This document shows, piece after piece, positions 1-64,000 of a stretch of 64,000 bases of DNA. This DNA comes from a virus (taxonomy: Duplodnaviria; Heunggongvirae; Uroviricota; Caudoviricetes): the IMG/VR virus record IMGVR_UViG_3300031413_000570; one strand, given 5' to 3'. Positions within the stretch are counted from its first letter, which is position 1; the number at the start of each line of letters is the position of its first letter. Under the pieces are notes generated by a model. It saw only the letters and a program-made list of their open reading frames with translations. It was not told the origin of the DNA and did no database searches. Made by a program: the position numbers and the translations under genes.

Positions 1-57
1 GCAATGGCTAAAGTCAGAAGTGTTTTACGAATCATGATGATGAGAGGGGACTCCAGG

Positions 58-375
58 CTAAGGCTTCACTGTAATGGGGAAAGGCTTGATAGTGAAATGA
101 GTCTTGCCGTCAACTACAACATAGTCACGGTTATCCTGAGCGGAGAATCCAACCTGCTCCAGCACGCCTTCGATGTCGTTACCAGAAAAACTCCACATGC
201 TGACCTTCCGACCAATGTACGGACGAACTTCTCCAACTGTGGTAACAAAATCTAATTTGTTAGCTTCGATCAATGCAAGAATCTGCTTGGCTAAAGCATC
301 CTTCTGCTCCAAAGAATAGTTCTCGGTAAGGGGACTGTTAATAGTAATATTGATAGTCATATCTGATTCTACCAT
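58..375 (-). CDS. hypothetical protein (105 aa)
   Basis: Complete minus-strand ORF in the same orientation as its neighbours. The overlapping plus ORF 4..255 is judged spurious. No recognisable motif. Confidence 0.45.
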   Translation of the reverse strand: MVESDMTINITINSPLTENYSLEQKDALAKQILALIEANKLDFVTTVGEVRPYIGRKVSMWSFSGNDIEGVLEQVGFSAQDNRDYVVVDGKTHFTIKPFPITVKP

Positions 376-398
376 CCGGTTGGAAGCAAGTCAAATTG

Positions 399-704
399 TT
401 ACAACCCTATCTCTTCATGAGTTCGAACAGGAGCTTGCTTGAGAATATCTAAAATCCACTTAGTTCGTTCACCAAGCAATGCTTGGAACGGTAGCTGACT
501 ATTTACTTCTTCAGCAGTGATTCTTAGGTATATCATTATTCTGTCACGGTTATAGAAATCATTTTCCAAATCGTTATGATGATGCCAAAGTCTGGTATTA
601 CCCACCCAAACAAAAATTCGGTGTTCACCAAAATTTTCTTGAGCTGCTATCCACGAGATACTGTCTTCCGAATTTGACACTCTCCAAAAGATGTAACTGT
701 TCAT
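399..704 (-). CDS. hypothetical protein (101 aa)
   Basis: Complete ORF co-oriented with flanking genes. No recognisable motif. Confidence 0.45.
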   Translation of the reverse strand: MNSYIFWRVSNSEDSISWIAAQENFGEHRIFVWVGNTRLWHHHNDLENDFYNRDRIMIYLRITAEEVNSQLPFQALLGERTKWILDILKQAPVRTHEEIGL

Positions 705-803
705 GTTTTTACCTTTGCTTGACTTGCCGACTTTGCTATCTCAGACTGTAGATAACAACATTTCCTATTCAAGAGTAGCTCACACTTAGTTGGCACACCC
801 GTT

Positions 804-860
804 AAATAGCGTTAGTGCTACAAATCCACATTACGTAGAGTTGTAGCACTAACGCTATTT
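804..860. repeat. 20-bp perfect inverted repeat (AAATAGCGTTAGTGCTACAA / TTGTAGCACTAACGCTATTT) with a 17-nt loop, followed by TTTTT on the plus strand
   Basis: Read directly from the sequence. It lies immediately downstream of the nadE stop (873), in the intergenic gap between two minus-strand genes. Possible terminator or protein-binding site. Confidence 0.4.
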
Positions 861-872
861 TTCAGTAGAGAA

Positions 873-1718
873 TCACTTCCACCATGTTACTGCAGGGTCA
901 ACAGGGAGCTGACGCTTGTGTTCTGTCATCAGGTAACGCAGTTCAATTTTTTGAGCTGCAACCACATTGACATCCTTACCTTCAAGGTAGTCGTCAAGAA
1001 CATCATAGGTAATACCCAGCTCAGTCTCATCAGCCTGACCTGCTTTGTTGTCCAGAAGGTCAGCTGTGGGAGCCTTAGTGATAACAAACTCAGGAGCTCC
1101 AGCAAGACGGAGAAGCTCTTTACCCTGGCGTTTGTTCAGACCACTCAACGGAAGAACATCTGCAGCACCATCACCGAACTTGGTGAAGAAGCCTGAAACT
1201 GCCTCAGCAGCATGGTCTGTACCTACAACAAGCAGCTGGTGGGTTCCAGCGTAGGCGTACTGTGTTACTGCACGGGTACGGGCTTTAACGTTACCTTTAT
1301 GGTAGTCGCTGAGGTTATCTGCCTCATCTCCCGACCAGCCAGCAATGTCATTGTACTGGTCAGTGAAAGCATCCACCGCAGGCTTGATGTTGTACTCAAT
1401 TACCTGGTCAGCCTTGATGAAGTCGCGGGCAATGGTGATTGCGTCATCAGCATCTTTCTGAGTCCCGTAGGGGAGGAGAAGAGCTAAGAACTGGTAGTTC
1501 TCACCTGTCTCATCGCGGAGTTCGCGGACAGCTGTCTGAGCAATGTAGCCGGCGAGAGCAGAATCCTGTCCACCGCTGATTCCAAGTACAAATCCTCTGG
1601 TGCCAGCATTACGGGTGAAGTCTTTGAGGAAGTCTACACGAGTGCGTAGTTCCTGTTCTGCATTGATGACGGGTTTTACCCCAAGAGTGTTGATAATCTG
1701 TTTCTGGAGCTTGGTCAT
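873..1718 (-). CDS. nadE: NH3-dependent NAD+ synthetase (NadE)
   Basis: PP-loop motif [14 protein letters not shown] is characteristic of NadE, and the protein is NadE-sized. The start was moved to the internal ATG (MTKLQKQII), which is preceded by AAGGAAGGAAAC about 8 nt upstream. The track ORF extends further, to 1766. Confidence 0.85.
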
Positions 1719-1792
1719 GATACGGGTTTCCTTCCTTAGACCATTCTTATTACAGTATATCGTCATATTGACGAAAAAGCACGTTTTTGTGA

Positions 1793-2440
1793 CTATTTCC
1801 TTTGAGAAAGTTTTCGAATGACTGTCAACGCATCATATCCGTGACCATACACATAACTTTCCCATGTGTGCGGAGTGAGCTGCTGTTCAAATGTCAACTC
1901 TGTAACCTTATCTGTGTTCCAATTCCAGCTGTTGTTATTACTGGTGATAAGGACAGGAACAGTATGATTCTGCCTGAGAAGAGTAATGACATCCAGCCAA
2001 CCTTTATCTTTTTGGAAGATATCTGGGTGGGCATCTTGGATGATATCTGCTACCCAGTTTGTGTCTTCTGCTGCAACCCACATTCGGGTCGCGTGGTGGA
2101 GCCGGGAAAGAAGTTTCATACTGTTGTTACCAACACTTTGCACAGTGTTCAAGTTGATATTGTAACTATCCAACACCTGCTCTTCCACAACAAGGTGGAA
2201 TTCCTTGTTATTGAACTCAGTAGTGAACTGTTCAGCCCAGCGTACTATATCTCTTGTCTCTTGCGAAAGAGAATTCTCTGCTGTAATTACTTTACGAAGG
2301 ATGTCTTGATTCCAGGCAGGCTGGAGAAAAGCTTTACCTATGTTGTTGATGATGTCAGCAAATTTGTGACTTTCGCTGGGCTGAACAGTTACGGTGTTTG
2401 AGTCTTCACCGTGTTGGGCATGGAACTGGATGGCATTCAT
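1793..2440 (-). CDS. hypothetical protein (215 aa)
   Basis: Minus-strand ORF preferred over the antisense plus ORF 1802..2401, which is Cys/Ile-rich and atypical. No motif recognised. Confidence 0.45.
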
Positions 2441-2482
2441 ACAAGCATTCTACCATGAGATAACCTGTGTGTTTGATAGATG

Positions 2483-3706
2483 TTATCTGGGTGTTGTGTC
2501 GAAAATTCTTGCGAACGAAACTGGAAGGCCAGGTCTAGGAACGAAGAAAACCTCTCCGCCTTCGTTTCTCCAATAAGACTGACCTGAGGAAAGTGTGTCA
2601 AGCCTTTTACCAAAAAGTTCAGAGGTTTCTGCCGACGAAGAACGGTAAGCTATAAAGTCGGAGTATTGGCTGTTGTTTTCTTCAAGTTCACCTACTGTGA
2701 GCATAACCAAATTTAGGCTTCGTGCTAACCTACTGAGCTGGTTCAGTTCAGCGACATACTGGTAGTTCCTACCATCGACAATTAGCATTTTTGGTTGACT
2801 ACTTGGTCGTGCATGTTGTTTAACAAAATGGAATACTGTTTGAACGATAGCTGCGTGCTGTCTTGCTTTAGTGGTGTCCAAGGCTTCTACTGGTGCTGTA
2901 AGCGGAACTTCAGCTGCATCAAAGACATAATCTTTTTCAGGGTCAATCACCAATACATTCTCAGAGTACCCAAAGAACGGAGCTCCGATGGAACTGAGAC
3001 CCAAATGGGAAAGAGCAGCTGTTTCATATTGGAGTTCTTCATACTTGCTGATTACCTGCAGCAGTCCTGTCAATGAAGGCTGTTTAGTTTTATACTGTTG
3101 TTTGATGAGCGTTGTTAGCGTCTGGTTTGCTCGTGCTTGATAGTAAGCATCTCTTGAAAGTGTCAACGTGTTGATAAAGTGGAGAATATGCTCTGTCGAC
3201 ATATTTGTTTTGAATGGGTTCAGGTAGCCTGATTCCATTTTTGTCAACATCAGAATCTGGGTGTCTTCATTGAGTGTTTTCAGATAGTCAGATGCCAAAC
3301 CTATGACGAAGGTAGGCATCTTCATTCCTTGGGCAAGAAATGCTGCGTAGGATGCTGCTACGCTTTTACCTGAGCCCGGCTGCCCTGTAAGAAGAATGTT
3401 TTTAGTCCTCTGAGTATCAGAGGGAATGTGCGATTCTGCTAGCAATGCTGAGAATGGGTTACCTGCGTAATACGGAATGGGTTCCATTTCGGCAACAGGA
3501 TTAGACTCTGATTCTTTGATTAGACCGTACTCTACGAGCAAATCTCTGAGCGAATCTTCTGTTGCTGTCCCTTTGTTCAGGGTGATGTTTATCTGAGGAA
3601 CATCTGGGTCTGTTGCTGTGAGGTGGATGGAATCATCTTTGTGTTTATATGAAACACGTACACCTTCAAGCTCTAAATAACGCCCGCGTTCTGGTTTTTG
3701 CACCAT
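2483..3706 (-). CDS. P-loop NTPase (Walker A LLTGQPGSGKSVAA), function unknown
   Basis: Walker A GxxGSGKS. A hydrophobic strand followed by D (MLIVDG) is a candidate Walker B. 407 aa. Confidence 0.5.
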   Translation of the reverse strand: MVQKPERGRYLELEGVRVSYKHKDDSIHLTATDPDVPQINITLNKGTATEDSLRDLLVEYGLIKESESNPVAEMEPIPYYAGNPFSALLAESHIPSDTQRTKNILLTGQPGSGKSVAASYAAFLAQGMKMPTFVIGLASDYLKTLNEDTQILMLTKMESGYLNPFKTNMSTEHILHFINTLTLSRDAYYQARANQTLTTLIKQQYKTKQPSLTGLLQVISKYEELQYETAALSHLGLSSIGAPFFGYSENVLVIDPEKDYVFDAAEVPLTAPVEALDTTKARQHAAIVQTVFHFVKQHARPSSQPKMLIVDGRNYQYVAELNQLSRLARSLNLVMLTVGELEENNSQYSDFIAYRSSSAETSELFGKRLDTLSSGQSYWRNEGGEVFFVPRPGLPVSFARIFDTTPR

Positions 3707-3785
3707 GATAGGTACTCCTTTGTTGTCTAAATCGAATAAACTGGTTTACTGCCAGGGCAGACATGCTAAACATGCTAACTCAGTC

Positions 3786-3806
3786 TATCGGAACAACTTC
3801 AGGCTG
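3786..3806 (-). promoter_or_regulatory. 21-nt motif TATCGGAACAACTTCAGGCTG, copy 1, upstream of gene 2483..3706
   Basis: Identical 21-mer also found at 4279..4299. Both copies sit in short gaps upstream of minus-strand genes. Confidence 0.25.
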
Positions 3807-3814
3807 CTGTATTT

Positions 3815-4270
3815 TTAGTCCCTATTAGTAGACATTGATTCGACAATAATTAACAAATTGTTATGAGGAGCCTGACTAATTGATACAACCCAATTTGGGG
3901 CAAACGAATTTTTTTTATTGTTTGGAATAACTTGCAAAAGGTAGCAAGAGCGATTACCTTTATCAACAGTTTTATCAACCGTAACGCCGGCTCTTTTCCT
4001 ATATTGAGCTGTTATTTTTTCGATTAGTGTCTCACTCAAATACACCGAATGTAATAAAGCAACACCACTTTGGATACCCGAAAAAGTCATATTGAACCCC
4101 TCCAGCTCTGTAACCTTTATAGGTTCTTTTAAGTACCTTTCACTACCTCTAATTACATCACCTAAAACAGTCAAGCTTCCATTCATATACTTGCGATTAG
4201 CATTGTTGATAAGCATGAATACAATAATCAAAATAATTGCAACAGTTATAATAGCGAATAGAATAGACAT
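3815..4270 (-). CDS. membrane protein, hypothetical (N-terminal transmembrane helix)
   Basis: N-terminal hydrophobic segment ILFAIITVAIILIIVFMLI. 151 aa. Confidence 0.45.
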   Translation of the reverse strand: MSILFAIITVAIILIIVFMLINNANRKYMNGSLTVLGDVIRGSERYLKEPIKVTELEGFNMTFSGIQSGVALLHSVYLSETLIEKITAQYRKRAGVTVDKTVDKGNRSCYLLQVIPNNKKNSFAPNWVVSISQAPHNNLLIIVESMSTNRD

Positions 4271-4278
4271 GAGTGAAT

Positions 4279-4299
4279 TATCGGAACAACTTCAGGCTG
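4279..4299 (-). promoter_or_regulatory. 21-nt motif TATCGGAACAACTTCAGGCTG, copy 2, immediately upstream of the start of gene 3815..4270
   Basis: Exact repeat of 3786..3806, read directly from the sequence. Confidence 0.25.
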
Positions 4300-4888
4300 T
4301 TGCTGTTTTACTCTTTTTCGCGGTAAGGTTTCGGAAAATACGTACTCCTACAACAATGACCAGTATTACTGCTACGGGTACTAATACTGGAATGAATATA
4401 GCCATAGCAACTAAACCTACTGTAAGAATGTTTTCACCAAAACTGACAATGGGTGTTACCATTCCACTCATTGTTGCGTTGATAAGCGGTCTGATGAACA
4501 TCTTCATCAAATGAGGAAGTAAAGCAATAGCTAAACCAATGATGAACATGGGAAAGCCTGGAGAACTCACAAAATTGCTAATCTGAGTCACAGGAACATC
4601 TGTTACATGAGTACCTGCAGCAAACAGCAATCCGCCTGATGTTGGACGGATTGCTGTTTGGATGACATCATTCAACGAATCAACTGCCGCTATTTTGTCG
4701 GCAAAAAACTCTACTAAAGCTAAAGCAATCAAGATCGCTAATGTCCAGTTGTCTTCCATCCATGACCAGTTTCCTGGGAGAGCGAAGAAGTCAGTGAACT
4801 TTGATAACAAGCTGACAGCAATCAGAGGAATGTAAGCGTTCAACCCTGCTGCTAAAGCAAGACCTACCGCTGTAAGTATTTCAAGCAT
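4292..4888 (-). CDS. integral membrane protein (DUF4126-like, multi-pass)
   Basis: Several hydrophobic helices. Overall resemblance to DUF4126-family membrane proteins. 198 aa. Confidence 0.45.
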   Translation of the reverse strand: MLEILTAVGLALAAGLNAYIPLIAVSLLSKFTDFFALPGNWSWMEDNWTLAILIALALVEFFADKIAAVDSLNDVIQTAIRPTSGGLLFAAGTHVTDVPVTQISNFVSSPGFPMFIIGLAIALLPHLMKMFIRPLINATMSGMVTPIVSFGENILTVGLVAMAIFIPVLVPVAVILVIVVGVRIFRNLTAKKSKTATA

Positions 4889-4905
4889 GCATCATGTCTA
4901 TCATC

Positions 4906-6429
4906 TTACTGCAATTCAGTCATCAATTGAAGATGCTTTTGGCACAAGTCAGCCACTGTCATGTCTTCAGCAAAACCGAACATGGTGAAGTCCTGATGTT
5001 CTTTGATGTCACCTACCGTAATTTTTGTATTACGGTAAAGTGCATAGTTCAGTTTCCATAATTCGGTGGAGAAACTGTACACTCGGTCAGGGTTGATTCG
5101 AGCACGGCTTACAAGGTTCACATAAGGAGCAATGTAAGGCATTCTTGTCGTTTCTCCTGTAGGAGTTGCAACCGTAAGTCCGCCGTGTTCGGTTCCAAGG
5201 ATAAAGTCTCGCAAATCAACTACGTCATACAAATCAGAACCCAGCTCAGAAATCAGGCTGTCCTGCTTGTCAACAACAACATCGTGCGTTTCCAGCATGT
5301 TGGAAACGAAACTCATTGTCTCCCCAGTAGCAATGTCATCATCCACAAGAGTGTACACTCCAGCAGGAATTGCTTCTACCTGCTCTTGAAGGGCTGGCGA
5401 GCCAGGACGGTTGACATATTTGATAGCATGATGCTGGCTACCTCCAGTGGAGAACAGGCGAGAGATTTCAAGGTTCTGTTCTGCTTTCCAGAAACAGTCC
5501 AAAGAAATCACATTCTCTGTCTCAGTATGGTTAGCCATCTGTCTGATGATGGGAACCCTTTTCACTCTCACTTTCTCGTAAGTCACATGCGCCTGCAAAA
5601 GAATAGCTACAGAGTCCGCAATGATTTTGTTCGAGTAAGGAGTAGGGTTTTCTCGGAACGCTAAATCCAGGTCTTCCCGCAGTACGTAAGTGGAACCTAA
5701 AGCACTTCTTCCATGGATATCGATAGCTCCAGGGTTTGCTGCTCGTGCAGCTGTAGAAGAATGGTCTGTGCAGACTTTCTCGCTGAAGACAACCCTTTTC
5801 TTCGCGTCAGGATGCACCAGGCTCAAGTCCATCTGAGCTCCTTCTCTTGGAACGCAAACACCATGACCGTATTCAGTGAAGCTGTTTGCAAACATGTAGT
5901 TGTCTCCACCGAAGACCATGTACAGTTTGATGTTCAAATCAGGCAACCAACGCTTCAGGTAAAGGTTGAATCTGTCATACAGTGTTGTGAAGTTCAAATC
6001 AGTGGGAGCATACAGAGCAGCCCAGTCGTCCACCTGCATCCAGGGTTCGTTTTCTACTGCTTCATGTAGAAGGGCGATGCGGTTAGGTGCGATGAAACGT
6101 TCGTCATGAGTTTTACGCATGATGTAGTTGTCGTGGTCGGGAGTAAAGTAGCCTGCAGCTACAGTTTCACCTGTTTGGGTTTCGATTGCTTCTTTGGCTA
6201 ACCTCATAGCTCCAAGGTGTCCTTCGTGAACTGGAGCGAAACAACCAGGGTAGAACAAGACAGATACGTCCTTTTTACCTGCATCACGAATAGCCTGCAA
6301 AGGAGTTGTGTAGAATCGCACATGCGGGTTGACACGTAACGGCTTATTTTCAATCCAACCTGCTGTTACTAAGTCCTGCTTGCTGTTGGTTCTTTCGTAA
6401 AGAGCCTGGAAGTATCTGTCTAAATTCAT
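4906..6429 (-). CDS. fusion of nicotinamide/nicotinate-mononucleotide adenylyltransferase with a type I phosphoribosyltransferase-like domain
   Basis: N-terminal (H/T)xGH nucleotidyltransferase motif FAPVHEGHLGAMRLAKE, as in NadM/NadD NMNATs. C-terminal PRPP-binding loop VYTLVDDDIATGETMSF, as in type I PRTases and PRPP synthetase. The stop overlaps the start of the next gene. Confidence 0.65.
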   Translation of the reverse strand: MNLDRYFQALYERTNSKQDLVTAGWIENKPLRVNPHVRFYTTPLQAIRDAGKKDVSVLFYPGCFAPVHEGHLGAMRLAKEAIETQTGETVAAGYFTPDHDNYIMRKTHDERFIAPNRIALLHEAVENEPWMQVDDWAALYAPTDLNFTTLYDRFNLYLKRWLPDLNIKLYMVFGGDNYMFANSFTEYGHGVCVPREGAQMDLSLVHPDAKKRVVFSEKVCTDHSSTAARAANPGAIDIHGRSALGSTYVLREDLDLAFRENPTPYSNKIIADSVAILLQAHVTYEKVRVKRVPIIRQMANHTETENVISLDCFWKAEQNLEISRLFSTGGSQHHAIKYVNRPGSPALQEQVEAIPAGVYTLVDDDIATGETMSFVSNMLETHDVVVDKQDSLISELGSDLYDVVDLRDFILGTEHGGLTVATPTGETTRMPYIAPYVNLVSRARINPDRVYSFSTELWKLNYALYRNTKITVGDIKEHQDFTMFGFAEDMTVADLCQKHLQLMTELQ

Positions 6430-7166
6430 CGTACTTTCCTGTACATAATGTCTGTTCTAATAATTGTTTTTGTGCCAGTTCCGGTGACCTTTTCAGCGTC
6501 ATGCAGGAGGCGATGGTCGAAGACTACAGCTGTTCCGTCTTCAGGAGCGAAGCGAAGTCTAACTTCATCTTCGTCAGCGGCACGGTATTCATCACTAAGT
6601 TCACGCTGAGCGACAGGAAGATGAGCCTGAGGGTCGTGAAGATAACGAGTTGCTCCTCCATGAAGTTCACCTGGGTGTTCCAGATACACGACAAGGCTTT
6701 GAAGTGTGCGGACATCTTCTGATTCGACATACGGAGCATCGTAATGAACTACCAGCCAGCCTCCTTCTTCGTATTTGATGAATCGAAGAAGAGGTGACAC
6801 ACCGATGGGTTCCCATAGTTCATGACCGTCGAAGTCGGTGTTGTCTGCATCTGTGAATGTGCGGACAGTAGGGAAACCGTGCTTGATTCTGTTCCACAGA
6901 ACGTCAGCATACTCAGGAGTGTAATTGGAAGCCCGGTAGGAACCAATAGGGTCGCCTTCTTTCCAGTTTCCTGACATTCCTGTCACTGACACAGGCTGCC
7001 AGTTGGATTCTTCCAACGCTGCCATGATGCTAACTTTTTCCTGTTCAGGAATGAGTTCAGGAATCACTACAGCTGTACGGTCAAGTTCAGGGAATGGTCT
7101 CACTTTAACTGCATGAGCCACAGCAGGGATTTCAAAGTTAACTTGGTTTACGAATTTAGTTGCCAT
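6426..7166 (-). CDS. 2OG-Fe(II) oxygenase superfamily protein
   Basis: Candidate HxD...H iron triad (VVHYDAPY ... FDHRLLHD), typical of prolyl-4-hydroxylase-like dioxygenases. 4-nt overlap with the NMNAT gene and 11-nt overlap with the upstream PP-loop gene. Confidence 0.6.
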   Translation of the reverse strand: MATKFVNQVNFEIPAVAHAVKVRPFPELDRTAVVIPELIPEQEKVSIMAALEESNWQPVSVTGMSGNWKEGDPIGSYRASNYTPEYADVLWNRIKHGFPTVRTFTDADNTDFDGHELWEPIGVSPLLRFIKYEEGGWLVVHYDAPYVESEDVRTLQSLVVYLEHPGELHGGATRYLHDPQAHLPVAQRELSDEYRAADEDEVRLRFAPEDGTAVVFDHRLLHDAEKVTGTGTKTIIRTDIMYRKVR

Positions 7167-8121
7167 TCTGGGGCCTCCAAGGCTGGTTGTTCCATCCGTT
7201 TGGGATTGTTGCGTTCATAATGTCCAGGTGGATGGATGGGGTTCCGTAGGTGTATTTATGTGCGTTGTAGTCATGTAGTTTTTGCAGGTTTTTGGCTCCT
7301 GTGACAAAGTGGGCATCTCGAAGAAGCTTCAACGGAACGCTACGTGCCTGCAGCCACAAATGGAACAGCTCTACGAAGTCATAAGAAGCTCCGAAAACTG
7401 TTTCATCTTCACGGCCGTCATACATGTCTCCTGTAGGAGTGGCTTTCATGACGCTTTCAGGAACTTCGAGCAAAGCTGCAACTTTGTACACTTCTGACTT
7501 GTACAAATCAGAGATTACTTGCAGGTCAACCATACCATCTGAAGCTTTTCCTACATAACCAAGGTATCCACCTTCGGAAAGGTTTGTTGTGCCTACCACT
7601 AAGGCAGGGTAGCCGGCGTCAGTCAGGATTGAACAGGTATTGTACAGGACTGGGGTTCTGGTGTAAGCCACCAGCTGTCCTTTAGCCCAGTCTGTTGATT
7701 TGATATCCAGGATGTCTTCCAATTCAGAAGTAATCACTTGGGAAAGAGATGTGAGCTTAGTGAAAATAGCTGGCTTCAGTCCCAGGTCCTGGCACAGGTC
7801 GGTAGCCTGCTGGACTGCACCGTCTTGGTTAGTTGCACCTTCGTAAGAAAGTGCAGGAAGTAGAAGAGGGACAATCTTCTGAATTGGACTGTTGTCCTGC
7901 TGGGATGCTTTGACGAGAAGTGAAAGGGCTACAGCTGAGTCAATACCACCAGAAACGCCTACTACAGCCCCTAAGAGCTTGTTCTGAGCGAAGTACTGGT
8001 TGATGAGGACAACCTTACGCTCAATCCATTCTGTAGCGTCAAAAGCCCGCACAGCTCTTAGCTGCTCTAAGGTCTGAGCCAGCTCTGCAGTCATGGTTAC
8101 TGTGTCATTGTAGACTTTCAC
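7156..8121 (-). CDS. PP-loop ATP pyrophosphatase, NadE-like paralog (candidate NAD or NMN synthetase)
   Basis: SGGIDSAV PP-loop in the same position as in NadE family proteins. Second NadE-like gene in the window. 321 aa. Confidence 0.6.
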   Translation of the reverse strand: MKVYNDTVTMTAELAQTLEQLRAVRAFDATEWIERKVVLINQYFAQNKLLGAVVGVSGGIDSAVALSLLVKASQQDNSPIQKIVPLLLPALSYEGATNQDGAVQQATDLCQDLGLKPAIFTKLTSLSQVITSELEDILDIKSTDWAKGQLVAYTRTPVLYNTCSILTDAGYPALVVGTTNLSEGGYLGYVGKASDGMVDLQVISDLYKSEVYKVAALLEVPESVMKATPTGDMYDGREDETVFGASYDFVELFHLWLQARSVPLKLLRDAHFVTGAKNLQKLHDYNAHKYTYGTPSIHLDIMNATIPNGWNNQPWRPQNGN

Positions 8122-8783
8122 GATTCATCTTTCGTATGGGAGTTGTAGATATGGTTGGCGACTGCTTCAACGGAGTCAATTACGGGGAGTTCAGTCATGG
8201 TTCGGAGTGTGTCAGCCATCACGGATAAATCTGTGCAGCCTAATACAATGCAGTCTGAGCCAGCTCGTTCAGCAGCAGCTACGACATCTGTCAACTGAGG
8301 GTGGGATATTTGGTACTTCATCCCAGCAGCAATAAGTTCATCTGCAAACATGTTAGTTGCAATGTAGGCTGCATGGCTATACAGGTTGTCCTCTGAGGTG
8401 AGTTTGGAACCTACGATAAGAGGTTTGGAGTACTCAGAATCTACGACAGCTTGACTGGTGAGGGTAGGAACAGAATGTAGTTTGTTAGCAAATACTTGCT
8501 GCATGAACTCTTCTTCGACGTGGAAGGTGTTACAGATGACATAAACATCTGTGACACCTTGGAACAGAGGAGCTGTTTTACCAAGTTCGGTTCGTAGCAT
8601 ACCAAGGCTACTGATACGCCCTTCGGCATTGATGATGTCTTCAGGTAGATTGGAAATTACCATACGAGGGAAGGCAGTATCAGCGTATTGTCCAGTGCTG
8701 AGAACTTGCTTTACGAGCAGCTGCTGGAGATGTAGGGTGGCTACCGCCCCATATCCGCCGAGAATTCCGTATGTGTTCTTCAT
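8118..8783 (-). CDS. Asp/Glu/hydantoin racemase family protein
   Basis: N-terminal ILGGYGAVAT (compare GILGGMGP). Two conserved catalytic Cys motifs, VICNTFH and LGCTDL, match aspartate racemase CNTAH/GCTE. First gene of the overlapping four-gene operon. Confidence 0.65.
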   Translation of the reverse strand: MKNTYGILGGYGAVATLHLQQLLVKQVLSTGQYADTAFPRMVISNLPEDIINAEGRISSLGMLRTELGKTAPLFQGVTDVYVICNTFHVEEEFMQQVFANKLHSVPTLTSQAVVDSEYSKPLIVGSKLTSEDNLYSHAAYIATNMFADELIAAGMKYQISHPQLTDVVAAAERAGSDCIVLGCTDLSVMADTLRTMTELPVIDSVEAVANHIYNSHTKDES

Positions 8784-8805
8784 AACATCCTAATCATACC
8801 ATCTT

Positions 8806-8826
8806 TATCGTCACAATGACGATAAT
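8806..8826. promoter_or_regulatory. perfect palindrome TTATCGTCA-CAA-TGACGATAA (9-3-9), candidate operator about 23 nt upstream of the first start codon of the NAD operon
   Basis: Read directly from the sequence, in the AT-rich intergenic region upstream of the racemase start. Confidence 0.4.
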
Positions 8827-8888
8827 ATTACTAACATTTTAAAAGAAAAATGACCCCATTTTCAGGAGCCATTTTCTTCAGAATCAAA

Positions 8889-10130
8889 TTACATGTTCCA
8901 CAAGGTGTTCTCGTCCTCAGGCTTCACACGGTCCCAAATTTTATGAGACTGAACTACGCTTCCAACAGCGTTGCCGTTGAACTCAAGGTTCATGACGAAA
9001 GCTTTGTTTTCGGCTGGCACAAGAGGTGAGTCTTTCAAAGTGGTAGCAAAAGTCTTGCGGTCGTAACCAGCAGGAAGAGTTGCCTTGAAAGCGCCATGCT
9101 CATCCGTGATTTGGGCAATTTCTTTGTTATACCCAGCAGTGATTTTAGCCTGACGAGTGGATACAAACTCACTGAACTCTTCAGGCATGTTCTCTTTCCA
9201 ACCTGCCATATCTTCACCCATACGCATTTTACGCCAGATAGTTTTGGAAGTCACGCCAGTACGGTTACGGTGGAGTTCAAGATAATCTGCATGCTTATAC
9301 TTCACACGGGTGTCAGTATCGATGTAATGAACGATGAAACCTTCACGGTTTTCTCTTTCAGGAGAGTGAAGAACAGCATCTAAGGAGGAAAAGTCTTTGT
9401 ACTCTTCAGCTCTTTTCCATTTCCATTCTTTGATGTCACGTAACGGAACTGATTTACCAGTTCGTTTGTTAACAGCACCGATGAGATGCAAGTCATCCTC
9501 ATCGCCATAGTTAACCACAACACGGTTCTCTGGGTAGATAATTTCCCACATGTAAGTCAACTTAGGATTTGGCTTCCAGTTTCCTTCGTAACGGTCATGG
9601 TAGAGCTCTGTAGAACGTTTTGCTTGTTCGGATATGAAACTTCCAGAGGTTGCAATGTTGAATTTGCCGTTCTCATCAACATAACCGATTCCTAAGGAAC
9701 CGTCCAGCTTGTCAGTCACGCTAATTCGACCATGCAATTTATCTCTGGGAACTGATGGTTCGTTGTGGTTGAAGAACTTAGCAAATGGACGAGCGACAAT
9801 CTCGCCTGTCTCCTCGTTGAAAATGACACCACGAGAAGCTAAGGTCACGTCATCCCAGTCAGAAGCGAACTGAGTTGTCCGGGAATACTTGTAAGTCACA
9901 TAAGGATGCTCAGGGTGGCGGCTGCACTCAATGCGACCATCATCGTAAGCTTTCTGGAAAGCTGACAGAGGAGGCAGTTCATTAGCTGGAGCAACAGTCT
10001 CAGCAGCTGTTTCTACTTGCTTGAAAAAAGCGACTTTCTCTGTATTTTCGCGGCCTCTGATCGAACAGTCTTTGGTCCAGCAGTTTGTACCATCGTTGTG
10101 ATAGTACGGAGGTTTTCTTGTATTTGACAT
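8889..10130 (-). CDS. ATP-dependent RNA ligase (nucleotidyltransferase superfamily), paralog 1
   Basis: Motif I KLDGSLG, preceded by SRGVIFNEETGEIVARPFAKFFNHNE. Globally similar to the ORF at 23550..24671. T4 RnlA-like context together with pnk. Confidence 0.65.
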   Translation of the reverse strand: MSNTRKPPYYHNDGTNCWTKDCSIRGRENTEKVAFFKQVETAAETVAPANELPPLSAFQKAYDDGRIECSRHPEHPYVTYKYSRTTQFASDWDDVTLASRGVIFNEETGEIVARPFAKFFNHNEPSVPRDKLHGRISVTDKLDGSLGIGYVDENGKFNIATSGSFISEQAKRSTELYHDRYEGNWKPNPKLTYMWEIIYPENRVVVNYGDEDDLHLIGAVNKRTGKSVPLRDIKEWKWKRAEEYKDFSSLDAVLHSPERENREGFIVHYIDTDTRVKYKHADYLELHRNRTGVTSKTIWRKMRMGEDMAGWKENMPEEFSEFVSTRQAKITAGYNKEIAQITDEHGAFKATLPAGYDRKTFATTLKDSPLVPAENKAFVMNLEFNGNAVGSVVQSHKIWDRVKPEDENTLWNM

Positions 10131-10171
10131 GCCCTATTACTAACAAAGAAACAGGCAACAGAATACAAAAA

Positions 10172-10215
10172 ATTGAGGGACCTGCACTTTAGTTGCAAGT
10201 GCAGGTCCCTCAATG
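10172..10215 (-). terminator. stem-loop (TTGAGGGACCTGCACTT ... AAGTGCAGGTCCCTCAA), probable intrinsic terminator after gene 10224..11105
   Basis: 17-bp perfect stem seen in the sequence. Confidence 0.5.
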
Positions 10216-10223
10216 ATACAAAA

Positions 10224-11105
10224 TCAGAAGTTCAGGCTATCTTCCCAAAAACGACGAGGCACCAAGTAAGTGACAACTCGTTCGTAACGCTCAGCGTTTT
10301 TGTTCAGCCACAGCACGCCACGAGGGTTCTCATGAGGAATGCCTGCATGCTCTTTCATCATGTAAGAAGCAATCTCAGGAAGGGTGTCGCCAATGAAACC
10401 TGTAGTGTGTTCAGCGTCAACACCAACTCGCCAGAAGAAGTTCTCATAATGAGTGTCCTCTGGAAGCTCTTCCTGGAATGTCGAGAAAGAAAGAGCGTAA
10501 ACTTCGAACTTGCGTGTGTCAACATGGGCCAAGAAACTTGCAACCACCTCATCCTGGTCTTCGATATCACCAATACTGTTCACCAAAACAAGCACAGGGC
10601 GACCAGCAGCAACATCAGCATCATACTGACTCCAAATGGAATCCATGTTAGGCTCATCTCCTGAGTCGATACGAACCACTTTGTCAGTACGCAGGTAGTT
10701 CGCAGCACCATACATGTCAGCTGGGGCGTTCACAGCATAGATTCGAGTGTTCGTAGCGTAAGCCCAGAGAAGATAGTTTCTGACGAAGTTCAGAACACCT
10801 GAACCGTCTTTACCTGCAATGGTGAGGTTCTTGTGTACACCCAGGTCAGCTCGGGAAGGGTGACCATCTGTTCTAACACCGAATGAACCTACCTGGGAGA
10901 GGTTGTTCAGGGGAACCGTCGACTTGACAAATTCTACTCGTCCCTGGTCTTCAAGAAGAGCTCGAACAGCTTTATCCTCGTCAGAACCTCGCGTGAGGGC
11001 AAAGCTAAGAGGAGAAGAGAAGTCTGAAGATGATGAACTCATAAGAGTCAAATCTTTCACTGCGTCGTATGAGACCTCAGCTCTAAAACCTAAATTTGTA
11101 GTCAT
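10224..11105 (-). CDS. hypothetical protein (293 aa)
   Basis: Complete ORF. Contains GKDGSGV but no confident family assignment. Confidence 0.45.
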   Translation of the reverse strand: MTTNLGFRAEVSYDAVKDLTLMSSSSSDFSSPLSFALTRGSDEDKAVRALLEDQGRVEFVKSTVPLNNLSQVGSFGVRTDGHPSRADLGVHKNLTIAGKDGSGVLNFVRNYLLWAYATNTRIYAVNAPADMYGAANYLRTDKVVRIDSGDEPNMDSIWSQYDADVAAGRPVLVLVNSIGDIEDQDEVVASFLAHVDTRKFEVYALSFSTFQEELPEDTHYENFFWRVGVDAEHTTGFIGDTLPEIASYMMKEHAGIPHENPRGVLWLNKNAERYERVVTYLVPRRFWEDSLNF

Positions 11106-11185
11106 AATGGAACCCTTTCAGTGAACTGTGTGATGCTGCGTTGTATGTTACTCAAGTTTACCACAGAACGCGTTATTCAGCAACA

Positions 11186-11231
11186 AAATAGGGTCAAAAT
11201 CCTTGATTTTATCAGGATTTTGACCCTATTT
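11186..11231 (-). terminator. long hairpin (AAATAGGGTCAAAATCCTTGAT / ATCAGGATTTTGACCCTATTT)
   Basis: Stem of about 21 bp with one bulge, downstream of the small ORF 11237..11440. Confidence 0.45.
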
Positions 11232-11236
11232 ACGGT

Positions 11237-11440
11237 TCACATTTCGTCGTTACGGATGTCCTTTTTGACGCTCTGCTTCTCCTTCTTGCGGAGAGCTCGG
11301 CGCCAACCTCGACCGCCAGTTGCAGCTCCAGTGCGACGCTTGCCTTTGAAGTGTCGGTGCTGCCAGAAACCATCATCGAACATAGTGCTGTCAACGTTGT
11401 TCACGGCACGGTTCTTGTTGGAAGCCATCATTCCAGGCAT
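11237..11440 (-). CDS. small basic protein (67 aa), hypothetical
   Basis: GAGG about 8 nt upstream of the ATG. Highly basic, Lys/Arg-rich. Followed by a hairpin. The overlapping plus ORF 11121..11444 is judged spurious. Confidence 0.3.
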   Translation of the reverse strand: MPGMMASNKNRAVNNVDSTMFDDGFWQHRHFKGKRRTGAATGGRGWRRALRKKEKQSVKKDIRNDEM

Positions 11441-11541
11441 ATAACCTCAATCTGCTGTTCGGTTCGTATAGTAACAACAGTATCGGATAAATGGTGAGAT
11501 GTCAAGAAGCTGCTGGTCCATCAAGCTGTTAGAAATGAAGC

Positions 11542-12513
11542 ATGTGTTACCCAAAACCTGGTCCCCGTTGTTCAGCTCATGCTGCAGCTACTTTCGCTAA
11601 AGCTCATCAAGCAGTCCTCAGTGCCTTCATGGACAACCGTAAAGACCCAGAGCTTGAGAAGCTGATAGCGGTAAGAAAAAAAGCTGAAGCGGAGTACAAG
11701 CTGACACCAGCTTATCTAAAGTCTCTGGAAAGACAGATCAAAAAGAACCCAACGCAAGAATGGCATGCGGAAGAGTATGAAACACTTTCTCAAGAACGTT
11801 CCCGAAGATTAGCTGCTGTTGCGGATCGCAAAGTCATCACCCACAGAAAAGCGCAGAAGGCTGCTTACACTTCACCAAAGTTTTTCAAAACTGGTGACAC
11901 CCTCGAAGAGATGCATTACAAACATGCTGATTTGTTGAACAGTATGGCAGATTCCCAAAACTGGAGTGCCAAACTGGATGATACTGAAATAGCTACTCTT
12001 CGCTGGTATTCAGAAGATGGTTATGCTGACATCAACGGTCATCTTTCAGCTTCGAAGAACCCGTACGCAAAAAACGTTGCACCTGAAACGTTGGATGCAG
12101 CTGTAACCATTCTGGATGATGCTTTCGCTAAACACGAACCAGCAGAAGAAGGTGTGATGGTTTACCGCCGGCACCATCTATATGATGAAAAAGGTTACCA
12201 TTCAAGTGATGATGCTCAGAATCTTGACAAACATTTCCCTGTTGGTAGCACATACGAACCTAAGTTCTTCATGTCGACAAGTTTGAATCCTCAGGACTTA
12301 CCTTCTAAAGACAACATCAATGTTTCTCTACAGATTCTTACAAAAAGTGGTGCTCCAATCACAGCTATCTCATCGCAAGGTCCAAGAGAGTATGAGTTCA
12401 TCATTCCTCGCGGTGCAAAATTCGAAGTTGTTGCTAATGATGTGAAAGTCAAAAGGGTCAATAAAAAAGGTGAAGCAACTGAACTGACAATTGTGCAGCT
12501 GCGAGAAATTTAA
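11542..12513 (+). CDS. mono-ADP-ribosyltransferase (R-S-ExE class) with N-terminal C-x7-C-x2-H motif
   Basis: Catalytic triad elements VYRRH (Arg), FMSTSLNP (STS) and REYEFIIPRG (ExE). N-terminus MCYPKPGPRCSAHAA. Architecture similar to T4 Alt and toxin ARTs. Confidence 0.75.
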   Translation: MCYPKPGPRCSAHAAATFAKAHQAVLSAFMDNRKDPELEKLIAVRKKAEAEYKLTPAYLKSLERQIKKNPTQEWHAEEYETLSQERSRRLAAVADRKVITHRKAQKAAYTSPKFFKTGDTLEEMHYKHADLLNSMADSQNWSAKLDDTEIATLRWYSEDGYADINGHLSASKNPYAKNVAPETLDAAVTILDDAFAKHEPAEEGVMVYRRHHLYDEKGYHSSDDAQNLDKHFPVGSTYEPKFFMSTSLNPQDLPSKDNINVSLQILTKSGAPITAISSQGPREYEFIIPRGAKFEVVANDVKVKRVNKKGEATELTIVQLREI

Positions 12514-12518
12514 ACAGG

Positions 12519-12553
12519 TAAAGCCCCGAATCAAGTTACGATTCGGGGCTTTA
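12519..12553. terminator. bidirectional hairpin AAAGCCCCGAATC-loop-GATTCGGGGCTTT between convergent genes
   Basis: 13-bp GC-rich stem flanked by A/T runs on both sides. Confidence 0.6.
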
Positions 12554-12564
12554 CTCATGTTGGC

Positions 12565-13470
12565 TTAGAAGTCTCCGTAGTCAACCTGGAATACAGGAAG
12601 ACCCAGCTCACGACGATAAGCGTCGACAACCTGGTTCCGGTCATCCAAAGCTAACAGGATGTTGAAACGTTCCCGAATATGGGCATCAAAAAGTTCACGC
12701 TTGATGATGTTGTCTTTACGGTAGTCGTTATGAGGTCTCATGTAGATTTCGTCCACAGGAACACCAGCTACTTCCAGAGAAAGCAACGTGTCTGCCTTGC
12801 AGACTTCATCTCGACCAGACATAACAACAACTTTGTAGCCCTGAGCATGCAGAGCTTTCACTGTTTCAACAACAGGCGGGTTAGGCTCGTCGTCAATGAC
12901 TTTGTGCCAGTCAAACGGTCCACGATGTGAACCCATCTTCATGGCCGTACCGTCAACATCCAAAAGGATAGCTTTAGGCAGAGTCTCATCAGGAACATAG
13001 ATTCCTGCTGCAGCTGCTTCGTAGTCAAGTACAGGGAACGGAGGGAACTTACCGCTCTGGATGTAACGCTTGAATGTTGTTTCAATCACCTGTGCAGGAA
13101 CTTTACGCTCACGAGCAGCGTTACGGGCAAGAGCTGTCTCAAGCTCAACAGGGAAGTCCTGATGGACGACAGGAACGTTAGCTTTCTCCGCGATAAGGAG
13201 ATACTCTTTGACGTACTTGGCTTTCAAATTCACATTGTCAACGACAACACTTTTGCGTGCAGCAAGAAGAGCGGTGATGATGGCATGCTCCACTTTGGTA
13301 ACAGCGACTTCAAGCTCCTGAGGAAGCTCGTAGGAGCTGAACTGGCTGAGACGAATGTCATCACGGTTCACACGGGCACGGTTTAACGGGTCCTGGTTCA
13401 CCCAGCGGATGGCTTCTGTAGATTTACCGGAGCCCTGTACTCCCCGGTGAATCCGCATTATCTGTGACAT
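12565..13470 (-). CDS. pnk: polynucleotide 5'-kinase / 3'-phosphatase (T4 Pnk-like)
   Basis: N-terminal P-loop kinase GVQGSGKST. C-terminal HAD phosphatase motif LLDVDGT. ATG start chosen at MSQIM, with AGGAA 5 nt upstream. The track ORF begins at a TTG at 13497. Confidence 0.8.
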   Translation of the reverse strand: MSQIMRIHRGVQGSGKSTEAIRWVNQDPLNRARVNRDDIRLSQFSSYELPQELEVAVTKVEHAIITALLAARKSVVVDNVNLKAKYVKEYLLIAEKANVPVVHQDFPVELETALARNAARERKVPAQVIETTFKRYIQSGKFPPFPVLDYEAAAAGIYVPDETLPKAILLDVDGTAMKMGSHRGPFDWHKVIDDEPNPPVVETVKALHAQGYKVVVMSGRDEVCKADTLLSLEVAGVPVDEIYMRPHNDYRKDNIIKRELFDAHIRERFNILLALDDRNQVVDAYRRELGLPVFQVDYGDF

Positions 13471-13604
13471 TTTGTTTCCTAACTTAAGATACTCCAACTT
13501 ACCATGAAATCCGGCCAGCTGTCAAATACTATGTGCATTAGCTGTTGATGATAGAATTCTTTGACCGCTCATAAAGCTGACAACGATTAAGGAACATTAG
13601 CATC

Positions 13605-14093
13605 ATGCCCAACGACATCAAACTGGAAGACCTAACTGGTTGGTTACCTCCTCATGATCTATCTGGGTATGAGAACTTCAACTTCTGGTTCCTACTCATC
13701 CCAGCAGGGTTGCTCATCCTGGGTATGATTATCCCTGCTATTAGACAACTTCCTGTGATTCTGACTTGGCTTTTCACTATACTCCTTGTAGGAGCTGCTG
13801 GTTTCAGCTTCTGGCACATCTCATTCTTTCAACCTCAACAGAAAGTAGCTGCCTCAGAAGAAAGCTATTTGAAATGGTTTGACAAGAACTACTCTTATCT
13901 TGACCTCACAAAAGAAGAATCGCTTGAGATGCTTCACAATCAGAACGGTTTCTTAGATGAAGATGCAAAACGTAACTACATTCTGGAAACCAGTACTGAT
14001 AAAACTGACAAGCTCTACGTTTACTACCTGTCAGCAAAAACAGAATACGCTTACCGTGTAGCACCTCAAGATGTTGAGAAGTTTGACGGCTAA
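13605..14093 (+). CDS. membrane protein, hypothetical (three predicted transmembrane helices)
   Basis: Hydrophobic segments FWFLLIPAGLLILGMIIPAI and ILTWLFTILLVGAAGFSFW. Confidence 0.45.
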   Translation: MPNDIKLEDLTGWLPPHDLSGYENFNFWFLLIPAGLLILGMIIPAIRQLPVILTWLFTILLVGAAGFSFWHISFFQPQQKVAASEESYLKWFDKNYSYLDLTKEESLEMLHNQNGFLDEDAKRNYILETSTDKTDKLYVYYLSAKTEYAYRVAPQDVEKFDG

Positions 14094-14094
14094 A

Positions 14095-14751
14095 TCACAT
14101 TGAAGTATCCGCTGGGTCACGCCACCATGTTGGTAAAGTGACACAGCGGATTTTCTTTTTGTCCGCCAACTTCACAGTGTTAGGTCGGATGTCTAAAGCG
14201 GCGATAATGCCAGTAGTCTGAGCAAACTCAGGGTCTTCTTTCATCGACTCGACATAACGTTGTGTTTGACTCACACTGTTAATCATGGCCACTCGTTTCA
14301 CTTCTACAGCCACAGGATTACCTTCAGGGTCAGTGACCAGCAAATCAACAGCTCCTGCCCCTGTCTGATACTCTCTTTGAACAAACGTGTACCCTTCGCC
14401 TAAAGCTTCAGGGTTCTCTGCTAACCAAGCCTGCAACTGTTTCTCTGTCCCGTCACGGATCAATCCTTCATCGTTTCGGTCGAGGAGAAAGTCGGTGTCA
14501 GAAATTACTTCATGCAAGGTAATGCGGAGGCTTTCTTGCCTTGTGTCAAAAAACCACAGTTTATAATCTTCGAATTCAACTTCTGACAGCTCATTACCTT
14601 TGCCCATGTAGTTCAAAGGTTTGTTGCTTTTGTCGTTATGCACCGAAATGGAACCGTCATCTTTGACAATGATCGCTCGCACTGCTCGGGGAAGACGGGT
14701 ATCTCCTCTTCCTGTGTAAATGACTGAACAATCAGCTACTACTATTCTCAT
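14095..14751 (-). CDS. nucS: endonuclease NucS (EndoMS) homolog
   Basis: N-terminus MRIVVADCSVIYTGRGDTRLP matches the NucS N-terminal domain. C-terminal PD-(D/E)xK motif is AVDLLVTDPEGNPVAVEVK. 218 aa. Confidence 0.7.
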   Translation of the reverse strand: MRIVVADCSVIYTGRGDTRLPRAVRAIIVKDDGSISVHNDKSNKPLNYMGKGNELSEVEFEDYKLWFFDTRQESLRITLHEVISDTDFLLDRNDEGLIRDGTEKQLQAWLAENPEALGEGYTFVQREYQTGAGAVDLLVTDPEGNPVAVEVKRVAMINSVSQTQRYVESMKEDPEFAQTTGIIAALDIRPNTVKLADKKKIRCVTLPTWWRDPADTSM

Positions 14752-14809
14752 GGTTCCAAATCTGGTTGGGCAGAGTTTCAGTCTACCGGAAGTCTATTTT
14801 TTACTATCG

Positions 14810-15619
14810 TCAGCAGTGTTTGAAGGATGCTTGTAGAGGGTAATGGTCACTGCCTTTGTCCTCTATCAAAGTCTCTGTGCGAAGAATGTCACCCGCTGGA
14901 AAATTGGAGAGTATGTGGTCAATGATGTAGTCACCGTTAGCAGCTGTTTCTTCCACATAACCATGGTAACTGTTGTACTGACCGTTCACGTTTTCGTTAG
15001 CAGTTTTCTTCGCACAGGTGAACCCCATGACAGTTGGGGAGACAGAGTTGAAATCTCCAACAATGATTGCAGGATTGTTTTCTGGGTTAACTTCCTGAGC
15101 AAATTCGTGCAAGGCTATCAGACCTTTTACCTGCACTGCTGCATATCTGGCAATAAGTTCTTCATCTGTTAGCTCAATAGGAACATGCTGCTGATGAAGA
15201 TTGAAGAAATGAATCAAATCACCTGAAACATGCTCTAGCAGCACATGAGTGCTGTATCTGTTTTCAATATTAGGAAGCTCCTGCTGCTCTTCAGTAGTCC
15301 CTGTGGTGAGTAGCCTTACATGGCTTTGTTTGAGTTCAAATTTGTCAGCTTTCCAGAAGATAGGATTCCTTTGATGGAACTCATCGTCGTATTCGCTGAA
15401 GTCGTTATGGGAAGGTTCGTAACCGTCGAATCCGTTGTTGCGTAGTTGGTTTGAAACTTCTGGCCCTTGAACGTCTACATATGACACTTCTTGCAGACCG
15501 AACAGATCACCTAAAGTTGGCAAGGTTGCCAACAGCTCTTCTTTCCTTCCCTCCCAGCCATGGAATTCAGCTTTAGCGGCAGGTACTTGGATGTTGTATG
15601 AAGCAATAGTGAGAGTCAC
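14810..15619 (-). CDS. endonuclease/exonuclease/phosphatase (EEP) family protein
   Basis: EEP motifs SYNIQ (N-terminal), GDFN and SDHYPL (C-terminal). Confidence 0.65.
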   Translation of the reverse strand: MTLTIASYNIQVPAAKAEFHGWEGRKEELLATLPTLGDLFGLQEVSYVDVQGPEVSNQLRNNGFDGYEPSHNDFSEYDDEFHQRNPIFWKADKFELKQSHVRLLTTGTTEEQQELPNIENRYSTHVLLEHVSGDLIHFFNLHQQHVPIELTDEELIARYAAVQVKGLIALHEFAQEVNPENNPAIIVGDFNSVSPTVMGFTCAKKTANENVNGQYNSYHGYVEETAANGDYIIDHILSNFPAGDILRTETLIEDKGSDHYPLQASFKHC

Positions 15620-16137
15620 AGGGTTTCTAACATTCTTGTTTGTCGTTCAGAAGTTGTGTTCTTTGCTGAGTCAGCATACGCTGGTTTGCCGGCTTTTACC
15701 CGCCTGGCAGCTGCTTGAGCTTCTTTGTCGGCTTTGTTGTTCAAAGTGTCAGAGGCATGGCCTTTCACCCATTCGAATGTTGTTACAAGGTTTTTCTTTT
15801 TCCTGATTCTAAGAGCTTCGTAAAGAGCTTTCACATGGGTGAGGTTACTGACTGCTTTTGTCTGCTGGGTGTCACGCCACCAACCATTTTTCTTCCAAGT
15901 GAACATCCATTTGGTTGAAATGTCCATAGCGTAACGTGAGTCAATTTTGATGTGAAGGTCAGTGTTAGGGAAAGCATAAAGAACAGACAGTAACCCAATC
16001 AGTTCAGCTACCTGGTTTGTCCCGGTGGGTAAACCGTTTGCCTGCCAGCGTCCTTTGTTGTCCGCCCAGGACCACCCGATTGCACCGCCTGGATTTTTTA
16101 GGCATGAACCATCACAGGCAACTACAAGTTTATTCAT
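15616..16137 (-). CDS. rnhA: ribonuclease HI
   Basis: CDGSC..NPG, TNQVAEL, DSRY and VKGHASDTLNNKAD carry the D-E-D-D catalytic residues in canonical order. Confidence 0.85.
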   Translation of the reverse strand: MNKLVVACDGSCLKNPGGAIGWSWADNKGRWQANGLPTGTNQVAELIGLLSVLYAFPNTDLHIKIDSRYAMDISTKWMFTWKKNGWWRDTQQTKAVSNLTHVKALYEALRIRKKKNLVTTFEWVKGHASDTLNNKADKEAQAAARRVKAGKPAYADSAKNTTSERQTRMLETL

Positions 16138-16156
16138 GTCGACCTATATCGGATTC

Positions 16157-16609
16157 TTAGAACCGCACGTTACAAACGTACACTTCTCCATCGATAAACA
16201 TTTCGTTACGCTCATCATTCTCCAGCTGAGAAACCAAAGCGTCCCAGTCAGTAGAAGAAAGAAGGTTGGAGGACACTTCAGATTTGAGTAACTCTTTCAC
16301 TTCTTCACCAGAGGTTCCTGCTCTAAAGAAGAACCATCCTTGTTCGTCAGATAGTGAGTACAAGCTAATCTGAATGTTTTTCGCAAAAAGTAGCCAGTTC
16401 TCTATAGTGTCTGGTTGAGGTTCTTCTTCTGCGTAGAAACTACCTTGGAAGTTATCAAGTCCTGCGTTCAGTACGATAAGCCAAATACGTTCATCATCAG
16501 TAACTGGCTTGCCAGCTTCCAAAGAACTGATTAGCCTTTTCAGCTCAGGATAAAAGCTTTGGACTGTGAAACTTTCTTTCAAGTCAAGAGTTGGAGTCAT
16601 GTTTACCAT
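16157..16609 (-). CDS. hypothetical protein (150 aa, acidic)
   Basis: Complete ORF. No motif recognised. Confidence 0.45.
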   Translation of the reverse strand: MVNMTPTLDLKESFTVQSFYPELKRLISSLEAGKPVTDDERIWLIVLNAGLDNFQGSFYAEEEPQPDTIENWLLFAKNIQISLYSLSDEQGWFFFRAGTSGEEVKELLKSEVSSNLLSSTDWDALVSQLENDERNEMFIDGEVYVCNVRF

Positions 16610-17022
16610 GTGAGTTCGCTGAAAGCCAGCGTTCCTTTCTTAGCGTGTGTTTCAACAGTGTTTACCCATGTGTCATAATGCTGAATCAAAGGGAAAGGTA
16701 ATTCAGGACTAAATTGACGTGCAGTGTAGTCGTACACGGTGAGTTCTTCTGAAACAGGATCGGTGATACCTACTGCTACATGCCACCACACTTCACTCCC
16801 GGTAAGAGCTTCAACACTTACCAGCTCAGCGTTTTCAAGTAGCCTTGAGTTAAGGATGGTTCTGGAAACATCTTCACAATGTCCAACAGCTGCATAACTG
16901 TCATCCATTTGAGCAATACTGTAACTGTCGCCTGCAATGTCAGTGAATTGCAGTTGAATGATCTTGCGATGAGTGATTATACCTTCAGGGAGCATGCAAT
17001 GATTATAGCTTGTTTTCTTCAT
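16603..17022 (-). CDS. hypothetical protein (139 aa)
   Basis: Complete ORF overlapping the downstream gene by 7 nt. Confidence 0.45.
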   Translation of the reverse strand: MKKTSYNHCMLPEGIITHRKIIQLQFTDIAGDSYSIAQMDDSYAAVGHCEDVSRTILNSRLLENAELVSVEALTGSEVWWHVAVGITDPVSEELTVYDYTARQFSPELPFPLIQHYDTWVNTVETHAKKGTLAFSELTW

Positions 17023-17037
17023 GTCAGCAATTTAACC

Positions 17038-17071
17038 AATTGCGCCGCCTCAGTGAGAAGGCGGCGCAATA
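17038..17071 (-). terminator. GC-rich hairpin ATTGCGCCGCCT-loop-AAGGCGGCGCAAT
   Basis: Perfect 12-bp stem downstream of gene 17117..17905. Confidence 0.45.
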
Positions 17072-17116
17072 AAGGAGTTAGATAACACAGTTTTACCTGC
17101 ACTACTATATCTAACG

Positions 17117-17905
17117 TCAGTTGATTTCTGAGGAGTTATTAGTCGACTTTTTCGATGTCATTAAGCAGTTCTCTTTGTCCCAATCCAAAGCAATCTTTTG
17201 ACCATAGTCTCCGAACCTATTTTTGCGAACGACTAAGTTAACACCCTCTCCTTCAACATGAGAGGTAAGCACTACATCCGAGTTTTGAACCAAATCAGAA
17301 GAATGTCTGAAATGGGCTTTTTCGTGTGCAGATTGTGTACTCAAATGAGTAAGAAGAAGCACTGGAAGGTTCAGCTCAATCGCCATTTTTTTGATTTGAG
17401 CAGACATAGCAGCTGCTTCTTGGACCGTAGGCAATCCAGGAGTCAGAAAATCAAAAGAGTCAATAACAATGAGCTCGACATCAGATTCATCTTTGATGTC
17501 ATGTACTGATGACACCATACCTTTCAAAGAGCCTACCAAGTTACCAAACTGTTCTCGCCCGATGTAGATGAAAATAAGGTCAGAAGAATCGTCATCCTGC
17601 TTACTGTCTAAAGTGCGAAATTCTTGTCCATAGATTTCCGAGGAAACATACAAAGCTCTTTTATTTTTGGCACCTTCTGCGATGCTGATAGCTGTGCTTG
17701 TGGCACCTCCTCCTGGTCCAGAGCCAAGAAGAGTAACTGAACCTTTTCTTAGTCCACCGTCCAAAACTTTATTGAGTTCAGACCATGGAGTAGGAAACTT
17801 GTCAGAGGTTCCATAAAGCTGGCGGGAAGCTTCGAGGTACGGTTCACCAGTGTGCTTCATTCGTTCACGAATGGCTTTTTTCTGGAAACTGTTTGTAGTC
17901 ATCAT
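17117..17905 (-). CDS. RecA-superfamily ATPase (DnaB C-terminal / KaiC / RadA-like)
   Basis: P-loop-like LLGSGPGGGATS followed by the hydrophobic-D motif LIVIDSFD, typical of the RecA fold. 262 aa. Confidence 0.5.
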   Translation of the reverse strand: MMTTNSFQKKAIRERMKHTGEPYLEASRQLYGTSDKFPTPWSELNKVLDGGLRKGSVTLLGSGPGGGATSTAISIAEGAKNKRALYVSSEIYGQEFRTLDSKQDDDSSDLIFIYIGREQFGNLVGSLKGMVSSVHDIKDESDVELIVIDSFDFLTPGLPTVQEAAAMSAQIKKMAIELNLPVLLLTHLSTQSAHEKAHFRHSSDLVQNSDVVLTSHVEGEGVNLVVRKNRFGDYGQKIALDWDKENCLMTSKKSTNNSSEIN

Positions 17906-18099
17906 TTACCTATTTTCTGACAGTCAACCTACGCTCAACCGTCAAATAGAATGATGGTGAGATAACAGAATCCTCGGGACCTTGCTCTCAACAGCGAAAC
18001 CGCGTAGGAGTAATCACTTGAGACGGGCGACTGTTATCGCCAACTGAGACAAGTCTACCATCTTTACTCCACTCTGACAACTTTTTGGTATGTTGTTCG

Positions 18100-18759
18100 C
18101 TACTTTTGGTGTGCTTCGTACGTAGCCATTAGCCTTTTAGCTTCAGGAGTTTCACCATAGTTACTAAGGAATGTCTCGTTAGTCCAGTTCAGACCCATCG
18201 ATTCTTTAGCTACCCATCTTTCAGCTGCTTCTAAAAGTACCTTGTAACGCTTCAAAGACTTTTTAGTTTCAGCAAGTAGCTTTGTCATATCACTCAATGT
18301 TGCAGATGTAAACTCAAAGAAATCGCCAGTGTTAGTGTCAACTTCAGGGTCGAAGCTGATAGCAGAGGCTTCAACATCATGTTTGAGGATTTCTAACTGC
18401 TCAGCTGCATCCTGAACCAGTTCTTTCAGCTCTGCTTTGTCCTCAATCAGATTCTTCTGGTCATAACCAACAGAAGTAAAGATGAACTTCCATACATCAT
18501 CTTCGTTACCGACAAAACCCCAGTCGGATTCAACTAACTCAACCATTAAGTCGTCAGCAATAGGAATTCCTATATCTTTCTGACTGTCATATACACGCTG
18601 GTATTGTTTTACCAATTCAAGCTGAGTTGACTGCATAGGTACAGAGATATGGAACTCACCCTCTGGGGTTTCCAAATGCCACGTAGGAGGTGCATCATAT
18701 GCTGCTTTTTCTACCAGCTTGACCCATTTACCGTTAGCTTCTACTTTAATGTTGTCCAT
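18100..18759 (-). CDS. hypothetical protein (219 aa, acidic)
   Basis: Complete ORF. Confidence 0.45.
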   Translation of the reverse strand: MDNIKVEANGKWVKLVEKAAYDAPPTWHLETPEGEFHISVPMQSTQLELVKQYQRVYDSQKDIGIPIADDLMVELVESDWGFVGNEDDVWKFIFTSVGYDQKNLIEDKAELKELVQDAAEQLEILKHDVEASAISFDPEVDTNTGDFFEFTSATLSDMTKLLAETKKSLKRYKVLLEAAERWVAKESMGLNWTNETFLSNYGETPEAKRLMATYEAHQK

Positions 18760-18843
18760 GGTAACTCCTGTTACGCTTTATTGGTGTTGTACAGGTCAAT
18801 TGTAACACAATGGTGATGACCCAGGCCGAACTATGCCGTTTCT

Positions 18844-19473
18844 TTGTTCCACACTATTTATGTCTTCTACCTAATTTGTTTGATACAATTGGATACCAAG
18901 ACAGAATGGTTGAAACACCTAATGGCTAAAGAAACAAACAAACGACCAGCTAAAATAGCTGATGTCCTCAACACATTACCTAAAAGAGAACTTGCTCATT
19001 ACGCTCATGGCGAATGGGCTAAGCTCATCCCAGTTCCTGAAGCTACACGAGTAGTCACTGCACTGACTTTAGATGAAGTCTTTGAAGCTCAACGCACAGG
19101 AGCAGAACTTCAGGTTACGGTGGTTATTTCTTACCGCCTGAGCATGTTAGGCGACAGTAACGGCTGGAACGAGAGTGACACTTCTCTGTATGTGAATGAA
19201 GATGAACAGGGACATAAGTCTGTCGCAATTAAGTTTGAAGAAATCCATAAGGAGTTGAAGTTACGAATCAATCAGGTTCAAAGCTTCCAACCTTCTGACG
19301 CTCGCCCGCATCAAGATGTTCCTCCATCTGCAGACACATGGGTGGCAAAAGGATACACAACTGGTTACCATGAGTACAATTACAACGCAGGTGGAGAATG
19401 GTACAACAGCCATTATGTTCTGACTTGCGAAAAAGGTGTCATCACCTGGGAATATATAGCTAAAAAGAACTAA
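18844..19473 (+). CDS. hypothetical protein (209 aa)
   Basis: Complete ORF ending at a strong terminator. Confidence 0.45.
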   Translation: MFHTIYVFYLICLIQLDTKTEWLKHLMAKETNKRPAKIADVLNTLPKRELAHYAHGEWAKLIPVPEATRVVTALTLDEVFEAQRTGAELQVTVVISYRLSMLGDSNGWNESDTSLYVNEDEQGHKSVAIKFEEIHKELKLRINQVQSFQPSDARPHQDVPPSADTWVAKGYTTGYHEYNYNAGGEWYNSHYVLTCEKGVITWEYIAKKN

Positions 19474-19513
19474 GTAGAAAGGCCCTGACTGAAGTGTCAG
19501 GGCCTTTCTACTT
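19474..19513. terminator. perfect 17-bp hairpin AGTAGAAAGGCCCTGAC-TGAAG-GTCAGGGCCTTTCTACT
   Basis: Lies between convergent genes. Confidence 0.65.
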
Positions 19514-19527
19514 AGTCGTAAAAATTT

Positions 19528-19575
19528 AATCTGAAAGGGACGCTACTATTGTTACGGTAGCGTCCCTTTCAGATT
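19528..19575. terminator. second perfect hairpin ATCTGAAAGGGACGCTAC ... GTAGCGTCCCTTTCAGAT
   Basis: 18-bp stem immediately after the dnaK stop. Forms a tandem terminator with 19474..19513. Confidence 0.6.
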
Positions 19576-19585
19576 GTTTCAGAAG

Positions 19586-21478
<1,893 letters not shown>

Positions 21479-21564
21479 TTATAGTACACCATTTTGGGGG
21501 ATAAGACAAATTAAATAAGAAAAACCTGAGTCACCACGACTCAGGTTTTTCTTATTTGCTATTT

Positions 21565-23043
21565 TCAGCTATTACGACGTGCGGCACGCAGGCGAGGAAG
21601 TCTGCGAAGAACGAATCCGCCAATCAGCATAAGGCCACCCATGAAGGTGAGGAATACAGTGGAGCTGGAATCAGAACCAGTGTAAGCCAAAGCTCGGGTG
21701 TTGGTGTCTGAACGGTCACCACGTTCAGTTACGTTGCCCAATTCGTCATTGTCGTAACCTCCAGTGTTACCCAACTCATCGTTGTCGTAACCTCCGGTGT
21801 TGAACTCTTCCTCAGGAATCAGGGATACTCCACCTGAAGAAGGGTCACGAGGAGTTGTTTCTGGTTCAGTCTCAGGAGTGACTCCTGCATCTGGGTTTGT
21901 AGGTGTGACTGGAGCTTCAGGGTCAGTAGGGGTTGTAGGGTCCACTGGAAGGGTAGGGTCTACAGGAGTTTCTGGGTCCACTGGAGTCTCAGGGTCTACA
22001 GGGATAACAGGGTCTTCTCCAGGAACGATAACTTCATCATCCTGGTTCACAACAAGAAGGCTGGTCCAACCAATGATGTTGTTGTCTGCATCAGACACGA
22101 CGATACGATGTTCACCAGTTTGGGTGCCTGCTGGAATTGTGACATCAACGTTTCCATCAACGTCAGTCTGAACCCAGCCAGCGAGAAGCACAGGAGTGGA
22201 ATGAATCCATACTGACACCCATGTTTCAGGAGCAGCAACGCTTGCAGCAGAAACTGTTACAGTGTCACCAGGAAAAGCAACTGCAGCGTTCACAGAAATA
22301 AGGTTCTCCACATCAACAGGAAGGGCTTCATCCTGCTGCATGACAGGAGCCTCTGAAGGTGCAGGGTTTTCTGTTACTGCGTCAATAGCTACAGAGAAGT
22401 CATATACTTCACCAGCGACCAATGTGACACCACCAGCAGGTAGAGGGTTGCCGTTGAGTAGGACAACTGGGCTTAGTGTTGTGTTTTCAATGTCTGGTAA
22501 ACCAGTTACTGAGACCTGGACTGTAGAGCCTTCAGGGATGTCAATAGTTGTAGGAGGGACATCTCGGGTGAGGTAAACAACGTTATCCTGCACTTCGTCA
22601 TTCACTAAAGAAGTGTAATGAACTTCAAGTGTTAGATTTTCAGGAACAGTTGAAGTGTCACCAGCGAAAGCTAAAGCAAAGGTTGTTGCAACCAAAGCAT
22701 TTTCCTCCGCAGGGACCTCTTCAACTGGTGCTTCTTCAGTAGGAACTTCTTCAACTGGTGCTTCTTCAGTAGGAACTTCTTCTACTGGAACTTCTTCAGA
22801 TGGTACAACTATTTCAGGTTCGGTTTCCTCTGGTACTGCAACCTCAGGAACAGGTACTTCTTCTGCGGTGGGGTCAGCTACTGGAGTAACTTCCTCAGTA
22901 CCAGTTTCTACTTCCGTAGGAACATCTTGTGTTGTAGTAGGAGCTGCCTCATCTGCAAGTGCTGGGGAAGCTACAAACGCTACCGCACTCAATGAAACTG
23001 TAGCTGCTACAGCTACTCCTACAATTTTTTGACCAATTGGCAT
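21565..23043 (-). CDS. cell-wall-anchored surface protein (signal peptide, acidic Pro/Glu repeats, C-terminal LAYTG sorting motif, transmembrane helix and [11 protein letters not shown] tail)
   Basis: N-terminal signal peptide ending ASPALA|DE. C-terminal LAxTG, hydrophobic segment and basic tail together form a sortase-substrate architecture. Repeats [20 protein letters not shown] and [11 protein letters not shown]. Confidence 0.65.
22711..22800. repeat. 30-nt in-frame tandem repeat, three copies (encoding [10 protein letters not shown]) inside the surface-protein gene
   Basis: Unit aggaacttcttcaactggtgcttcttcagt repeated, read directly. Confidence 0.6.
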
Positions 23044-23189
23044 AATAACAGTAATCTTTCCGTATTTTGAACGTTAGCACCAGCTTACATTATATTTCAA
23101 TGACAAGCAAATTAGGCGGTTCCTTATGTTGTAGTATCTGTAAAAACCTAATTAAATGCGATTCTTTAGCAAACTATTGTTATTGCTGT

Positions 23190-23462
23190 TTATACGGTAA
23201 GTTGATAAAGCCTTTGTTTGATTTCGAAGCTCAATTCTGGATGATCGATGAGCTTATCGTAATCAATTTTGTATTTAGAGAAAAAGAACAGCAGCATTGT
23301 TGATACTGAGCCTTCACTGTCTTCGATGTAATGATCGGAAGTAATAGCAACCTGTTCAGTGACAACATAACGGAGCAGAACGTTTTGAGCGTGCCTAGGT
23401 TTTTTACCAGCCGCAACAACAATCGCCACTAAATCAGCAACACTCATTCTTCTCATGTCCAT
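23190..23462 (-). CDS. hypothetical protein (90 aa)
   Basis: ORF in the gap between the surface-protein gene and RNA-ligase paralog 2. Weak call. Confidence 0.35.
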   Translation of the reverse strand: MDMRRMSVADLVAIVVAAGKKPRHAQNVLLRYVVTEQVAITSDHYIEDSEGSVSTMLLFFFSKYKIDYDKLIDHPELSFEIKQRLYQLTV

Positions 23463-23549
23463 CTCTAACCAATCGGATGCAGATTAGTTGACTTGGAGAC
23501 CTGTCTTCTGCTATCGTTGATTAGATACTGATCTAACGAAAGAACCATC

Positions 23550-24671
23550 ATGGTACACATTTACGATATTGCTCCTGCTGAACTTTGGGCAGCTGAGTTC
23601 CAGAACAAACACATCAACCGTCAGGTTCACCCTACGCTTGACTTGGCTATCTTCGACTATTCGCAGGTATGCCAGTTCGACCGAGCCTGGAACGCTGCCA
23701 CATTAGCTTCACGAGGACTTATCGTTGACGGTTCCACTCAGGAGATTGTTTCCCGCCCTCTTGGTAAATTCTTCAACCACGGCGAACCAGATGTCCCTCA
23801 GGATGCGTTGACTGGACCTATCGTGGTCACAGACAAAGCAGATGGTTCTATGGGTGTTTCATATGTCAACCCTGAAACAGGTCGACTGAACATTTCCACA
23901 CGTGGTTCGTTCAGCTCTGAGCAGGCTCTGCATGCTACAGCTCGTTACCAGGAGCTGTACGACGGCAAATGGGAGCCAATTGCTGGTGAGACTTACATCT
24001 GGGAAATCATCTACCCTACAAACCGCATCGTTGTCAACTATGGGGATTTGGATGACCTCATCCTTATTGCCCGAGTGAACACAGCAACAGGCCGCTCTGT
24101 GCCAGCATCACAGGTTGAAGAGTGGACTTGGTTGAAGGTTGAGCAGTTCGAGTACAGCAGCCTCACTGAAGCTTTAGCGGCTCCTGGTCGTGAGAACAAA
24201 GAAGGTGTGGTTGTTCACTTCCTGGATAGTGATGTTCGTGTGAAAGTGAAGCAGGACGACTACATCCAGCTTCACCGTGTCATCACAGGTGCGTCTTCGC
24301 GTCGAATCTGGGAGTTGCTCGTAGCTGACGGTGATTTCACTTCTTGGATTGTTGGTCTCCCCGACGAGTTCGTTGAATATGTAGAAACAACTCGTGATCG
24401 ACTGATTGCAGAGCATGCCGAAGTGCGTTCAACAGTTGAAGAGACTTACAACCGTATCCTCTCTGAGCTTCCTGAAGGGTACACTCAGAAAGACTACGCT
24501 GCAGCTGTGCAGAAAGAAGACAAAAGCATTACTGGTTTGTTGTTCTCCCGTCACAGTGGAGGTCATTTTGAAGCTAAGTCTGAGAAGAAAATCTCTGACA
24601 TCATCTGGAAAATGATTCAGCCTGAGTTCGAGAAGCCTTTCTGGAACTTGAACGGAAAAACTGCTGACTAA
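23550..24671 (+). CDS. ATP-dependent RNA ligase, paralog 2
   Basis: Motif I KADGSMG. SRGLIVDGSTQEIVSRPLGKFFNHGE aligns with the ORF at 8889..10130. Further shared blocks: YIWEIIYPTNRIVVNYGD and NKEGVVVH. Confidence 0.65.
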   Translation: MVHIYDIAPAELWAAEFQNKHINRQVHPTLDLAIFDYSQVCQFDRAWNAATLASRGLIVDGSTQEIVSRPLGKFFNHGEPDVPQDALTGPIVVTDKADGSMGVSYVNPETGRLNISTRGSFSSEQALHATARYQELYDGKWEPIAGETYIWEIIYPTNRIVVNYGDLDDLILIARVNTATGRSVPASQVEEWTWLKVEQFEYSSLTEALAAPGRENKEGVVVHFLDSDVRVKVKQDDYIQLHRVITGASSRRIWELLVADGDFTSWIVGLPDEFVEYVETTRDRLIAEHAEVRSTVEETYNRILSELPEGYTQKDYAAAVQKEDKSITGLLFSRHSGGHFEAKSEKKISDIIWKMIQPEFEKPFWNLNGKTAD

Positions 24672-24673
24672 AC

Positions 24674-24719
24674 GATAAAAGCCGGCACAACAGAATTCTT
24701 TGTTGTGCCGGCTTTTATC
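24674..24719. terminator. bidirectional hairpin GATAAAAGCCGGCACAACA-GAATTC-TGTTGTGCCGGCTTTTATC
   Basis: Perfect stem of about 19 bp between convergent genes. Confidence 0.65.
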
Positions 24720-24721
24720 GT

Positions 24722-25777
24722 TTAAGGTGCAAACTGAAAAGCTGTAGTGAACTGTAGCTGGTAAAGAATTTTTCCTGTTTCTGCATCAGCAAACAACGTA
24801 GACACTTCACCGCCGTTGTACTGCGTCACTGGAATTGCGACCACATTATTCTCCGAATCATATGATAAGCGGTTACCTAACGTGTATCCAAGGGTGGACA
24901 AATCAACCAGTAAAGTAGCTCCAAGATTTGTGTCTTTGATAATGTACTCATGATATGCATCTTCTTCTGGTGAATAAGCAGTCACAGCCCACAAGATACT
25001 GGTTCTATCAATAGCTGTTGTCCCTGACGCTATCTGAGTTTTAGAATCCGCAGCTTCAGGTAAGACCAATTTAACAGTATTCAAATCGTTCAAGTTGTAC
25101 GAAATTGGAGTCGAAGCATCAGCTTCAGTTCCCCATAGGAACAATGTGTTTCCTTTGTTGTAAAAACCTCCGAGATAACCCATCTGACCTAACTGCACAA
25201 ACGGTTGCCATTGACCAGCTTCATCCACTTTCCCTGAGTAGACAGTACTGGTCAAACCAGCCTGATACACAACGTTTCCTGTTTTGGAGTTCACTTGCCA
25301 TTGTGAGGATGCTTGTACTTCTGTGGTTGTTTCCTTCTTTTCTTGAGTATCGTATGAAACGAAACGCTGGGTTGTCGTATCTGTGTCACAAGAGTTCAAA
25401 TACACAAAATACCTGTCGAATACTGAGCTGGTCTGAAGCACTGAACAGCCAGGGGTGGTGATGTCTTCAGCTTTACCTGAGTCCAAATCTACAAGCAGAA
25501 CTTTCTGTGTAGAAGTGATAAGTAGTGCATGTGAATGGGTTAGTGAGAAAGAAAGAATGGACTCTGGACCAGAGTAGGCTTCCTCACCTGGGTCAGTTCC
25601 TTTTTGATGGTAGAAAGAGGAATCGACTAAGTAGTACCCGTCAACATTGTCTACTTTTGTTTGCTGGGTGATTCCGTCTTTGACAAACAAAGCAGCGACT
25701 AAAGCCAGAACAAGTAGTAACGACACCACTATGCTGCGGTTGAGATTATGCTGCGGTTTGGTTTGTTCAGTACTCAT
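24722..25777 (-). CDS. membrane-anchored exported protein, hypothetical (N-terminal transmembrane helix, beta-rich ectodomain)
   Basis: IVVSLLLVLALVAALFV transmembrane segment, then a hydrophilic domain rich in Thr/Ser/Tyr. Overlaps the next gene by 11 nt. Confidence 0.45.
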   Translation of the reverse strand: MSTEQTKPQHNLNRSIVVSLLLVLALVAALFVKDGITQQTKVDNVDGYYLVDSSFYHQKGTDPGEEAYSGPESILSFSLTHSHALLITSTQKVLLVDLDSGKAEDITTPGCSVLQTSSVFDRYFVYLNSCDTDTTTQRFVSYDTQEKKETTTEVQASSQWQVNSKTGNVVYQAGLTSTVYSGKVDEAGQWQPFVQLGQMGYLGGFYNKGNTLFLWGTEADASTPISYNLNDLNTVKLVLPEAADSKTQIASGTTAIDRTSILWAVTAYSPEEDAYHEYIIKDTNLGATLLVDLSTLGYTLGNRLSYDSENNVVAIPVTQYNGGEVSTLFADAETGKILYQLQFTTAFQFAP

Positions 25778-26489
25778 AAGGAGCCTCTGGTTCTACAGTT
25801 TTGGTTACACTATCAGGGATGAGCTCAGCCTGGTACCCACTGTTACTTGTAGTGTCACTAAACTCTCCTTGCACTTCAACCCAATCATTTTCTTGGAAGT
25901 TCTGCTGCCAGTTCACCTGGTGTACTGGTACACCAACTGGTTGAGCGTCAACAGCACAGCAATACACAACAAATCGGGACAAGTAGAAATTATTTTCATC
26001 GATGGGAACAACAAACCCTACTAAATCAACTTCTTTTCCTGAAAATTCATACTGGATGTCAGATTCAGCAAGTAACGCCCAGTCTTTGACAGTGAAATCT
26101 TGGTAGTCTCCTTCAGGATTAGCGAAATCTTGATTCGTGGACACCACTCCGCCGTTGACGACTTTATCTGAAGCAAAGGTGGAAGATAAAGCCCCTGGAG
26201 CAACAACGAACATGCTGGAAGTAGCTACCAAAACAGTTGCCGTAATTACTAACTTCCGTTTTGAGTTTTTCTTCTCATCATGCTGATGTTCATGTACCGA
26301 AGGTTGTTTCTTAGCAAAGCTTATTGCTACCAAAGCCACACCCAAGATGACCATGATGGCGGTGAAGAGGTTGTATCGAGGATGGATGAACAATGACAGC
26401 TTACCTGTGGATATGAGCCAGAGGATGAAACTCATGGCGACTGCAAGCGTCACCCAATGTAAAGTTTTAGTTATTTTCTCAAGAGACAA
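25767..26489 (-). CDS. membrane protein, partner of the adjacent permease (resembles the TIGR03943 family)
   Basis: Three N-terminal transmembrane helices, a His-rich linker (HEHQHDEKK) and a C-terminal domain with YCCAVD. Gene-pair arrangement with a UPF0718-type permease. Confidence 0.45.
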   Translation of the reverse strand: MSLEKITKTLHWVTLAVAMSFILWLISTGKLSLFIHPRYNLFTAIMVILGVALVAISFAKKQPSVHEHQHDEKKNSKRKLVITATVLVATSSMFVVAPGALSSTFASDKVVNGGVVSTNQDFANPEGDYQDFTVKDWALLAESDIQYEFSGKEVDLVGFVVPIDENNFYLSRFVVYCCAVDAQPVGVPVHQVNWQQNFQENDWVEVQGEFSDTTSNSGYQAELIPDSVTKTVEPEAPYEY

Positions 26490-27471
26490 GGTTGACTCCT
26501 AACCCAATGCTGACGCTGGCACATACCACCAGCAGTACAATATACAGAACAGCTTTTGATGTGAACGTGGATTTCATCAATGCAATCATTTTCACATCAA
26601 CTAAAGGGCCGGCGAGAAGGAACGTGATGAGGCTTCCGTTCGTGAAAGTACTGGCAAATGATAGAGCAAAGAATGAATCCACGTTTGAACATATTGCCAC
26701 AATGATTCCAAGTAGGAGCATGACAAGAACTGACAGCACAGGGTCTTCCCCAATAGCTAACAACGTACTTCTGGGTACAATTACTTGGATGAATGCAGCA
26801 ATGCCTGCACCTACAATCAAAGCTGGGAATAGGAGAATCAACTCTGAGGCTGTTTTGTTTGCTACATTGAAGATATTTTTCTTTTCTACTGCACCTACTT
26901 CAACTCGACATGAATGTTCAAATGCAGGGGCAAGAAACTGGGTCGCATCTTGTTGCCGGGAGAAGAGCCATCCAATGACGTTGGCTATGGCCAGTCCGCC
27001 TAAAATACGACAGATGAGGATGCCTGAATCCCATCCGAAAGCTTGGTGTGTTGTGATTATGGTGACAGGGTTGACGATGGGTGCGGCGAGTAAGAAGACC
27101 ATTGCTTCTGACACTGTGAATCCTTTTAGCATTAGTCCACGGGCCATGGGAATGTTCCCACATTCACACACAGGTAAGAAGACGCCAAACAATGACAGGA
27201 AGAAGCGTTTCAGGTGAGGGTTGTTGGGAAGTATTTTTGTCAGCCAGGTGAATGAGATAAAAATCTGAACTAAGGCAGCAAGGATACTTCCCAAGATCAG
27301 GAACGGTACAGATTCAACAATCACGCTAAAACTAAGCATGAAGAAGTCGTTCAACAGCCCGGTGAAACTTTTCTTAGGCAGTAGAGCAACTGCTGCCAGT
27401 ATGAGAAGCATACCTCCAAGAAACACCCCTGATGCTTTATAGCTTTTTAGGGATGAAGATACAGTGAGCAT
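26479..27471 (-). CDS. predicted permease (UPF0718/DUF318-like, multi-pass)
   Basis: About eight hydrophobic helices with a CECGNIP motif. Overlaps the downstream gene. Confidence 0.5.
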   Translation of the reverse strand: MLTVSSSLKSYKASGVFLGGMLLILAAVALLPKKSFTGLLNDFFMLSFSVIVESVPFLILGSILAALVQIFISFTWLTKILPNNPHLKRFFLSLFGVFLPVCECGNIPMARGLMLKGFTVSEAMVFLLAAPIVNPVTIITTHQAFGWDSGILICRILGGLAIANVIGWLFSRQQDATQFLAPAFEHSCRVEVGAVEKKNIFNVANKTASELILLFPALIVGAGIAAFIQVIVPRSTLLAIGEDPVLSVLVMLLLGIIVAICSNVDSFFALSFASTFTNGSLITFLLAGPLVDVKMIALMKSTFTSKAVLYIVLLVVCASVSIGLGVNLVS

Positions 27472-27557
27472 GATGATTCATTCTAACAGGTTTGTTGGTC
27501 TGATTTGCTTTTACCTGAAAAGTGCCATAAAATGAGTGTGCTACTTATTGAGGAGTT

Positions 27558-28019
27558 TTGAATATGAACGACGCTGGCTACCTTCAGCTTGCTATTGACA
27601 CAGCTGTAAAGAACGTGGAAAGCGGTAATGGTGGACCTTTTGGGGCTGTCATTCTTTTCCCTAATGGCGACACGGTTGCTGTGGGGAACTCTGTAACTAC
27701 CACGATTGACCCTACAGCTCATGCAGAAGTGAATGCTATCAGAGCTGCTTGTGCCAAGGCTGGAGTGTTCAACCTGGAAGGATGTGTTCTTTATTCATCC
27801 TGTGAGCCTTGCCCTATGTGTCTGGGTGCTGCTCTGTGGTCTCGTGTTGACCGGATTGTGTTCTCGGCTGACCGTTACGATGCAGCGGATTCCGGTTTTG
27901 ACGATGCAGCGTTCTATGAGAAGCTTGCAGCTGGGAATGTTGCCGAGCGGATGATTCTGGATAACTCAGTGCAGCCTTTCACCACCTGGAATGAGTATCA
28001 GTTGCGTACAGAATATTAA
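27558..28019 (+). CDS. nucleoside/nucleotide deaminase (CDA fold; guanine deaminase or TadA-like)
   Basis: Zinc-binding H(A)E and PCxxC motifs: PTAHAEVNAIR and SCEPCPMCLGA. Confidence 0.75.
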   Translation: MNMNDAGYLQLAIDTAVKNVESGNGGPFGAVILFPNGDTVAVGNSVTTTIDPTAHAEVNAIRAACAKAGVFNLEGCVLYSSCEPCPMCLGAALWSRVDRIVFSADRYDAADSGFDDAAFYEKLAAGNVAERMILDNSVQPFTTWNEYQLRTEY

Positions 28020-28108
28020 ATACTAAAATTCACGTTCTTGACCCCCAAACGAGGGATAGGAGCCGATTACCTTTGCAACCTAAACAGGGGATAACAAAGG
28101 GGTAATAC

Positions 28109-29596
28109 GTGAACCACAAACAAACGCAACCTGCCCGATTCAGGGCTTTAGGCGTTGCACTATTAGCTACACTTGTTCTACCTTTCGCTACAGCTACATC
28201 CGCTTCAGCTGCAACCGCTCCGTCTGATGCATCCATTCTGTCTTCAATGACAACAGATGTTTACCAGTCAATCAATCCTAAAAGCCAAGCTAATCTACTC
28301 ACTGTCAACTCAAAAGAAATTGACAGTGCCAAAAACAGCTACGGTTTTACAGAGACTAAAGGAGTTGTCTTCAAAGCTAACCATGACCAAAAAACAGGGT
28401 TAGTGCCAGTTTATCGTCTGCATAAAAACGGCGATTTCATCTGGGTAGCAAAATCTTCCTCCTCCAACGAACTTGCTGTTGCCCAGAGTAAATACGGGTA
28501 CAAAGAGCAAGGAATCAATTTCTACGCTTCAACCAAAAACCTTTCCGGTAGCCAGCCAGTCTACCGTTTCCAGAAAAGTGGTAAGCATCGTTATGCAACA
28601 ACTGAAGCTGAAAGAACTGCCCTGACAGCAGCCGGCTGGGCAGCTGAAGGAATCTCCTTTTACGGAGCTAAAACCTCCCCTGTTGTTACACCACCAACAA
28701 CTCCGCCAGTAAACCCTGCTGATGCTGACGGAAAGTTCACAATGGCGGTAATCCCAGACACCCAACAAGAAGTTGGAACAGACACCAGATTTGTGAACAG
28801 GACACAATGGCTTGTTGATAACAAAAACGCTTTGGATTTGCGCTACGTCAACCACACTGGTGATGTCGTCAACTGGGATACTCCAAACCACGAACAGTAC
28901 GTTGTTGCATCGAAAGCTATGAAAGTTTTAGATGACAACAAAATCCAGAACTCTCTCACCATCGGGAACCATGATACAGCTGCTGTAGGTGTTGGTGGTT
29001 CTGCTGCTGACCCTAAAAACACTCGCACGTTAGTACGGAACACCACCACTTTCAATAGCTACTTCAGTCCTTCTCGTTACCCAGGTATTACAACCTTCGA
29101 AGCTGGAAAAGTCGACAATGCTTACCAGACTTTCAACGCTGCTGACAAAAAGTGGTTGGTATTGACTCTGGAACTCTGGCCACGCACTGAGGTTGTTGAC
29201 TGGGCAAAGACAGTTGTAGCTGCACACCCTGACTACAATGTCATTGTTTCCACCCATTCATATTTGAACGGCGACGGAAGCATTGACCAGTCAGCCAGTT
29301 ATGGAAGCAACTCAGCTCAGTACGTATACGACAATCTTGTCAAGCAGTACCCAAACATCAAAGTTGTCTTATCTGGTCATGTCGGTGAAGCTGGCTACCG
29401 AGAAGATGTGGGAGTAAACGGCAACAAGATTGTTTCCTACTTGGGAACATTCCATTCAAACACCACTAACCCTGTACGGACTTTGGAGTTCGACACAAAA
29501 ACAGGCAGTTTAACAACCCATTTCTATGGACCATCCAATGGAACAACATGGACACAGTATGACAGAACCACCACTGGAGTAGCCTTCGTAGGCTAA
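28109..29596 (+). CDS. secreted metallophosphoesterase (calcineurin-like) with N-terminal repeat domain
   Basis: Signal peptide ...ATSASA|ATAP. Two repeats of about 45 aa (PVYRLHKNGDF / PVYRFQKSGKH). Phosphoesterase motifs TIGNHDTA and VVLSGHVGEAG. Confidence 0.6.
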   Translation: MNHKQTQPARFRALGVALLATLVLPFATATSASAATAPSDASILSSMTTDVYQSINPKSQANLLTVNSKEIDSAKNSYGFTETKGVVFKANHDQKTGLVPVYRLHKNGDFIWVAKSSSSNELAVAQSKYGYKEQGINFYASTKNLSGSQPVYRFQKSGKHRYATTEAERTALTAAGWAAEGISFYGAKTSPVVTPPTTPPVNPADADGKFTMAVIPDTQQEVGTDTRFVNRTQWLVDNKNALDLRYVNHTGDVVNWDTPNHEQYVVASKAMKVLDDNKIQNSLTIGNHDTAAVGVGGSAADPKNTRTLVRNTTTFNSYFSPSRYPGITTFEAGKVDNAYQTFNAADKKWLVLTLELWPRTEVVDWAKTVVAAHPDYNVIVSTHSYLNGDGSIDQSASYGSNSAQYVYDNLVKQYPNIKVVLSGHVGEAGYREDVGVNGNKIVSYLGTFHSNTTNPVRTLEFDTKTGSLTTHFYGPSNGTTWTQYDRTTTGVAFVG

Positions 29597-29613
29597 CTAT
29601 TGCAGACAAAGAG

Positions 29614-29650
29614 ATGCGGGGCCCAAGTACTTAGTACCTGGGCCCCGCAG
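29614..29650 (+). terminator. hairpin TGCGGGGCCCAAGTAC-TTA-GTACCTGGGCCCCGCA
   Basis: GC-rich 16-bp stem with one mismatch, directly after the stop codon. Confidence 0.6.
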
Positions 29651-29857
29651 TGTGCAACGGAAGAAAGTTACACATGTCATCAGTTTTCTTTATCCCCCGA
29701 ATCAAGAAGAACTAACCTTTTAACGTTATCGGACGATTTTCATCCTTAACCGAACTAAAAGGTATTTTTCTTCAAAAGAAATCTGATGACGCTTACCAAT
29801 TTTCTACTGCCCCATAAGTTTAACAGCTTTTTTGAGGGAAAGTCATTTTCAGCGATT

Positions 29858-38153: not shown

Positions 38154-39896
38154 TTATGAATCCTGTAATGCTGGGTTCAAAGCTCCTGGGTTCAACTGGA
38201 TAGTTGAAGTCTTACCTTCTGTTGTTGTGAACTTGACCATACCGCCTTGTTCGCTGACTGTTTTGATGTTCTCGTAAGTTGCTTCGTCAATATTACCGAA
38301 GTTACCTGAGAGGTCCCAATCGTAAATACGGAAATCGTCTTCACCTTGACAGTTAGCTACACCGTACTCACCTTGGTAGGTAGTTGGCAGCTTACCAGCC
38401 TGGAGTTCATCCAAGCAGGAGTTTGAAGTTGTTCCTGCAGCTGGTTTTGCTGCACGATAGAAGTTGGTCATTCGGTAGCTGCTTGTGACTTCAATTCCAA
38501 CAGTTGGAGCATTGGAGTTGTATGAACTCTGGGTGTAGGAATCTGTTCTGTCTTCACGAGGAATTTCGTAGTAGAACTCGCTTGGGGTGTTTGACGCCTG
38601 GGAGAAGAACGGTGTACTTGAACCGTTGAGGTACAATTCAACTGTGGTTCCGTTAGCTGAAGTCCAGAACTGTTCCATGCTTCCTGGGCTGTAGTAGTAA
38701 GCCTGTCCTGTTGGGTCACAAGCAACTTTCTTGTAAGTTCCCTCTTCTGACCAGCAACCGTCAGTACGAGCGGTAAGTGTTGGCTGTCCCATTGTTTGGA
38801 ACATTGACTCGTAAGATGTGAACATTGCAGACATGCTGGTGTTACAGTTTTGGTCAACATAGAAAGCGGTTGCAAGGGTTTCATTGGTTGTCTGAGCATC
38901 AGTGTATAAGTTGTTGTACTTGTTGCACTGACCGCCAGGCTGGTCACCGCCTGGAGGGGTGAAAGACCCTGCTACGTTGATGGTGATTGAGTCAGGACAA
39001 CCAGCTGGTAGGAAAATTACTTGCCCTCTTTCAGCGAAAGTTTGAGCTTCTTCCAGGGTAGCTCCAATGTATCCGTTAGTGGTTTGGATGCCTACTGCTG
39101 TCTGGATTCCGTCTGATGATTGAATGTATTCCCAGCTACCAGCAATCTCAATTTCTTCACTGTCTAAGTAAGCTTTTACTTGTGTTACCTGTGTGGCTGG
39201 GTCTGTAGGTGCGCAAGTTGGGTCTGGTTCAACACCATAGTTGATTTCACCATTGCGAATGTGAATAACTGCTGAGAGACCCTGTTGTTCAAAATAGGTT
39301 CCATCAAGGGAGGAGTTGTATCCAATACCACCGTTGTCATCACCGAACATGTCTTCAAGGTTCAGACACTCTGACTGGTCACCTTCTTGGTACATGCGAG
39401 GTGCGCTGATTTTGTTGTCAATCCAGAAACGGTTGCCTGTCTCTGAGGTAATGACAGCAACATAGCAGTCTTTGTTGTTTGTTCCTGTGGAAACTATAAG
39501 ACGTTCAGATTCTTGAAGCAAACCTCCATGTTCGGCTTTCAAATCGTCATAGTTACCAAAAGTCTGTTTCTTCTCTCCATCATCGCCAACGCTGAAACCA
39601 GCATATGCTGACTCTGCTGTATGTACTGAGGAGAGAGATGCTTTTGCTGCTTTGTCCTGTGCCCAAGGAATGATAGCGAATACTGTTGCAGAGATTACTC
39701 CACCGATGAGGCCGATGACGATGACACCAACCATGATGGAAGCTAAGTCAATGGCGGCTTGTGAAGAGCTAAAAGCTGCTCTTATTTTTGTGTAGTTTTG
39801 AATAGGCGGGTGCGTGCTGCCAGCAGACATACAGATTCTTCTCTCTAAGGGGGTTAGGTAGCTGAAAAAAGTATCGGTTATTAACAAGCTTTTCAC
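38154..39896 (-). CDS. large exported protein with type IV pilin-like N-terminal domain (paralog 1 of 4)
   Basis: After a leader, SSSQAAIDLASIMVGVIVIGLIGGVISATVFAIIPWAQDKAAKASLSSVHTAESAY closely matches the N-termini of the ORFs at 60000, 61407 and 62891. A large variable C-terminal domain follows. The true start is probably the internal MSAGSTH. Confidence 0.55.
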   Translation of the reverse strand: MKSLLITDTFFSYLTPLERRICMSAGSTHPPIQNYTKIRAAFSSSQAAIDLASIMVGVIVIGLIGGVISATVFAIIPWAQDKAAKASLSSVHTAESAYAGFSVGDDGEKKQTFGNYDDLKAEHGGLLQESERLIVSTGTNNKDCYVAVITSETGNRFWIDNKISAPRMYQEGDQSECLNLEDMFGDDNGGIGYNSSLDGTYFEQQGLSAVIHIRNGEINYGVEPDPTCAPTDPATQVTQVKAYLDSEEIEIAGSWEYIQSSDGIQTAVGIQTTNGYIGATLEEAQTFAERGQVIFLPAGCPDSITINVAGSFTPPGGDQPGGQCNKYNNLYTDAQTTNETLATAFYVDQNCNTSMSAMFTSYESMFQTMGQPTLTARTDGCWSEEGTYKKVACDPTGQAYYYSPGSMEQFWTSANGTTVELYLNGSSTPFFSQASNTPSEFYYEIPREDRTDSYTQSSYNSNAPTVGIEVTSSYRMTNFYRAAKPAAGTTSNSCLDELQAGKLPTTYQGEYGVANCQGEDDFRIYDWDLSGNFGNIDEATYENIKTVSEQGGMVKFTTTEGKTSTIQLNPGALNPALQDS

Positions 39897-39974
39897 AGGT
39901 TCTCATAACACCTAATTGAAAAACAATGGCGGTCCAGGACAATTAGCATCCTGGACCGCCATAATGATGGTTTG

Positions 39975-40787
39975 TTATTTGGCTTGTGCAATCATTTTCA
40001 ACACTGCCGGCACTTCTTTCCACTTCTTCACACGATACTTTGAAGGGACAGCTGCGTTGTACGCATTCTCAAACGCGATAACCGTTTTACCGTTCTTCTG
40101 TAGAGTGTTAATCTGCTTGTCAGAGTCATCAATGTACACATCGATACCTGGGACTTTCTCTTTGTCCTCAGTGTGAGTGATAGAGGTGAAAGGAATGCGG
40201 TGACGACGCAACCACTGACGGGTCTCTTCATTCCATCTATTACCACGAGCTGTCACAACGCGAACTTCAACGTCACGGCTACTGACCAAAGTACGGAGAG
40301 TTTTGCTCACCCCATCAAAAGCTTTCATTTTGGAGTAGACACCATTCTCTTCCGCTGAATGGAAAGCATCCAAGAAGGAATTCACGTCAGTGAACCATCC
40401 TGAATCTACGAAAGAGTAATGAGTTGGAGGGCTGGGAAGAAGCGTCTCAGCCTGCTCAGGAGTAAGGCCCTGTGTCTTCATGACATGGTTACGAATAGAT
40501 TCCGTAAAGTCACCACTTGTGTTGTCCACATCCAACGCGAGAACCAAAGGTGTTTTGCGAAGGTTGGTTTCACGCTCAGCTTGAGCGATGAGGTTTGCCC
40601 TACGGGTTTCATATTTCGCAGCTAACGCGTCTTTGCCTTGAGCTTTGAGGTCAGCGATACCAGCTAATGAAGTGAAGTAGTTCCTTCTTGCAAGCTTGAT
40701 GCGTTCAAGATCACCAGACTTTTCTGCAGCTTCAAGTTTGATGCGAGCATGGTAGCTGCAACGAGGGTATGGTTTGCGTTTGCACAT
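39975..40787 (-). CDS. HAD-superfamily 5'(3')-nucleotidase-like protein with N-terminal C-x7-C-x2-H motif
   Basis: DxD HAD motif LALDVDNTSGDF after an N-terminal extension of about 80 aa that begins MCKRKPYPRCSYHA. Confidence 0.55.
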   Translation of the reverse strand: MCKRKPYPRCSYHARIKLEAAEKSGDLERIKLARRNYFTSLAGIADLKAQGKDALAAKYETRRANLIAQAERETNLRKTPLVLALDVDNTSGDFTESIRNHVMKTQGLTPEQAETLLPSPPTHYSFVDSGWFTDVNSFLDAFHSAEENGVYSKMKAFDGVSKTLRTLVSSRDVEVRVVTARGNRWNEETRQWLRRHRIPFTSITHTEDKEKVPGIDVYIDDSDKQINTLQKNGKTVIAFENAYNAAVPSKYRVKKWKEVPAVLKMIAQAK

Positions 40788-40840
40788 AGTTTTGTATTCC
40801 TAACAGATAGCAAGAAAAATCTTATCTGCTGCACACCATA

Positions 40841-41035
40841 TCAGTCTTCGAGCATTTTTTCCAACGCAAATGACAGGAACACAGCAATTTCGTTAATATC
40901 ATCGTTCATATTGTGTGAAGTCACTGTCACTTCCACTTTACCGTCAACTTCACGGAACCCTAAAGCAACTTTCTTCATTTCGCCTTCTTTGAAAGGAGGT
41001 AGTTGCATGGGAGCAAGGTCATTCGTAGTCATGGT
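40841..41035 (-). CDS. hypothetical small protein (start uncertain)
   Basis: The track ORF 40841..41119 overlaps the upstream gene by 85 nt. Internal start MTTNDLAP chosen. Weak call. Confidence 0.3.
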   Translation of the reverse strand, partial: TMTTNDLAPMQLPPFKEGEMKKVALGFREVDGKVEVTVTSHNMNDDINEIAVFLSFALEKMLED

Positions 41036-42339
41036 TACGATATCGGCTGTAACGCCTTCAGGTTTGTTTTTCGGAAAGCAGATGGCGTGTACACAAGCAA
41101 CACAGTCAGCAGCATCCAATTACCCTCAAGCAGCAGACGGGATTCCGTAAGAGCTTGGATGAACAAGCAACCACCGAGCAGGAACAAACCTAGAGGTAAG
41201 AAGCTGGAGTTTCTTCCTGCGTGCTCCACCAAGCGCCAGGAGCTTCCTAAGATGTACAGAGTCATAGCTGCTAAAAGAATGACACCCACTACGCCCAGTT
41301 GGAACCAGACATCCAGATATGCATTATGAGCATGAGCTACAGGCACTCCACCTAATGTGAGTATTCCGTTGAAAGGCTCCTTCCAGACAGGCCAGTAACT
41401 AACCCAACCCCAACCTTCAGGCTTCTGCAAAGCAAGGTCAGCAACTCGTTTCCAGATTTCAGTGCGGTTAGTGAGGTTAGGGTCACGGTCAAAAACACCG
41501 AACAATTTGTCGTAGTTTTTCAACGCAGCAACACCAAGAACAATGCAGAGTCCAACAAAAGACCATGAGGTTATCCGTCTGAACTTTTCTGGGGTGAAAC
41601 GTATAAGCATCGCACCAACAACAATGATGGCAACAGCCAGCAAAGCCAAAGAGATGGTAGCTGAAACTGTCAGAAAATGTGTTCCTAACCCTACAGCTAT
41701 CCAGCTAAGACTCACCCATTTGTTTGTGAGCTTCTCCAACAAAGTCACCACTGAAACAACGATAAGGAGCAATGCGACAAAGCCCAACAAGTTTCTGTTG
41801 CCCATGAAACCTTGAATTGGACCACCTGTGAACAGGTTGTTCTCTGACCAGTTCAACACACCAGAATTTTTCTCAATATCAGTCAAGCCCACGAATTCCA
41901 TAAACACTGGCAGAACAGGTCTCCTGAACAAAGTGGCAACAACTGTTTCGAACATCAAACTGCCGACCACACAGATTTGTAGTCCGTAACCTAAGAGAAC
42001 TATCAGTTTTTTCCATTTGTAAGCAGAGGCAACTAAAAGTCCTATGAGGCTGGTTGCTGCCAGGATGATACTGGCTATGAATGTTTCCAAACGGTAAGTG
42101 GACCAAATCGTGGACAGAGCTGCTAAAGCCACAAAAGTACCCAACAAAAATGGGGTTCGGCGTTTACTCCAGGTACCCCAAAAAAGCCAGACAGCTACAC
42201 TGACGGTCACCAGGCTAAGAGTTCCGTAGCCGATGAGACCGATCAGGTTTCTCAGCCCTTGACCAGCGAAGAGGAGTACAAAAATCCAGACAACGAAACT
42301 GTCTTGAAATTTCTGGGAGTGTCGTACTGTTGAAATCAA
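41035..42339 (-). CDS. O-antigen ligase/polymerase-like (Wzy_C/WaaL family) integral membrane protein
   Basis: About 12 transmembrane helices. Periplasmic loop with HAHNAYLDVWFQLG is typical of the O-antigen ligase family. Confidence 0.55.
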   Translation of the reverse strand: MISTVRHSQKFQDSFVVWIFVLLFAGQGLRNLIGLIGYGTLSLVTVSVAVWLFWGTWSKRRTPFLLGTFVALAALSTIWSTYRLETFIASIILAATSLIGLLVASAYKWKKLIVLLGYGLQICVVGSLMFETVVATLFRRPVLPVFMEFVGLTDIEKNSGVLNWSENNLFTGGPIQGFMGNRNLLGFVALLLIVVSVVTLLEKLTNKWVSLSWIAVGLGTHFLTVSATISLALLAVAIIVVGAMLIRFTPEKFRRITSWSFVGLCIVLGVAALKNYDKLFGVFDRDPNLTNRTEIWKRVADLALQKPEGWGWVSYWPVWKEPFNGILTLGGVPVAHAHNAYLDVWFQLGVVGVILLAAMTLYILGSSWRLVEHAGRNSSFLPLGLFLLGGCLFIQALTESRLLLEGNWMLLTVLLVYTPSAFRKTNLKALQPIS

Positions 42340-42458
42340 TGAAAACCTTAATTTGTTGTGTTACACTGTAGCTATTCTACAGTTTTTCTGATTTAGCCCA
42401 CTTTGCAGCTGTTTCTAATATCAGCACGGCAGACATATAGAATGATCCAGTACCCAGA

Positions 42459-43073
42459 ATGGTTACTGTAATGATAGAAAGAATTTTGATGGACGACGAC
42501 ATTACCCCCTCCTCTGAGGTTGTAACTCGTTCTAAGAAAAAACGCAAAATTGGTTTCCTTGACACGATCATCTTTGGTCTGGCAGCAGGAATCATTCTGA
42601 ATCTATTCTTCGTGGACAGCTATGTTGTCCCTTCTTCCTCCATGACGAACACTTTGCAGGTCAAAGATTACATGGTGTCTGTTCCTGCATTGGACAACAG
42701 ACAAGCACCTGACCGTGGCACTGTTGTCGTTTTCAACCCTCCAGCATCTTGGGGTGAACCTGCTGGAACGGTGTTCGTGAAACGCGTAATAGCTGTTGGT
42801 GGCGATACCATCTCCTGTTGCTCAGATGATGGCAAACTTCTCCTCAATGGTGAGGAACTAAATGAGGATTACATCAAAGATGGCGTGAACGATGTCAACA
42901 AAGAATTCACCTACACTGTCCCAGAAGGGCAAGTGTTTGTCCTGGGTGACAACCGGTTGAACTCAGCTGACTCCAGGTACCACCCTAATGACCCTTTCGT
43001 GCCAGTGGAAAGCATCCTGGGTCAGCCTAAGTTCGTTATGTGGCCGTTGAATCGTATTCACGCCATCAACTGA
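42459..43073 (+). CDS. lepB: signal peptidase I (LepB/SipS type)
   Basis: Box B VPSSSMTNTL (catalytic Ser), box D VKRVIAVGGD (catalytic Lys), box E VLGDNRLNSADSRY, and an N-terminal transmembrane anchor. Confidence 0.8.
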   Translation: MVTVMIERILMDDDITPSSEVVTRSKKKRKIGFLDTIIFGLAAGIILNLFFVDSYVVPSSSMTNTLQVKDYMVSVPALDNRQAPDRGTVVVFNPPASWGEPAGTVFVKRVIAVGGDTISCCSDDGKLLLNGEELNEDYIKDGVNDVNKEFTYTVPEGQVFVLGDNRLNSADSRYHPNDPFVPVESILGQPKFVMWPLNRIHAIN

Positions 43074-45791
43074 TTACAGGCTTTTCAGGAACTGAACAAT
43101 AGGTTCAGCAACAACTCGTCCCAGTTCGACAGGAACAGCATTACCTATTTGACGGTACTGTTTCTCCAGGACTGTGTTGGTTGTTCCACGAGAGGTTGTC
43201 ACAAAATCATACCAGTCAGGGAATGTCTGGATTCGTGCAGCTTCTCTTACAGTGAATCTACGGTCTGCAGCGTCTAAGCTCCACAGGTCTTGCTCCAGCT
43301 TCTCCTGAGGCACTCCATCAGGATGCAAAGGCAGGTGTCGCCCTGTTGCTAAGATAGTCTTTGACGGAACATCCCAGTCAAGTTTGAACCTTCTGGAACG
43401 GTAACGTGAAGAGAAGTCTCCTTCATAGTGTTCATCGTTCAGGTCCCTCAAGTCGTAGAAAGCATCTCTTTGAGTTTTGTACGGAAGCAAGCCTTCACCA
43501 TGAGTGGCAGCAGGGTGCTGGTATTCAAATTCAATGTCGTTTCGCACACCAACAATAATCAGTCGCTCTCTCATCTGAGGCACACCATGCTGGATAGCTT
43601 TCATCAGCTTGTAGTAGATGGTGTAACCTGCTGCTGCAAAATCTTCAACTATCTGATTGAAGGCTTCACCTTGACCATGAGTAAGCAAGCCCTTGACGTT
43701 TTCTGCTACGAAAATTTTTGGCTGAGCGTCAACAACAGCTCGCACGAAATGCAGGTACAGGAAGTTGCGAGGGTCATCCAGCATACGAAGACCTGCTGCT
43801 GAGAATCCAGGGCAGTTGTGAACTACGAATCCATCTGCTACGAATGATTCATCCTCGGCTACAGTAATATCGTAAACAGGAAGTACTCCCATTTCGTTTC
43901 TCACCTGTAAACGCTCCACAGGAACCCATACGTAACTGTCATCATGATGAGCTACGGTAGTGTCAGTTACAGTCACAATCCAGGAACTGTATTTTGGTGA
44001 AGACACAATAACATCCTGTGCAGGGTTCAAGCTACGAAGGATTCGAGCCACGCCAACAGCTAAGTTCTTGCTGTGTACTTCCTGGTCAGAGTTGTGGAAT
44101 AGGAAACCTTCAAGGAAAGCTTTCTGCCAAGCTCGCGGTTTCTGGTGAACTTCTTCAGGAATGACTTTGTTCCATTTTGTGGTTCCGAACAGTTTCATCA
44201 TCTTGTTCAGCTGTTCACTGTGCACAATGACGTTTTTACCTTCTTTTGAACAGACAGCATCAATTTCAGCCAACAATGCCAGGAACTCTTCATCATTGTA
44301 AGGAGTAAGGTAGCTTGGCTTGTGTTCATCGTTCAAAGTTTTTGTACCGCACTGAGCGAAAACGCCGGCTAAGTAAGCAAACTTGGCTTCTTTTTCGGTT
44401 ACTTCATCTGTACTAAATGTGCTGATTGGGTGAGACACAAACCAACCTGGCTGAATGTTCTCAGCGTGGACCCATTTGGGTTCAGAGTCAACAGTTTCTT
44501 TCACCCAGTAAGGATGGTTTACAGTTGAGACAAGAGGAAGAGAACCGTAAGCGTGCAAGGTAGCTGATTTGTTGACGTTACGGGTCATGGTGTCGGTTAC
44601 TTCACGGTAGCGACCTTCATGGGTGAGAACAAAATCACCTTTCTCGATGTCTTCAATGTTTTTGTAGCCTGTTTTTGTTGCTACGCCTGTTCCTTTAGGG
44701 AAGCAGGGGAATCCACCTAACAGAAGGTCTGCGTCAGGGAAGCTGTTGATTTTTTTGATGTCTCGTTCGTCAACGAACGTTTCAGGGAAGTTGAGACGGT
44801 AAGAAGCTACTGCATCTTTGAAGTTGTCATTCACGTAGACCGTGTGAATGAGGTTATCTTTACGGAGCTCGTCAAACACTCTTTTGTCTTTGTAAGCTGC
44901 GTCCACTTTCTCTTTACCGTGAACTGCTTCAAGTCCAGCTAACTCGAAACCTAAATCTAATCCACCTGCACCTGCGAACAGGGACAGCACTTTGTACTGA
45001 CCATCAGGTAAGTTCACTTCTGGGTAGACATCCTTTTTATCTGACACTGAAGGTGAATGTTCTGCGATTTTGGCTTTCAGAACGCGGGAAGCTTTTGCAG
45101 GAAGTTCCTGGAGTCTTTCAACTTTTCTCAGGATGTTCTCCACAATTTCGCGTTCGTTGAACTGCACGCCAATCATCATGTCAAATTTGGTGTAGTCATC
45201 CAGTGCAGTTTCTGAGACATGGTTCAACTGCTCTTCAGTGTATTTGATACCATCACGCTTGTTTCGACGCTCTGCGAGAACTTCTTCTGGAATGTCAAGA
45301 CGTAGAGCAACACCTTGATTGTCAACCACCGTGTCCATTTCATTAGGGAAACGTGCATCTGAAACGAAAATGAAGTCTGTTTCTGACTTGTTGACGAAGT
45401 TCAAGAACAAGTCAGTCCAGTACTCAGGACGCTGCTTTCTGCGAATCTCTGTACCAAGGTACTGAAGAGATTCACGGATTTTGACTGTTCGTGAGTAACC
45501 GTTGAGAGTTTCATCTGCAAGCACTTCTGTTCTCAGATTAGTAGCAATCAGGAGAGCATCGTCGTAGTTGATGTCCAGATTACGAGCGATGGAGAAAGAA
45601 AGAGTCAGTTCATCCTGTTCAGGGAAAGCTCGAATCATAGAGATGATTTCGTTGAGTTCCTGCTTCAGGGGTGCAGCGAAGGCTGTGTAGTCGATGGTAA
45701 AACCAAGACGTTTCAGTTCGTTTACAAGCTTGTCAGTCAGGTAATCTTTACCTGACGCAATTTTTCCTGATACGCCGATGAGGGTGGCCAT
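43074..45791 (-). CDS. fusion of a dNMP-kinase-like domain with a DNA (cytosine-5)-methyltransferase interrupted by a LAGLIDADG intein
   Basis: N-terminal GVSGKIASGKD P-loop resembles T4 gp1 dNMP kinase. MTase motifs: I LFAGAGG, IV GGFP[intein]CPGFSAAG, VI ENV, VIII QMRERL, X GNAV. One continuous 905-aa ORF. Confidence 0.75.
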   Translation of the reverse strand: MATLIGVSGKIASGKDYLTDKLVNELKRLGFTIDYTAFAAPLKQELNEIISMIRAFPEQDELTLSFSIARNLDINYDDALLIATNLRTEVLADETLNGYSRTVKIRESLQYLGTEIRRKQRPEYWTDLFLNFVNKSETDFIFVSDARFPNEMDTVVDNQGVALRLDIPEEVLAERRNKRDGIKYTEEQLNHVSETALDDYTKFDMMIGVQFNEREIVENILRKVERLQELPAKASRVLKAKIAEHSPSVSDKKDVYPEVNLPDGQYKVLSLFAGAGGLDLGFELAGLEAVHGKEKVDAAYKDKRVFDELRKDNLIHTVYVNDNFKDAVASYRLNFPETFVDERDIKKINSFPDADLLLGGFPCFPKGTGVATKTGYKNIEDIEKGDFVLTHEGRYREVTDTMTRNVNKSATLHAYGSLPLVSTVNHPYWVKETVDSEPKWVHAENIQPGWFVSHPISTFSTDEVTEKEAKFAYLAGVFAQCGTKTLNDEHKPSYLTPYNDEEFLALLAEIDAVCSKEGKNVIVHSEQLNKMMKLFGTTKWNKVIPEEVHQKPRAWQKAFLEGFLFHNSDQEVHSKNLAVGVARILRSLNPAQDVIVSSPKYSSWIVTVTDTTVAHHDDSYVWVPVERLQVRNEMGVLPVYDITVAEDESFVADGFVVHNCPGFSAAGLRMLDDPRNFLYLHFVRAVVDAQPKIFVAENVKGLLTHGQGEAFNQIVEDFAAAGYTIYYKLMKAIQHGVPQMRERLIIVGVRNDIEFEYQHPAATHGEGLLPYKTQRDAFYDLRDLNDEHYEGDFSSRYRSRRFKLDWDVPSKTILATGRHLPLHPDGVPQEKLEQDLWSLDAADRRFTVREAARIQTFPDWYDFVTTSRGTTNTVLEKQYRQIGNAVPVELGRVVAEPIVQFLKSL
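43815..44705 (-). other. intein (297 aa, with LAGLIDADG homing endonuclease) inserted at the catalytic Cys of the MTase PC motif
   Basis: Begins CFPKGTG. Block B TVNHPYW. LAGLIDADG motifs YLAGVFAQCG and FLEGFLFHNSD. Ends VVHN followed by +1 Cys. Excision restores GGFPCPGFSAAG. Confidence 0.7.
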
Positions 45792-45891
45792 CGAATGTGC
45801 CTGCTTTCTTGTTTACTGGGTTACTTTATTCTATCGGAAACCTCCGACAAAAGCCAGTTTGAACCAGGGGTGAGGGAAAGTTTATTAAAGT

Positions 45892-45930
45892 ATTTTGTCC
45901 CCCACAAGAGCCTTGTGGGGGACAAAATTA
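45892..45930. terminator. perfect hairpin TTTTGTCCCCCACAAG-AGCC-TTGTGGGGGACAAAA with A/T flanks
   Basis: Between the mazG stop and the MTase gene start. Confidence 0.6.
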
Positions 45931-45951
45931 CAATTCAATGTTTAGGGCTTT

Positions 45952-46623
45952 TCAGCCTTTCCAACCTTGACGCTTCAAAACAGCTGCAATGTCAGGTGTG
46001 AAGAAGTTTGGTCCTTTGAGAACTTTTCCATCTTCGCGGTAGATTGGCTTGCCGTCTTCACCAAGTTTGGACATGTTGGAACGCTGTACTTCTTCCAGAA
46101 CATCATCCAAGTCAATACCTAAGGAGAAAGCTGCAAAGTAGGCACTGGAGATGATTGTGGTCAGTAACGCACGAATCTGGTCTGGGTTACCTTCAAGAGT
46201 GTGACGAACGTAGTTGTCGTAAGCAACAGCTGTTTTGTTCAAGCCTGAAGCAGTCATGTTGCGGGAAAGAACGTTCAATGTTGGAATTGGACGAATCTTC
46301 TGACGCTGGCGGCGGTGAACAACACGCAAGACCTCAGCAGGGGTTTCTTTGTGTCCACCGAAGGAAGCATCAACATCGACACCATGAGTAATTGCTGCAC
46401 CGTAAGCTACGTAAACCAGGTCAGCTAAAGCATCAGCCATTTCGACTAAATCGTTAGCTTTGTTAGCGTCCCAGAACTCACTTGCTTCTTCGAGGATCAG
46501 TTCGGATCGCATAAGCTTCTCAGGAACATCATAAACAGGTTCGGTGCGAACAGGCTGGCCGTAGGTTTCGTGGAAAGCAAGGACCAGGAGTGAAGGGGAG
46601 GGGTAGGTTTTCTTATCAGTCAT
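45952..46623 (-). CDS. mazG: MazG-like nucleoside triphosphate pyrophosphohydrolase
   Basis: All-alpha NTP-PPase signature: EEASEF ... EMADALADLVYV ... EE..R...K, with acidic metal-binding helices. Confidence 0.65.
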   Translation of the reverse strand: MTDKKTYPSPSLLVLAFHETYGQPVRTEPVYDVPEKLMRSELILEEASEFWDANKANDLVEMADALADLVYVAYGAAITHGVDVDASFGGHKETPAEVLRVVHRRQRQKIRPIPTLNVLSRNMTASGLNKTAVAYDNYVRHTLEGNPDQIRALLTTIISSAYFAAFSLGIDLDDVLEEVQRSNMSKLGEDGKPIYREDGKVLKGPNFFTPDIAAVLKRQGWKG

Positions 46624-46741
46624 AGTAAAAATAGTCTATCGGATCAACTCTTTTTGCCACAGTTTTCGTAGTAGGGCTTTCATTACCCGATAATAGAAGG
46701 GTTACGCCTTTGCACCTGGAAGAAAGAAGTCGCCAACCCCC

Positions 46742-47665
46742 ATGAATCTTGTTCACGAAGTGTGTCGAATTCTTAGCCAGAATTACATCACCTACGGTAT
46801 CGTGAGATTAGACTCTTTGAACCGTTCACCTCATCACATTCTCAGTGATAACGAACGTGTATTTGTCAAGCTCCTCCGGCCGGAAACTAACCCAGCTCCT
46901 CTGCAAACAGAAATTGATTTCGCAGTAAACACCACTTACGGTACTAACCCTCTATTCGATAATGTTCACCACAGGTCATCACGAGGACTTCCTCTTGTAC
47001 TCTCTGCCTGGGAATGGGAACGTCTGTATCCTATTGGGACTAACATGAACCCAATGCAAGCAGCTCATGCAGCACGGGAGCTGTTCTACATCCATAACAG
47101 CTTGAAGTACCCTGAGCTGAATGAGAGCTCTAATGATGATTACTTACGCTACGGAGAGAAGCTGGGTTCTCCTTCGTTCAAGTATTTGACTGCTGAGAAT
47201 CAGAACCGTCTACGGGATTTGTTCAAAGTGATTATTCAGCCTGTTACCAACATGATTTCTTCGACACCTGAAATCAATGTTGTCAGTCACGGACGTGCAA
47301 CACCAGAGAACTTAGTAATGAAAGAAGACTACAGCGTTGTTTGGACCTCTTTCGAAGAATCAAGAGCTGCTCCGCGTGAATATGATTTAGCTCATCTGTA
47401 TCTTCACCTAGTTCACCGAATGCACCGTCCTGAACTATGGACAGTTGCTCGTCAAGAATATGAGACTCTTTTGGGTAGGTCAGTAAGCGATTACGGTTTG
47501 AACCAGTTTGCAGCTCTTCTTCTGGGTCGTAGAGCTTTGACAATTGCTTCGAAAACGCTCCATGCTACTGATGAAGGCGAACTGAATTCTTTCCTCAAAG
47601 AGTTAGAGCCGTTAGTCAAAGGCGTATCTGTTGATGCTGTAAAAAACTTCACCCATCTTCACTAA
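46742..47665 (+). CDS. protein-kinase-like / APH-type phosphotransferase fold protein (possibly degenerate)
   Basis: VFVKL (beta3 Lys), VVSHGRATPENLVM (catalytic-loop HGD changed to HGR, followed by N) and REYDLAH. Confidence 0.4.
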   Translation: MNLVHEVCRILSQNYITYGIVRLDSLNRSPHHILSDNERVFVKLLRPETNPAPLQTEIDFAVNTTYGTNPLFDNVHHRSSRGLPLVLSAWEWERLYPIGTNMNPMQAAHAARELFYIHNSLKYPELNESSNDDYLRYGEKLGSPSFKYLTAENQNRLRDLFKVIIQPVTNMISSTPEINVVSHGRATPENLVMKEDYSVVWTSFEESRAAPREYDLAHLYLHLVHRMHRPELWTVARQEYETLLGRSVSDYGLNQFAALLLGRRALTIASKTLHATDEGELNSFLKELEPLVKGVSVDAVKNFTHLH

Positions 47666-47708
47666 AAGCTCGATTTGCGGTTCAAACGTTAATGCGGTAG
47701 GTTAGAGA

Positions 47709-49826
47709 TTGACCATGAAGAACTACCATAAACAGCAATCAGGTAAGAGGCAAGGCGATTGGGTCCGTTGCCCTGCACAGAAGAAATGCACACTGATAAA
47801 CGGAGAACACATGACTGAGTACCAGTATCATCAGCACAAGAATGCTGAGCTGGTTGAGAAGCAGCTCAACAGCACGAACGATGTTGAGAGCCTGCTTGCT
47901 ATGTCTATCTTGAAGGAAGCTATGGAGCGTACCTACACTCCTGTAAGCTCCTACGGTCATCAGAAGGCTCTGAAGACTGTTGAAGAGGACAAAGCTAAAG
48001 CTGCCCGCCTGATTGAATCAGGGGATGAGGAAGCTATGGAAAGCTTCATTCAGGACCGTATCAACTCTGAGGACTTCACTGCCCTTCTTGAGAAGCGTGA
48101 TGCAAACATGCAGCTTCTTGAGGAGACTAAAGCTGACCGTGACCTTCTGAAGAAGAAGTGGGAAGAAGACCCTGCGTTCCTGTACGAAGATGTTCGTCAG
48201 AAGGAACTTGCGATGATTGACATCAACGAGGAAGTCAGTCTCCTCCGCCGTCAGATTAACGAGTACAAAGACGTTGCAGCACCTGTTGTGGCTCATCTTG
48301 CTGACCTTGAAGAGAACCGTCTTCGTGAAGCCGGCGAATGGCGTGAGTATGACAAAGAGACTCTGAATGAACTCACTAAGACTGCTGAGTTCGAGTCAGG
48401 TACTCGTGAGTGGCTTGAGCAGCGTCAGAAGGGTATTGGTGGTTCAGATGTTGGAGCCATCAAGCGAGTCAAGGGTGCTTACAACAGCTACGAAGAAATC
48501 ATGCAGTCCAAGCTTGAACCCATCACTGATGAGCAGGTTGCTGAGCAGGCACTGAATAACGAAGAGTATGCTGGTGCTGCTGGACGTGGTAACGCTTGGG
48601 AGAAGCGAATCTTCCTTCAGGTTGTACAGAACAACCCTGATGACAACATTACGTTCTGCAAGTCTTCCTGGAAACACAACGAGAACGAGTTCCAGTTCGC
48701 TAACTTTGACGGTCTGATGGCTGACAAAGATGGTAACCCTGACGGTATTGTTGAAATCAAGACTGCTTCTGTTGCTGGTAAATGGGGTAACCCTGAAGAT
48801 GGCTTGGATGGTGTCCCTGACACGTACCGAGCTCAGACTCTTTGGTATGCCCAGGCTGCTGGTTTCAAGCGTGGTATGGTTGCGGTTGTCATTGATGACC
48901 GTGAATACCGTGAATACCACTTCGCCATGACTCCTGAGCTTGAGCAGGAAGCTGCTGGCAACCTTGAAGCTGTGAAGAAGTTCAACACCGAACTTGCTTC
49001 CCGCAAGGCTGGTACTTGGGAAGGACGTAACCGTGTTCGTGGTTTCTCCCAGAATGCTCTGAACTCCAGCTTGAGCAACAAAGAGAAGCAGGAAATCTTC
49101 ACTGAAGTTGCAACAATGCGTGGTGTTGACTCCAAGGTTGTTGAGCAGGAATTTGCTGGCAACTTCGATGATGAGAACCGCAAGGACCGAACTTATGTTG
49201 CGGCTCAGCTTCGTAACCTTTACGTCACTGCAGCTAAGCAGGAAACTCTGCCTGACTATGTGAGTGTTGATTTGGAAACAGCCGGCTCTCAGCCTACTTC
49301 AGGTAGCATCATTGAATACGGTGCATCTGTTCGTACCAACTACCGTAACTCTACTCTGACTCGTAATGACACAGAAAAAGCTAAGACAAGCAAACTTTAC
49401 GGTCTTTCAAAGAAGGCTCTCCTGACTCGCAGCACAGGTAACAGTGAGGTTCATGGTATTACTGAAACTCAGATTGCGAAGAAGCGTCAGTTCTTGAACC
49501 CTGCTGAAGGTACTGCTGTTCTTGACCAGTTGACAAGTGTGGGTATCATGATGGCTCACAACAAGACCTTTGAACAGCGTTGGATGTCCACTCATGTTCC
49601 TGGTTTTGCTGATGCTGTGAAGCATAAGAAAATCAAGATTCTTGACACTCTGAAGCTTTCTCGTCGTCTTTTGACTGATGTTCCGAACGACAAGCTCTCT
49701 TCATTCACTGCCCGCTACAACGTTCCTTACCTTGGCGCTCACCGTGCTTATAATGACGCTGAAATGACAGGATATGCTTACGAGCGTATGCTTCGTGAAC
49801 TGCGTACAGGTCGTCGTGAACTGTAA
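47709..49826 (+). CDS. multidomain exonuclease: YqaJ/lambda-exonuclease-like PD-(D/E)xK domain fused to a DnaQ-like DEDDh 3'-5' exonuclease
   Basis: YqaJ motif QRQKGIGGSDVGAI plus FDGLMADKDGNPDGIVEIKTAS. DnaQ Exo I VSVDLETAG, Exo II MMAHNKTFEQRW and Exo III HRAYNDAEMT. N-terminal Cys/His cluster WVRCPAQKKC. Confidence 0.6.
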   Translation: MTMKNYHKQQSGKRQGDWVRCPAQKKCTLINGEHMTEYQYHQHKNAELVEKQLNSTNDVESLLAMSILKEAMERTYTPVSSYGHQKALKTVEEDKAKAARLIESGDEEAMESFIQDRINSEDFTALLEKRDANMQLLEETKADRDLLKKKWEEDPAFLYEDVRQKELAMIDINEEVSLLRRQINEYKDVAAPVVAHLADLEENRLREAGEWREYDKETLNELTKTAEFESGTREWLEQRQKGIGGSDVGAIKRVKGAYNSYEEIMQSKLEPITDEQVAEQALNNEEYAGAAGRGNAWEKRIFLQVVQNNPDDNITFCKSSWKHNENEFQFANFDGLMADKDGNPDGIVEIKTASVAGKWGNPEDGLDGVPDTYRAQTLWYAQAAGFKRGMVAVVIDDREYREYHFAMTPELEQEAAGNLEAVKKFNTELASRKAGTWEGRNRVRGFSQNALNSSLSNKEKQEIFTEVATMRGVDSKVVEQEFAGNFDDENRKDRTYVAAQLRNLYVTAAKQETLPDYVSVDLETAGSQPTSGSIIEYGASVRTNYRNSTLTRNDTEKAKTSKLYGLSKKALLTRSTGNSEVHGITETQIAKKRQFLNPAEGTAVLDQLTSVGIMMAHNKTFEQRWMSTHVPGFADAVKHKKIKILDTLKLSRRLLTDVPNDKLSSFTARYNVPYLGAHRAYNDAEMTGYAYERMLRELRTGRREL

Positions 49827-49832
49827 CTGATT

Positions 49833-49879
49833 AACTGAAAGAAGCCCTGACTGGTTGCAAGTCAGGGCTTCTTTCAGTT
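49833..49879. terminator. perfect hairpin AACTGAAAGAAGCCCTGACT-GGTTGCA-AGTCAGGGCTTCTTTCAGTT
   Basis: 20-bp stem between convergent genes. Confidence 0.65.
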
Positions 49880-50114
49880 AACGCAATCCTACTCTTACGA
49901 TTCCTTGGCATTGAGCATCTGGAGCTGATGAAAGTTTGCCTTTCATCTTTCCACACCAAGCACATGAAGCGTAAGGACTATCCATGAAGGCAATCCAGTA
50001 ATGGTGTCCGTCGTAGGTGTCTTCAAATTGGGGTACAGTGGGGCAGTTGTATTGATGCCATTCGTTTACCATTGCACAGTGTGGACAAGTCATCAGGGTT
50101 CTTTCGTTAAACAA
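49878..50114 (-). CDS. small Cys-rich protein (possible zinc ribbon: CPHC ... CAWC)
   Basis: 78 aa with CxxC pairs. Confidence 0.4.
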   Translation of the reverse strand: MFNERTLMTCPHCAMVNEWHQYNCPTVPQFEDTYDGHHYWIAFMDSPYASCAWCGKMKGKLSSAPDAQCQGIVRVGLR

Positions 50115-50171
50115 ATAAGGCTGAACGTTTACTTTATCAGTAAAACGTTCAGCCTTAGGAATTCTTTTGTC

Positions 50172-50606
50172 TTAGCCTACCGTGTAGACAACTCGCTTGA
50201 CGCCAGCCTCGATGAGAGCCTTCTCGCAACGGTTGCAGGGGCGGGAGAAACGCTCGTCGCCGCTACGGGTAACCCGGGCAATGTAAACAGTAGTTCCGCG
50301 AGCGTCCTTCACTCGGGAAAGAGCGTCAATCTCAGCGTGGACAGTGATGTCAGGGTTGTACACATCAGGAGGAGTCGGGGGAAGGTCGCGGTTCTTCCAC
50401 TTGTTCACACCAACAGCAAGAACGCTGCCGCCACGAACAATGACTGCTCCGTGCTTGAAGCTGGCGTCCGAGGACTCAGCGAGACGAACAGCAATATCCA
50501 GGTAGGAACGCTGACGGTTGGAAAGAGCAGTCTTCTCAGGGAACTGCACAACACCCGCACGGGGCTTGTACCGGGTCTGAGGCGACGAGCCAATCTCATC
50601 AAACAT
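50172..50606 (-). CDS. dCMP deaminase (deoxycytidylate deaminase)
   Basis: VHAEIDAL and PCNRCEKALI zinc-binding motifs. Size and layout of ComEB/T4 Cd. Confidence 0.8.
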   Translation of the reverse strand: MFDEIGSSPQTRYKPRAGVVQFPEKTALSNRQRSYLDIAVRLAESSDASFKHGAVIVRGGSVLAVGVNKWKNRDLPPTPPDVYNPDITVHAEIDALSRVKDARGTTVYIARVTRSGDERFSRPCNRCEKALIEAGVKRVVYTVG

Positions 50607-50831
50607 AAAAACTTTGTTTTCTTCCTGGTGGAACGAATAAGGACTGTATGTTCCTTACCTTAGCAGGAAGATCAGAAGAATGCAACTCGGTAACCATATA
50701 AAATAGTTTCTCTTTAGAATCGTCTTTAACAGGTTGAGTGGTGTAAGCCGTCTACTTGGGTGGATGAAGGGTCTTAGGGCAGCAGACGAGCGTCTGTGGC
50801 TAATGAGAGACGTTTCTGGTCGGTTAACGCA

Positions 50832-50875
50832 AAGAGGGCTGACCCTGAACATTTGTATTCAGTGCCAGCCCTCTT
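50832..50875 (-). terminator. imperfect hairpin downstream of nrdF (AAGAGGGCTGACCCTGAA ... TTCAGTGCCAGCCCTCTT)
   Basis: Stem of about 16 bp with a central mismatch, inside the 290-nt intergenic region. Confidence 0.45.
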
Positions 50876-50898
50876 AAGAAGCTACATGTCAGTGTAGA

Positions 50899-51891
50899 TT
50901 AGAAGTCCCAGTCCTCTTCAGCCAACTCTTCACGAGTGGTCATCACGTAGGATGCTCCACTTCCACTGAAGAAGTCGTGAGTGTCAGAACCTGCGTTGAG
51001 CTGCGAAGTAATAGCTGCAGACACTTCAGGGTCTGGGAACAAAGGTTCGTAACCTAAATTAGCAAGAGCCTTGTTGGCGTTGTACTTCAAGAAAGCAATT
51101 ACGTCTTCGGTGAGACCGAACTCGTCATACAAATCCTGGGTGTAACGGATTTCGTTGTCGAACAAGTCGAGAAGCAATTCGTAGGTGAAGTCTTTGAGCT
51201 CAGCTTTAGTGGTCTCATCAAGTTCTTCGATGCTGTCCTGGTACTTTTTACCAATGTAGAAACCGTGAACTGCTTCGTCACGAATAATCAGCTTGATGAT
51301 GTCAGCTGAGTTTGTGAGCTTAGCCTGTGAGTTCATGTACAGAGGAAGGTAGAAACCTGAGTAGAACAAGAAGGATTCAAGCAGGGTTGAGGCAATCTTG
51401 CGACGCTGAGGAGCTAAAGGGTGCTCGGTGTCGCGGTAGTAGGACATGATGATTTCTTCCTTCTTGCGGAGGAACTCATTATGCTGTGACCAGTTGAAGG
51501 ACTGGTTGATGTCCTTTGTGGTGGACAGAGTAGAGAAGATGGAAGAGTAGCTCTTAGCGTGAACATTCTCCATGAACGCAATGTTGGTGTACACAGCTTC
51601 TTCAAACAACGAAGTTGCATCTTTCATAATACTCAAAGCACCAAAACGACCCTGAATGGTGTCAAGCATAGTCAGACCAGTGAAGACATGGAGAACAAGC
51701 TTCTTTTCTGCATCAGACAAGGTTTCCCATGTTTTACGGTCGTTGGAAACAGAGACTTTTTCTGGCAACCAGAAGTTACTGGTAAGTTTCTGCCAAACAG
51801 CGTTGTCGAACTCATCGACGTTGTTCCAGTTGATTGCCTCATAAGCTGGGTGCTGCTGCTCACGAGGTTCGAGGTTGTTTTCTTCTGACAT
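50899..51891 (-). CDS. nrdF: ribonucleotide reductase class Ib beta subunit (NrdF)
   Basis: Ferritin-like di-iron protein. N-terminal YEAINWN ... FWLPEKV and a C-terminal acidic tail ending EEDWDF, typical of R2 interaction with R1. Confidence 0.85.
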   Translation of the reverse strand: MSEENNLEPREQQHPAYEAINWNNVDEFDNAVWQKLTSNFWLPEKVSVSNDRKTWETLSDAEKKLVLHVFTGLTMLDTIQGRFGALSIMKDATSLFEEAVYTNIAFMENVHAKSYSSIFSTLSTTKDINQSFNWSQHNEFLRKKEEIIMSYYRDTEHPLAPQRRKIASTLLESFLFYSGFYLPLYMNSQAKLTNSADIIKLIIRDEAVHGFYIGKKYQDSIEELDETTKAELKDFTYELLLDLFDNEIRYTQDLYDEFGLTEDVIAFLKYNANKALANLGYEPLFPDPEVSAAITSQLNAGSDTHDFFSGSGASYVMTTREELAEEDWDF

Positions 51892-52097
51892 GTTTCCTTC
51901 TTAGTAGTTCAGTACGGGAAGTCTACCATCGTCCTGTTTTGAGGCACGTTTTTGAGACTTGATAAATTGAGCGGTATGGGGTTAATGACTATCGGGTATT
52001 GGTGGTCTTTGTATAACGCTAAAAAAGTATTTTTGATTCCCCTAAAACACTTTCTTTTGCTAAAGATTCGACTTTTATTCATGCGTCTAATGCACTC

Positions 52098-52853
52098 ATG
52101 ATAGGATCACATACTATGTCTGATGATCTTATTACCGGCTTCTCCAAAAATGATTTTGAAGAGAAAACGTCTGAACCTAAAACTGCTTCCAACACTTCAA
52201 CTGATCCTATTAGCCCTGAGAACATAACGGCTGACAGTCAAGTGCGTTTCAAAGACATTACCAATGACATTGGAACTGCTTATTCCAAATCCAAATCAAA
52301 AGCACTCATTTGGTTAGCCATCCTAGGGGTTGTGTTCTACATTACCTCTATTTCTCTTGCTTTGTTCGGACCTCGGGTAAAAGGTCATCTGATCTACACC
52401 AACCCACAATACTTAGAGTGGGTTGATGGTTCGACTTCTATCATCACTTGGGTAGCACGAGCTGTGGCCATAATCATTTTCATTGGCTTGTTAGCGATGA
52501 TCTTTGTTATCTTCTCTAAGGGTGAGAGGAAAGAGGTTGTTGGTCATGTGCTGGGAGCTCATGTAGCTCTTCTGACATCCATTTTTGCGGTCGCTGCTGT
52601 AGTATCAGTGTTCCTGCCTGGTGGATGGTTCACTAACAACAGCAGTACTGATGTCGAAAAATGGATTCTTACCAACTACAATGTCACTTCTACCGAATAC
52701 GGAACCACCAGACGAGAGTCTTCTGTTATCACAGAAGGAACTGTTCGAAGCGGGAAACTGAAAGTGTATGTAGATGGAAATGAGAACATTTCTGAACGTC
52801 ACTTCGTGGAACACGAAGACAACAGATACTACTTCGAAACGGTGAATAACTAA
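52098..52853 (+). CDS. membrane protein, hypothetical
   Basis: Three or four hydrophobic helices. Confidence 0.45.
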   Translation: MIGSHTMSDDLITGFSKNDFEEKTSEPKTASNTSTDPISPENITADSQVRFKDITNDIGTAYSKSKSKALIWLAILGVVFYITSISLALFGPRVKGHLIYTNPQYLEWVDGSTSIITWVARAVAIIIFIGLLAMIFVIFSKGERKEVVGHVLGAHVALLTSIFAVAAVVSVFLPGGWFTNNSSTDVEKWILTNYNVTSTEYGTTRRESSVITEGTVRSGKLKVYVDGNENISERHFVEHEDNRYYFETVNN

Positions 52854-52855
52854 TC

Positions 52856-53464
52856 ATGGACATTGCCTCACACTCTTACACAAAAGAGCTATTGAACGAC
52901 CCTGACATCAGTCAGCTGAGTCTGAAGTCTGAACTTGCAAAACTTGACTTATTGAGCAAGAAACAGATGAAAAGCGTACCTAACAGTCTAATCTGTTGGG
53001 ACCAAACAGGTTACCTGCTTCACCTGAAAACAGAGAAGTCTGCATCAAGATATGTTCCTGACTTGATAAAAATTGATGCTTCGTTGGTTGAAACAAGAAA
53101 AGTCACTTACCGCCCCAAATTTGAACCGCAAATCTTTGGTGGTTTGGCAAGTGGTTACATGTACGATTCAGACGTAAACTTCTACCGTGCTATCCATGTT
53201 GACACTGCTCCGTTCCTTTCCGTGAACAATCTATGGTTAGCTGTGCCAAAATTTGCAGCTATCCTTGACAAGTTCCTTCCCACTGAGAACTTGCACAGTT
53301 CCTTAGAAAAAGTTGGTGACTTCTATGTCCCACGCTTGAAAATCAAGCGAAACTTCTTGAATGGTGACCGGCTGCCACCGGTAAGAGAATGGGTTGGTGA
53401 CATTGACAATGCTCTGGAGTGGAATGATGCTGCAGTTGCATGGCAGCAAGTATCTGACGACTAA
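52856..53464 (+). CDS. hypothetical protein (202 aa)
   Basis: Complete ORF 2 nt after the previous stop. Confidence 0.45.
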   Translation: MDIASHSYTKELLNDPDISQLSLKSELAKLDLLSKKQMKSVPNSLICWDQTGYLLHLKTEKSASRYVPDLIKIDASLVETRKVTYRPKFEPQIFGGLASGYMYDSDVNFYRAIHVDTAPFLSVNNLWLAVPKFAAILDKFLPTENLHSSLEKVGDFYVPRLKIKRNFLNGDRLPPVREWVGDIDNALEWNDAAVAWQQVSDD

Positions 53465-53537
53465 GGTTGCTTTTCCTGCTTTTCCTTGATAGACTGACGA
53501 CTATATTATTCGCCAGACTTATTTTGGGAGATTCATA

Positions 53538-54161
53538 ATGTCTGCAGAGACCTTCAAACCCGTTCCTCGTTACAAAGAGCAGTGGATTAGTTTTGACCCT
53601 GACATGAAGCGCTTCTACGGTCTCAGTGACTGGGATGAGAAACTTCGAGCTAACCTGTTCATGCTTGCTGGCATCCTGGGAGCATTGGTTATTCTTGTTC
53701 CTTTTTTCACCATGTTCGGTAATACAGTAAACGAGTTCTTTGGCACCGTCATCGGTTTTGCAGTCATTGCAGCAGGTCTTTACGCTGCATATCGTTACGG
53801 CGACAAGTATTTCGACCGGAAGAAGAAAGAGCGTTACGCTTACCGCACTGAGTACGCATCGACAATCACTGAGCGACTTCAGGCAAAAGGCTGGGAGATT
53901 GACAACTTTATCTCTGACGGGATTCTCAATGAGAGTCCTATGCAAGTCAAGTACAAAGACGGGCTTGAATATATTTCCCGAGATGTAATGTTCATGCAGG
54001 ATAGGCTTCGTATCACTTTCATGCTGGTAAGCGATGTTTTCGTGAAGACGAAGGACGATGTTGACCCTGAAGCTGTTGCCATTGCTGACTCCTGGAAGGA
54101 CGAGCGTCCTCGTGATGCTTTCCTTGCTGGTGTGGAATGGGCTAAACAGAACAAGGGTTGA
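53538..54161 (+). CDS. membrane protein, hypothetical (two transmembrane helices)
   Basis: ANLFMLAGILGALVILVPFF and FGTVIGFAVIAAGLYAAY. Confidence 0.45.
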   Translation: MSAETFKPVPRYKEQWISFDPDMKRFYGLSDWDEKLRANLFMLAGILGALVILVPFFTMFGNTVNEFFGTVIGFAVIAAGLYAAYRYGDKYFDRKKKERYAYRTEYASTITERLQAKGWEIDNFISDGILNESPMQVKYKDGLEYISRDVMFMQDRLRITFMLVSDVFVKTKDDVDPEAVAIADSWKDERPRDAFLAGVEWAKQNKG

Positions 54162-54742
54162 TTTTAGAACCTGCTTCTGGTAGAGTAGAACTAATACGTC
54201 CTGTTCCCCATCATATTGGAGTTCTTCAAATGAGTACAGATATTGCCGAAGGTTACACCGAGACCACCCTGAGCCAGGTTGACATCAACCACCCCTGGGT
54301 CGCTCAGTACCGTGTACCTGTTGTTAGGGACATGCATGTGGGTACGTTCTTCATCGCTGCTCTGGTGGTTCCTGATAACAGCAGTGAGTACAGCAACTAC
54401 ATGAACTACCTTGCTCCTGATGAGGAGGATGCTAAGCTTATCGCTCAGTACATCCGTTACCGTAAGACCCAGCTTACTGGCTGGTACCTAAAGCAGGTTG
54501 AAGCTCGCTCGCTTGACATCGACTCTGGTGTCAACACCATCACTTTCGCTAAGCGTGAGCATGGCTGGGTTTACCGTCGTATGACATGGCAGAACCAGCC
54601 TTTCGCCCCGAGCTTTGATGGCAAGATTCAGTACGCAACCCTTGCCGAGCTTCTTGACCACGTGAACACCTACGTGGATGAGGTTAGCCCGAAGTGGATT
54701 GCATTCAAGGAGAAGGAGGCAGCCGTTGAAGGTACAGAATGA
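54158..54742 (+). CDS. hypothetical protein (194 aa)
   Basis: 4-nt overlap with the previous gene. Confidence 0.45.
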   Translation: MILEPASGRVELIRPVPHHIGVLQMSTDIAEGYTETTLSQVDINHPWVAQYRVPVVRDMHVGTFFIAALVVPDNSSEYSNYMNYLAPDEEDAKLIAQYIRYRKTQLTGWYLKQVEARSLDIDSGVNTITFAKREHGWVYRRMTWQNQPFAPSFDGKIQYATLAELLDHVNTYVDEVSPKWIAFKEKEAAVEGTE

Positions 54743-55127
54743 CGCTTGGTTAGTGGATGCTGGATTACTTCCAGAGTTCCCTGAGCCTAAAGAAAAGCAT
54801 ACTGATGGTAGTATTGACTTACGTGTGTTCATGCAGGATGAGTTCTGGGTGAACATTACAGGGGATGTGTTCAAGCTTGAGTCAATGGACCACGAATACC
54901 TTGTGAATGTGCTAAGTTTCATCTTCAATGAGGCAGAAAATTACCAGGTTGCTATTCTCGACTGGTATGCTACTAACATCATGCTGTTCATGAATGATTA
55001 TTTAAAGCCTTCTGAGCAGGAGCGTCGAGATTTCATTGAAGAAGCAACTAAATGTATCGACATGACAGCTCACACCTGGCTTGCTAAGACTCCGTTGGTA
55101 GTAAAAATTGAGTCTCTGCTGGACTGA
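54678..55127 (+). CDS. hypothetical protein, start uncertain
   Basis: The track ORF overlaps the previous gene by 65 nt. The real start is probably internal (for example MQDEFWV). Confidence 0.35.
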   Translation: MRLARSGLHSRRRRQPLKVQNDAWLVDAGLLPEFPEPKEKHTDGSIDLRVFMQDEFWVNITGDVFKLESMDHEYLVNVLSFIFNEAENYQVAILDWYATNIMLFMNDYLKPSEQERRDFIEEATKCIDMTAHTWLAKTPLVVKIESLLD

Positions 55128-55225
55128 CTTGACTTTACCCTTTGCGATGACTAAGGTTTAGTTATTGCAGTTTTGAACCGAATACTTATGTAACAAACAA
55201 TTAGTTTTAGAAAGGTTTACCCGTT

Positions 55226-55978
55226 ATGGCTATTTCACTTGATAAGATTGAGCAGAAGGCTCCTGAGCTTCTGAGTCTCTCCAAGAACGCTAACCACACC
55301 CTGAAGAGCAAGGGACTTGAGGGTCACCGTGCGAAGGTTGCCCTTTGCCTTGACTACTCCATGTCCATGAACCCCCACTACAACAGCGGTGCAATGCAGC
55401 GTCTTGCTGAGAAGGTTCTCGCTTTCGGCTCACAAATTGACGATGACGGTGCCATTGACATCTTCATCTTCGGTCGTGAGGCTGAGTACCTGGGCGAGCT
55501 GACCATTGACAACTTCCGTGACGGTCTTGCCAAGCTTCTTGGTAACCGTCGCAAGACCAGCACCGGTTACCACGCTGCCTTCGACCTCATCCGTGACCAC
55601 TACTTCCCCACCAAGAAGGGTCTCGGCGGCCTCTTCGGCAAGACTGCCACTCCTAACGCCCCTCTCTCCGCTCCTGCTGAGCTTCCTGTCCACGTTACCT
55701 TCCTTACAGACGGTAGCCCTGACAGCCGTAAGCTGGCTCAGGAGTCCCTGGTGAAGGCATCCTTCGTCCCCATCTTCTGGCAGTTCCTCTCCATCGGTAG
55801 CGAGGAGTTCCCCTTCCTTGTGAAGCTGGACGACCTGAAGACTCGTTACGTGGACAACGCTGACTACAAGCCTGTTGGTGACGTGGACAAGCTGACCAGC
55901 ACCGAGCTGTACAATGCTCTCCTTGACGAGTACCCTGAGTACATCCAGGTGCAGCGTGCGAACCGTCAGATTCGCTAA
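55226..55978 (+). CDS. von Willebrand factor A (vWA) domain protein
   Basis: MIDAS DxSxS motif LDYSMSM, with downstream TDG and a Rossmann-like alternation. GAAAGG upstream of the ATG. Confidence 0.55.
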   Translation: MAISLDKIEQKAPELLSLSKNANHTLKSKGLEGHRAKVALCLDYSMSMNPHYNSGAMQRLAEKVLAFGSQIDDDGAIDIFIFGREAEYLGELTIDNFRDGLAKLLGNRRKTSTGYHAAFDLIRDHYFPTKKGLGGLFGKTATPNAPLSAPAELPVHVTFLTDGSPDSRKLAQESLVKASFVPIFWQFLSIGSEEFPFLVKLDDLKTRYVDNADYKPVGDVDKLTSTELYNALLDEYPEYIQVQRANRQIR

Positions 55979-56032
55979 CCTGTAACAAACCAATGAAGGC
56001 TGGAAGCCATATGACTTCCAGCCTTCATTCAT

Positions 56033-57604
56033 TTAACCTGCGTTGATAGTTTCTTTCAGCAGACGCTTAGTGTACTTTTCAGTATTCATCCATGTGCGGT
56101 AAAGTAGCAGATAGCTCATGACGCTGATGAACAATGTTGTTCCTGCGATAATCCATGATGATGGGGACGGAGCAAAGAGTGCAATGTTACCAGCACCGCC
56201 GGCGCCGACAAGAAGTACAAATACATAACCAATTAAAGCTGTTGGTGAAGAGATGAGATTCTCACGAGATTTACCTGAGAAGGGTAAAGGCTTCTTCACT
56301 GAAAGGTAGATGGAAATGATTGTTGTTGCTGATGTCACAGAAATAAGTGACGGAATCACTTTCACTAACTGGTCCCATTCGATAGTCCCAATAGCCAAAC
56401 CAACGCCGTAAACAATAGCGTAGATGATGACGATTGAAGCAAGAATGACAATCATTCCAGCATTCAACATCTTGCTCCGCCATTTATTGATTGACAGTAG
56501 CCAGTTGATTGAACCACTAATCAGACCGAAGATATTTGCTCCGAAGGAAACACCAACAGCAAGGGGCAACACAATCATTGTCGTAGTCAAAGCATTTTCA
56601 CCCTTGAGCAGAAGAACAATGATGAGGGAGAACGCAAGAGAAGTCATAACTGGTTTAGTTACAGTGCTGTAACGGAACAGCAAACGAGTGAGCAATACCA
56701 GTGGACTCAAAGGGACAGAGCTTCCAGAGATTTGCTTCTCATTGGTCTTAGAAACAGTCAAAGGTTCTGGAATTTGTAATGTATGTGACGCCATCAAAGA
56801 CAACGCTGAAATGGCAACAGCTGTCAGACCTGCCACGATAACTAATGAAGCAACCAGTAGCTTTCCATCACCAGTTGCTAACTGATTCAAAAAGTCGAAC
56901 ACTGTGTTAGCCCCACCGAACAACGTGGTTCCGTGCTTAGGGTCAATCAGCAGAACAAGTCCAAGTACTGCTACGAACATGCCTAAGAACAACAGTCTCA
57001 TCTTGCGACCGAATTTACGTGAAATGAACTCAACAACCCAGGAGACTAAAGCCGTAACGATTGTCATGAAGACCCAGATACCCCAAGCAAAAATGACAGC
57101 GTAGGAAGGGTAAGCCGAGTCGAAAGTTATCAATTGGGCAGCAATGGTCAACCCAGTGAGTTGAATAAGAGTGAAGGATGAAATCACCTGGAACAGAACA
57201 CTGTCCCCGATTTTGTAGGTGTCACCATTCTTGACAATGACCATTTCACTATGGGACACCATGCCGTGAATAACATACCCTGAGAACGGTACGAAGATAA
57301 TGGAGCCTAACAGTAGAGCTACAGCTACTGTTACGAACACTTCCATGTTACCTGTCGTATACATTTCCAGGTATACAGACAGGAATTGTTGTAACTCTCT
57401 GGCTGTCTCTGCTGTAGGATCATCTGGCAGAGTTGCTGTCATGATAGCTCTGATGAATGAGGTTGTCTGCAGTGACGCTGCAATAGCCCCAATTGCACCA
57501 AGCAAGAAAAGAAGACCTGCTATTTGCATCCATGGTTTTGCGTTAGCGAAACGGAAGGCAAGTAAAGTGAATGAGTCGTTCAACCCAGCAAAGAACAGTT
57601 TCAT
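56033..57604 (-). CDS. ABC-2-type transporter permease (multi-pass membrane protein)
   Basis: At least 10 hydrophobic helices, immediately downstream of and abutting the ABC ATPase gene. Confidence 0.5.
   Translation of the reverse strand: MKLFFAGLNDSFTLLAFRFANAKPWMQIAGLLFLLGAIGAIAASLQTTSFIRAIMTATLPDDPTAETARELQQFLSVYLEMYTTGNMEVFVTVAVALLLGSIIFVPFSGYVIHGMVSHSEMVIVKNGDTYKIGDSVLFQVISSFTLIQLTGLTIAAQLITFDSAYPSYAVIFAWGIWVFMTIVTALVSWVVEFISRKFGRKMRLLFLGMFVAVLGLVLLIDPKHGTTLFGGANTVFDFLNQLATGDGKLLVASLVIVAGLTAVAISALSLMASHTLQIPEPLTVSKTNEKQISGSSVPLSPLVLLTRLLFRYSTVTKPVMTSLAFSLIIVLLLKGENALTTTMIVLPLAVGVSFGANIFGLISGSINWLLSINKWRSKMLNAGMIVILASIVIIYAIVYGVGLAIGTIEWDQLVKVIPSLISVTSATTIISIYLSVKKPLPFSGKSRENLISSPTALIGYVFVLLVGAGGAGNIALFAPSPSSWIIAGTTLFISVMSYLLLYRTWMNTEKYTKRLLKETINAG

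Positions 57605-64000: not shown

Follow-up and report, generated by a model that had tools for sequence, protein, structure and literature searches.

Phages can rebuild NAD by several described routes. NARP1 consists of Adps and Namat, NARP2 of NadV and NMNAT(/Nudix), and NARP3 of PnuC and NadR. In addition, NadE-carrying jumbo phages and pncB-nadD-nadE clusters have been published (PMC11662467; PMC13464706; bioRxiv 10.1101/2024.02.11.579819). The NARP1/2 preprint makes no mention of NadE, and NadE is outside the coverage of the Aravind survey of viral NAD systems. The NadE family (PF02540) is represented by the Bacillus subtilis (1NSY, 1KQP) and B. anthracis (2PZ8) enzymes, and in Francisella an NMN synthetase (NMNS or NadE*; 3FIU) is coupled to NadM in place of NadD (PMC3376133). 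The jumbo-phage locus described here shares with NARP1/2/3 and the pncB-nadD-nadE clusters what appear to be a PRT-type step and an NMNAT step for rebuilding NAD, encoded by a phage, whereas those systems have neither an oxygenase-coupled NadE-like enzyme nor a fusion of NMNAT with a type-I-PRT-like domain. Pfam and PHROG assignments of the genes within 10 kb of the divergent NadE gene (NadE2) did not contain any of the NARP1/2/3 families, and our literature searches found no paper describing the module to which this gene belongs.

The locus lies in a window of 64,000 nucleotides (IMG/VR record IMGVR_UViG_3300031413_000570), by which we mean the whole stretch of DNA that was analysed, and which is part of a jumbo-phage genome of about 308 kb. 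Because a megablast search of positions 800-8800 gave zero matches to GenBank phages, there is no close sequenced relative among these. As the initial annotation had claimed, the genome encodes two NadE-family proteins, NadE1 with the motif GISGGQDS and NadE2 with VSGGIDSAV, both on the minus strand (Table 1), and its description of the second as a longer, divergent paralog also holds (321 versus 281 aa; own clade). The two proteins are strongly divergent, tblastn matches between NadE1 and the genes of the NadE2 family reaching just 44-72 bits. A scan of positions 600-9200 for sigma-70 promoters and terminators was left unused because its hits were not above the shuffled expectation.

Table 1. 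Genes of the two NadE-family proteins and of the NadE2 operon in the window.
Feature	Position	Strand	Length (aa)	Basis and remarks
NadE1, predicted canonical NH3-dependent NAD synthetase	873..1718	-	281	PRK00768 346.9 bits, cut-off 250
DUF4126 membrane protein	4292..4888	-		Pfam DUF4126 151.9 bits
NMNAT/PRT fusion protein	4906..6429	-	507	N-terminal NMNAT/NadD-fold adenylyltransferase, C-terminal type-I-PRT-like domain
2OG-Fe(II) oxygenase	6426..7166	-	246	Pfam 2OG-FeII_Oxy_3 34 bits, PhyH 22 bits
NadE2, divergent NadE-like PP-loop ATP pyrophosphatase	7156..8121	-	321	GTG start; Pfam NAD_synthase, AF2/Foldseek
Asp/Glu-racemase-family protein	8118..8783	-	221	Pfam Asp_Glu_race; first gene of the translationally coupled operon

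NadE1 falls squarely within the NadE family. The longest version of its open reading frame extends to 1766; the homologues favour the 281-aa start, which agrees with the N-termini of the B. anthracis and B. subtilis NadE proteins and with the gene call in a near-identical phage contig (L006). NadE1 matches the Pfam NAD_synthase profile with 221.6 bits (E 1e-65) and clears the NCBIfam equivalog cut-off (PRK00768), which implies the same function. It scores 335 bits against B. anthracis NadE (2pz8) and 324 bits against B. subtilis NadE, and the functional residues checked equal those of the latter save for the conservative changes Y32F, F129Y, and Y171F, plus R78L. Two related phage contigs, L001 and L006, have the gene at the same relative position. 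Judged by its sequence, NadE1 is an ordinary NAD synthetase of the textbook ammonia-dependent type, converting NaAD, ATP, and NH3 to NAD.

NadE2 starts with a GTG that overlaps the stop codon of the upstream racemase-family gene as GTGA, and its N-terminus (MKVYN) is kept among homologues. It belongs to the NadE family as well, with 106.4 bits for Pfam NAD_synthase (E 2e-30, cut-off 21) and 104.2 bits for TIGR00552 (cut-off 63.65), and the family profile matches of both proteins are far beyond chance. NadE2 stays under every full-length NCBIfam equivalog cut-off (PRK00768, PRK13980, PRK13981, PRK02628), the best score being 120.1 bits for PRK13980 (cut-off 255), with 71.7 bits for PRK00768 (cut-off 250). 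In its AF2 model (pLDDT 86.1) NadE2 adopts the NadE fold, and in Foldseek the first 48 ranks of PDB matches are taken by NadE structures without exception (target-normalised TM 0.67-0.85). The initial annotation had named a non-NAD PP-loop family such as GMP synthase, QueC, or ThiI as the competing assignment. NadE2 does not fall there, because other PP-loop families match the phage proteins only marginally (16-19 bits, E 1e-3 to 1e-2) and the best structures are all NadE. Identity as GMP synthase, QueC, ThiI, TilS, or MnmA was rejected, no match being better than NadE (GuaA 19.2/18.0 bits, TilS 16.1 bits); the NadE2 family profile reaches 24.8 bits against GMP synthase subunit B. A LarE-like sulfur transferase was rejected too (27 bits for a bacterial NadE2 homologue, cut-off 150).

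Compared to canonical NadE, NadE2 has the same fold, the SGGxDS PP-loop (S57, G58, G59, D61, and S62), and equivalents of the B. subtilis residues E162, K170, D173, D177, K186, H257, and K258, but it is 40-50 residues longer, forms its own clade, and nearly always lies beside an NMNAT/PRT partner (62/63). The equivalents of S46, D50, E162, K170, D173, D177, K186, and D210 are kept throughout the NadE2 family, which comprises 253 protein clusters at E<=1e-30; position 208 is variable (T/S/A/N) and D210 retained. Going by these residues, the adenylation site is intact. H257 and K258, both retained, belong to the C-terminal nucleotide-site motif of canonical NadE. NadE2 carries the substitutions N133Q, R137Y, and T169G, and the family has fixed Q133, G169, and Y137 (H or C in two members), whereas N133, R137, and T169 are kept in the enzymes from B. 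subtilis, B. anthracis, Pseudomonas aeruginosa, F. tularensis, Pyrococcus horikoshii, Helicobacter pylori, and Campylobacter jejuni. These three residues are presumably substrate contacts, N133 and R137 in the B. subtilis structures. Further changes are F129W and the aromatic residue 171 to alanine. The motif GFFTKFGDG was dropped as a sole substrate marker because genuine NAD synthetases of H. pylori and C. jejuni also deviate from it.

The initial annotation had placed NadE2 with the Francisella-type enzymes. Like Francisella NadE* with NadM, NadE2 is a single-domain NadE homologue whose partner at the locus is a putative NMN-capable adenylyltransferase and not a stand-alone NadD, and 3FIU is among its best sequence and structure matches. 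However, NadE* keeps N133, R137, and T169, has neither an oxygenase nor a PRT partner, and groups with canonical NadE. A Francisella-type descent is not borne out: the NadE2 family profile scores equally against P. horikoshii NadE (2e18, 85.5 bits), Francisella NMN synthetase (3fiu, 85.4 bits), and C. jejuni NadE (3p52, 81.5 bits), and in neighbour-joining trees (BLOSUM62 distances, without bootstrap, several references cut to their aligned parts, only the clear NadE2 split being used) the Francisella enzyme falls among canonical NadE and the NadE2 clade is monophyletic and apart. In the structure search 3fiu comes first nominally, with a lead over 1nsy, 1xng, and 2e18 of about 4- to 15-fold in E-value; the order of PDB matches in the sequence and structure searches was discarded as a discriminator, as it does not separate NMNS-like from NADS-like enzymes. 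On these scores and trees, the NadE2 clade shows no closer relationship to the NMN synthetase of Francisella than it does to ordinary NAD synthetases.

The partner genes of NadE2 are tightly packed. The racemase-family protein has both catalytic-cysteine motifs (VICNTFH and LGCTDLS), its best solved relative is the P. horikoshii aspartate racemase (1jfl, 40.9 bits), and 11 loci have a homologue upstream of NadE2. The oxygenase gene shares 11 nt with the end of NadE2 and 4 nt with the start of the gene that follows. This gene encodes the fusion protein, whose N-terminal domain is a predicted NMNAT by its HIGH-type GxFxPxHxGH motif, its SxTxxR motif, and its fold, and is closest to the dual-specificity eukaryotic-type NMNATs. 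The C-terminal domain has a conserved PRPP-loop motif, in which D364, D365, and G369 are invariant and D363 nearly so. The DUF4126 gene follows 18 nt downstream of the fusion gene; this position is kept in the phage contigs L001 and L006, no DUF4126 gene was found at the bacterial module loci, and the protein may belong to the module as it exists in phages.

The proposal that NadE2 is coupled to the fused NMNAT is strongly supported because of conserved adjacency and gene fusions. NadE2 adjoins the NMNAT-like/PRT-like fusion in 62 of 63 non-redundant loci, which include 52 bacterial species and gut phages, and both genes are on the same strand in all 62 tabulated entries (61 loci plus the window). 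The module is spread over many phyla including candidate-phyla bacteria and is present on 11 IMG/VR phage contigs, in jumbo and gut phages, and on a Streptomyces plasmid. The oxidising partner is usually a 2OG oxygenase in aerobes, as in this phage, and a small radical-SAM enzyme in gut anaerobes. For 19 of the 62 entries, a 2OG homologue is encoded between NadE2 and the fusion or beside them. Among the 150 best cluster representatives, 93 have the 2OG domain fused to NadE2, namely 63 as NadE2::2OG and 30 as NadE2::2OG::NMNAT::PRT, and two are NadE2::NMNAT-PRT; the Pfam composition of the fusions was confirmed on three proteins (P0214 with 1171 aa, P0218, P0238), and the single-polypeptide versions of the module have about 1200 aa. 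The 2OG fusion is also present in five genomes, four of which are named as candidate-phyla bacteria. An oxidase was not detected at six loci (L025, L035, L041, L046, L048, L057), of which L035 has no upstream sequence, and at the viral locus L064. The operon is headed either by an aspartate-racemase-like gene (type A) or by a DAP-decarboxylase-like PLP enzyme (type B).

Some of these neighbourhoods belong to the NAD regulon or to phage NAD systems. Canonical NadE and/or NrtR are encoded within 10 kb of the module in about 9 of about 55 distinct loci, with a chance estimate below 1%. In Clostridiales bacterium GWE2_32_10, PncB, a glutamine-dependent NadE, and NrtR are encoded directly downstream of the module, and the Saccharibacteria operon has the order NadE(Gln), Nudix/NrtR-like, racemase, NadE2::2OG, fusion. 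Canonical NAD synthetase recurs together with NadE2 (in the phage, Saccharibacteria, Elusimicrobia, and Clostridiales), which argues that the two enzymes are not simply redundant. The cultured Xanthomonas phage X1 encodes a distant version (fusion-like, 2OG, and NadE2-like proteins) beside NMNAT and NAMPT, so that the module there accompanies a NARP2-like pair and does not replace it. Some single-polypeptide versions have natural-product-like neighbourhoods with ATP-grasp, PhyH, FAD monooxygenase, and P450 genes. PADLOC recognised no known defence system in either the phage module or a bacterial nine-gene version; its matches were a generic 2OG model, a weak pVip-like one for the radical-SAM proteins, and two marginal ones at 13-15 bits. 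Beta-lactam and carbapenam synthetases work with clavaminate synthase and CarC, respectively, so that one small molecule is acted on by both a carboxylate-adenylating ATP-pyrophosphatase-type enzyme and a 2OG-Fe(II) oxygenase. By analogy, NadE2 and its oxygenase may be the same kind of pair. The synthetases, however, are asparagine-synthetase-B homologues and have neither nucleotide-forming domains nor an NAD-regulon context.

With its three predicted activities of the Preiss-Handler type, the core of the module therefore most likely forms a complete route that starts with a free pyridine carboxylate and ends with an amidated pyridine dinucleotide; NadE2 would receive its nucleotide from the partner and amidate it. 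We give this reading a probability of about 50%. The product would most likely be NAD or a close derivative, and NadE2, instead of being a free-standing paralogue, would adenylate and amidate the carboxylate as one part of a conserved module. The PRT-like domain, if catalytically active, would join the base with PRPP to the mononucleotide, the NMNAT/NadD-fold domain would join this with ATP to the dinucleotide, and NadE2 would turn the carboxylate into the carboxamide, with either NaMN or NaAD as its substrate depending on the order of the steps. The oxygenase and the racemase presumably have roles of their own in the route. The window encodes NAD consumers of the ADP-ribosylation type, two ADPrib_exo_Tox proteins and one WGR-PARP protein, and the phage might use the module to maintain its NAD supply, both for these ADP-ribosyltransferases and its PARP-like protein and in the face of host defences that deplete NAD. 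These consumers, the NAD-regulon context, and the neighbours in phage X1 speak for the route, as do the fold and the kept catalytic residues of NadE2, the conserved PRPP loop, the gene adjacency, and the fusions. Against a complete line from nicotinate to NAD it can be said that the adjacent canonical NadE and PncB would then be redundant. No known NAD route has a place for the near-obligate oxygenase or radical-SAM enzyme, or for the racemase or PLP enzyme; the loss of N133, R137, and T169 would fit a different substrate, and the natural-product-like neighbourhoods of some single-polypeptide versions also count against it.

A serious though unlikely alternative is that the module makes a product other than NAD, such as a modified (e.g. 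hydroxylated) or non-nicotinamide carboxamide dinucleotide serving as specialised metabolite or NAD mimic. In this reading NadE2 would amidate the non-canonical nucleotide, whose base or ribose would be modified by the oxygenase or radical-SAM enzyme. The oxidase is almost always there and often fused straight to NadE2, and oxygen-dependent and oxygen-independent enzymes sharing one position across lineages are typical of a single conserved step. The altered substrate-pocket residues, the Streptomyces plasmid copy, and the neighbourhoods resembling biosynthetic gene clusters would fit as well, and the coexistence with canonical NadE, PncB, and NARP2-type genes would be explained without redundancy. 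However, the operon contexts with NrtR, PncB, and NadE point to genuine NAD supply, the six loci and the viral L064 have no detected oxidase, and a luxury metabolite is less expected in genome-reduced candidate-phyla bacteria.

The scheme of the initial annotation, in which NadE2 is an NMN synthetase (NaMN to NMN) ahead of the fused NMNAT (NMN to NAD) and parallel to NadE1 (NaAD to NAD), is a special case of the preferred route with the step order fixed, and appears rather unlikely. The coupling of NadE2 to an NMNAT fold parallels the Francisella NMNS-NadM pairing (PMC3376133), the partner domain is nearest to dual-specificity enzymes, the recurrent canonical NAD synthetase suggests a different substrate for NadE2, and 3fiu nominally heads the structural matches. 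But the equal profile scores, the separate clade, and the narrow structural lead show no specific kinship with Francisella NMNS; the equally similar archaeal-type NadE is an NAD synthetase without NMNS activity (PMC3376133), and the residues 133, 137, and 169 are common to Francisella NMNS and the NAD synthetases and changed in NadE2. Family membership and NMNAT coupling had been recognised correctly in that scheme, which missed the oxygenase/radical-SAM partner and the PRT-like domain. Neither of these has a role in a simple NaMN to NMN to NAD line, and the racemase is left unexplained too.

It is improbable that NadE2 and the oxidase work at an earlier stage, with a free acid and not a nucleotide as their substrate, and with canonical NadE then completing the step from NaAD to NAD. 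Either the base for the PRT would be built or converted via adenylation, amide or lactam formation, and desaturation, as by beta-lactam synthetase and clavaminate synthase, or NadE2 would ligate D-aspartate and the oxygenase would cleave the adduct oxidatively, leaving the primary amide. Every gene of the Saccharibacteria and phage operons would then be non-redundant, canonical NadE included, the type A and type B operon heads would imply an amino-acid input, the NadE2::2OG fusions would suggest consecutive steps on one functional group, and the loss of R137 and N133, which are invariant in the nucleotide-binding NadEs compared, would be accounted for. But the scheme is purely inferential, NadE2 keeps H257 and K258, there is no enzyme to supply the extra carbons of a pyridine ring, and no NadE-family member is known with a non-nucleotide substrate or a non-ammonia nucleophile. 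Finally, a redundant second NAD synthetase isozyme acquired by horizontal transfer is very improbable: NadE2 does pass the Pfam and TIGR00552 thresholds, its relatives are publicly named 'NAD+ synthetase', and jumbo phages with NadE genes have been reported before (PMC11662467), but the strict linkage or fusion with the NMNAT/PRT protein and the oxidase across phyla, the distinct conserved clade, and the signature substitutions fixed family-wide all oppose it.

The depletion and reconstitution of NAD is a central front of the conflict between phages and bacteria, and descriptions of three phage reconstitution pathways have appeared since 2024. The present locus points to a further widespread NAD-linked module with tightly coupled parts, whose oxygenase or radical-SAM step has no place in known NAD pathways. 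The automated labels 'NAD+ synthetase' and 'nicotinate-nucleotide adenylyltransferase' probably hide a distinct function. More tentatively, NadE2, the oxygenase or radical-SAM enzyme, and the NMNAT::PRT fusion could form an unrecognised biosynthetic line, leading either to a novel dinucleotide of the pyridine type, which would be a derivative or mimic of NAD, or by a new route to NAD from an amino-acid-derived or otherwise non-standard precursor, whose aerobic and anaerobic versions phages may have captured for the conflict over NAD. As a distant version is encoded by the cultured Xanthomonas phage X1, the question is directly testable.

Both ORFs described as NadE-family genes in the initial annotation are genuine members of the family, with Pfam NAD_synthase scores of 221.6 bits (NadE1) and 106.4 bits (NadE2). 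NadE1 also reaches 346.9 bits against the NCBIfam equivalog PRK00768 (cut-off 250), and 335 and 324 bits in comparisons with the NadE proteins of Bacillus anthracis and Bacillus subtilis. Its longest ORF extends to 1766; a start at 1718 agrees with the N-termini of homologues and with the gene as predicted on a near-identical metagenome contig. NadE1, and NadE genes of jumbo phages in general, were already known. NadE2 scores 104.2 bits against TIGR00552 (cut-off 63.65) and stays far below every full-length NCBIfam equivalog cut-off. In profile comparisons other PP-loop families match it only marginally, and it is thus not a misassigned non-NAD PP-loop enzyme. We found more than 1200 homologues of NadE2, and 253 clusters at E<=1e-30 in the representative library.

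NadE2 belongs to an operon of four translationally coupled genes with overlaps of 4, 11, and 4 nucleotides, its start codon overlapping the stop codon of the upstream gene as GTGA. The racemase-like protein is closest to the aspartate racemase of Pyrococcus horikoshii and keeps both catalytic cysteines. The last gene encodes a fusion of an N-terminal NMNAT/NadD-fold and a C-terminal type-I-PRT-like domain. All genes between 873 and 11105 are encoded on the minus strand. A nucleotide search of GenBank phages with positions 800-8800 gave no match. The same proteins in identical gene order are present on a 307,689-bp metagenome contig and a 40.8-kb JGI contig, and synteny is kept on a 482-kb contig (L001) at about 70% protein identity. 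L001 also has genes of 415 and 259 residues between module and NadE1, which resemble those of the window in size and position. The PHROG and Pfam content (T4-type RNA ligases, PNKP, NucS, RNR small subunit, dCMP deaminases, an Hsp70/MreB-like protein, and an intein-containing methylase) and the size of the larger matching contig indicate that the window is part of a jumbo phage.

Features of the window and of related loci
Feature	Position	Strand	Remarks
NadE1	873-1718	(-)	281 aa; GISGGQDS motif
215-aa protein, no family	1793-2440	(-)	between module and NadE1
P-loop ATPase, 407 aa	2483-3706	(-)	weak AAA_10, mad8, and TraC-like matches; between module and NadE1
DUF4126 membrane protein	18 nt downstream of fusion gene		
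Fusion, 507 aa	4906-6429	(-)	last of four coupled genes
2OG-Fe(II) oxygenase (2OG)	6426-7166	(-)	between NadE2 and fusion
NadE2	7156-8121	(-)	321 aa; GTG start; VSGGIDSAV motif
Asp/Glu-racemase-like gene	8118-8783	(-)	operon gene upstream of NadE2
Two T4 Rnl1-type RNA ligases and PNKP-like kinase/phosphatase (AAA_33 + HAD_PNKP)	8889-10130, 23550-24671, 12565-13497	(-), (+), (-)	
Two ADPrib_exo_Tox-family ADP-ribosyltransferases and WGR + PARP-catalytic-domain protein	11542-12513, 34389-35399, 36561-37889	(+), (-), (-)	three predicted NAD consumers
HSP70/MreB_Mbl (Pfam) protein, 619 aa	19586-21445	(-)	end-to-end match to phrog_22485 (function unknown), 844 bits
ArsP_1 permease-like gene and DUF1980 gene	25767-27471	(-)	overlapping pair
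dNMP-kinase-like N-terminus and DNA cytosine methylase split by Hint/intein domain	43074-45791	(-)	905-aa ORF
NadE2::2OG single ORFs	L056 9944-11710; L039 9968-11725; L049 9938-11710; L045 1318-3072; L042 1621-3372		
Xanthomonas phage X1 (L078, OQ427096.1), cultured	4086-6747, 8665-11676		distant module trio and NAD pair

The P-loop ATPase and the neighbouring 215-aa protein may be part of the NAD island. The RNA-repair set of ligases and PNKP-like protein directly adjoins the NAD module. The 619-aa protein looks like a phage Hsp70 or actin-like ATPase, and the ArsP_1/DUF1980 membrane-transport pair is unusual for a phage. PHROGs label the PARP protein merely as 'polymerase'. The joint presence of NAD-making and NAD-using genes in jumbo phages, including pncB-nadD-nadE clusters, has already been published (PMC11662467).

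The association of NadE2 with the fusion is strongly conserved. When one genome per species was scanned, NadE2 relatives were found in 52 genomes, including Clostridia, Bacilli, Elusimicrobia, Gastranaerophilales, several candidate-phyla lineages, Streptomyces (also on a plasmid), Variovorax, Alphaproteobacteria, Bdellovibrionales, and others. A fusion homologue adjoins NadE2 on the same strand in all 62 cases (61 loci and the window), and unbiased clustering of the neighbouring ORFs recovered the fusion in 62 of 63 non-redundant loci. Two arrangements can be distinguished. Type A, with the order NadE2, 2OG, fusion, is found in the window phage, Streptomyces, Variovorax, Proteobacteria, and candidate-phyla bacteria, with a racemase-like gene upstream in 11 loci. 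Type B, in gut anaerobes, consists of a DAP-decarboxylase-like PLP enzyme, a 291-aa, weakly MoaA/viperin-like radical-SAM enzyme, NadE2, and the fusion, often accompanied by five more conserved genes. A nine-gene anaerobic cluster is conserved in L002 (6035-15497) and about 20 other gut-bacterial loci, in which the four type B genes are followed by a GNAT, a SPASM-type radical-SAM, a 617-aa unknown, a 114-aa coiled-coil, and a 253-aa unknown protein. Because its neighbours in L002-L005 are a large serine recombinase and defence genes of the Lamassu or Hachiman type, this cluster may be carried by a mobile element. Eleven IMG/VR viral contigs have a NadE2-family gene beside the fusion, ten of them (L065-L072, L074) in the order radical-SAM, NadE2, fusion. 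Our queries detected neither oxidase in L025, L035, L041, L046, L048, L057, and the viral L064, of which L035 is uninformative because it has no upstream sequence. Since the O2-dependent and the radical-SAM enzymes occupy equivalent positions, largely tracking aerobic and anaerobic lineages, the module seems to include one conserved oxidative step.

Further evidence comes from gene fusions. NadE2 and 2OG form a single ORF of about 585-604 residues in five genomes, four of which are named as candidate-phyla bacteria, each with a racemase-like gene before it and the NMNAT/PRT fusion after it. Among the best 150 cluster representatives, 63 are NadE2::2OG fusions, 30 are single NadE2::2OG::NMNAT::PRT polypeptides (about 1100-1430 residues), two are NadE2::NMNAT-PRT fusions, and 55 are stand-alone NadE2. 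Precomputed Pfam annotations confirm NAD_synthase, 2OG/PhyH, and CTP_transf_like in three of the long proteins. As Rosetta-stone evidence, these fusions strongly indicate that the four activities all belong to a single pathway. The single-polypeptide genes of L079 (8001-14243) and L081 (5369-11237) lie beside ATP-grasp, PhyH, FAD-monooxygenase, P450, and radical-SAM genes, in neighbourhoods that look like biosynthetic gene clusters.

Several neighbourhoods connect the module with NAD metabolism. In Clostridiales bacterium GWE2_32_10 it is directly followed by PncB, a glutamine-dependent NadE, and NrtR. A Saccharibacteria genome has the order NadE(Gln), Nudix/NrtR-like, racemase, NadE2::2OG, fusion, where neighbouring genes overlap or abut. 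The racemase-like/NadE2::2OG set of L056 has a glutamine-dependent NadE and a Nudix/NrtR-like gene immediately upstream. A short canonical NadE, NrtR, or both are found at most 10 kb from the module in Elusimicrobia and other Clostridia. In total, a canonical NadE or NrtR lies no more than 10 kb away in about nine of about 55 distinct loci, while by our estimate a single-copy gene would be expected by chance near a given locus of a megabase-scale genome in well below 1% of cases. In phage X1, the gene for a 372-aa fusion-like protein (profile E 9e-10) is followed by those for a 2OG oxygenase (27% identity to that of the window) and a NadE2-like 'NAD(+) synthase' from a sister branch of the NadE2 clade; an NMNAT and a nicotinamide PRT are their immediate neighbours.

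The invariant module core would combine PRT-like and NMNAT reactions with an ATP-dependent amidation, which is a compact form of Preiss-Handler enzyme logic. Because of this match, and because the neighbourhoods tie the module to NAD regulons, we favour a self-sufficient route that begins with a free pyridine carboxylate and ends with an amidated pyridine dinucleotide, and in which NadE2 would amidate the product of its partner fusion (probability about 0.5). This reading does not account for the oxidase, for the racemase or PLP enzyme, for the repeated coexistence with canonical NadE, PncB, or NARP2-type genes, or for the changed pocket residues, so that three alternatives were kept. Numbered according to the B. 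subtilis NadE chain (identical to 1ee1/1nsy), the NadE2 family retains the PP-loop and R139, Y144, T157, E162, K170, D173, D177, K186, D210, H257, and K258. N133, R137, and T169, which all seven characterised enzymes in the comparison share, the Francisella tularensis NMN synthetase (3fiu) among them, are replaced by Q, Y, and G, the aromatic residue at 171 by A or S, and W is invariant at 129. The changed positions presumably line the NaAD site. Because the catalytic residues are kept and these positions are changed, the adenylation chemistry is, as judged from the alignment, intact and the acceptor pocket remodelled. A modified or non-NAD dinucleotide as product would suit such a pocket and the oxidase but is unlikely given the NAD regulons.

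The fixed order NaMN to NMN to NAD, proposed initially for a 'Francisella-type' NadE2, is rather improbable. 3fiu is indeed the first match in structure searches, but the E-values of 1nsy, 1xng, and 2e18 come within about 4- to 15-fold of its own, with query-normalised TM-scores equal to or above that of 3fiu. Among solved structures, P. horikoshii NadE (65.5 bits) and the Francisella enzyme (63.5 bits) match NadE2 best by sequence, and the family profile scores 85.5 (P. horikoshii), 85.4 (F. tularensis), and 81.5 bits (Campylobacter jejuni). In neighbour-joining trees, for which some reference sequences were shortened, NadE2 forms its own monophyletic clade and the Francisella enzyme groups with canonical NadE. 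NadE of the archaeal type acts as a NAD synthetase and lacks NMN synthetase activity, and the Francisella adaptation has been linked to NadM replacing NadD (PMC3376133). Resemblance to 3fiu thus has no diagnostic value, and the family assignment is unsupported; NadE2 might nevertheless act as an NMN synthetase. That NadE2 and the oxidase might act upstream on a free acid, by analogy to beta-lactam synthetase and clavaminate synthase or by aspartate-dependent amidation with oxidative release, would account for the oxidase but is improbable.

The known phage NAD reconstitution pathways NARP1, NARP2, and NARP3 use proteins different from those of the module, PADLOC has no model for it, and our literature search found no description of a NadE-like, oxygenase, NMNAT::PRT module. 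We regard the module as one for NAD-type nucleotide synthesis in which both the enzyme subfamily and the architecture are new; there is a real, though less than even, chance that its chemistry is new as well. The cultured phage X1 provides a tractable experimental system.

Follow-up and report, generated by a model that had tools for sequence, protein, structure and literature searches.

A type I signal peptidase in the conserved core of apparently undescribed 0.78-0.88 Mb phage-like elements

Phages are generally assumed to depend on the host LepB for the processing of their exported proteins. The presence of a putative type I signal peptidase (SPase I) gene in a 64,000-nucleotide stretch of DNA attributed to a virus (hereafter the window) raises the question of whether such an element encodes a working enzyme of its own, on what kind of replicon the gene resides and for which preproteins it is maintained. 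The first-pass annotation, made from the window alone, had proposed that a phage may bring its own leader peptidase to process an unusually rich set of exported proteins encoded in the same DNA, or else to change the biogenesis of the host envelope.

The longest ORF at this locus is a real gene for a type I signal peptidase of the P-type (S26A). Its product was matched over the whole catalytic domain by the Pfam model PF10502 (Peptidase_S26), with 126.4 bits against a cutoff of 22.9, and by the NCBIfam equivalog model TIGR02227 (sigpep_I_bact), with 119.4 bits against 47; both scores lie far above the curated thresholds and the motifs quoted in the first-pass annotation are all present and intact (within PSSSM, VKRVIAVGGD and GDNRLNSADSRY), which confirms its reading of the ORF as a bona fide SPase I. 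The TraF models TIGR02771 and NF010459 stayed below their cutoffs (21.6 bits against 100.25 and 17.1 bits against 156, respectively), the model of the nickel-SOD maturation protease scored far under its own, and PHROGs provided no proper family for the protein. Translation probably begins at Met11 of the longest ORF (Table 1), because the orthologues start at the matching residue in the alignment, several independent gene calls within the 90% cluster of the protein are of 194 aa, and a GAAAGAA sequence located 4-6 nt upstream of the Met11 ATG is conserved in the window and in the related loci L003 and L007.

Table 1. Coordinates of the SPase gene, its diagnostic elements, its divergent neighbour and the candidate exported proteins in the window (arrows mark predicted signal peptide cleavage).
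Feature	Position	Strand	Remarks
Longest ORF, type I signal peptidase gene	42459..43073	+	204 aa; PF10502, E 1.4e-36; TIGR02227
Probable true CDS	42489..43073	+	194 aa; Met11 of the 204-aa ORF as start
Single N-terminal transmembrane anchor, residues 31-51	42549..42611	+	hydropathy scan; after RSKKKRK
Codon of catalytic nucleophile Ser61, box B PSSSM	42639..42641	+	invariant in alignments A1 and A3
Codon of general-base Lys108, box D VKRVIAVGGD	42780..42782	+	invariant in alignments
Box E, GDNRLNSADSRY	42945..42980	+	seven positions invariant
Wzy_C (O-antigen ligase/polymerase family) polytopic membrane protein	41035..42339	-	434 aa, TTG start; PF04932, 63 bits
Divergent intergenic region, Wzy_C / SPase	42340..42488	.	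partly conserved with L003 and L007
Surface protein, Sec-type signal peptide SPALA↓DEAA, LAYTG cell-wall sorting signal	21565..23043	-	heuristic call
Secreted DUF5648 + metallophosphoesterase, signal peptide TSASA↓ATAP	28109..29596	+	heuristic call
229-aa protein with probable signal peptide	58386..59075	+	heuristic call; no family match
Second metallophosphoesterase	59117..59938		without signal peptide

The catalytic signature of the family is complete in this protein. The nucleophile, the general base and seven positions of box E (G163, D164, R166, S169, D171, S172 and R173) are invariant in a first alignment of 17 clade members and 7 more distant homologues, 6 of them apparently actinobacterial, and also in a clade alignment of 28 sequences. 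HMMER alignments with solved enzymes placed Ser61 on the catalytic serine of Escherichia coli LepB and of the Bacillus anthracis SPase, Lys108 on the KR of the solved SPases and box E on GDNRDNSADSRY of E. coli LepB; the general base in box D is Lys, not the His of ER-type enzymes, and box B reads PSSSMTNTL in its full extension. In the LepB alignment the protein also carries a serine at the position equivalent to the proline associated with arylomycin resistance. The AlphaFold2 model (pLDDT 79.4, pTM 0.71) consists of an N-terminal helix spanning residues 33-51 followed by a beta-rich domain, and its top Foldseek matches were E. coli LepB, Staphylococcus aureus SpsB and Streptococcus pyogenes SipA (1t7d, 4wvg and 4n31, respectively; E-values from 5e-8 to 1.5e-7, probability 1.00), the modelled fold being the SPase I beta-sheet fold of LepB and SpsB. 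The RSKKKRK stretch preceding the helix predicts, by the positive-inside rule, a cytoplasmic N-terminus and a catalytic domain on the outer side of the membrane, and from the conserved motifs we infer a catalytically competent enzyme that would cleave after Ala-X-Ala.

Orthologues of this SPase fall into ~30 clusters with 49-63% identity, the best cellular homologue being 43% identical. In a neighbour-joining analysis of 121 sequences they formed a clade that was monophyletic in 100/100 bootstraps, with a mean distance of 0.61 within the clade and 1.29 to the cellular enzymes. Synonymous sites are saturated between pairs of orthologues (pS 0.70-0.85, with pN 0.08-0.37), and dN/dS ranges from 0.04 to 0.20 where dS could be estimated. 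With a GC of 0.48 and a GC3 of 0.52 the gene lies within ~1 standard deviation of the window genes (0.457 +/- 0.03 and 0.44 +/- 0.07, respectively), the cellular Micrococcales locus being ~20 points higher in GC (0.64-0.67), and a near-invariant CC motif is common to the clade and to the actinobacterial SPases of the alignment and missing from the Halanaerobacter enzyme. Clade structure, constraint, composition and the CC motif therefore identify the gene as an old, single acquisition from an actinobacterium, vertically inherited under constraint ever since. It is a live gene under purifying selection and not the degraded host gene with a disrupted dyad that had been named as the alternative, the dyad and box E being invariant throughout the 25-28 aligned sequences. 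No close relative was found in 185,579 GTDB species genomes, which yielded only cellular SPases of 33-36% identity, and a metagenome scan with the clade alignment, in which the patterns were the universal catalytic boxes, returned only ordinary cellular SPases with at most 43% identity.

The position of the gene is conserved, too. In 6/6 relatives examined, down to 49% identity, SPase occupies the same slot between NT5C and dNMP kinase and is the sole plus-strand gene of a block with the order WGR-PARP ... NT5C nucleotidase - small ORF - (Wzy_C) - SPase - dNMP kinase - YqaJ/RNase T exonuclease - conserved 307-aa protein - MazG - RNR small subunit. SPase thus belongs to the core of the lineage, and it is surrounded by a nucleotide-metabolism block, not by a secretion or envelope module. 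The O-antigen-ligase-like gene reported earlier as its neighbour is indeed there, as a divergently oriented Wzy_C gene whose product has at least 9 hydrophobic segments, no NCBIfam match and no solved-structure relative detectable by sequence. This protein is conserved from end to end (62% identity to L003, 51% to L014). Besides the window, L014 and the 830-880 kb sister genomes also encode it, whereas in L012 and L013, two more distant relatives that retain the peptidase, SPase has no Wzy_C gene beside it, so that the pairing of both genes is real yet not obligatory. A scan for sigma-70-like promoters recognised none upstream of SPase, and CATATAG, a conserved upstream sequence considered as a lineage promoter motif, was discarded since it is not enriched (2 found, 3.2 expected). 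Four terminator-like matches were obtained, mostly within coding sequence. Between PARP and NT5C the genomes differ, and in those nearest the window this interval holds exported or surface cargo: a pilin-like ORF of 580 aa in the window itself, a GDSL lipase with signal peptide in L003-L006, and a DUF285 pilin-like protein together with a GDSL lipase in L007. In the sister genomes the signal-peptide GDSL lipase lies 2.5 kb from SPase.

What kind of replicon carries this gene? The exact SPase protein and its 99% relatives were found on contigs of 776,559, 782,330 and 788,683 bp, orthologues on contigs of 878,479 to 883,042 bp independently assembled in at least 4 samples, and further orthologues on contigs of 828,331 and 858,429 bp. 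The reproducibility of these sizes across assemblies suggests that the 0.78-0.88 Mb contigs are complete replicons. An assembly chimera at the SPase locus was ruled out by its assembly in many independent samples, and a cellular chromosome was rejected as the carrier on the grounds of 0 tRNA and 0 Rfam matches in the 64-kb window and of the lack of a close relative in the GTDB species genomes. Genes of the kind found in large lytic phages dominate the window, which encodes two T4-type RNA ligases and PNKP; two NAD synthases, an NMNAT-like protein, WGR-PARP and several ADP-ribosyltransferases; RNase H, NucS, a DnaB-like helicase and phrog_5429; a RecE-like exonuclease fused to an RNase T domain; MazG, NT5C, dCMP deaminases and RNR; and a dNMP kinase fused to a C5 methylase, the methylase being split by an intein. 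Besides these, it contains membrane-facing cargo, namely an ABC transporter, an ArsP permease, SPFH, Wzy_C, pilin-like and sortase-anchored proteins. PARP shares 39-41% identity, across 96-99% of its length, with proteins of the cultured jumbo phages Xoo-sp13 and XacN1 and of Stenotrophomonas phages, PNKP is 44-47% identical to proteins of 130-kb Streptomyces phages, and the PHROG matches include the RecE-like exonuclease, the DnaB-like helicase and phrog_5429.

Searches with Pfam, PHROGs, NCBIfam and the Pfam tables of flanking loci revealed no capsid, portal, terminase or tail genes in the ~95 kb read. This DNA amounts to only ~10% of the genome, and the missing virion genes are therefore weak evidence; Par, Rep and conjugation genes were likewise unseen in it. 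The 10 kb beyond the right end of the window encode SNF2, a GHKL ATPase and another pilin-like protein and are devoid of virion hallmarks, and beyond the left end the terminal proteins could be traced only to a 938-bp contig or to none. No member of the lineage was recovered from IMG/VR by SPase or by two lineage-specific conserved proteins, the 880 kb JGI contig being absent from that collection; clade members are absent from NCBI (nr), and a megablast search of INPHARED with 7 kb around SPase gave no match. The description of the gene as phage-encoded is, thus, not borne out by the window itself, in which no virion gene was found, and since such genes are unseen it is the gene content, which resembles that of a jumbo phage, that makes the carrier quite probably a phage. 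The carriers apparently represent an undescribed family of 0.78-0.88 Mb phage-like elements linked to actinobacteria.

As to the host, the Hsp70 encoded in the window is 73-76% identical to the DnaK of Microbacteriaceae, and no GrpE or DnaJ partner was found among its scanned neighbours, unlike at the cellular locus. Two further features, NucS and the LAxTG sorting motif, likewise point to an actinobacterium as host. The lineage thus appears associated, as judged by sequence similarity, with a Microbacteriaceae-like host within the Micrococcales. The NCBI DnaK P0135 was dismissed as a host clue, since an internal duplication had inflated its score and the protein proved to be an ordinary DnaK of high-GC Micrococcales. 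It is tempting to go further and, with more doubt than confidence, to speculate that the contigs of ~780-880 kb are complete genomes of the largest bacteriophages yet, infecting Microbacteriaceae-like actinobacteria, and that the virus-encoded SPase in their conserved core would provide a protein-export maturation of their own which, along with DnaK, Wzy_C, pilin-like and sortase-anchored proteins, would rebuild the surface of the infected cell over a long infection. The published record for a bacteriophage genome is 735 kb, and our literature search for phages of 780-883 kb retrieved nothing relevant.

The candidate substrates were sought with a simple heuristic for the n-, h- and c-regions of signal peptides. 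About 20 of the ~70 ORFs in the window encode hydrophobic segments and only 3 a cleavable Sec-type signal peptide by this heuristic, so that the supposedly unusual richness in exported proteins could not be established. The LAxTG-anchored surface protein is real: its signal peptide ends in ALA↓DE and the C-terminus displays LAYTG followed by a hydrophobic segment and an 11-residue tail. It has no Pfam, PHROG or NCBIfam family and no relative in the sister genomes, and among 5.8 billion proteins a single relative was found, 88% identical, from the same species and on a short contig; since DnaK is 99-100% identical in the closest relatives, the LAYTG protein appears to be fast-evolving. Of the two metallophosphoesterases described as secreted, the one with DUF5648 has a signal peptide and the other has none; a third signal peptide is probable on the 229-aa product of unassigned function. 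The predicted cleavage sites ALA↓D and ASA↓A are canonical and not atypical. Pilin-like paralogues do exist, four of them instead of three in the window and a fifth just past its edge, with a hydrophobic segment of 26 residues, leaders that resemble the prepilin type (K-A↓AIDLAS in the window, R-G↓AIDLAS in L003) and, in all four window proteins, a similarity to the GspG/PilA models at positions 5-50 that is weak but consistent; they are more likely to be prepilin-peptidase substrates or signal-anchored proteins than substrates of SPase I.

The conservation of these candidates does not match that of the enzyme. At the syntenic site of an 880 kb sister genome both the LAYTG protein and the block of permease and secreted phosphoesterase are missing. 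SPase is kept where the named substrates are gone, and it therefore belongs to the core, whereas the visible substrates are variable cargo. Of the initial proposal that the element brings a leader peptidase for the proteins listed, the intact enzyme stands; its link to the listed partners is weakened, with the LAYTG protein and the phosphoesterase variable, the second metallophosphoesterase devoid of a signal peptide, the pilin-like proteins probably of the prepilin type and the adjacency of Wzy_C lost in some relatives. The named substrates are not what SPase is conserved for, and a conserved substrate, if one exists, lies outside the ~95 kb read.

Given these data, the explanation that we favour, and hold to be somewhat likelier right than wrong, is that of an active accessory SPase I on a phage-like element which keeps signal-peptide processing going for a changing exported cargo. 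The enzyme would insert into the host membrane during residence or infection, cleave Ala-X-Ala-type signal peptides off Sec-exported preproteins and in this way secure or boost the processing of the exported proteins of the element. This exported set, which would include the sortase-anchored surface protein, the secreted phosphoesterase, the GDSL lipase and others, seems to turn over between genomes; with the varying cargo handled by an SPase of the element's own, processing would therefore become independent of the host LepB supply. With the timing of expression that we presume, such an enzyme would matter most in a long infection with possibly declining host expression, for which the carriage of DnaK may be a parallel. 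It counts against this explanation that the clearest substrates are orphan or variable, without a conserved one in the DNA read, that the gene lies in a nucleotide-metabolism block with no recognisable promoter, and that virion genes were not seen in the ~95 kb read and the lineage is missing from IMG/VR.

The nature of the carrier bears directly on this interpretation. Were it a giant plasmid-like or otherwise extrachromosomal actinobacterial element, SPase would be an accessory paralogue adding secretion capacity, like SipP, and the lack of virion hallmarks in the DNA read, the absence of the lineage from IMG/VR, the abundance of cargo facing the membrane or the surface and the conjugative-element-like context of at least one 'viral' SPase-like gene of IMG/VR would all be in keeping with it. 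We nonetheless find it rather unlikely, given a repertoire typical of lytic jumbo phages (Rnl1 and Pnk, PARP, ARTs, NAD synthesis, dNMP kinase, MazG, NT5C, RNR and RecE-like exonuclease) with best matches in phages, a GC ~20 points under that of typical Micrococcales and no sight of Par, Rep or conjugation genes; with only ~10% of the genome read, the missing virion genes weigh little. On the other hand, a core SPase alongside variable exported cargo could also be understood if the enzyme targeted cryptic signal peptides of host membrane proteins, e.g. the housekeeping class E sortase, and thereby stripped or remodelled the cell surface, for instance for superinfection exclusion or release. 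The LepB2 of Actinomyces oris, which releases the sortase SrtA, would be a precedent (PMC9282373). The host uses LAxTG sorting as well, but the LAYTG substrate of the element itself needs a working sortase, and we see this possibility as distinctly improbable.

A core gene implies a core substrate, and this is the argument for assigning SPase to lysis or virion morphogenesis through the processing of a conserved preprotein (an endolysin, a holin-like or a structural protein) that would be exported by Sec and encoded in another part of the genome. The endolysin Lys44 of the oenophage fOg44 is reportedly Sec-exported and SPase-processed in a phage of Gram-positive bacteria. The ~95 kb read yielded no gene for lysis or virion structure, and SPase sits among early-type nucleotide-metabolism genes; on both counts such a role is decidedly improbable too. 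Still less credible is a non-catalytic assembly factor of the SipA/LepA type for the pilin-like proteins, or a pilin-maturation peptidase of the TraF type: SipA (4n31) is among the best structural matches and several pilin-like paralogues are encoded in the window, but neither the Ser/Lys dyad nor box E varies in the alignments, the scores with the TraF models are 17-22 bits where the cutoffs stand at 100-156, and the leaders of the pilin-like proteins look like those of prepilins. As for the idea that the gene was recently captured from a host or is decaying, or that the locus is an assembly chimera, nothing beyond the cellular ancestry of the enzyme speaks in its favour, and we give it practically no chance; the deep monophyletic clade, the strong purifying selection, the ameliorated composition and the many independent assemblies refute it. 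The accessory SPase I serving a changing cargo is the explanation that we retain.

An SPase maintained by purifying selection throughout so deep a lineage of giant phage-like replicons would mean that these can be limited by signal-peptide processing, or gain from controlling it, and the secretory pathway would join the host functions duplicated by very large viruses. Our findings suggest that these elements bring their own tool for the maturation of exported proteins. More striking than the enzyme is its carrier, a reproducible and apparently undescribed phage-like lineage of 0.78-0.88 Mb that none of the collections searched (phages, viral contigs, species genomes and nr) contains. For enzymology, a minimal SPase I of 190 aa with a serine at the arylomycin-resistance position would offer a compact enzyme for study.

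Compared with the well-known members of MEROPS S26A, i.e. E. coli LepB, Bacillus subtilis SipS and SipT and S. aureus SpsB, the SPase of the element shares the family, the Ser/Lys dyad, boxes B-E and the fold, and its single N-terminal anchor is typical of the Gram-positive S26A enzymes. It differs in lacking the ~26-residue loop and the C-terminal tail of several of the aligned cellular actinobacterial enzymes, in the box B of its nearest subclade, which reads SMTNTL instead of SM-x-PTL, in being at most 43% identical to any cellular enzyme, and in residing on a giant phage-like element and not on a chromosome. Functional extra copies of SPase on a mobile replicon are known from the SipP enzymes encoded by the B. 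subtilis (natto) plasmids pTA1015 and pTA1040. Those belong to Firmicutes, small plasmids and close paralogues of the host Sip, whereas the clade described here is deeply diverged and part of the core of 0.8 Mb elements. The S26 fold is also shared with S. pyogenes SipA/LepA, which is devoid of the catalytic residues that the SPase of the element keeps, and with the conjugative TraF peptidases, for which the models remain far under their cutoffs. Another comparison is A. oris LepB2, an accessory signal peptidase that is likewise actinobacterial, acts in a context of sortase-dependent secretion and has, like the element, LAxTG-type sorting around it. Where SafA does not protect SrtA, LepB2 cuts the sortase at an AXA site and sets it free; the authors of that study suggest that the outcome may depend on the stoichiometry among peptidase, substrate and antagonist (PMC9282373). 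No SafA-like or sortase gene was seen in the window.

Among viruses, SPase-like genes were found in 11 of the 50,697 INPHARED records, mostly as fragments; two search patterns recovered 18 loci from the 2.9 million IMG/VR contigs, and all of these genes are distant. Those on IMG/VR contigs of 135-319 kb were rejected as precedents, as L111 and L112 lie beside an AgI/II adhesin, a CHAP lysozyme and AAA ATPases in a conjugative-element-like setting. The context of a further IMG/VR locus, L114, is ambiguous. Our literature search found no report of SPase I as a phage gene, nor of a Sec-pathway signal peptidase among the genes of huge phages. These phages do carry host-like genes for chaperones, translation and NAD+ metabolism (PMC7162821, PMC11662467), and the element described here resembles them in carrying a copy of a host housekeeping function, in this case a signal peptidase beside DnaK, NAD synthases, PARP and ARTs.

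The gene lying next to the type I signal peptidase (SPase) gene of the window encodes a 905-aa protein in which a dNMP kinase is fused to a C5 cytosine methylase, the latter being interrupted by a Hint/intein domain. Both genes run towards each other with abutting stop codons and 0 intergenic bases, and the relatives of the window carry as counterparts of the fusion either a 553-aa protein or the kinase alone (~227 aa). More distant SPase-like genes with Ser/Lys motifs occur on IMG/VR contigs of 135-319 kb; the copy on L111/L112 adjoins genes for AAA ATPases, a CHAP/lysozyme protein and an antigen I/II adhesin, a setting that resembles a conjugative element of Gram-positive bacteria and not a phage.

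Among the exported proteins, the LAYTG-anchored surface protein is an orphan whose only relative is 88% identical. A full-length Hsp70/DnaK is also encoded in the window, with 73-76% identity to the DnaK of Microbacteriaceae; it is conserved in the sister genomes (~80% identity) and reaches 99-100% identity in the closest relatives of the window, no GrpE or DnaJ partner being found among the neighbours scanned. Set against the DnaK of those closest relatives, the lower identity of the LAYTG protein to its single relative suggests a surface protein undergoing rapid diversification. Large proteins of a further family share the pilin-like N-terminus [KR][GA]|AIDLASIMVGVIxIGLIGGVIAATVFAVIPW, with weak but consistent similarity to GspG/PilA in all members, and vary in their C-terminal domains, these being He_PIG Ig, DUF285/PARCEL repeats or choice-of-anchor J. 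A permease block encodes an ArsP-type permease (PF03773) and a TIGR03943/DUF1980 permease subunit, together with a 351-aa protein anchored at its N-terminus; in the 880 kb sister genome this block is missing from the syntenic position.

Otherwise unrelated enzymes of the window have in common a Cys-rich N-terminal module, C-x(4-9)-C-x(1-3)-H (for example MCYPKPGPRCSAHAA), found in 5/73 ORFs as compared with 0/330 internal windows. Its carriers are three ADP-ribosyltransferases, an NT5C nucleotidase and a 170-aa protein, and motifs resembling it are also present in relatives of the window. It could represent a zinc knuckle or else serve as a tag for targeting or packaging.

Coordinates of the features discussed (strand in brackets)
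Feature	Locus	Position
DnaK	window	19586-21445(-)
LAYTG-anchored protein	window	21565-23043(-)
Permease block	window	24722-27471(-)
Kinase-methylase fusion	window	43074-45791(-)
Pilin-like family	window	38154-39896(-), 60000-61277(-), 61407-62795(-), 62891-63985(-)
Pilin-like family	L011	8790-9905
Pilin-like family	L003 (relative with SPase orthologue)	18722-20215
Pilin-like family	L007 (relative with SPase orthologue)	4920-6221
Cys-rich module ORFs	window	11542-12513(+), 32990-33502(-), 34389-35399(-), 35420-36460(-), 39975-40787(-)
Distant SPase-like gene	L111/L112	9890-10450
Distant SPase-like gene	L114	9761-10447
Distant SPase-like gene	L101	around 10001-10552
NAD+ set	window	873-1766(-), 4906-6429(-), 7156-8121(-), 11542-12513(+), 32536-37889(-)
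RNA repair set	window	8889-10130(-), 12565-13497(-), 23550-24671(+)

The lineage considered here (the whole window, L003-L006 and L119-L120) was not found in INPHARED, IMG/VR, the GTDB species genomes or NCBI nr. Its contig sizes, ~776-789 kb, 828 kb, 858 kb and 878-883 kb, are reproducible across independent samples; if its members are phages, they would be larger than the published 735 kb record. The window carries a T4-type RNA repair set, in which two RNA ligases of the Rnl1 family accompany a polynucleotide kinase-phosphatase, the latter having its best matches in Streptomyces phages. It also encodes a set for NAD+ synthesis and consumption: two NAD synthases, an NMNAT-like cytidylyltransferase, a WGR-PARP, and ADP-ribosyltransferases from at least four genes. 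The set is reminiscent of the NAD+ systems that jumbo phages are reported to carry (PMC11662467).

What the first reader, a model, noticed from the sequence alone, without database searches (positions are those of the whole stretch)
43074..45791. LAGLIDADG intein inserted exactly at the catalytic Cys of a C5-cytosine MTase that is itself fused to a dNMP-kinase-like domain
Within motif IV the sequence reads GGFP-[CFPKGTG ... VVHN]-CPGFSAAG. The 297-aa insertion (nt 43815..44705) has intein blocks A, B (TVNHPYW) and G (VHN, then +1 Cys) and two LAGLIDADG-like motifs. The +1 Cys is the methyltransferase catalytic nucleophile, so splicing is needed for activity. The N-terminal 265 aa (GVSGKIASGKD) resemble T4 dNMP kinase, an unusual kinase-MTase fusion.
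Basis: partly seen in the sequence, partly recalled or inferred. Interest (0 to 1): 0.65.

Follow-up and report, generated by a model that had tools for sequence, protein, structure and literature searches.

The report
Intein splitting a kinase-fused cytosine methyltransferase
A giant-phage gene for a nucleotide-kinase/DNA-methylase fusion is interrupted at the methylase's catalytic cysteine by a self-splicing intein, an ordinary kind of element, but one whose nuclease-like domain is strongly conserved and which survives in related phages after the methylase has decayed.

Summary

The N-terminal 228 aa are a T4-dNMP-kinase/phosphomevalonate-kinase-type P-loop kinase. The fusion is real: four independent contigs carry one open frame. 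It is rare: 3 clusters among 1.84 billion representatives.

Inteins at this site are not new. They occur unannotated in Erwinia and Dickeya jumbo phages and many metagenomic MTases, and C-5 methylases are listed as intein hosts in actinophages.

- Both LAGLIDADG catalytic acids are replaced (C481, N567), yet that domain has dN/dS 0.02-0.04.
- In sister lineages the MTase is deleted or decayed while the intein ORF stays intact.

Splicing and any intein function of its own are inferred, not shown.

The parts
43074..45791 (-). Whole ORF, 905-aa precursor: kinase - linker - MTase N-half - intein - MTase C-half (stop codon at 43074-43076)
   Evidence: An identical protein (P0001) lies on contigs of up to 788,683 bp.
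45108..45791 (-). dNMP-kinase-like P-loop kinase domain, aa 1-228 (P-loop GVSGKIASGKD at 45744-45776; SDARFPNEMD at 45333-45362; NHVSE at 45210-45224)
44997..45107 (-). Linker, aa 229-265, between the kinase and the MTase
   Evidence: Conserved with P0002 (alignment A1). Lower model confidence, pLDDT about 65-83.
44706..44996 (-). C5-MTase N-extein part, aa 266-362: motif I LFAGAGGLDLGF (44946-44981) and the first half of motif IV, GGFP (44706-44717)
   Evidence: Pfam DNA_methylase; alignment with P0002; dN/dS 0.05-0.085.
43815..44705 (-). Class-1 intein, aa 363-659 (297 aa): Cys1 at 44703-44705; block B TVNH at 44514-44525; block F at 43830-43877; block G VVHN at 43815-43826
   Evidence: The empty site is seen in P0002.
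43962..44411 (-). LAGLIDADG-fold domain inside the intein (about aa 461-610). Motif 1 is LAGVFAQCG (44346-44372), with Cys481 at the catalytic position. Motif 2 is FLEGFLFHN (44091-44117), with Asn567 at the catalytic position.
43077..43814 (-). C5-MTase C-extein, aa 660-905: +1 Cys (the catalytic Cys, 43812-43814) in CPGFS; motif VI ENV (43686-43712); motif VIII QxRxR (43548-43586); motif IX (43215-43262); motif X GNAVP (43131-43145)
   Evidence: Pfam and TIGR00675. Closest PDB entry is M.HaeIII 1DCT, E 1.8e-45 for the homologue P0002. dN/dS 0.004-0.011.

Best explanation
The gene encodes a 905-aa precursor. Its class-1 intein (aa 363-659) most likely excises itself after translation by the standard route: N-S acyl shift at Cys363, trans-thioesterification to Cys660, cyclisation of Asn659, then S-N shift. 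This would join GGFP to CPGFS and give a 608-aa protein. That protein has an N-terminal T4-type dNMP-kinase-like domain and a HaeIII-like DNA C5-cytosine methyltransferase whose catalytic nucleophile is the former +1 Cys. The unspliced precursor cannot methylate, because 297 residues sit in the catalytic loop.

The intein is an old, vertically inherited resident of this lineage of very large phage-like genomes. Its base composition matches the host gene and it co-diverges with the kinase.

Its LAGLIDADG-fold domain has lost both canonical metal-binding acids, so it is probably not a conventional homing nuclease. It is nevertheless kept under strong purifying selection.

Shown here: the anatomy, the empty allele, the folds, the selection pattern and the rarity of the fusion. 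Inferred: splicing, MTase activity and specificity (GGCC is a guess from homologues), the kinase substrate, and loss of nuclease activity.
For: - Exact insertion, with an intein-free allele: P0002 reads GGFPCPGFS and is 609 aa, against 608 aa predicted for the spliced product.
- Splice residues are all present: C1, T-x-x-H, block F, HN and +1 C. NCBIfam intein_Cterm is 5.7e-10.
- All MTase motifs are intact. The extein halves evolve at dN/dS 0.004-0.085 in three intein-bearing variants (WIN, L093, L094). That makes sense only if a working MTase is produced, which requires splicing.
- Kinase domain.
- MTase subfamily: M.HaeIII is the top PDB hit (E 1.8e-45). The nearest homologues are paired or fused with NgoPII-type restriction enzymes.
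- Long residence: intein GC3 is 0.43, against 0.44-0.47 for the exteins. Intein and kinase identities run in parallel between lineages.
- Catalytic acids replaced.
- LAGLIDADG domain dN/dS is 0.018-0.042, p<1e-12 against neutrality.
Against: - No experiment: splicing, methylation and kinase activity are all untested.
- The block F position that is His in some same-site inteins (P0006) is Glu here. Same-site relatives vary at that position.
- The GGCC assignment rests on homologues that are only 45-57% identical. GGCC is about 2-fold depleted in the window, like several other palindromes, so site counts say nothing either way.
- Strong constraint on the LAGLIDADG domain is not what a dead, decaying endonuclease would show. 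The claim that it is 'not a nuclease' rests only on motif residues.
Confidence: 0.85

Rival explanations
1. The intein, or at least its LAGLIDADG-fold domain, has a selected function of its own, independent of the methyltransferase. It could be a domesticated sequence-specific DNA-binding protein or regulator. That would explain why it is conserved and why it survives when the MTase is lost.
For: - dN/dS of the LAGLIDADG domain is 0.018-0.042. This equals the Hint domain and is lower than the kinase (p<1e-12).
- The residue pair 'QC' at the catalytic position of motif 1 is invariant in four lineages whose synonymous sites are saturated.
- In L092 the MTase N-half is a pseudogene: tblastn E 6e-18, at least 4 in-frame stops, 2 frameshifts and a 27-nt deletion in 363 nt. 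The MTase C-half is cut by a GGA-to-TGA change and then deleted. Yet the 314-codon intein ORF has its own ATG, all splice residues and no disruption. About 18 disruptions would be expected at the pseudogene's rate, P about 1e-8.
- In P0037, seen in 3 samples, the kinase is fused directly to an intact intein that ends HN|CS-stop.
Against: - In the P0003 lineage the splice residues are lost and the relic evolves faster (dN/dS 0.08-0.48, against 0-0.10 for its kinase). That looks like decay.
- Only single contigs represent L092 and P0037, so selection within those lineages could not be measured.
- In the window's own lineage, constraint on the endonuclease-like domain could reflect a folding requirement for splicing.
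- No DNA target or partner is known.
Confidence: 0.3
2. The intein still carries an active, selfish homing endonuclease with a non-canonical active site. It persists next to dead MTase genes because it can still cut intact MTase alleles of co-infecting phages and be copied in.
For: - Purifying selection on the endonuclease-like domain.
- An empty-site allele exists in a related phage (P0002).
- A free-standing intein ORF in L092 and a self-excising one in P0037 would both release the same free protein.
- Intein-derived free-standing homing genes have a precedent in yeast HO/WHO elements (PMC7282813, listed).
Against: - Both metal-binding acids are absent. They are replaced by C481 and N567, and the second position is S in the three relatives. 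From general knowledge, every characterised LAGLIDADG nuclease uses Asp or Glu there, and D-to-N mutants are inactive.
- One beta-hairpin of the second half is missing relative to same-site inteins that have canonical motifs.
- There is no sign of horizontal movement. Intein divergence tracks kinase divergence, pS of the intein equals that of its flanks, and GC3 matches.
Confidence: 0.12
3. The insert is a non-splicing relic and the methyltransferase is dead. Only the kinase half of the gene matters.
For: - The MTase is dispensable in this phage group: it is lost in the P0003, P0037 and L092 lineages.
- Most relatives have stand-alone kinases of about 230 aa.
- Orphan, inactive inteins are documented (Arth_1007, PMC3196547).
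Against: - The MTase C-half has the lowest dN/dS of the whole gene (0.004-0.011). The N-half is at 0.05-0.085 in the intein-bearing variants.
- All MTase motifs and all splice residues are intact.
Confidence: 0.04
4. The kinase and the methyltransferase are separate genes, joined only by a sequencing or assembly error.
For: - In L092 the kinase is a separate 237-aa gene.
- Stand-alone kinases are the rule elsewhere.
Against: - One uninterrupted frame is seen in the window and in identical copies from other samples (L004, L005).
- The same is true of the 97-98% variants L093 and L094 and of the 51%-identical P0002 on two contigs.
- The linker is conserved.
- In L092 the separation goes together with MTase pseudogenisation.
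Confidence: 0.01

Closest known systems
Inteins at the motif IV Pro-Cys site of other phage C5-cytosine methyltransferases (for example Erwinia phage Yoloswag gp43 AQT28528 and Dickeya phage AD1 AXG67092, annotated only as methylases; metagenomic P0004-P0008, P0011, P0045, P0056, P0066, P0069, P0080, P0096, P0103, P0107, P0117). C-5 methylase is also listed as an intein host in actinophages (bioRxiv 10.1101/2025.01.02.630785).
   Same: Same insertion point (..P|C...HN|C..). The splicing domain is homologous (CFxxGTxVxTxxGYKNIEDIxxGDxVLTH, TxxHP, VY(D/N)xxVxxDxS, VHN). The nested domain is LAGLIDADG-type.
   Different: Only 23-29% identical. Several of the others (P0004-P0007, P0011) keep canonical xxDG motifs and a Pfam LAGLIDADG_3 hit (P0004 6e-11). 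This one has C and N at the catalytic positions and a shortened second half. Its host protein also carries an N-terminal kinase domain.
LAGLIDADG inteins with solved structures: TliVMA intein (7QSU), PI-PkoII (2CW8), PI-PfuI (1DQ3), PI-SceI (1JVA)
   Different: Sequence identity is 13-22%. The catalytic acids aligned in PI-PkoII (SEG, GDG) correspond here to QCG and HNS. The host protein is different.
Phage N6/N4 DNA-methylase inteins (mycobacteriophage DNMT-1/2, Kelley et al. 2016, PMC5050341; actinophage methylase intein, PMC9957025)
   Same: A phage DNA methyltransferase interrupted by an intein at a conserved site.
   Different: A different MTase superfamily (PF01555) and a different site. 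They are not at a catalytic cysteine.
T4 gp1 deoxynucleoside monophosphate kinase (1DEK) and animal-type phosphomevalonate kinase (3CH4)
   Different: Low identity. It is fused to an MTase, which was not seen near any of 80 IMG/VR kinase homologues. The substrate is unknown.
M.HaeIII / M.NgoPII-type (GGCC) C5-methyltransferases
   Same: Best PDB match (1DCT, E 1.8e-45). All ten-motif landmarks checked are present. The closest homologues sit next to, or are fused to, NgoPII-family restriction enzymes.
   Different: No restriction partner here (an orphan, phage-borne MTase). Motif IV reads PCP rather than PCQ. The specificity is untested.
Orphan or domesticated intein derivatives: the Arthrobacter Arth_1007 intein pseudogene (PMC3196547) and yeast HO/WHO elements (PMC7282813)
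   Same: Relatives of this intein (P0165, P0037, P0003) exist with only 2-17 extein residues, or none, left of the original host gene.
   Different: Arth_1007 lacks essential residues and does not splice. P0165 and P0037 keep all of them. HO keeps an active nuclease, whereas here the catalytic acids are missing.

Membership tests
Class-1 intein | Cys/Ser at position 1, and Cys/Ser/Thr at +1 preceded by His-Asn | tested here: met
   C363; H658-N659; C660. NCBIfam intein_Cterm 5.7e-10.
Class-1 intein | Block B T-x-x-H, and blocks F and G | tested here: met
   TVNH at 423-426; VYDITVAEDESFVADG; VVHN. These are conserved with same-site inteins.
Class-1 intein | Hint fold | tested here: met
Class-1 intein | In-frame insertion at a conserved site, with an intein-free allele of the same gene | tested here: met
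   P0002 reads GGFPCPGFS. 39 of 60 flanking nucleotides are identical.
Class-1 intein | Protein splicing actually occurs | not testable with these tools
   Only indirect evidence: extein dN/dS is 0.004-0.085 in intein-bearing variants.
LAGLIDADG homing endonuclease | Alpha-beta-beta-alpha-beta-beta-alpha double-motif fold | tested here: met
LAGLIDADG homing endonuclease | A conserved acidic residue at the end of each LAGLIDADG helix, acting as metal ligand | tested here: not met
   C481 and N567 occupy these positions. There is no Pfam LAGLIDADG hit at E<=10.
LAGLIDADG homing endonuclease | Site-specific cleavage of the empty allele, and mobility | not testable with these tools
   There is no sign of horizontal transfer: intein and kinase co-diverge and GC3 matches.
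DNA C5-cytosine methyltransferase (PF00145) | Motifs I (FxGxG), IV (PC), VI (ENV), VIII (QxRxR) and X (GNAVP), and a target-recognition region | tested here: met
   All are present once the intein is removed. Pfam 3.4e-59 and TIGR00675 1.1e-52. M.HaeIII 1.8e-45 for the homologue.
DNA C5-cytosine methyltransferase (PF00145) | Methylates C5 of cytosine in DNA at a defined sequence | not testable with these tools
   GGCC is suggested only by the NgoPII-linked homologues. Site counts are uninformative.
T4-type dNMP kinase (PF21448 DNMK / PHROG 139) | Sequence-family membership | tested here: met
   DNMK 32.4 bits against a cut-off of 27.1. PHROG 139 at 3.5e-26. 1DEK is the top PDB profile hit at 2.8e-6.
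T4-type dNMP kinase (PF21448 DNMK / PHROG 139) | P-loop NMP-kinase fold with an intact P-loop | tested here: met
T4-type dNMP kinase (PF21448 DNMK / PHROG 139) | Phosphorylates dNMPs | not testable with these tools
   Phosphomevalonate kinase scores as well as dNMP kinase. The genomic neighbourhood is nucleotide metabolism: RNR, dCMP deaminase, MazG-like, NT5C.

The most novel reading that the evidence does not exclude
In this clade of 0.7-0.9 Mb phage-like genomes, the intein has become a gene in its own right. It would be a Hint + LAGLIDADG-fold protein without the canonical nuclease residues, kept by purifying selection whether or not its host methyltransferase survives. By three differently built routes it ends up next to or fused to the kinase after the MTase is lost: a free-standing ORF beside an MTase pseudogene, a direct kinase-intein fusion with intact splice residues, and a non-splicing fusion. 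This would be an example of intein domestication in a virus.
Probability: 0.3. Interest if true: 0.8.

Novelty: new variant of a known kind. Interest (0 to 1): 0.55.

Why it matters
Taken alone, the element is one more case of an intein sitting on a catalytic residue. Its practical value is as an annotation fix: the same unannotated intein is present in GenBank jumbo-phage 'methylases'.

Two aspects go further. First, the dNMP-kinase/C5-MTase fusion is an almost unique architecture, found in 3 clusters among 1.84 billion representatives. It links a nucleotide-pool enzyme physically to a DNA-modifying enzyme. The relatives show the link is dispensable.

Second, the locus gives a natural series of five states: empty site; intein-bearing MTase; dead MTase with a live intein ORF; kinase-intein fusion; decaying relic. 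The homing-cycle model predicts that a nuclease-dead intein is kept only to rescue its host protein. Here the nuclease-like domain is as constrained as the splicing domain, and the intein outlives the host gene. That makes the old question of whether inteins ever do anything for themselves or their hosts testable with a handful of constructs.

Tried and rejected
- Near-identical DNA search in GenBank phages: no match.
- Single-sequence PDB searches: nothing for the kinase domain, and only weak intein hits (E>=0.02) for the intein. Profiles were needed.
- Literature searches for 'intein + cytosine methyltransferase / PF00145 / Dcm': no paper on this site. The only mention of C-5 methylase as an intein host is one line in the actinophage survey. 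A search for kinase-MTase fusions found nothing relevant.
- dN/dS between the deep lineages (WIN, P0002, P0003, P0037, P0165): synonymous sites are saturated (pS 0.70-0.83), so ratios are unusable. This was rescued by the 97-98% variants found.
- The three copies of the P0037 gene differ at one base only, so they say nothing about selection.
- IMG/VR holds no close relative of the intein. It holds only distant kinase homologues, none with an MTase within 4 kb.
- GGCC and other site counts, compared between MTase-plus and MTase-minus relatives, show no interpretable pattern.
- A scan of the window with a profile of this intein family found no second copy.
- The idea that the source is a small-genome (CPR-type) bacterium, raised by the DnaK, signal peptidase and Wzy genes and the 0.8-Mb contig, was set aside. 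The window also holds T4-type RNA ligases, polynucleotide kinase, Alt-like ADP-ribosyltransferases, PARP, RNR and many ORFans. No capsid or terminase gene was seen in the window, so 'phage' remains an inference.
Full report
**1. What is in the sequence**

The interval 43074..45791 is one open frame of 905 codons on the minus strand. The plus-strand translation is broken by many stops. Indexing the protein gives aa 1-362, then CFPKGTG...FVVHN (aa 363-659, 297 aa, nt 44705..43815), then CPGFSAAG... to aa 905.

Pfam finds a C5 DNA methylase in two pieces around the insert (3.4e-59). It also finds Hint_2 (3.6e-8), Intein_splicing, and DNMK above its curated cut-off. PHROGs gives dNMP kinase at 3.5e-26 over aa 1-228. 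NCBIfam gives dcm at 1.1e-52 and intein C-terminal region at 5.7e-10.

**2. The empty site and the catalytic cysteine**

The identical protein occurs on contigs of up to 788,683 bp. A 51%-identical homologue, P0002 (609 aa, on a 696,453-bp contig), reads ...VVVGGFPCPGFSAAGPRLLDDPRNFLYLHF... with no insert. Removing the intein from the window's protein predicts 608 aa.

At the DNA level, 39 of 60 bases flanking the junction are shared. Gene order around the locus is the same in both: YqaJ/RNase T exonuclease, a 307-aa ORF, a PRA-PH/MazG-like gene, this gene, signal peptidase S26, NT5C.

Only one Cys follows the motif IV Pro in P0002. After splicing, the +1 Cys (C660) is therefore the motif IV cysteine, which is the nucleophile in this enzyme family (established for M.HhaI and M.HaeIII). 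All other MTase landmarks are intact: FAGAGG, ENV, QMRER, RE..IQTFPD, GNAVP.

**3. It is an intein, structurally as well**

I aligned the insert with nine same-site inserts. Blocks A, B (T-x-x-H), F and G are conserved.

- for the inserted domain alone: I-Tsp061I 13.0, I-DmoI 12.1, WhiA 11.5

A profile of the family hits PI-PkoII at 4e-14 and TliVMA at 1e-13.

**4. The endonuclease-like domain is unusual**

Same-site inteins such as P0004-P0007 and P0011 carry canonical motifs (LLGYFVGDG, FINGYMKADG). P0004 gets a Pfam LAGLIDADG_3 hit at 6e-11. The window's central domain gets no Pfam hit even at E<=10.

The metal-binding acid of each motif aligns with PI-PkoII SEG and GDG. In the window these positions are Cys481 (LAGVFAQCG) and Asn567 (FLEGFLFHN). 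One beta-hairpin of the second half is also missing.

From general knowledge of LAGLIDADG enzymes, those acids are essential. A conventional nuclease activity is therefore unlikely, but this is an inference from sequence.

**5. Selection**

A metagenome scan with the intein alignment recovered two close variants, L093 and L094. They are 97-98% identical in protein and have the whole 905-codon frame intact. It also recovered three P0003-like loci, on contigs of 112,300 bp, 878,612 bp and 883,042 bp.

Synonymous divergence among the three close variants is unsaturated (pS 0.14-0.36). Nei-Gojobori dN/dS values are:

| Region | dN/dS |
|---|---|
| Kinase | 0.064-0.089 |
| Linker + MTase N-half | 0.048-0.085 |
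| Intein (whole) | 0.027-0.042 |
| Hint N part | 0.021-0.042 |
| LAGLIDADG-fold domain | 0.018-0.042 |
| Hint C part | 0.030-0.042 |
| MTase C-half | 0.004-0.011 |

The departure from neutrality is p<1e-12 for the LAGLIDADG domain alone.

Two conclusions follow:
- The methyltransferase is functional in intein-bearing genomes, which implies efficient splicing.
- The endonuclease-like domain is not decaying, in spite of its missing catalytic residues.

Intein GC and GC3 equal those of the exteins. Intein identity between deep lineages tracks kinase identity: 55/60, 47/55 and 51/52%. The intein is therefore an old vertical resident, not a recent arrival.

**6. The kinase domain and the fusion**

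The fusion is genuine. One continuous frame is seen in the window, in identical copies from other samples (L004, L005), in L093 and L094, and in P0002 on two contigs.

The fusion is also rare. An exhaustive HMMER scan of 1.84 billion representatives with P0002 found both domains together only in P0001, P0002 and the partial P0017. Kinases of about 230 aa and MTases otherwise occur separately. None of 80 IMG/VR loci with a kinase homologue has a C5 MTase within 4 kb.

**7. The methyltransferase type**

The best PDB match is M.HaeIII (1.8e-45). The nearest homologues are next to an NgoPII-family restriction enzyme (L008) or fused to one (P0019). GGCC specificity is a reasonable guess, no more.

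Site counts do not help. GGCC, CCGG, GCGC and above all GATC are all depleted in the window.

**8. Not a new insertion site**

The same P|C site carries homologous inteins in:
- Erwinia phage Yoloswag gp43 and Dickeya phage AD1 gp048, annotated merely as methylases;
- many other Erwinia jumbo-phage records, whose tblastn matches also span the intein region (sequences not inspected);
- at least fifteen metagenomic MTases, including mini-intein versions.

The literature I could search describes phage methylase inteins in N6/N4 enzymes (PMC5050341, PMC9957025). A 2025 actinophage survey lists C-5 methylase (IPR001525) among intein hosts. I found no description of this site or of the catalytic-Cys relationship.

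**9. What the relatives add**

The locus exists in five states.
1. P0002: kinase-MTase, no intein.
2. The window: kinase-MTase with intein.
3. L092 (P0165):
   - The kinase is a separate 237-aa gene.
   - The MTase N-half is a pseudogene. It is recognisable at E 6e-18 but has at least 4 in-frame stops, two frameshifts and a 27-nt deletion.
   - The MTase C-half is cut by a GGA-to-TGA change after 'CP' and then deleted.
   - The intein is an intact 314-codon ORF with its own ATG and all splice residues.
4. P0037, found in three samples: the kinase is fused directly to an intact intein ending HN|CS-stop, with the signal-peptidase gene 4 nt downstream.
5. P0003 and L095-L097: kinase plus an intein relic that has lost Cys1 (a 3-codon deletion in GFP[CFP]KGT) and the His-Asn. 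The relic evolves faster, dN/dS 0.08-0.48, against 0-0.10 for its kinase.

The junctions differ between states 3, 4 and 5, so the MTase losses look at least partly independent. At the disruption density of the L092 pseudogene, about 18 hits would be expected in the intein ORF. None is seen (P about 1e-8).

This pattern is not predicted if the intein is kept only to rescue its host protein. It suggests either a function of its own or a still-selfish activity. State 5 shows that decay also happens. I could not measure selection inside states 3 and 4. I therefore rate this reading at about 0.3, plus 0.12 for the active-nuclease variant.

**10. Source genome**

The window also encodes:
- two T4-type RNA ligases, a polynucleotide kinase, a NAD synthetase-like protein and a cytidylyltransferase-like protein;
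- Alt-like and other ADP-ribosyltransferases, and a PARP;
- the RNR small subunit and a MazG-like protein;
- a YqaJ/RNase T fusion;
- DnaK, signal peptidase I, a Wzy-like membrane protein and many ORFans.

It has no tRNA genes. A dCMP deaminase and an NT5C nucleotidase are called at this locus in an identical copy (L004). This looks like a very large phage. No virion gene lies in the window, so that remains an inference.

**11. Verdict**

As an intein at a catalytic cysteine it is a new, divergent member of an existing but poorly documented group. The kinase fusion is a feature not seen in its relatives, and so is the conserved endonuclease-like domain without catalytic acids. The behaviour of the intein in sister lineages is the most interesting lead. 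All activities remain to be shown experimentally.

Noticed in passing
L092:4752-6816 (also L009:58-1668; L003:10001-11662; L095-L097:3287-4948): Related genomes have lost the methyltransferase but kept the intein. In L092 it is a free-standing 314-aa ORF beside an MTase-N pseudogene. In L009 the kinase is fused directly to an intact intein ending HN|CS-stop. In L003 and L095-97 it is a kinase-intein relic without splice residues.
   Followed up: partly
whole window; contigs of P0001 (788,683 bp), P0002 (696,453 bp), L096 (878,612 bp), L097 (883,042 bp): The gene content is phage-like: T4-type RNA ligases at 8889-10130 and 23550-24671, polynucleotide kinase at 12565-13497, Alt-like ADP-ribosyltransferase at 11542-12513. 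But the contigs are 0.7-0.88 Mb. From memory, the largest reported phage genome is about 735 kb. No capsid or terminase gene was seen in the window, and completeness and viral nature were not checked.
   Followed up: partly
window 1-64000: There is strong avoidance of short palindromes. GATC occurs 42 times against about 212 expected (Markov), GCGC 19 against 76, GGCC 41 against 79, CCGG 59 against 88. AGCT is twice its zero-order expectation (520 against 246). GATC is also depleted in all relatives checked, and is absent from the 9-kb L092.
   Followed up: partly
window 34389-37889 (-), 11542-12513 (+): There is a cluster of NAD-using enzymes: a PARP catalytic + WGR protein (36561-37889), two ADP-ribosyltransferase exoenzyme-like proteins (34389-35399, 35420-36460), and an Alt-like ART. 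A NAD synthetase-like gene lies at 7156-8121.
   Followed up: no
window 19586-21445 (-): A full-length DnaK/Hsp70 (Pfam 1.4e-231) is encoded in what otherwise looks like a phage genome.
   Followed up: no
window 41035-43073: A Wzy/O-antigen-ligase-like membrane protein (41035-42339, -) and a signal peptidase I (42459-43073, +) flank the gene. The signal peptidase gene's end abuts the MTase stop codon with no spacer. This convergent arrangement is conserved in all relatives.
   Followed up: partly
window 47709-49826 (+): A 705-aa protein combines a YqaJ-type recombination exonuclease domain with an RNase T/DnaQ-type exonuclease domain. It is conserved at the same position in L001, L003, L004 and L092.
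   Followed up: no
window 45897-45923 (-): A perfect GC-rich hairpin (GTCCCCCACAAGG CTCTTGTGGGGGAC) lies between the MazG-like gene and the kinase-MTase gene, about 105 nt upstream of the ATG. It is probably a terminator of the upstream gene.
   Followed up: no
L006:1381-3489 (KY448244 gp43), L007:1387-3516 (MH460463 AD1_048): GenBank jumbo-phage proteins annotated 'putative modification methylase NgoFVII' and 'putative DNA-cytosine methyltransferase' contain an unannotated 350-357-aa intein at the same Pro|Cys site. Their LAGLIDADG motifs are also non-canonical (VSNGT / QSRCAS).
   Followed up: partly
P0017 (415 aa): A third kinase-MTase fusion (69% identical to P0002) runs through motif I and then continues into an ABC-transporter ATPase-like sequence. 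This is probably a chimeric assembly or a rearrangement.
   Followed up: no
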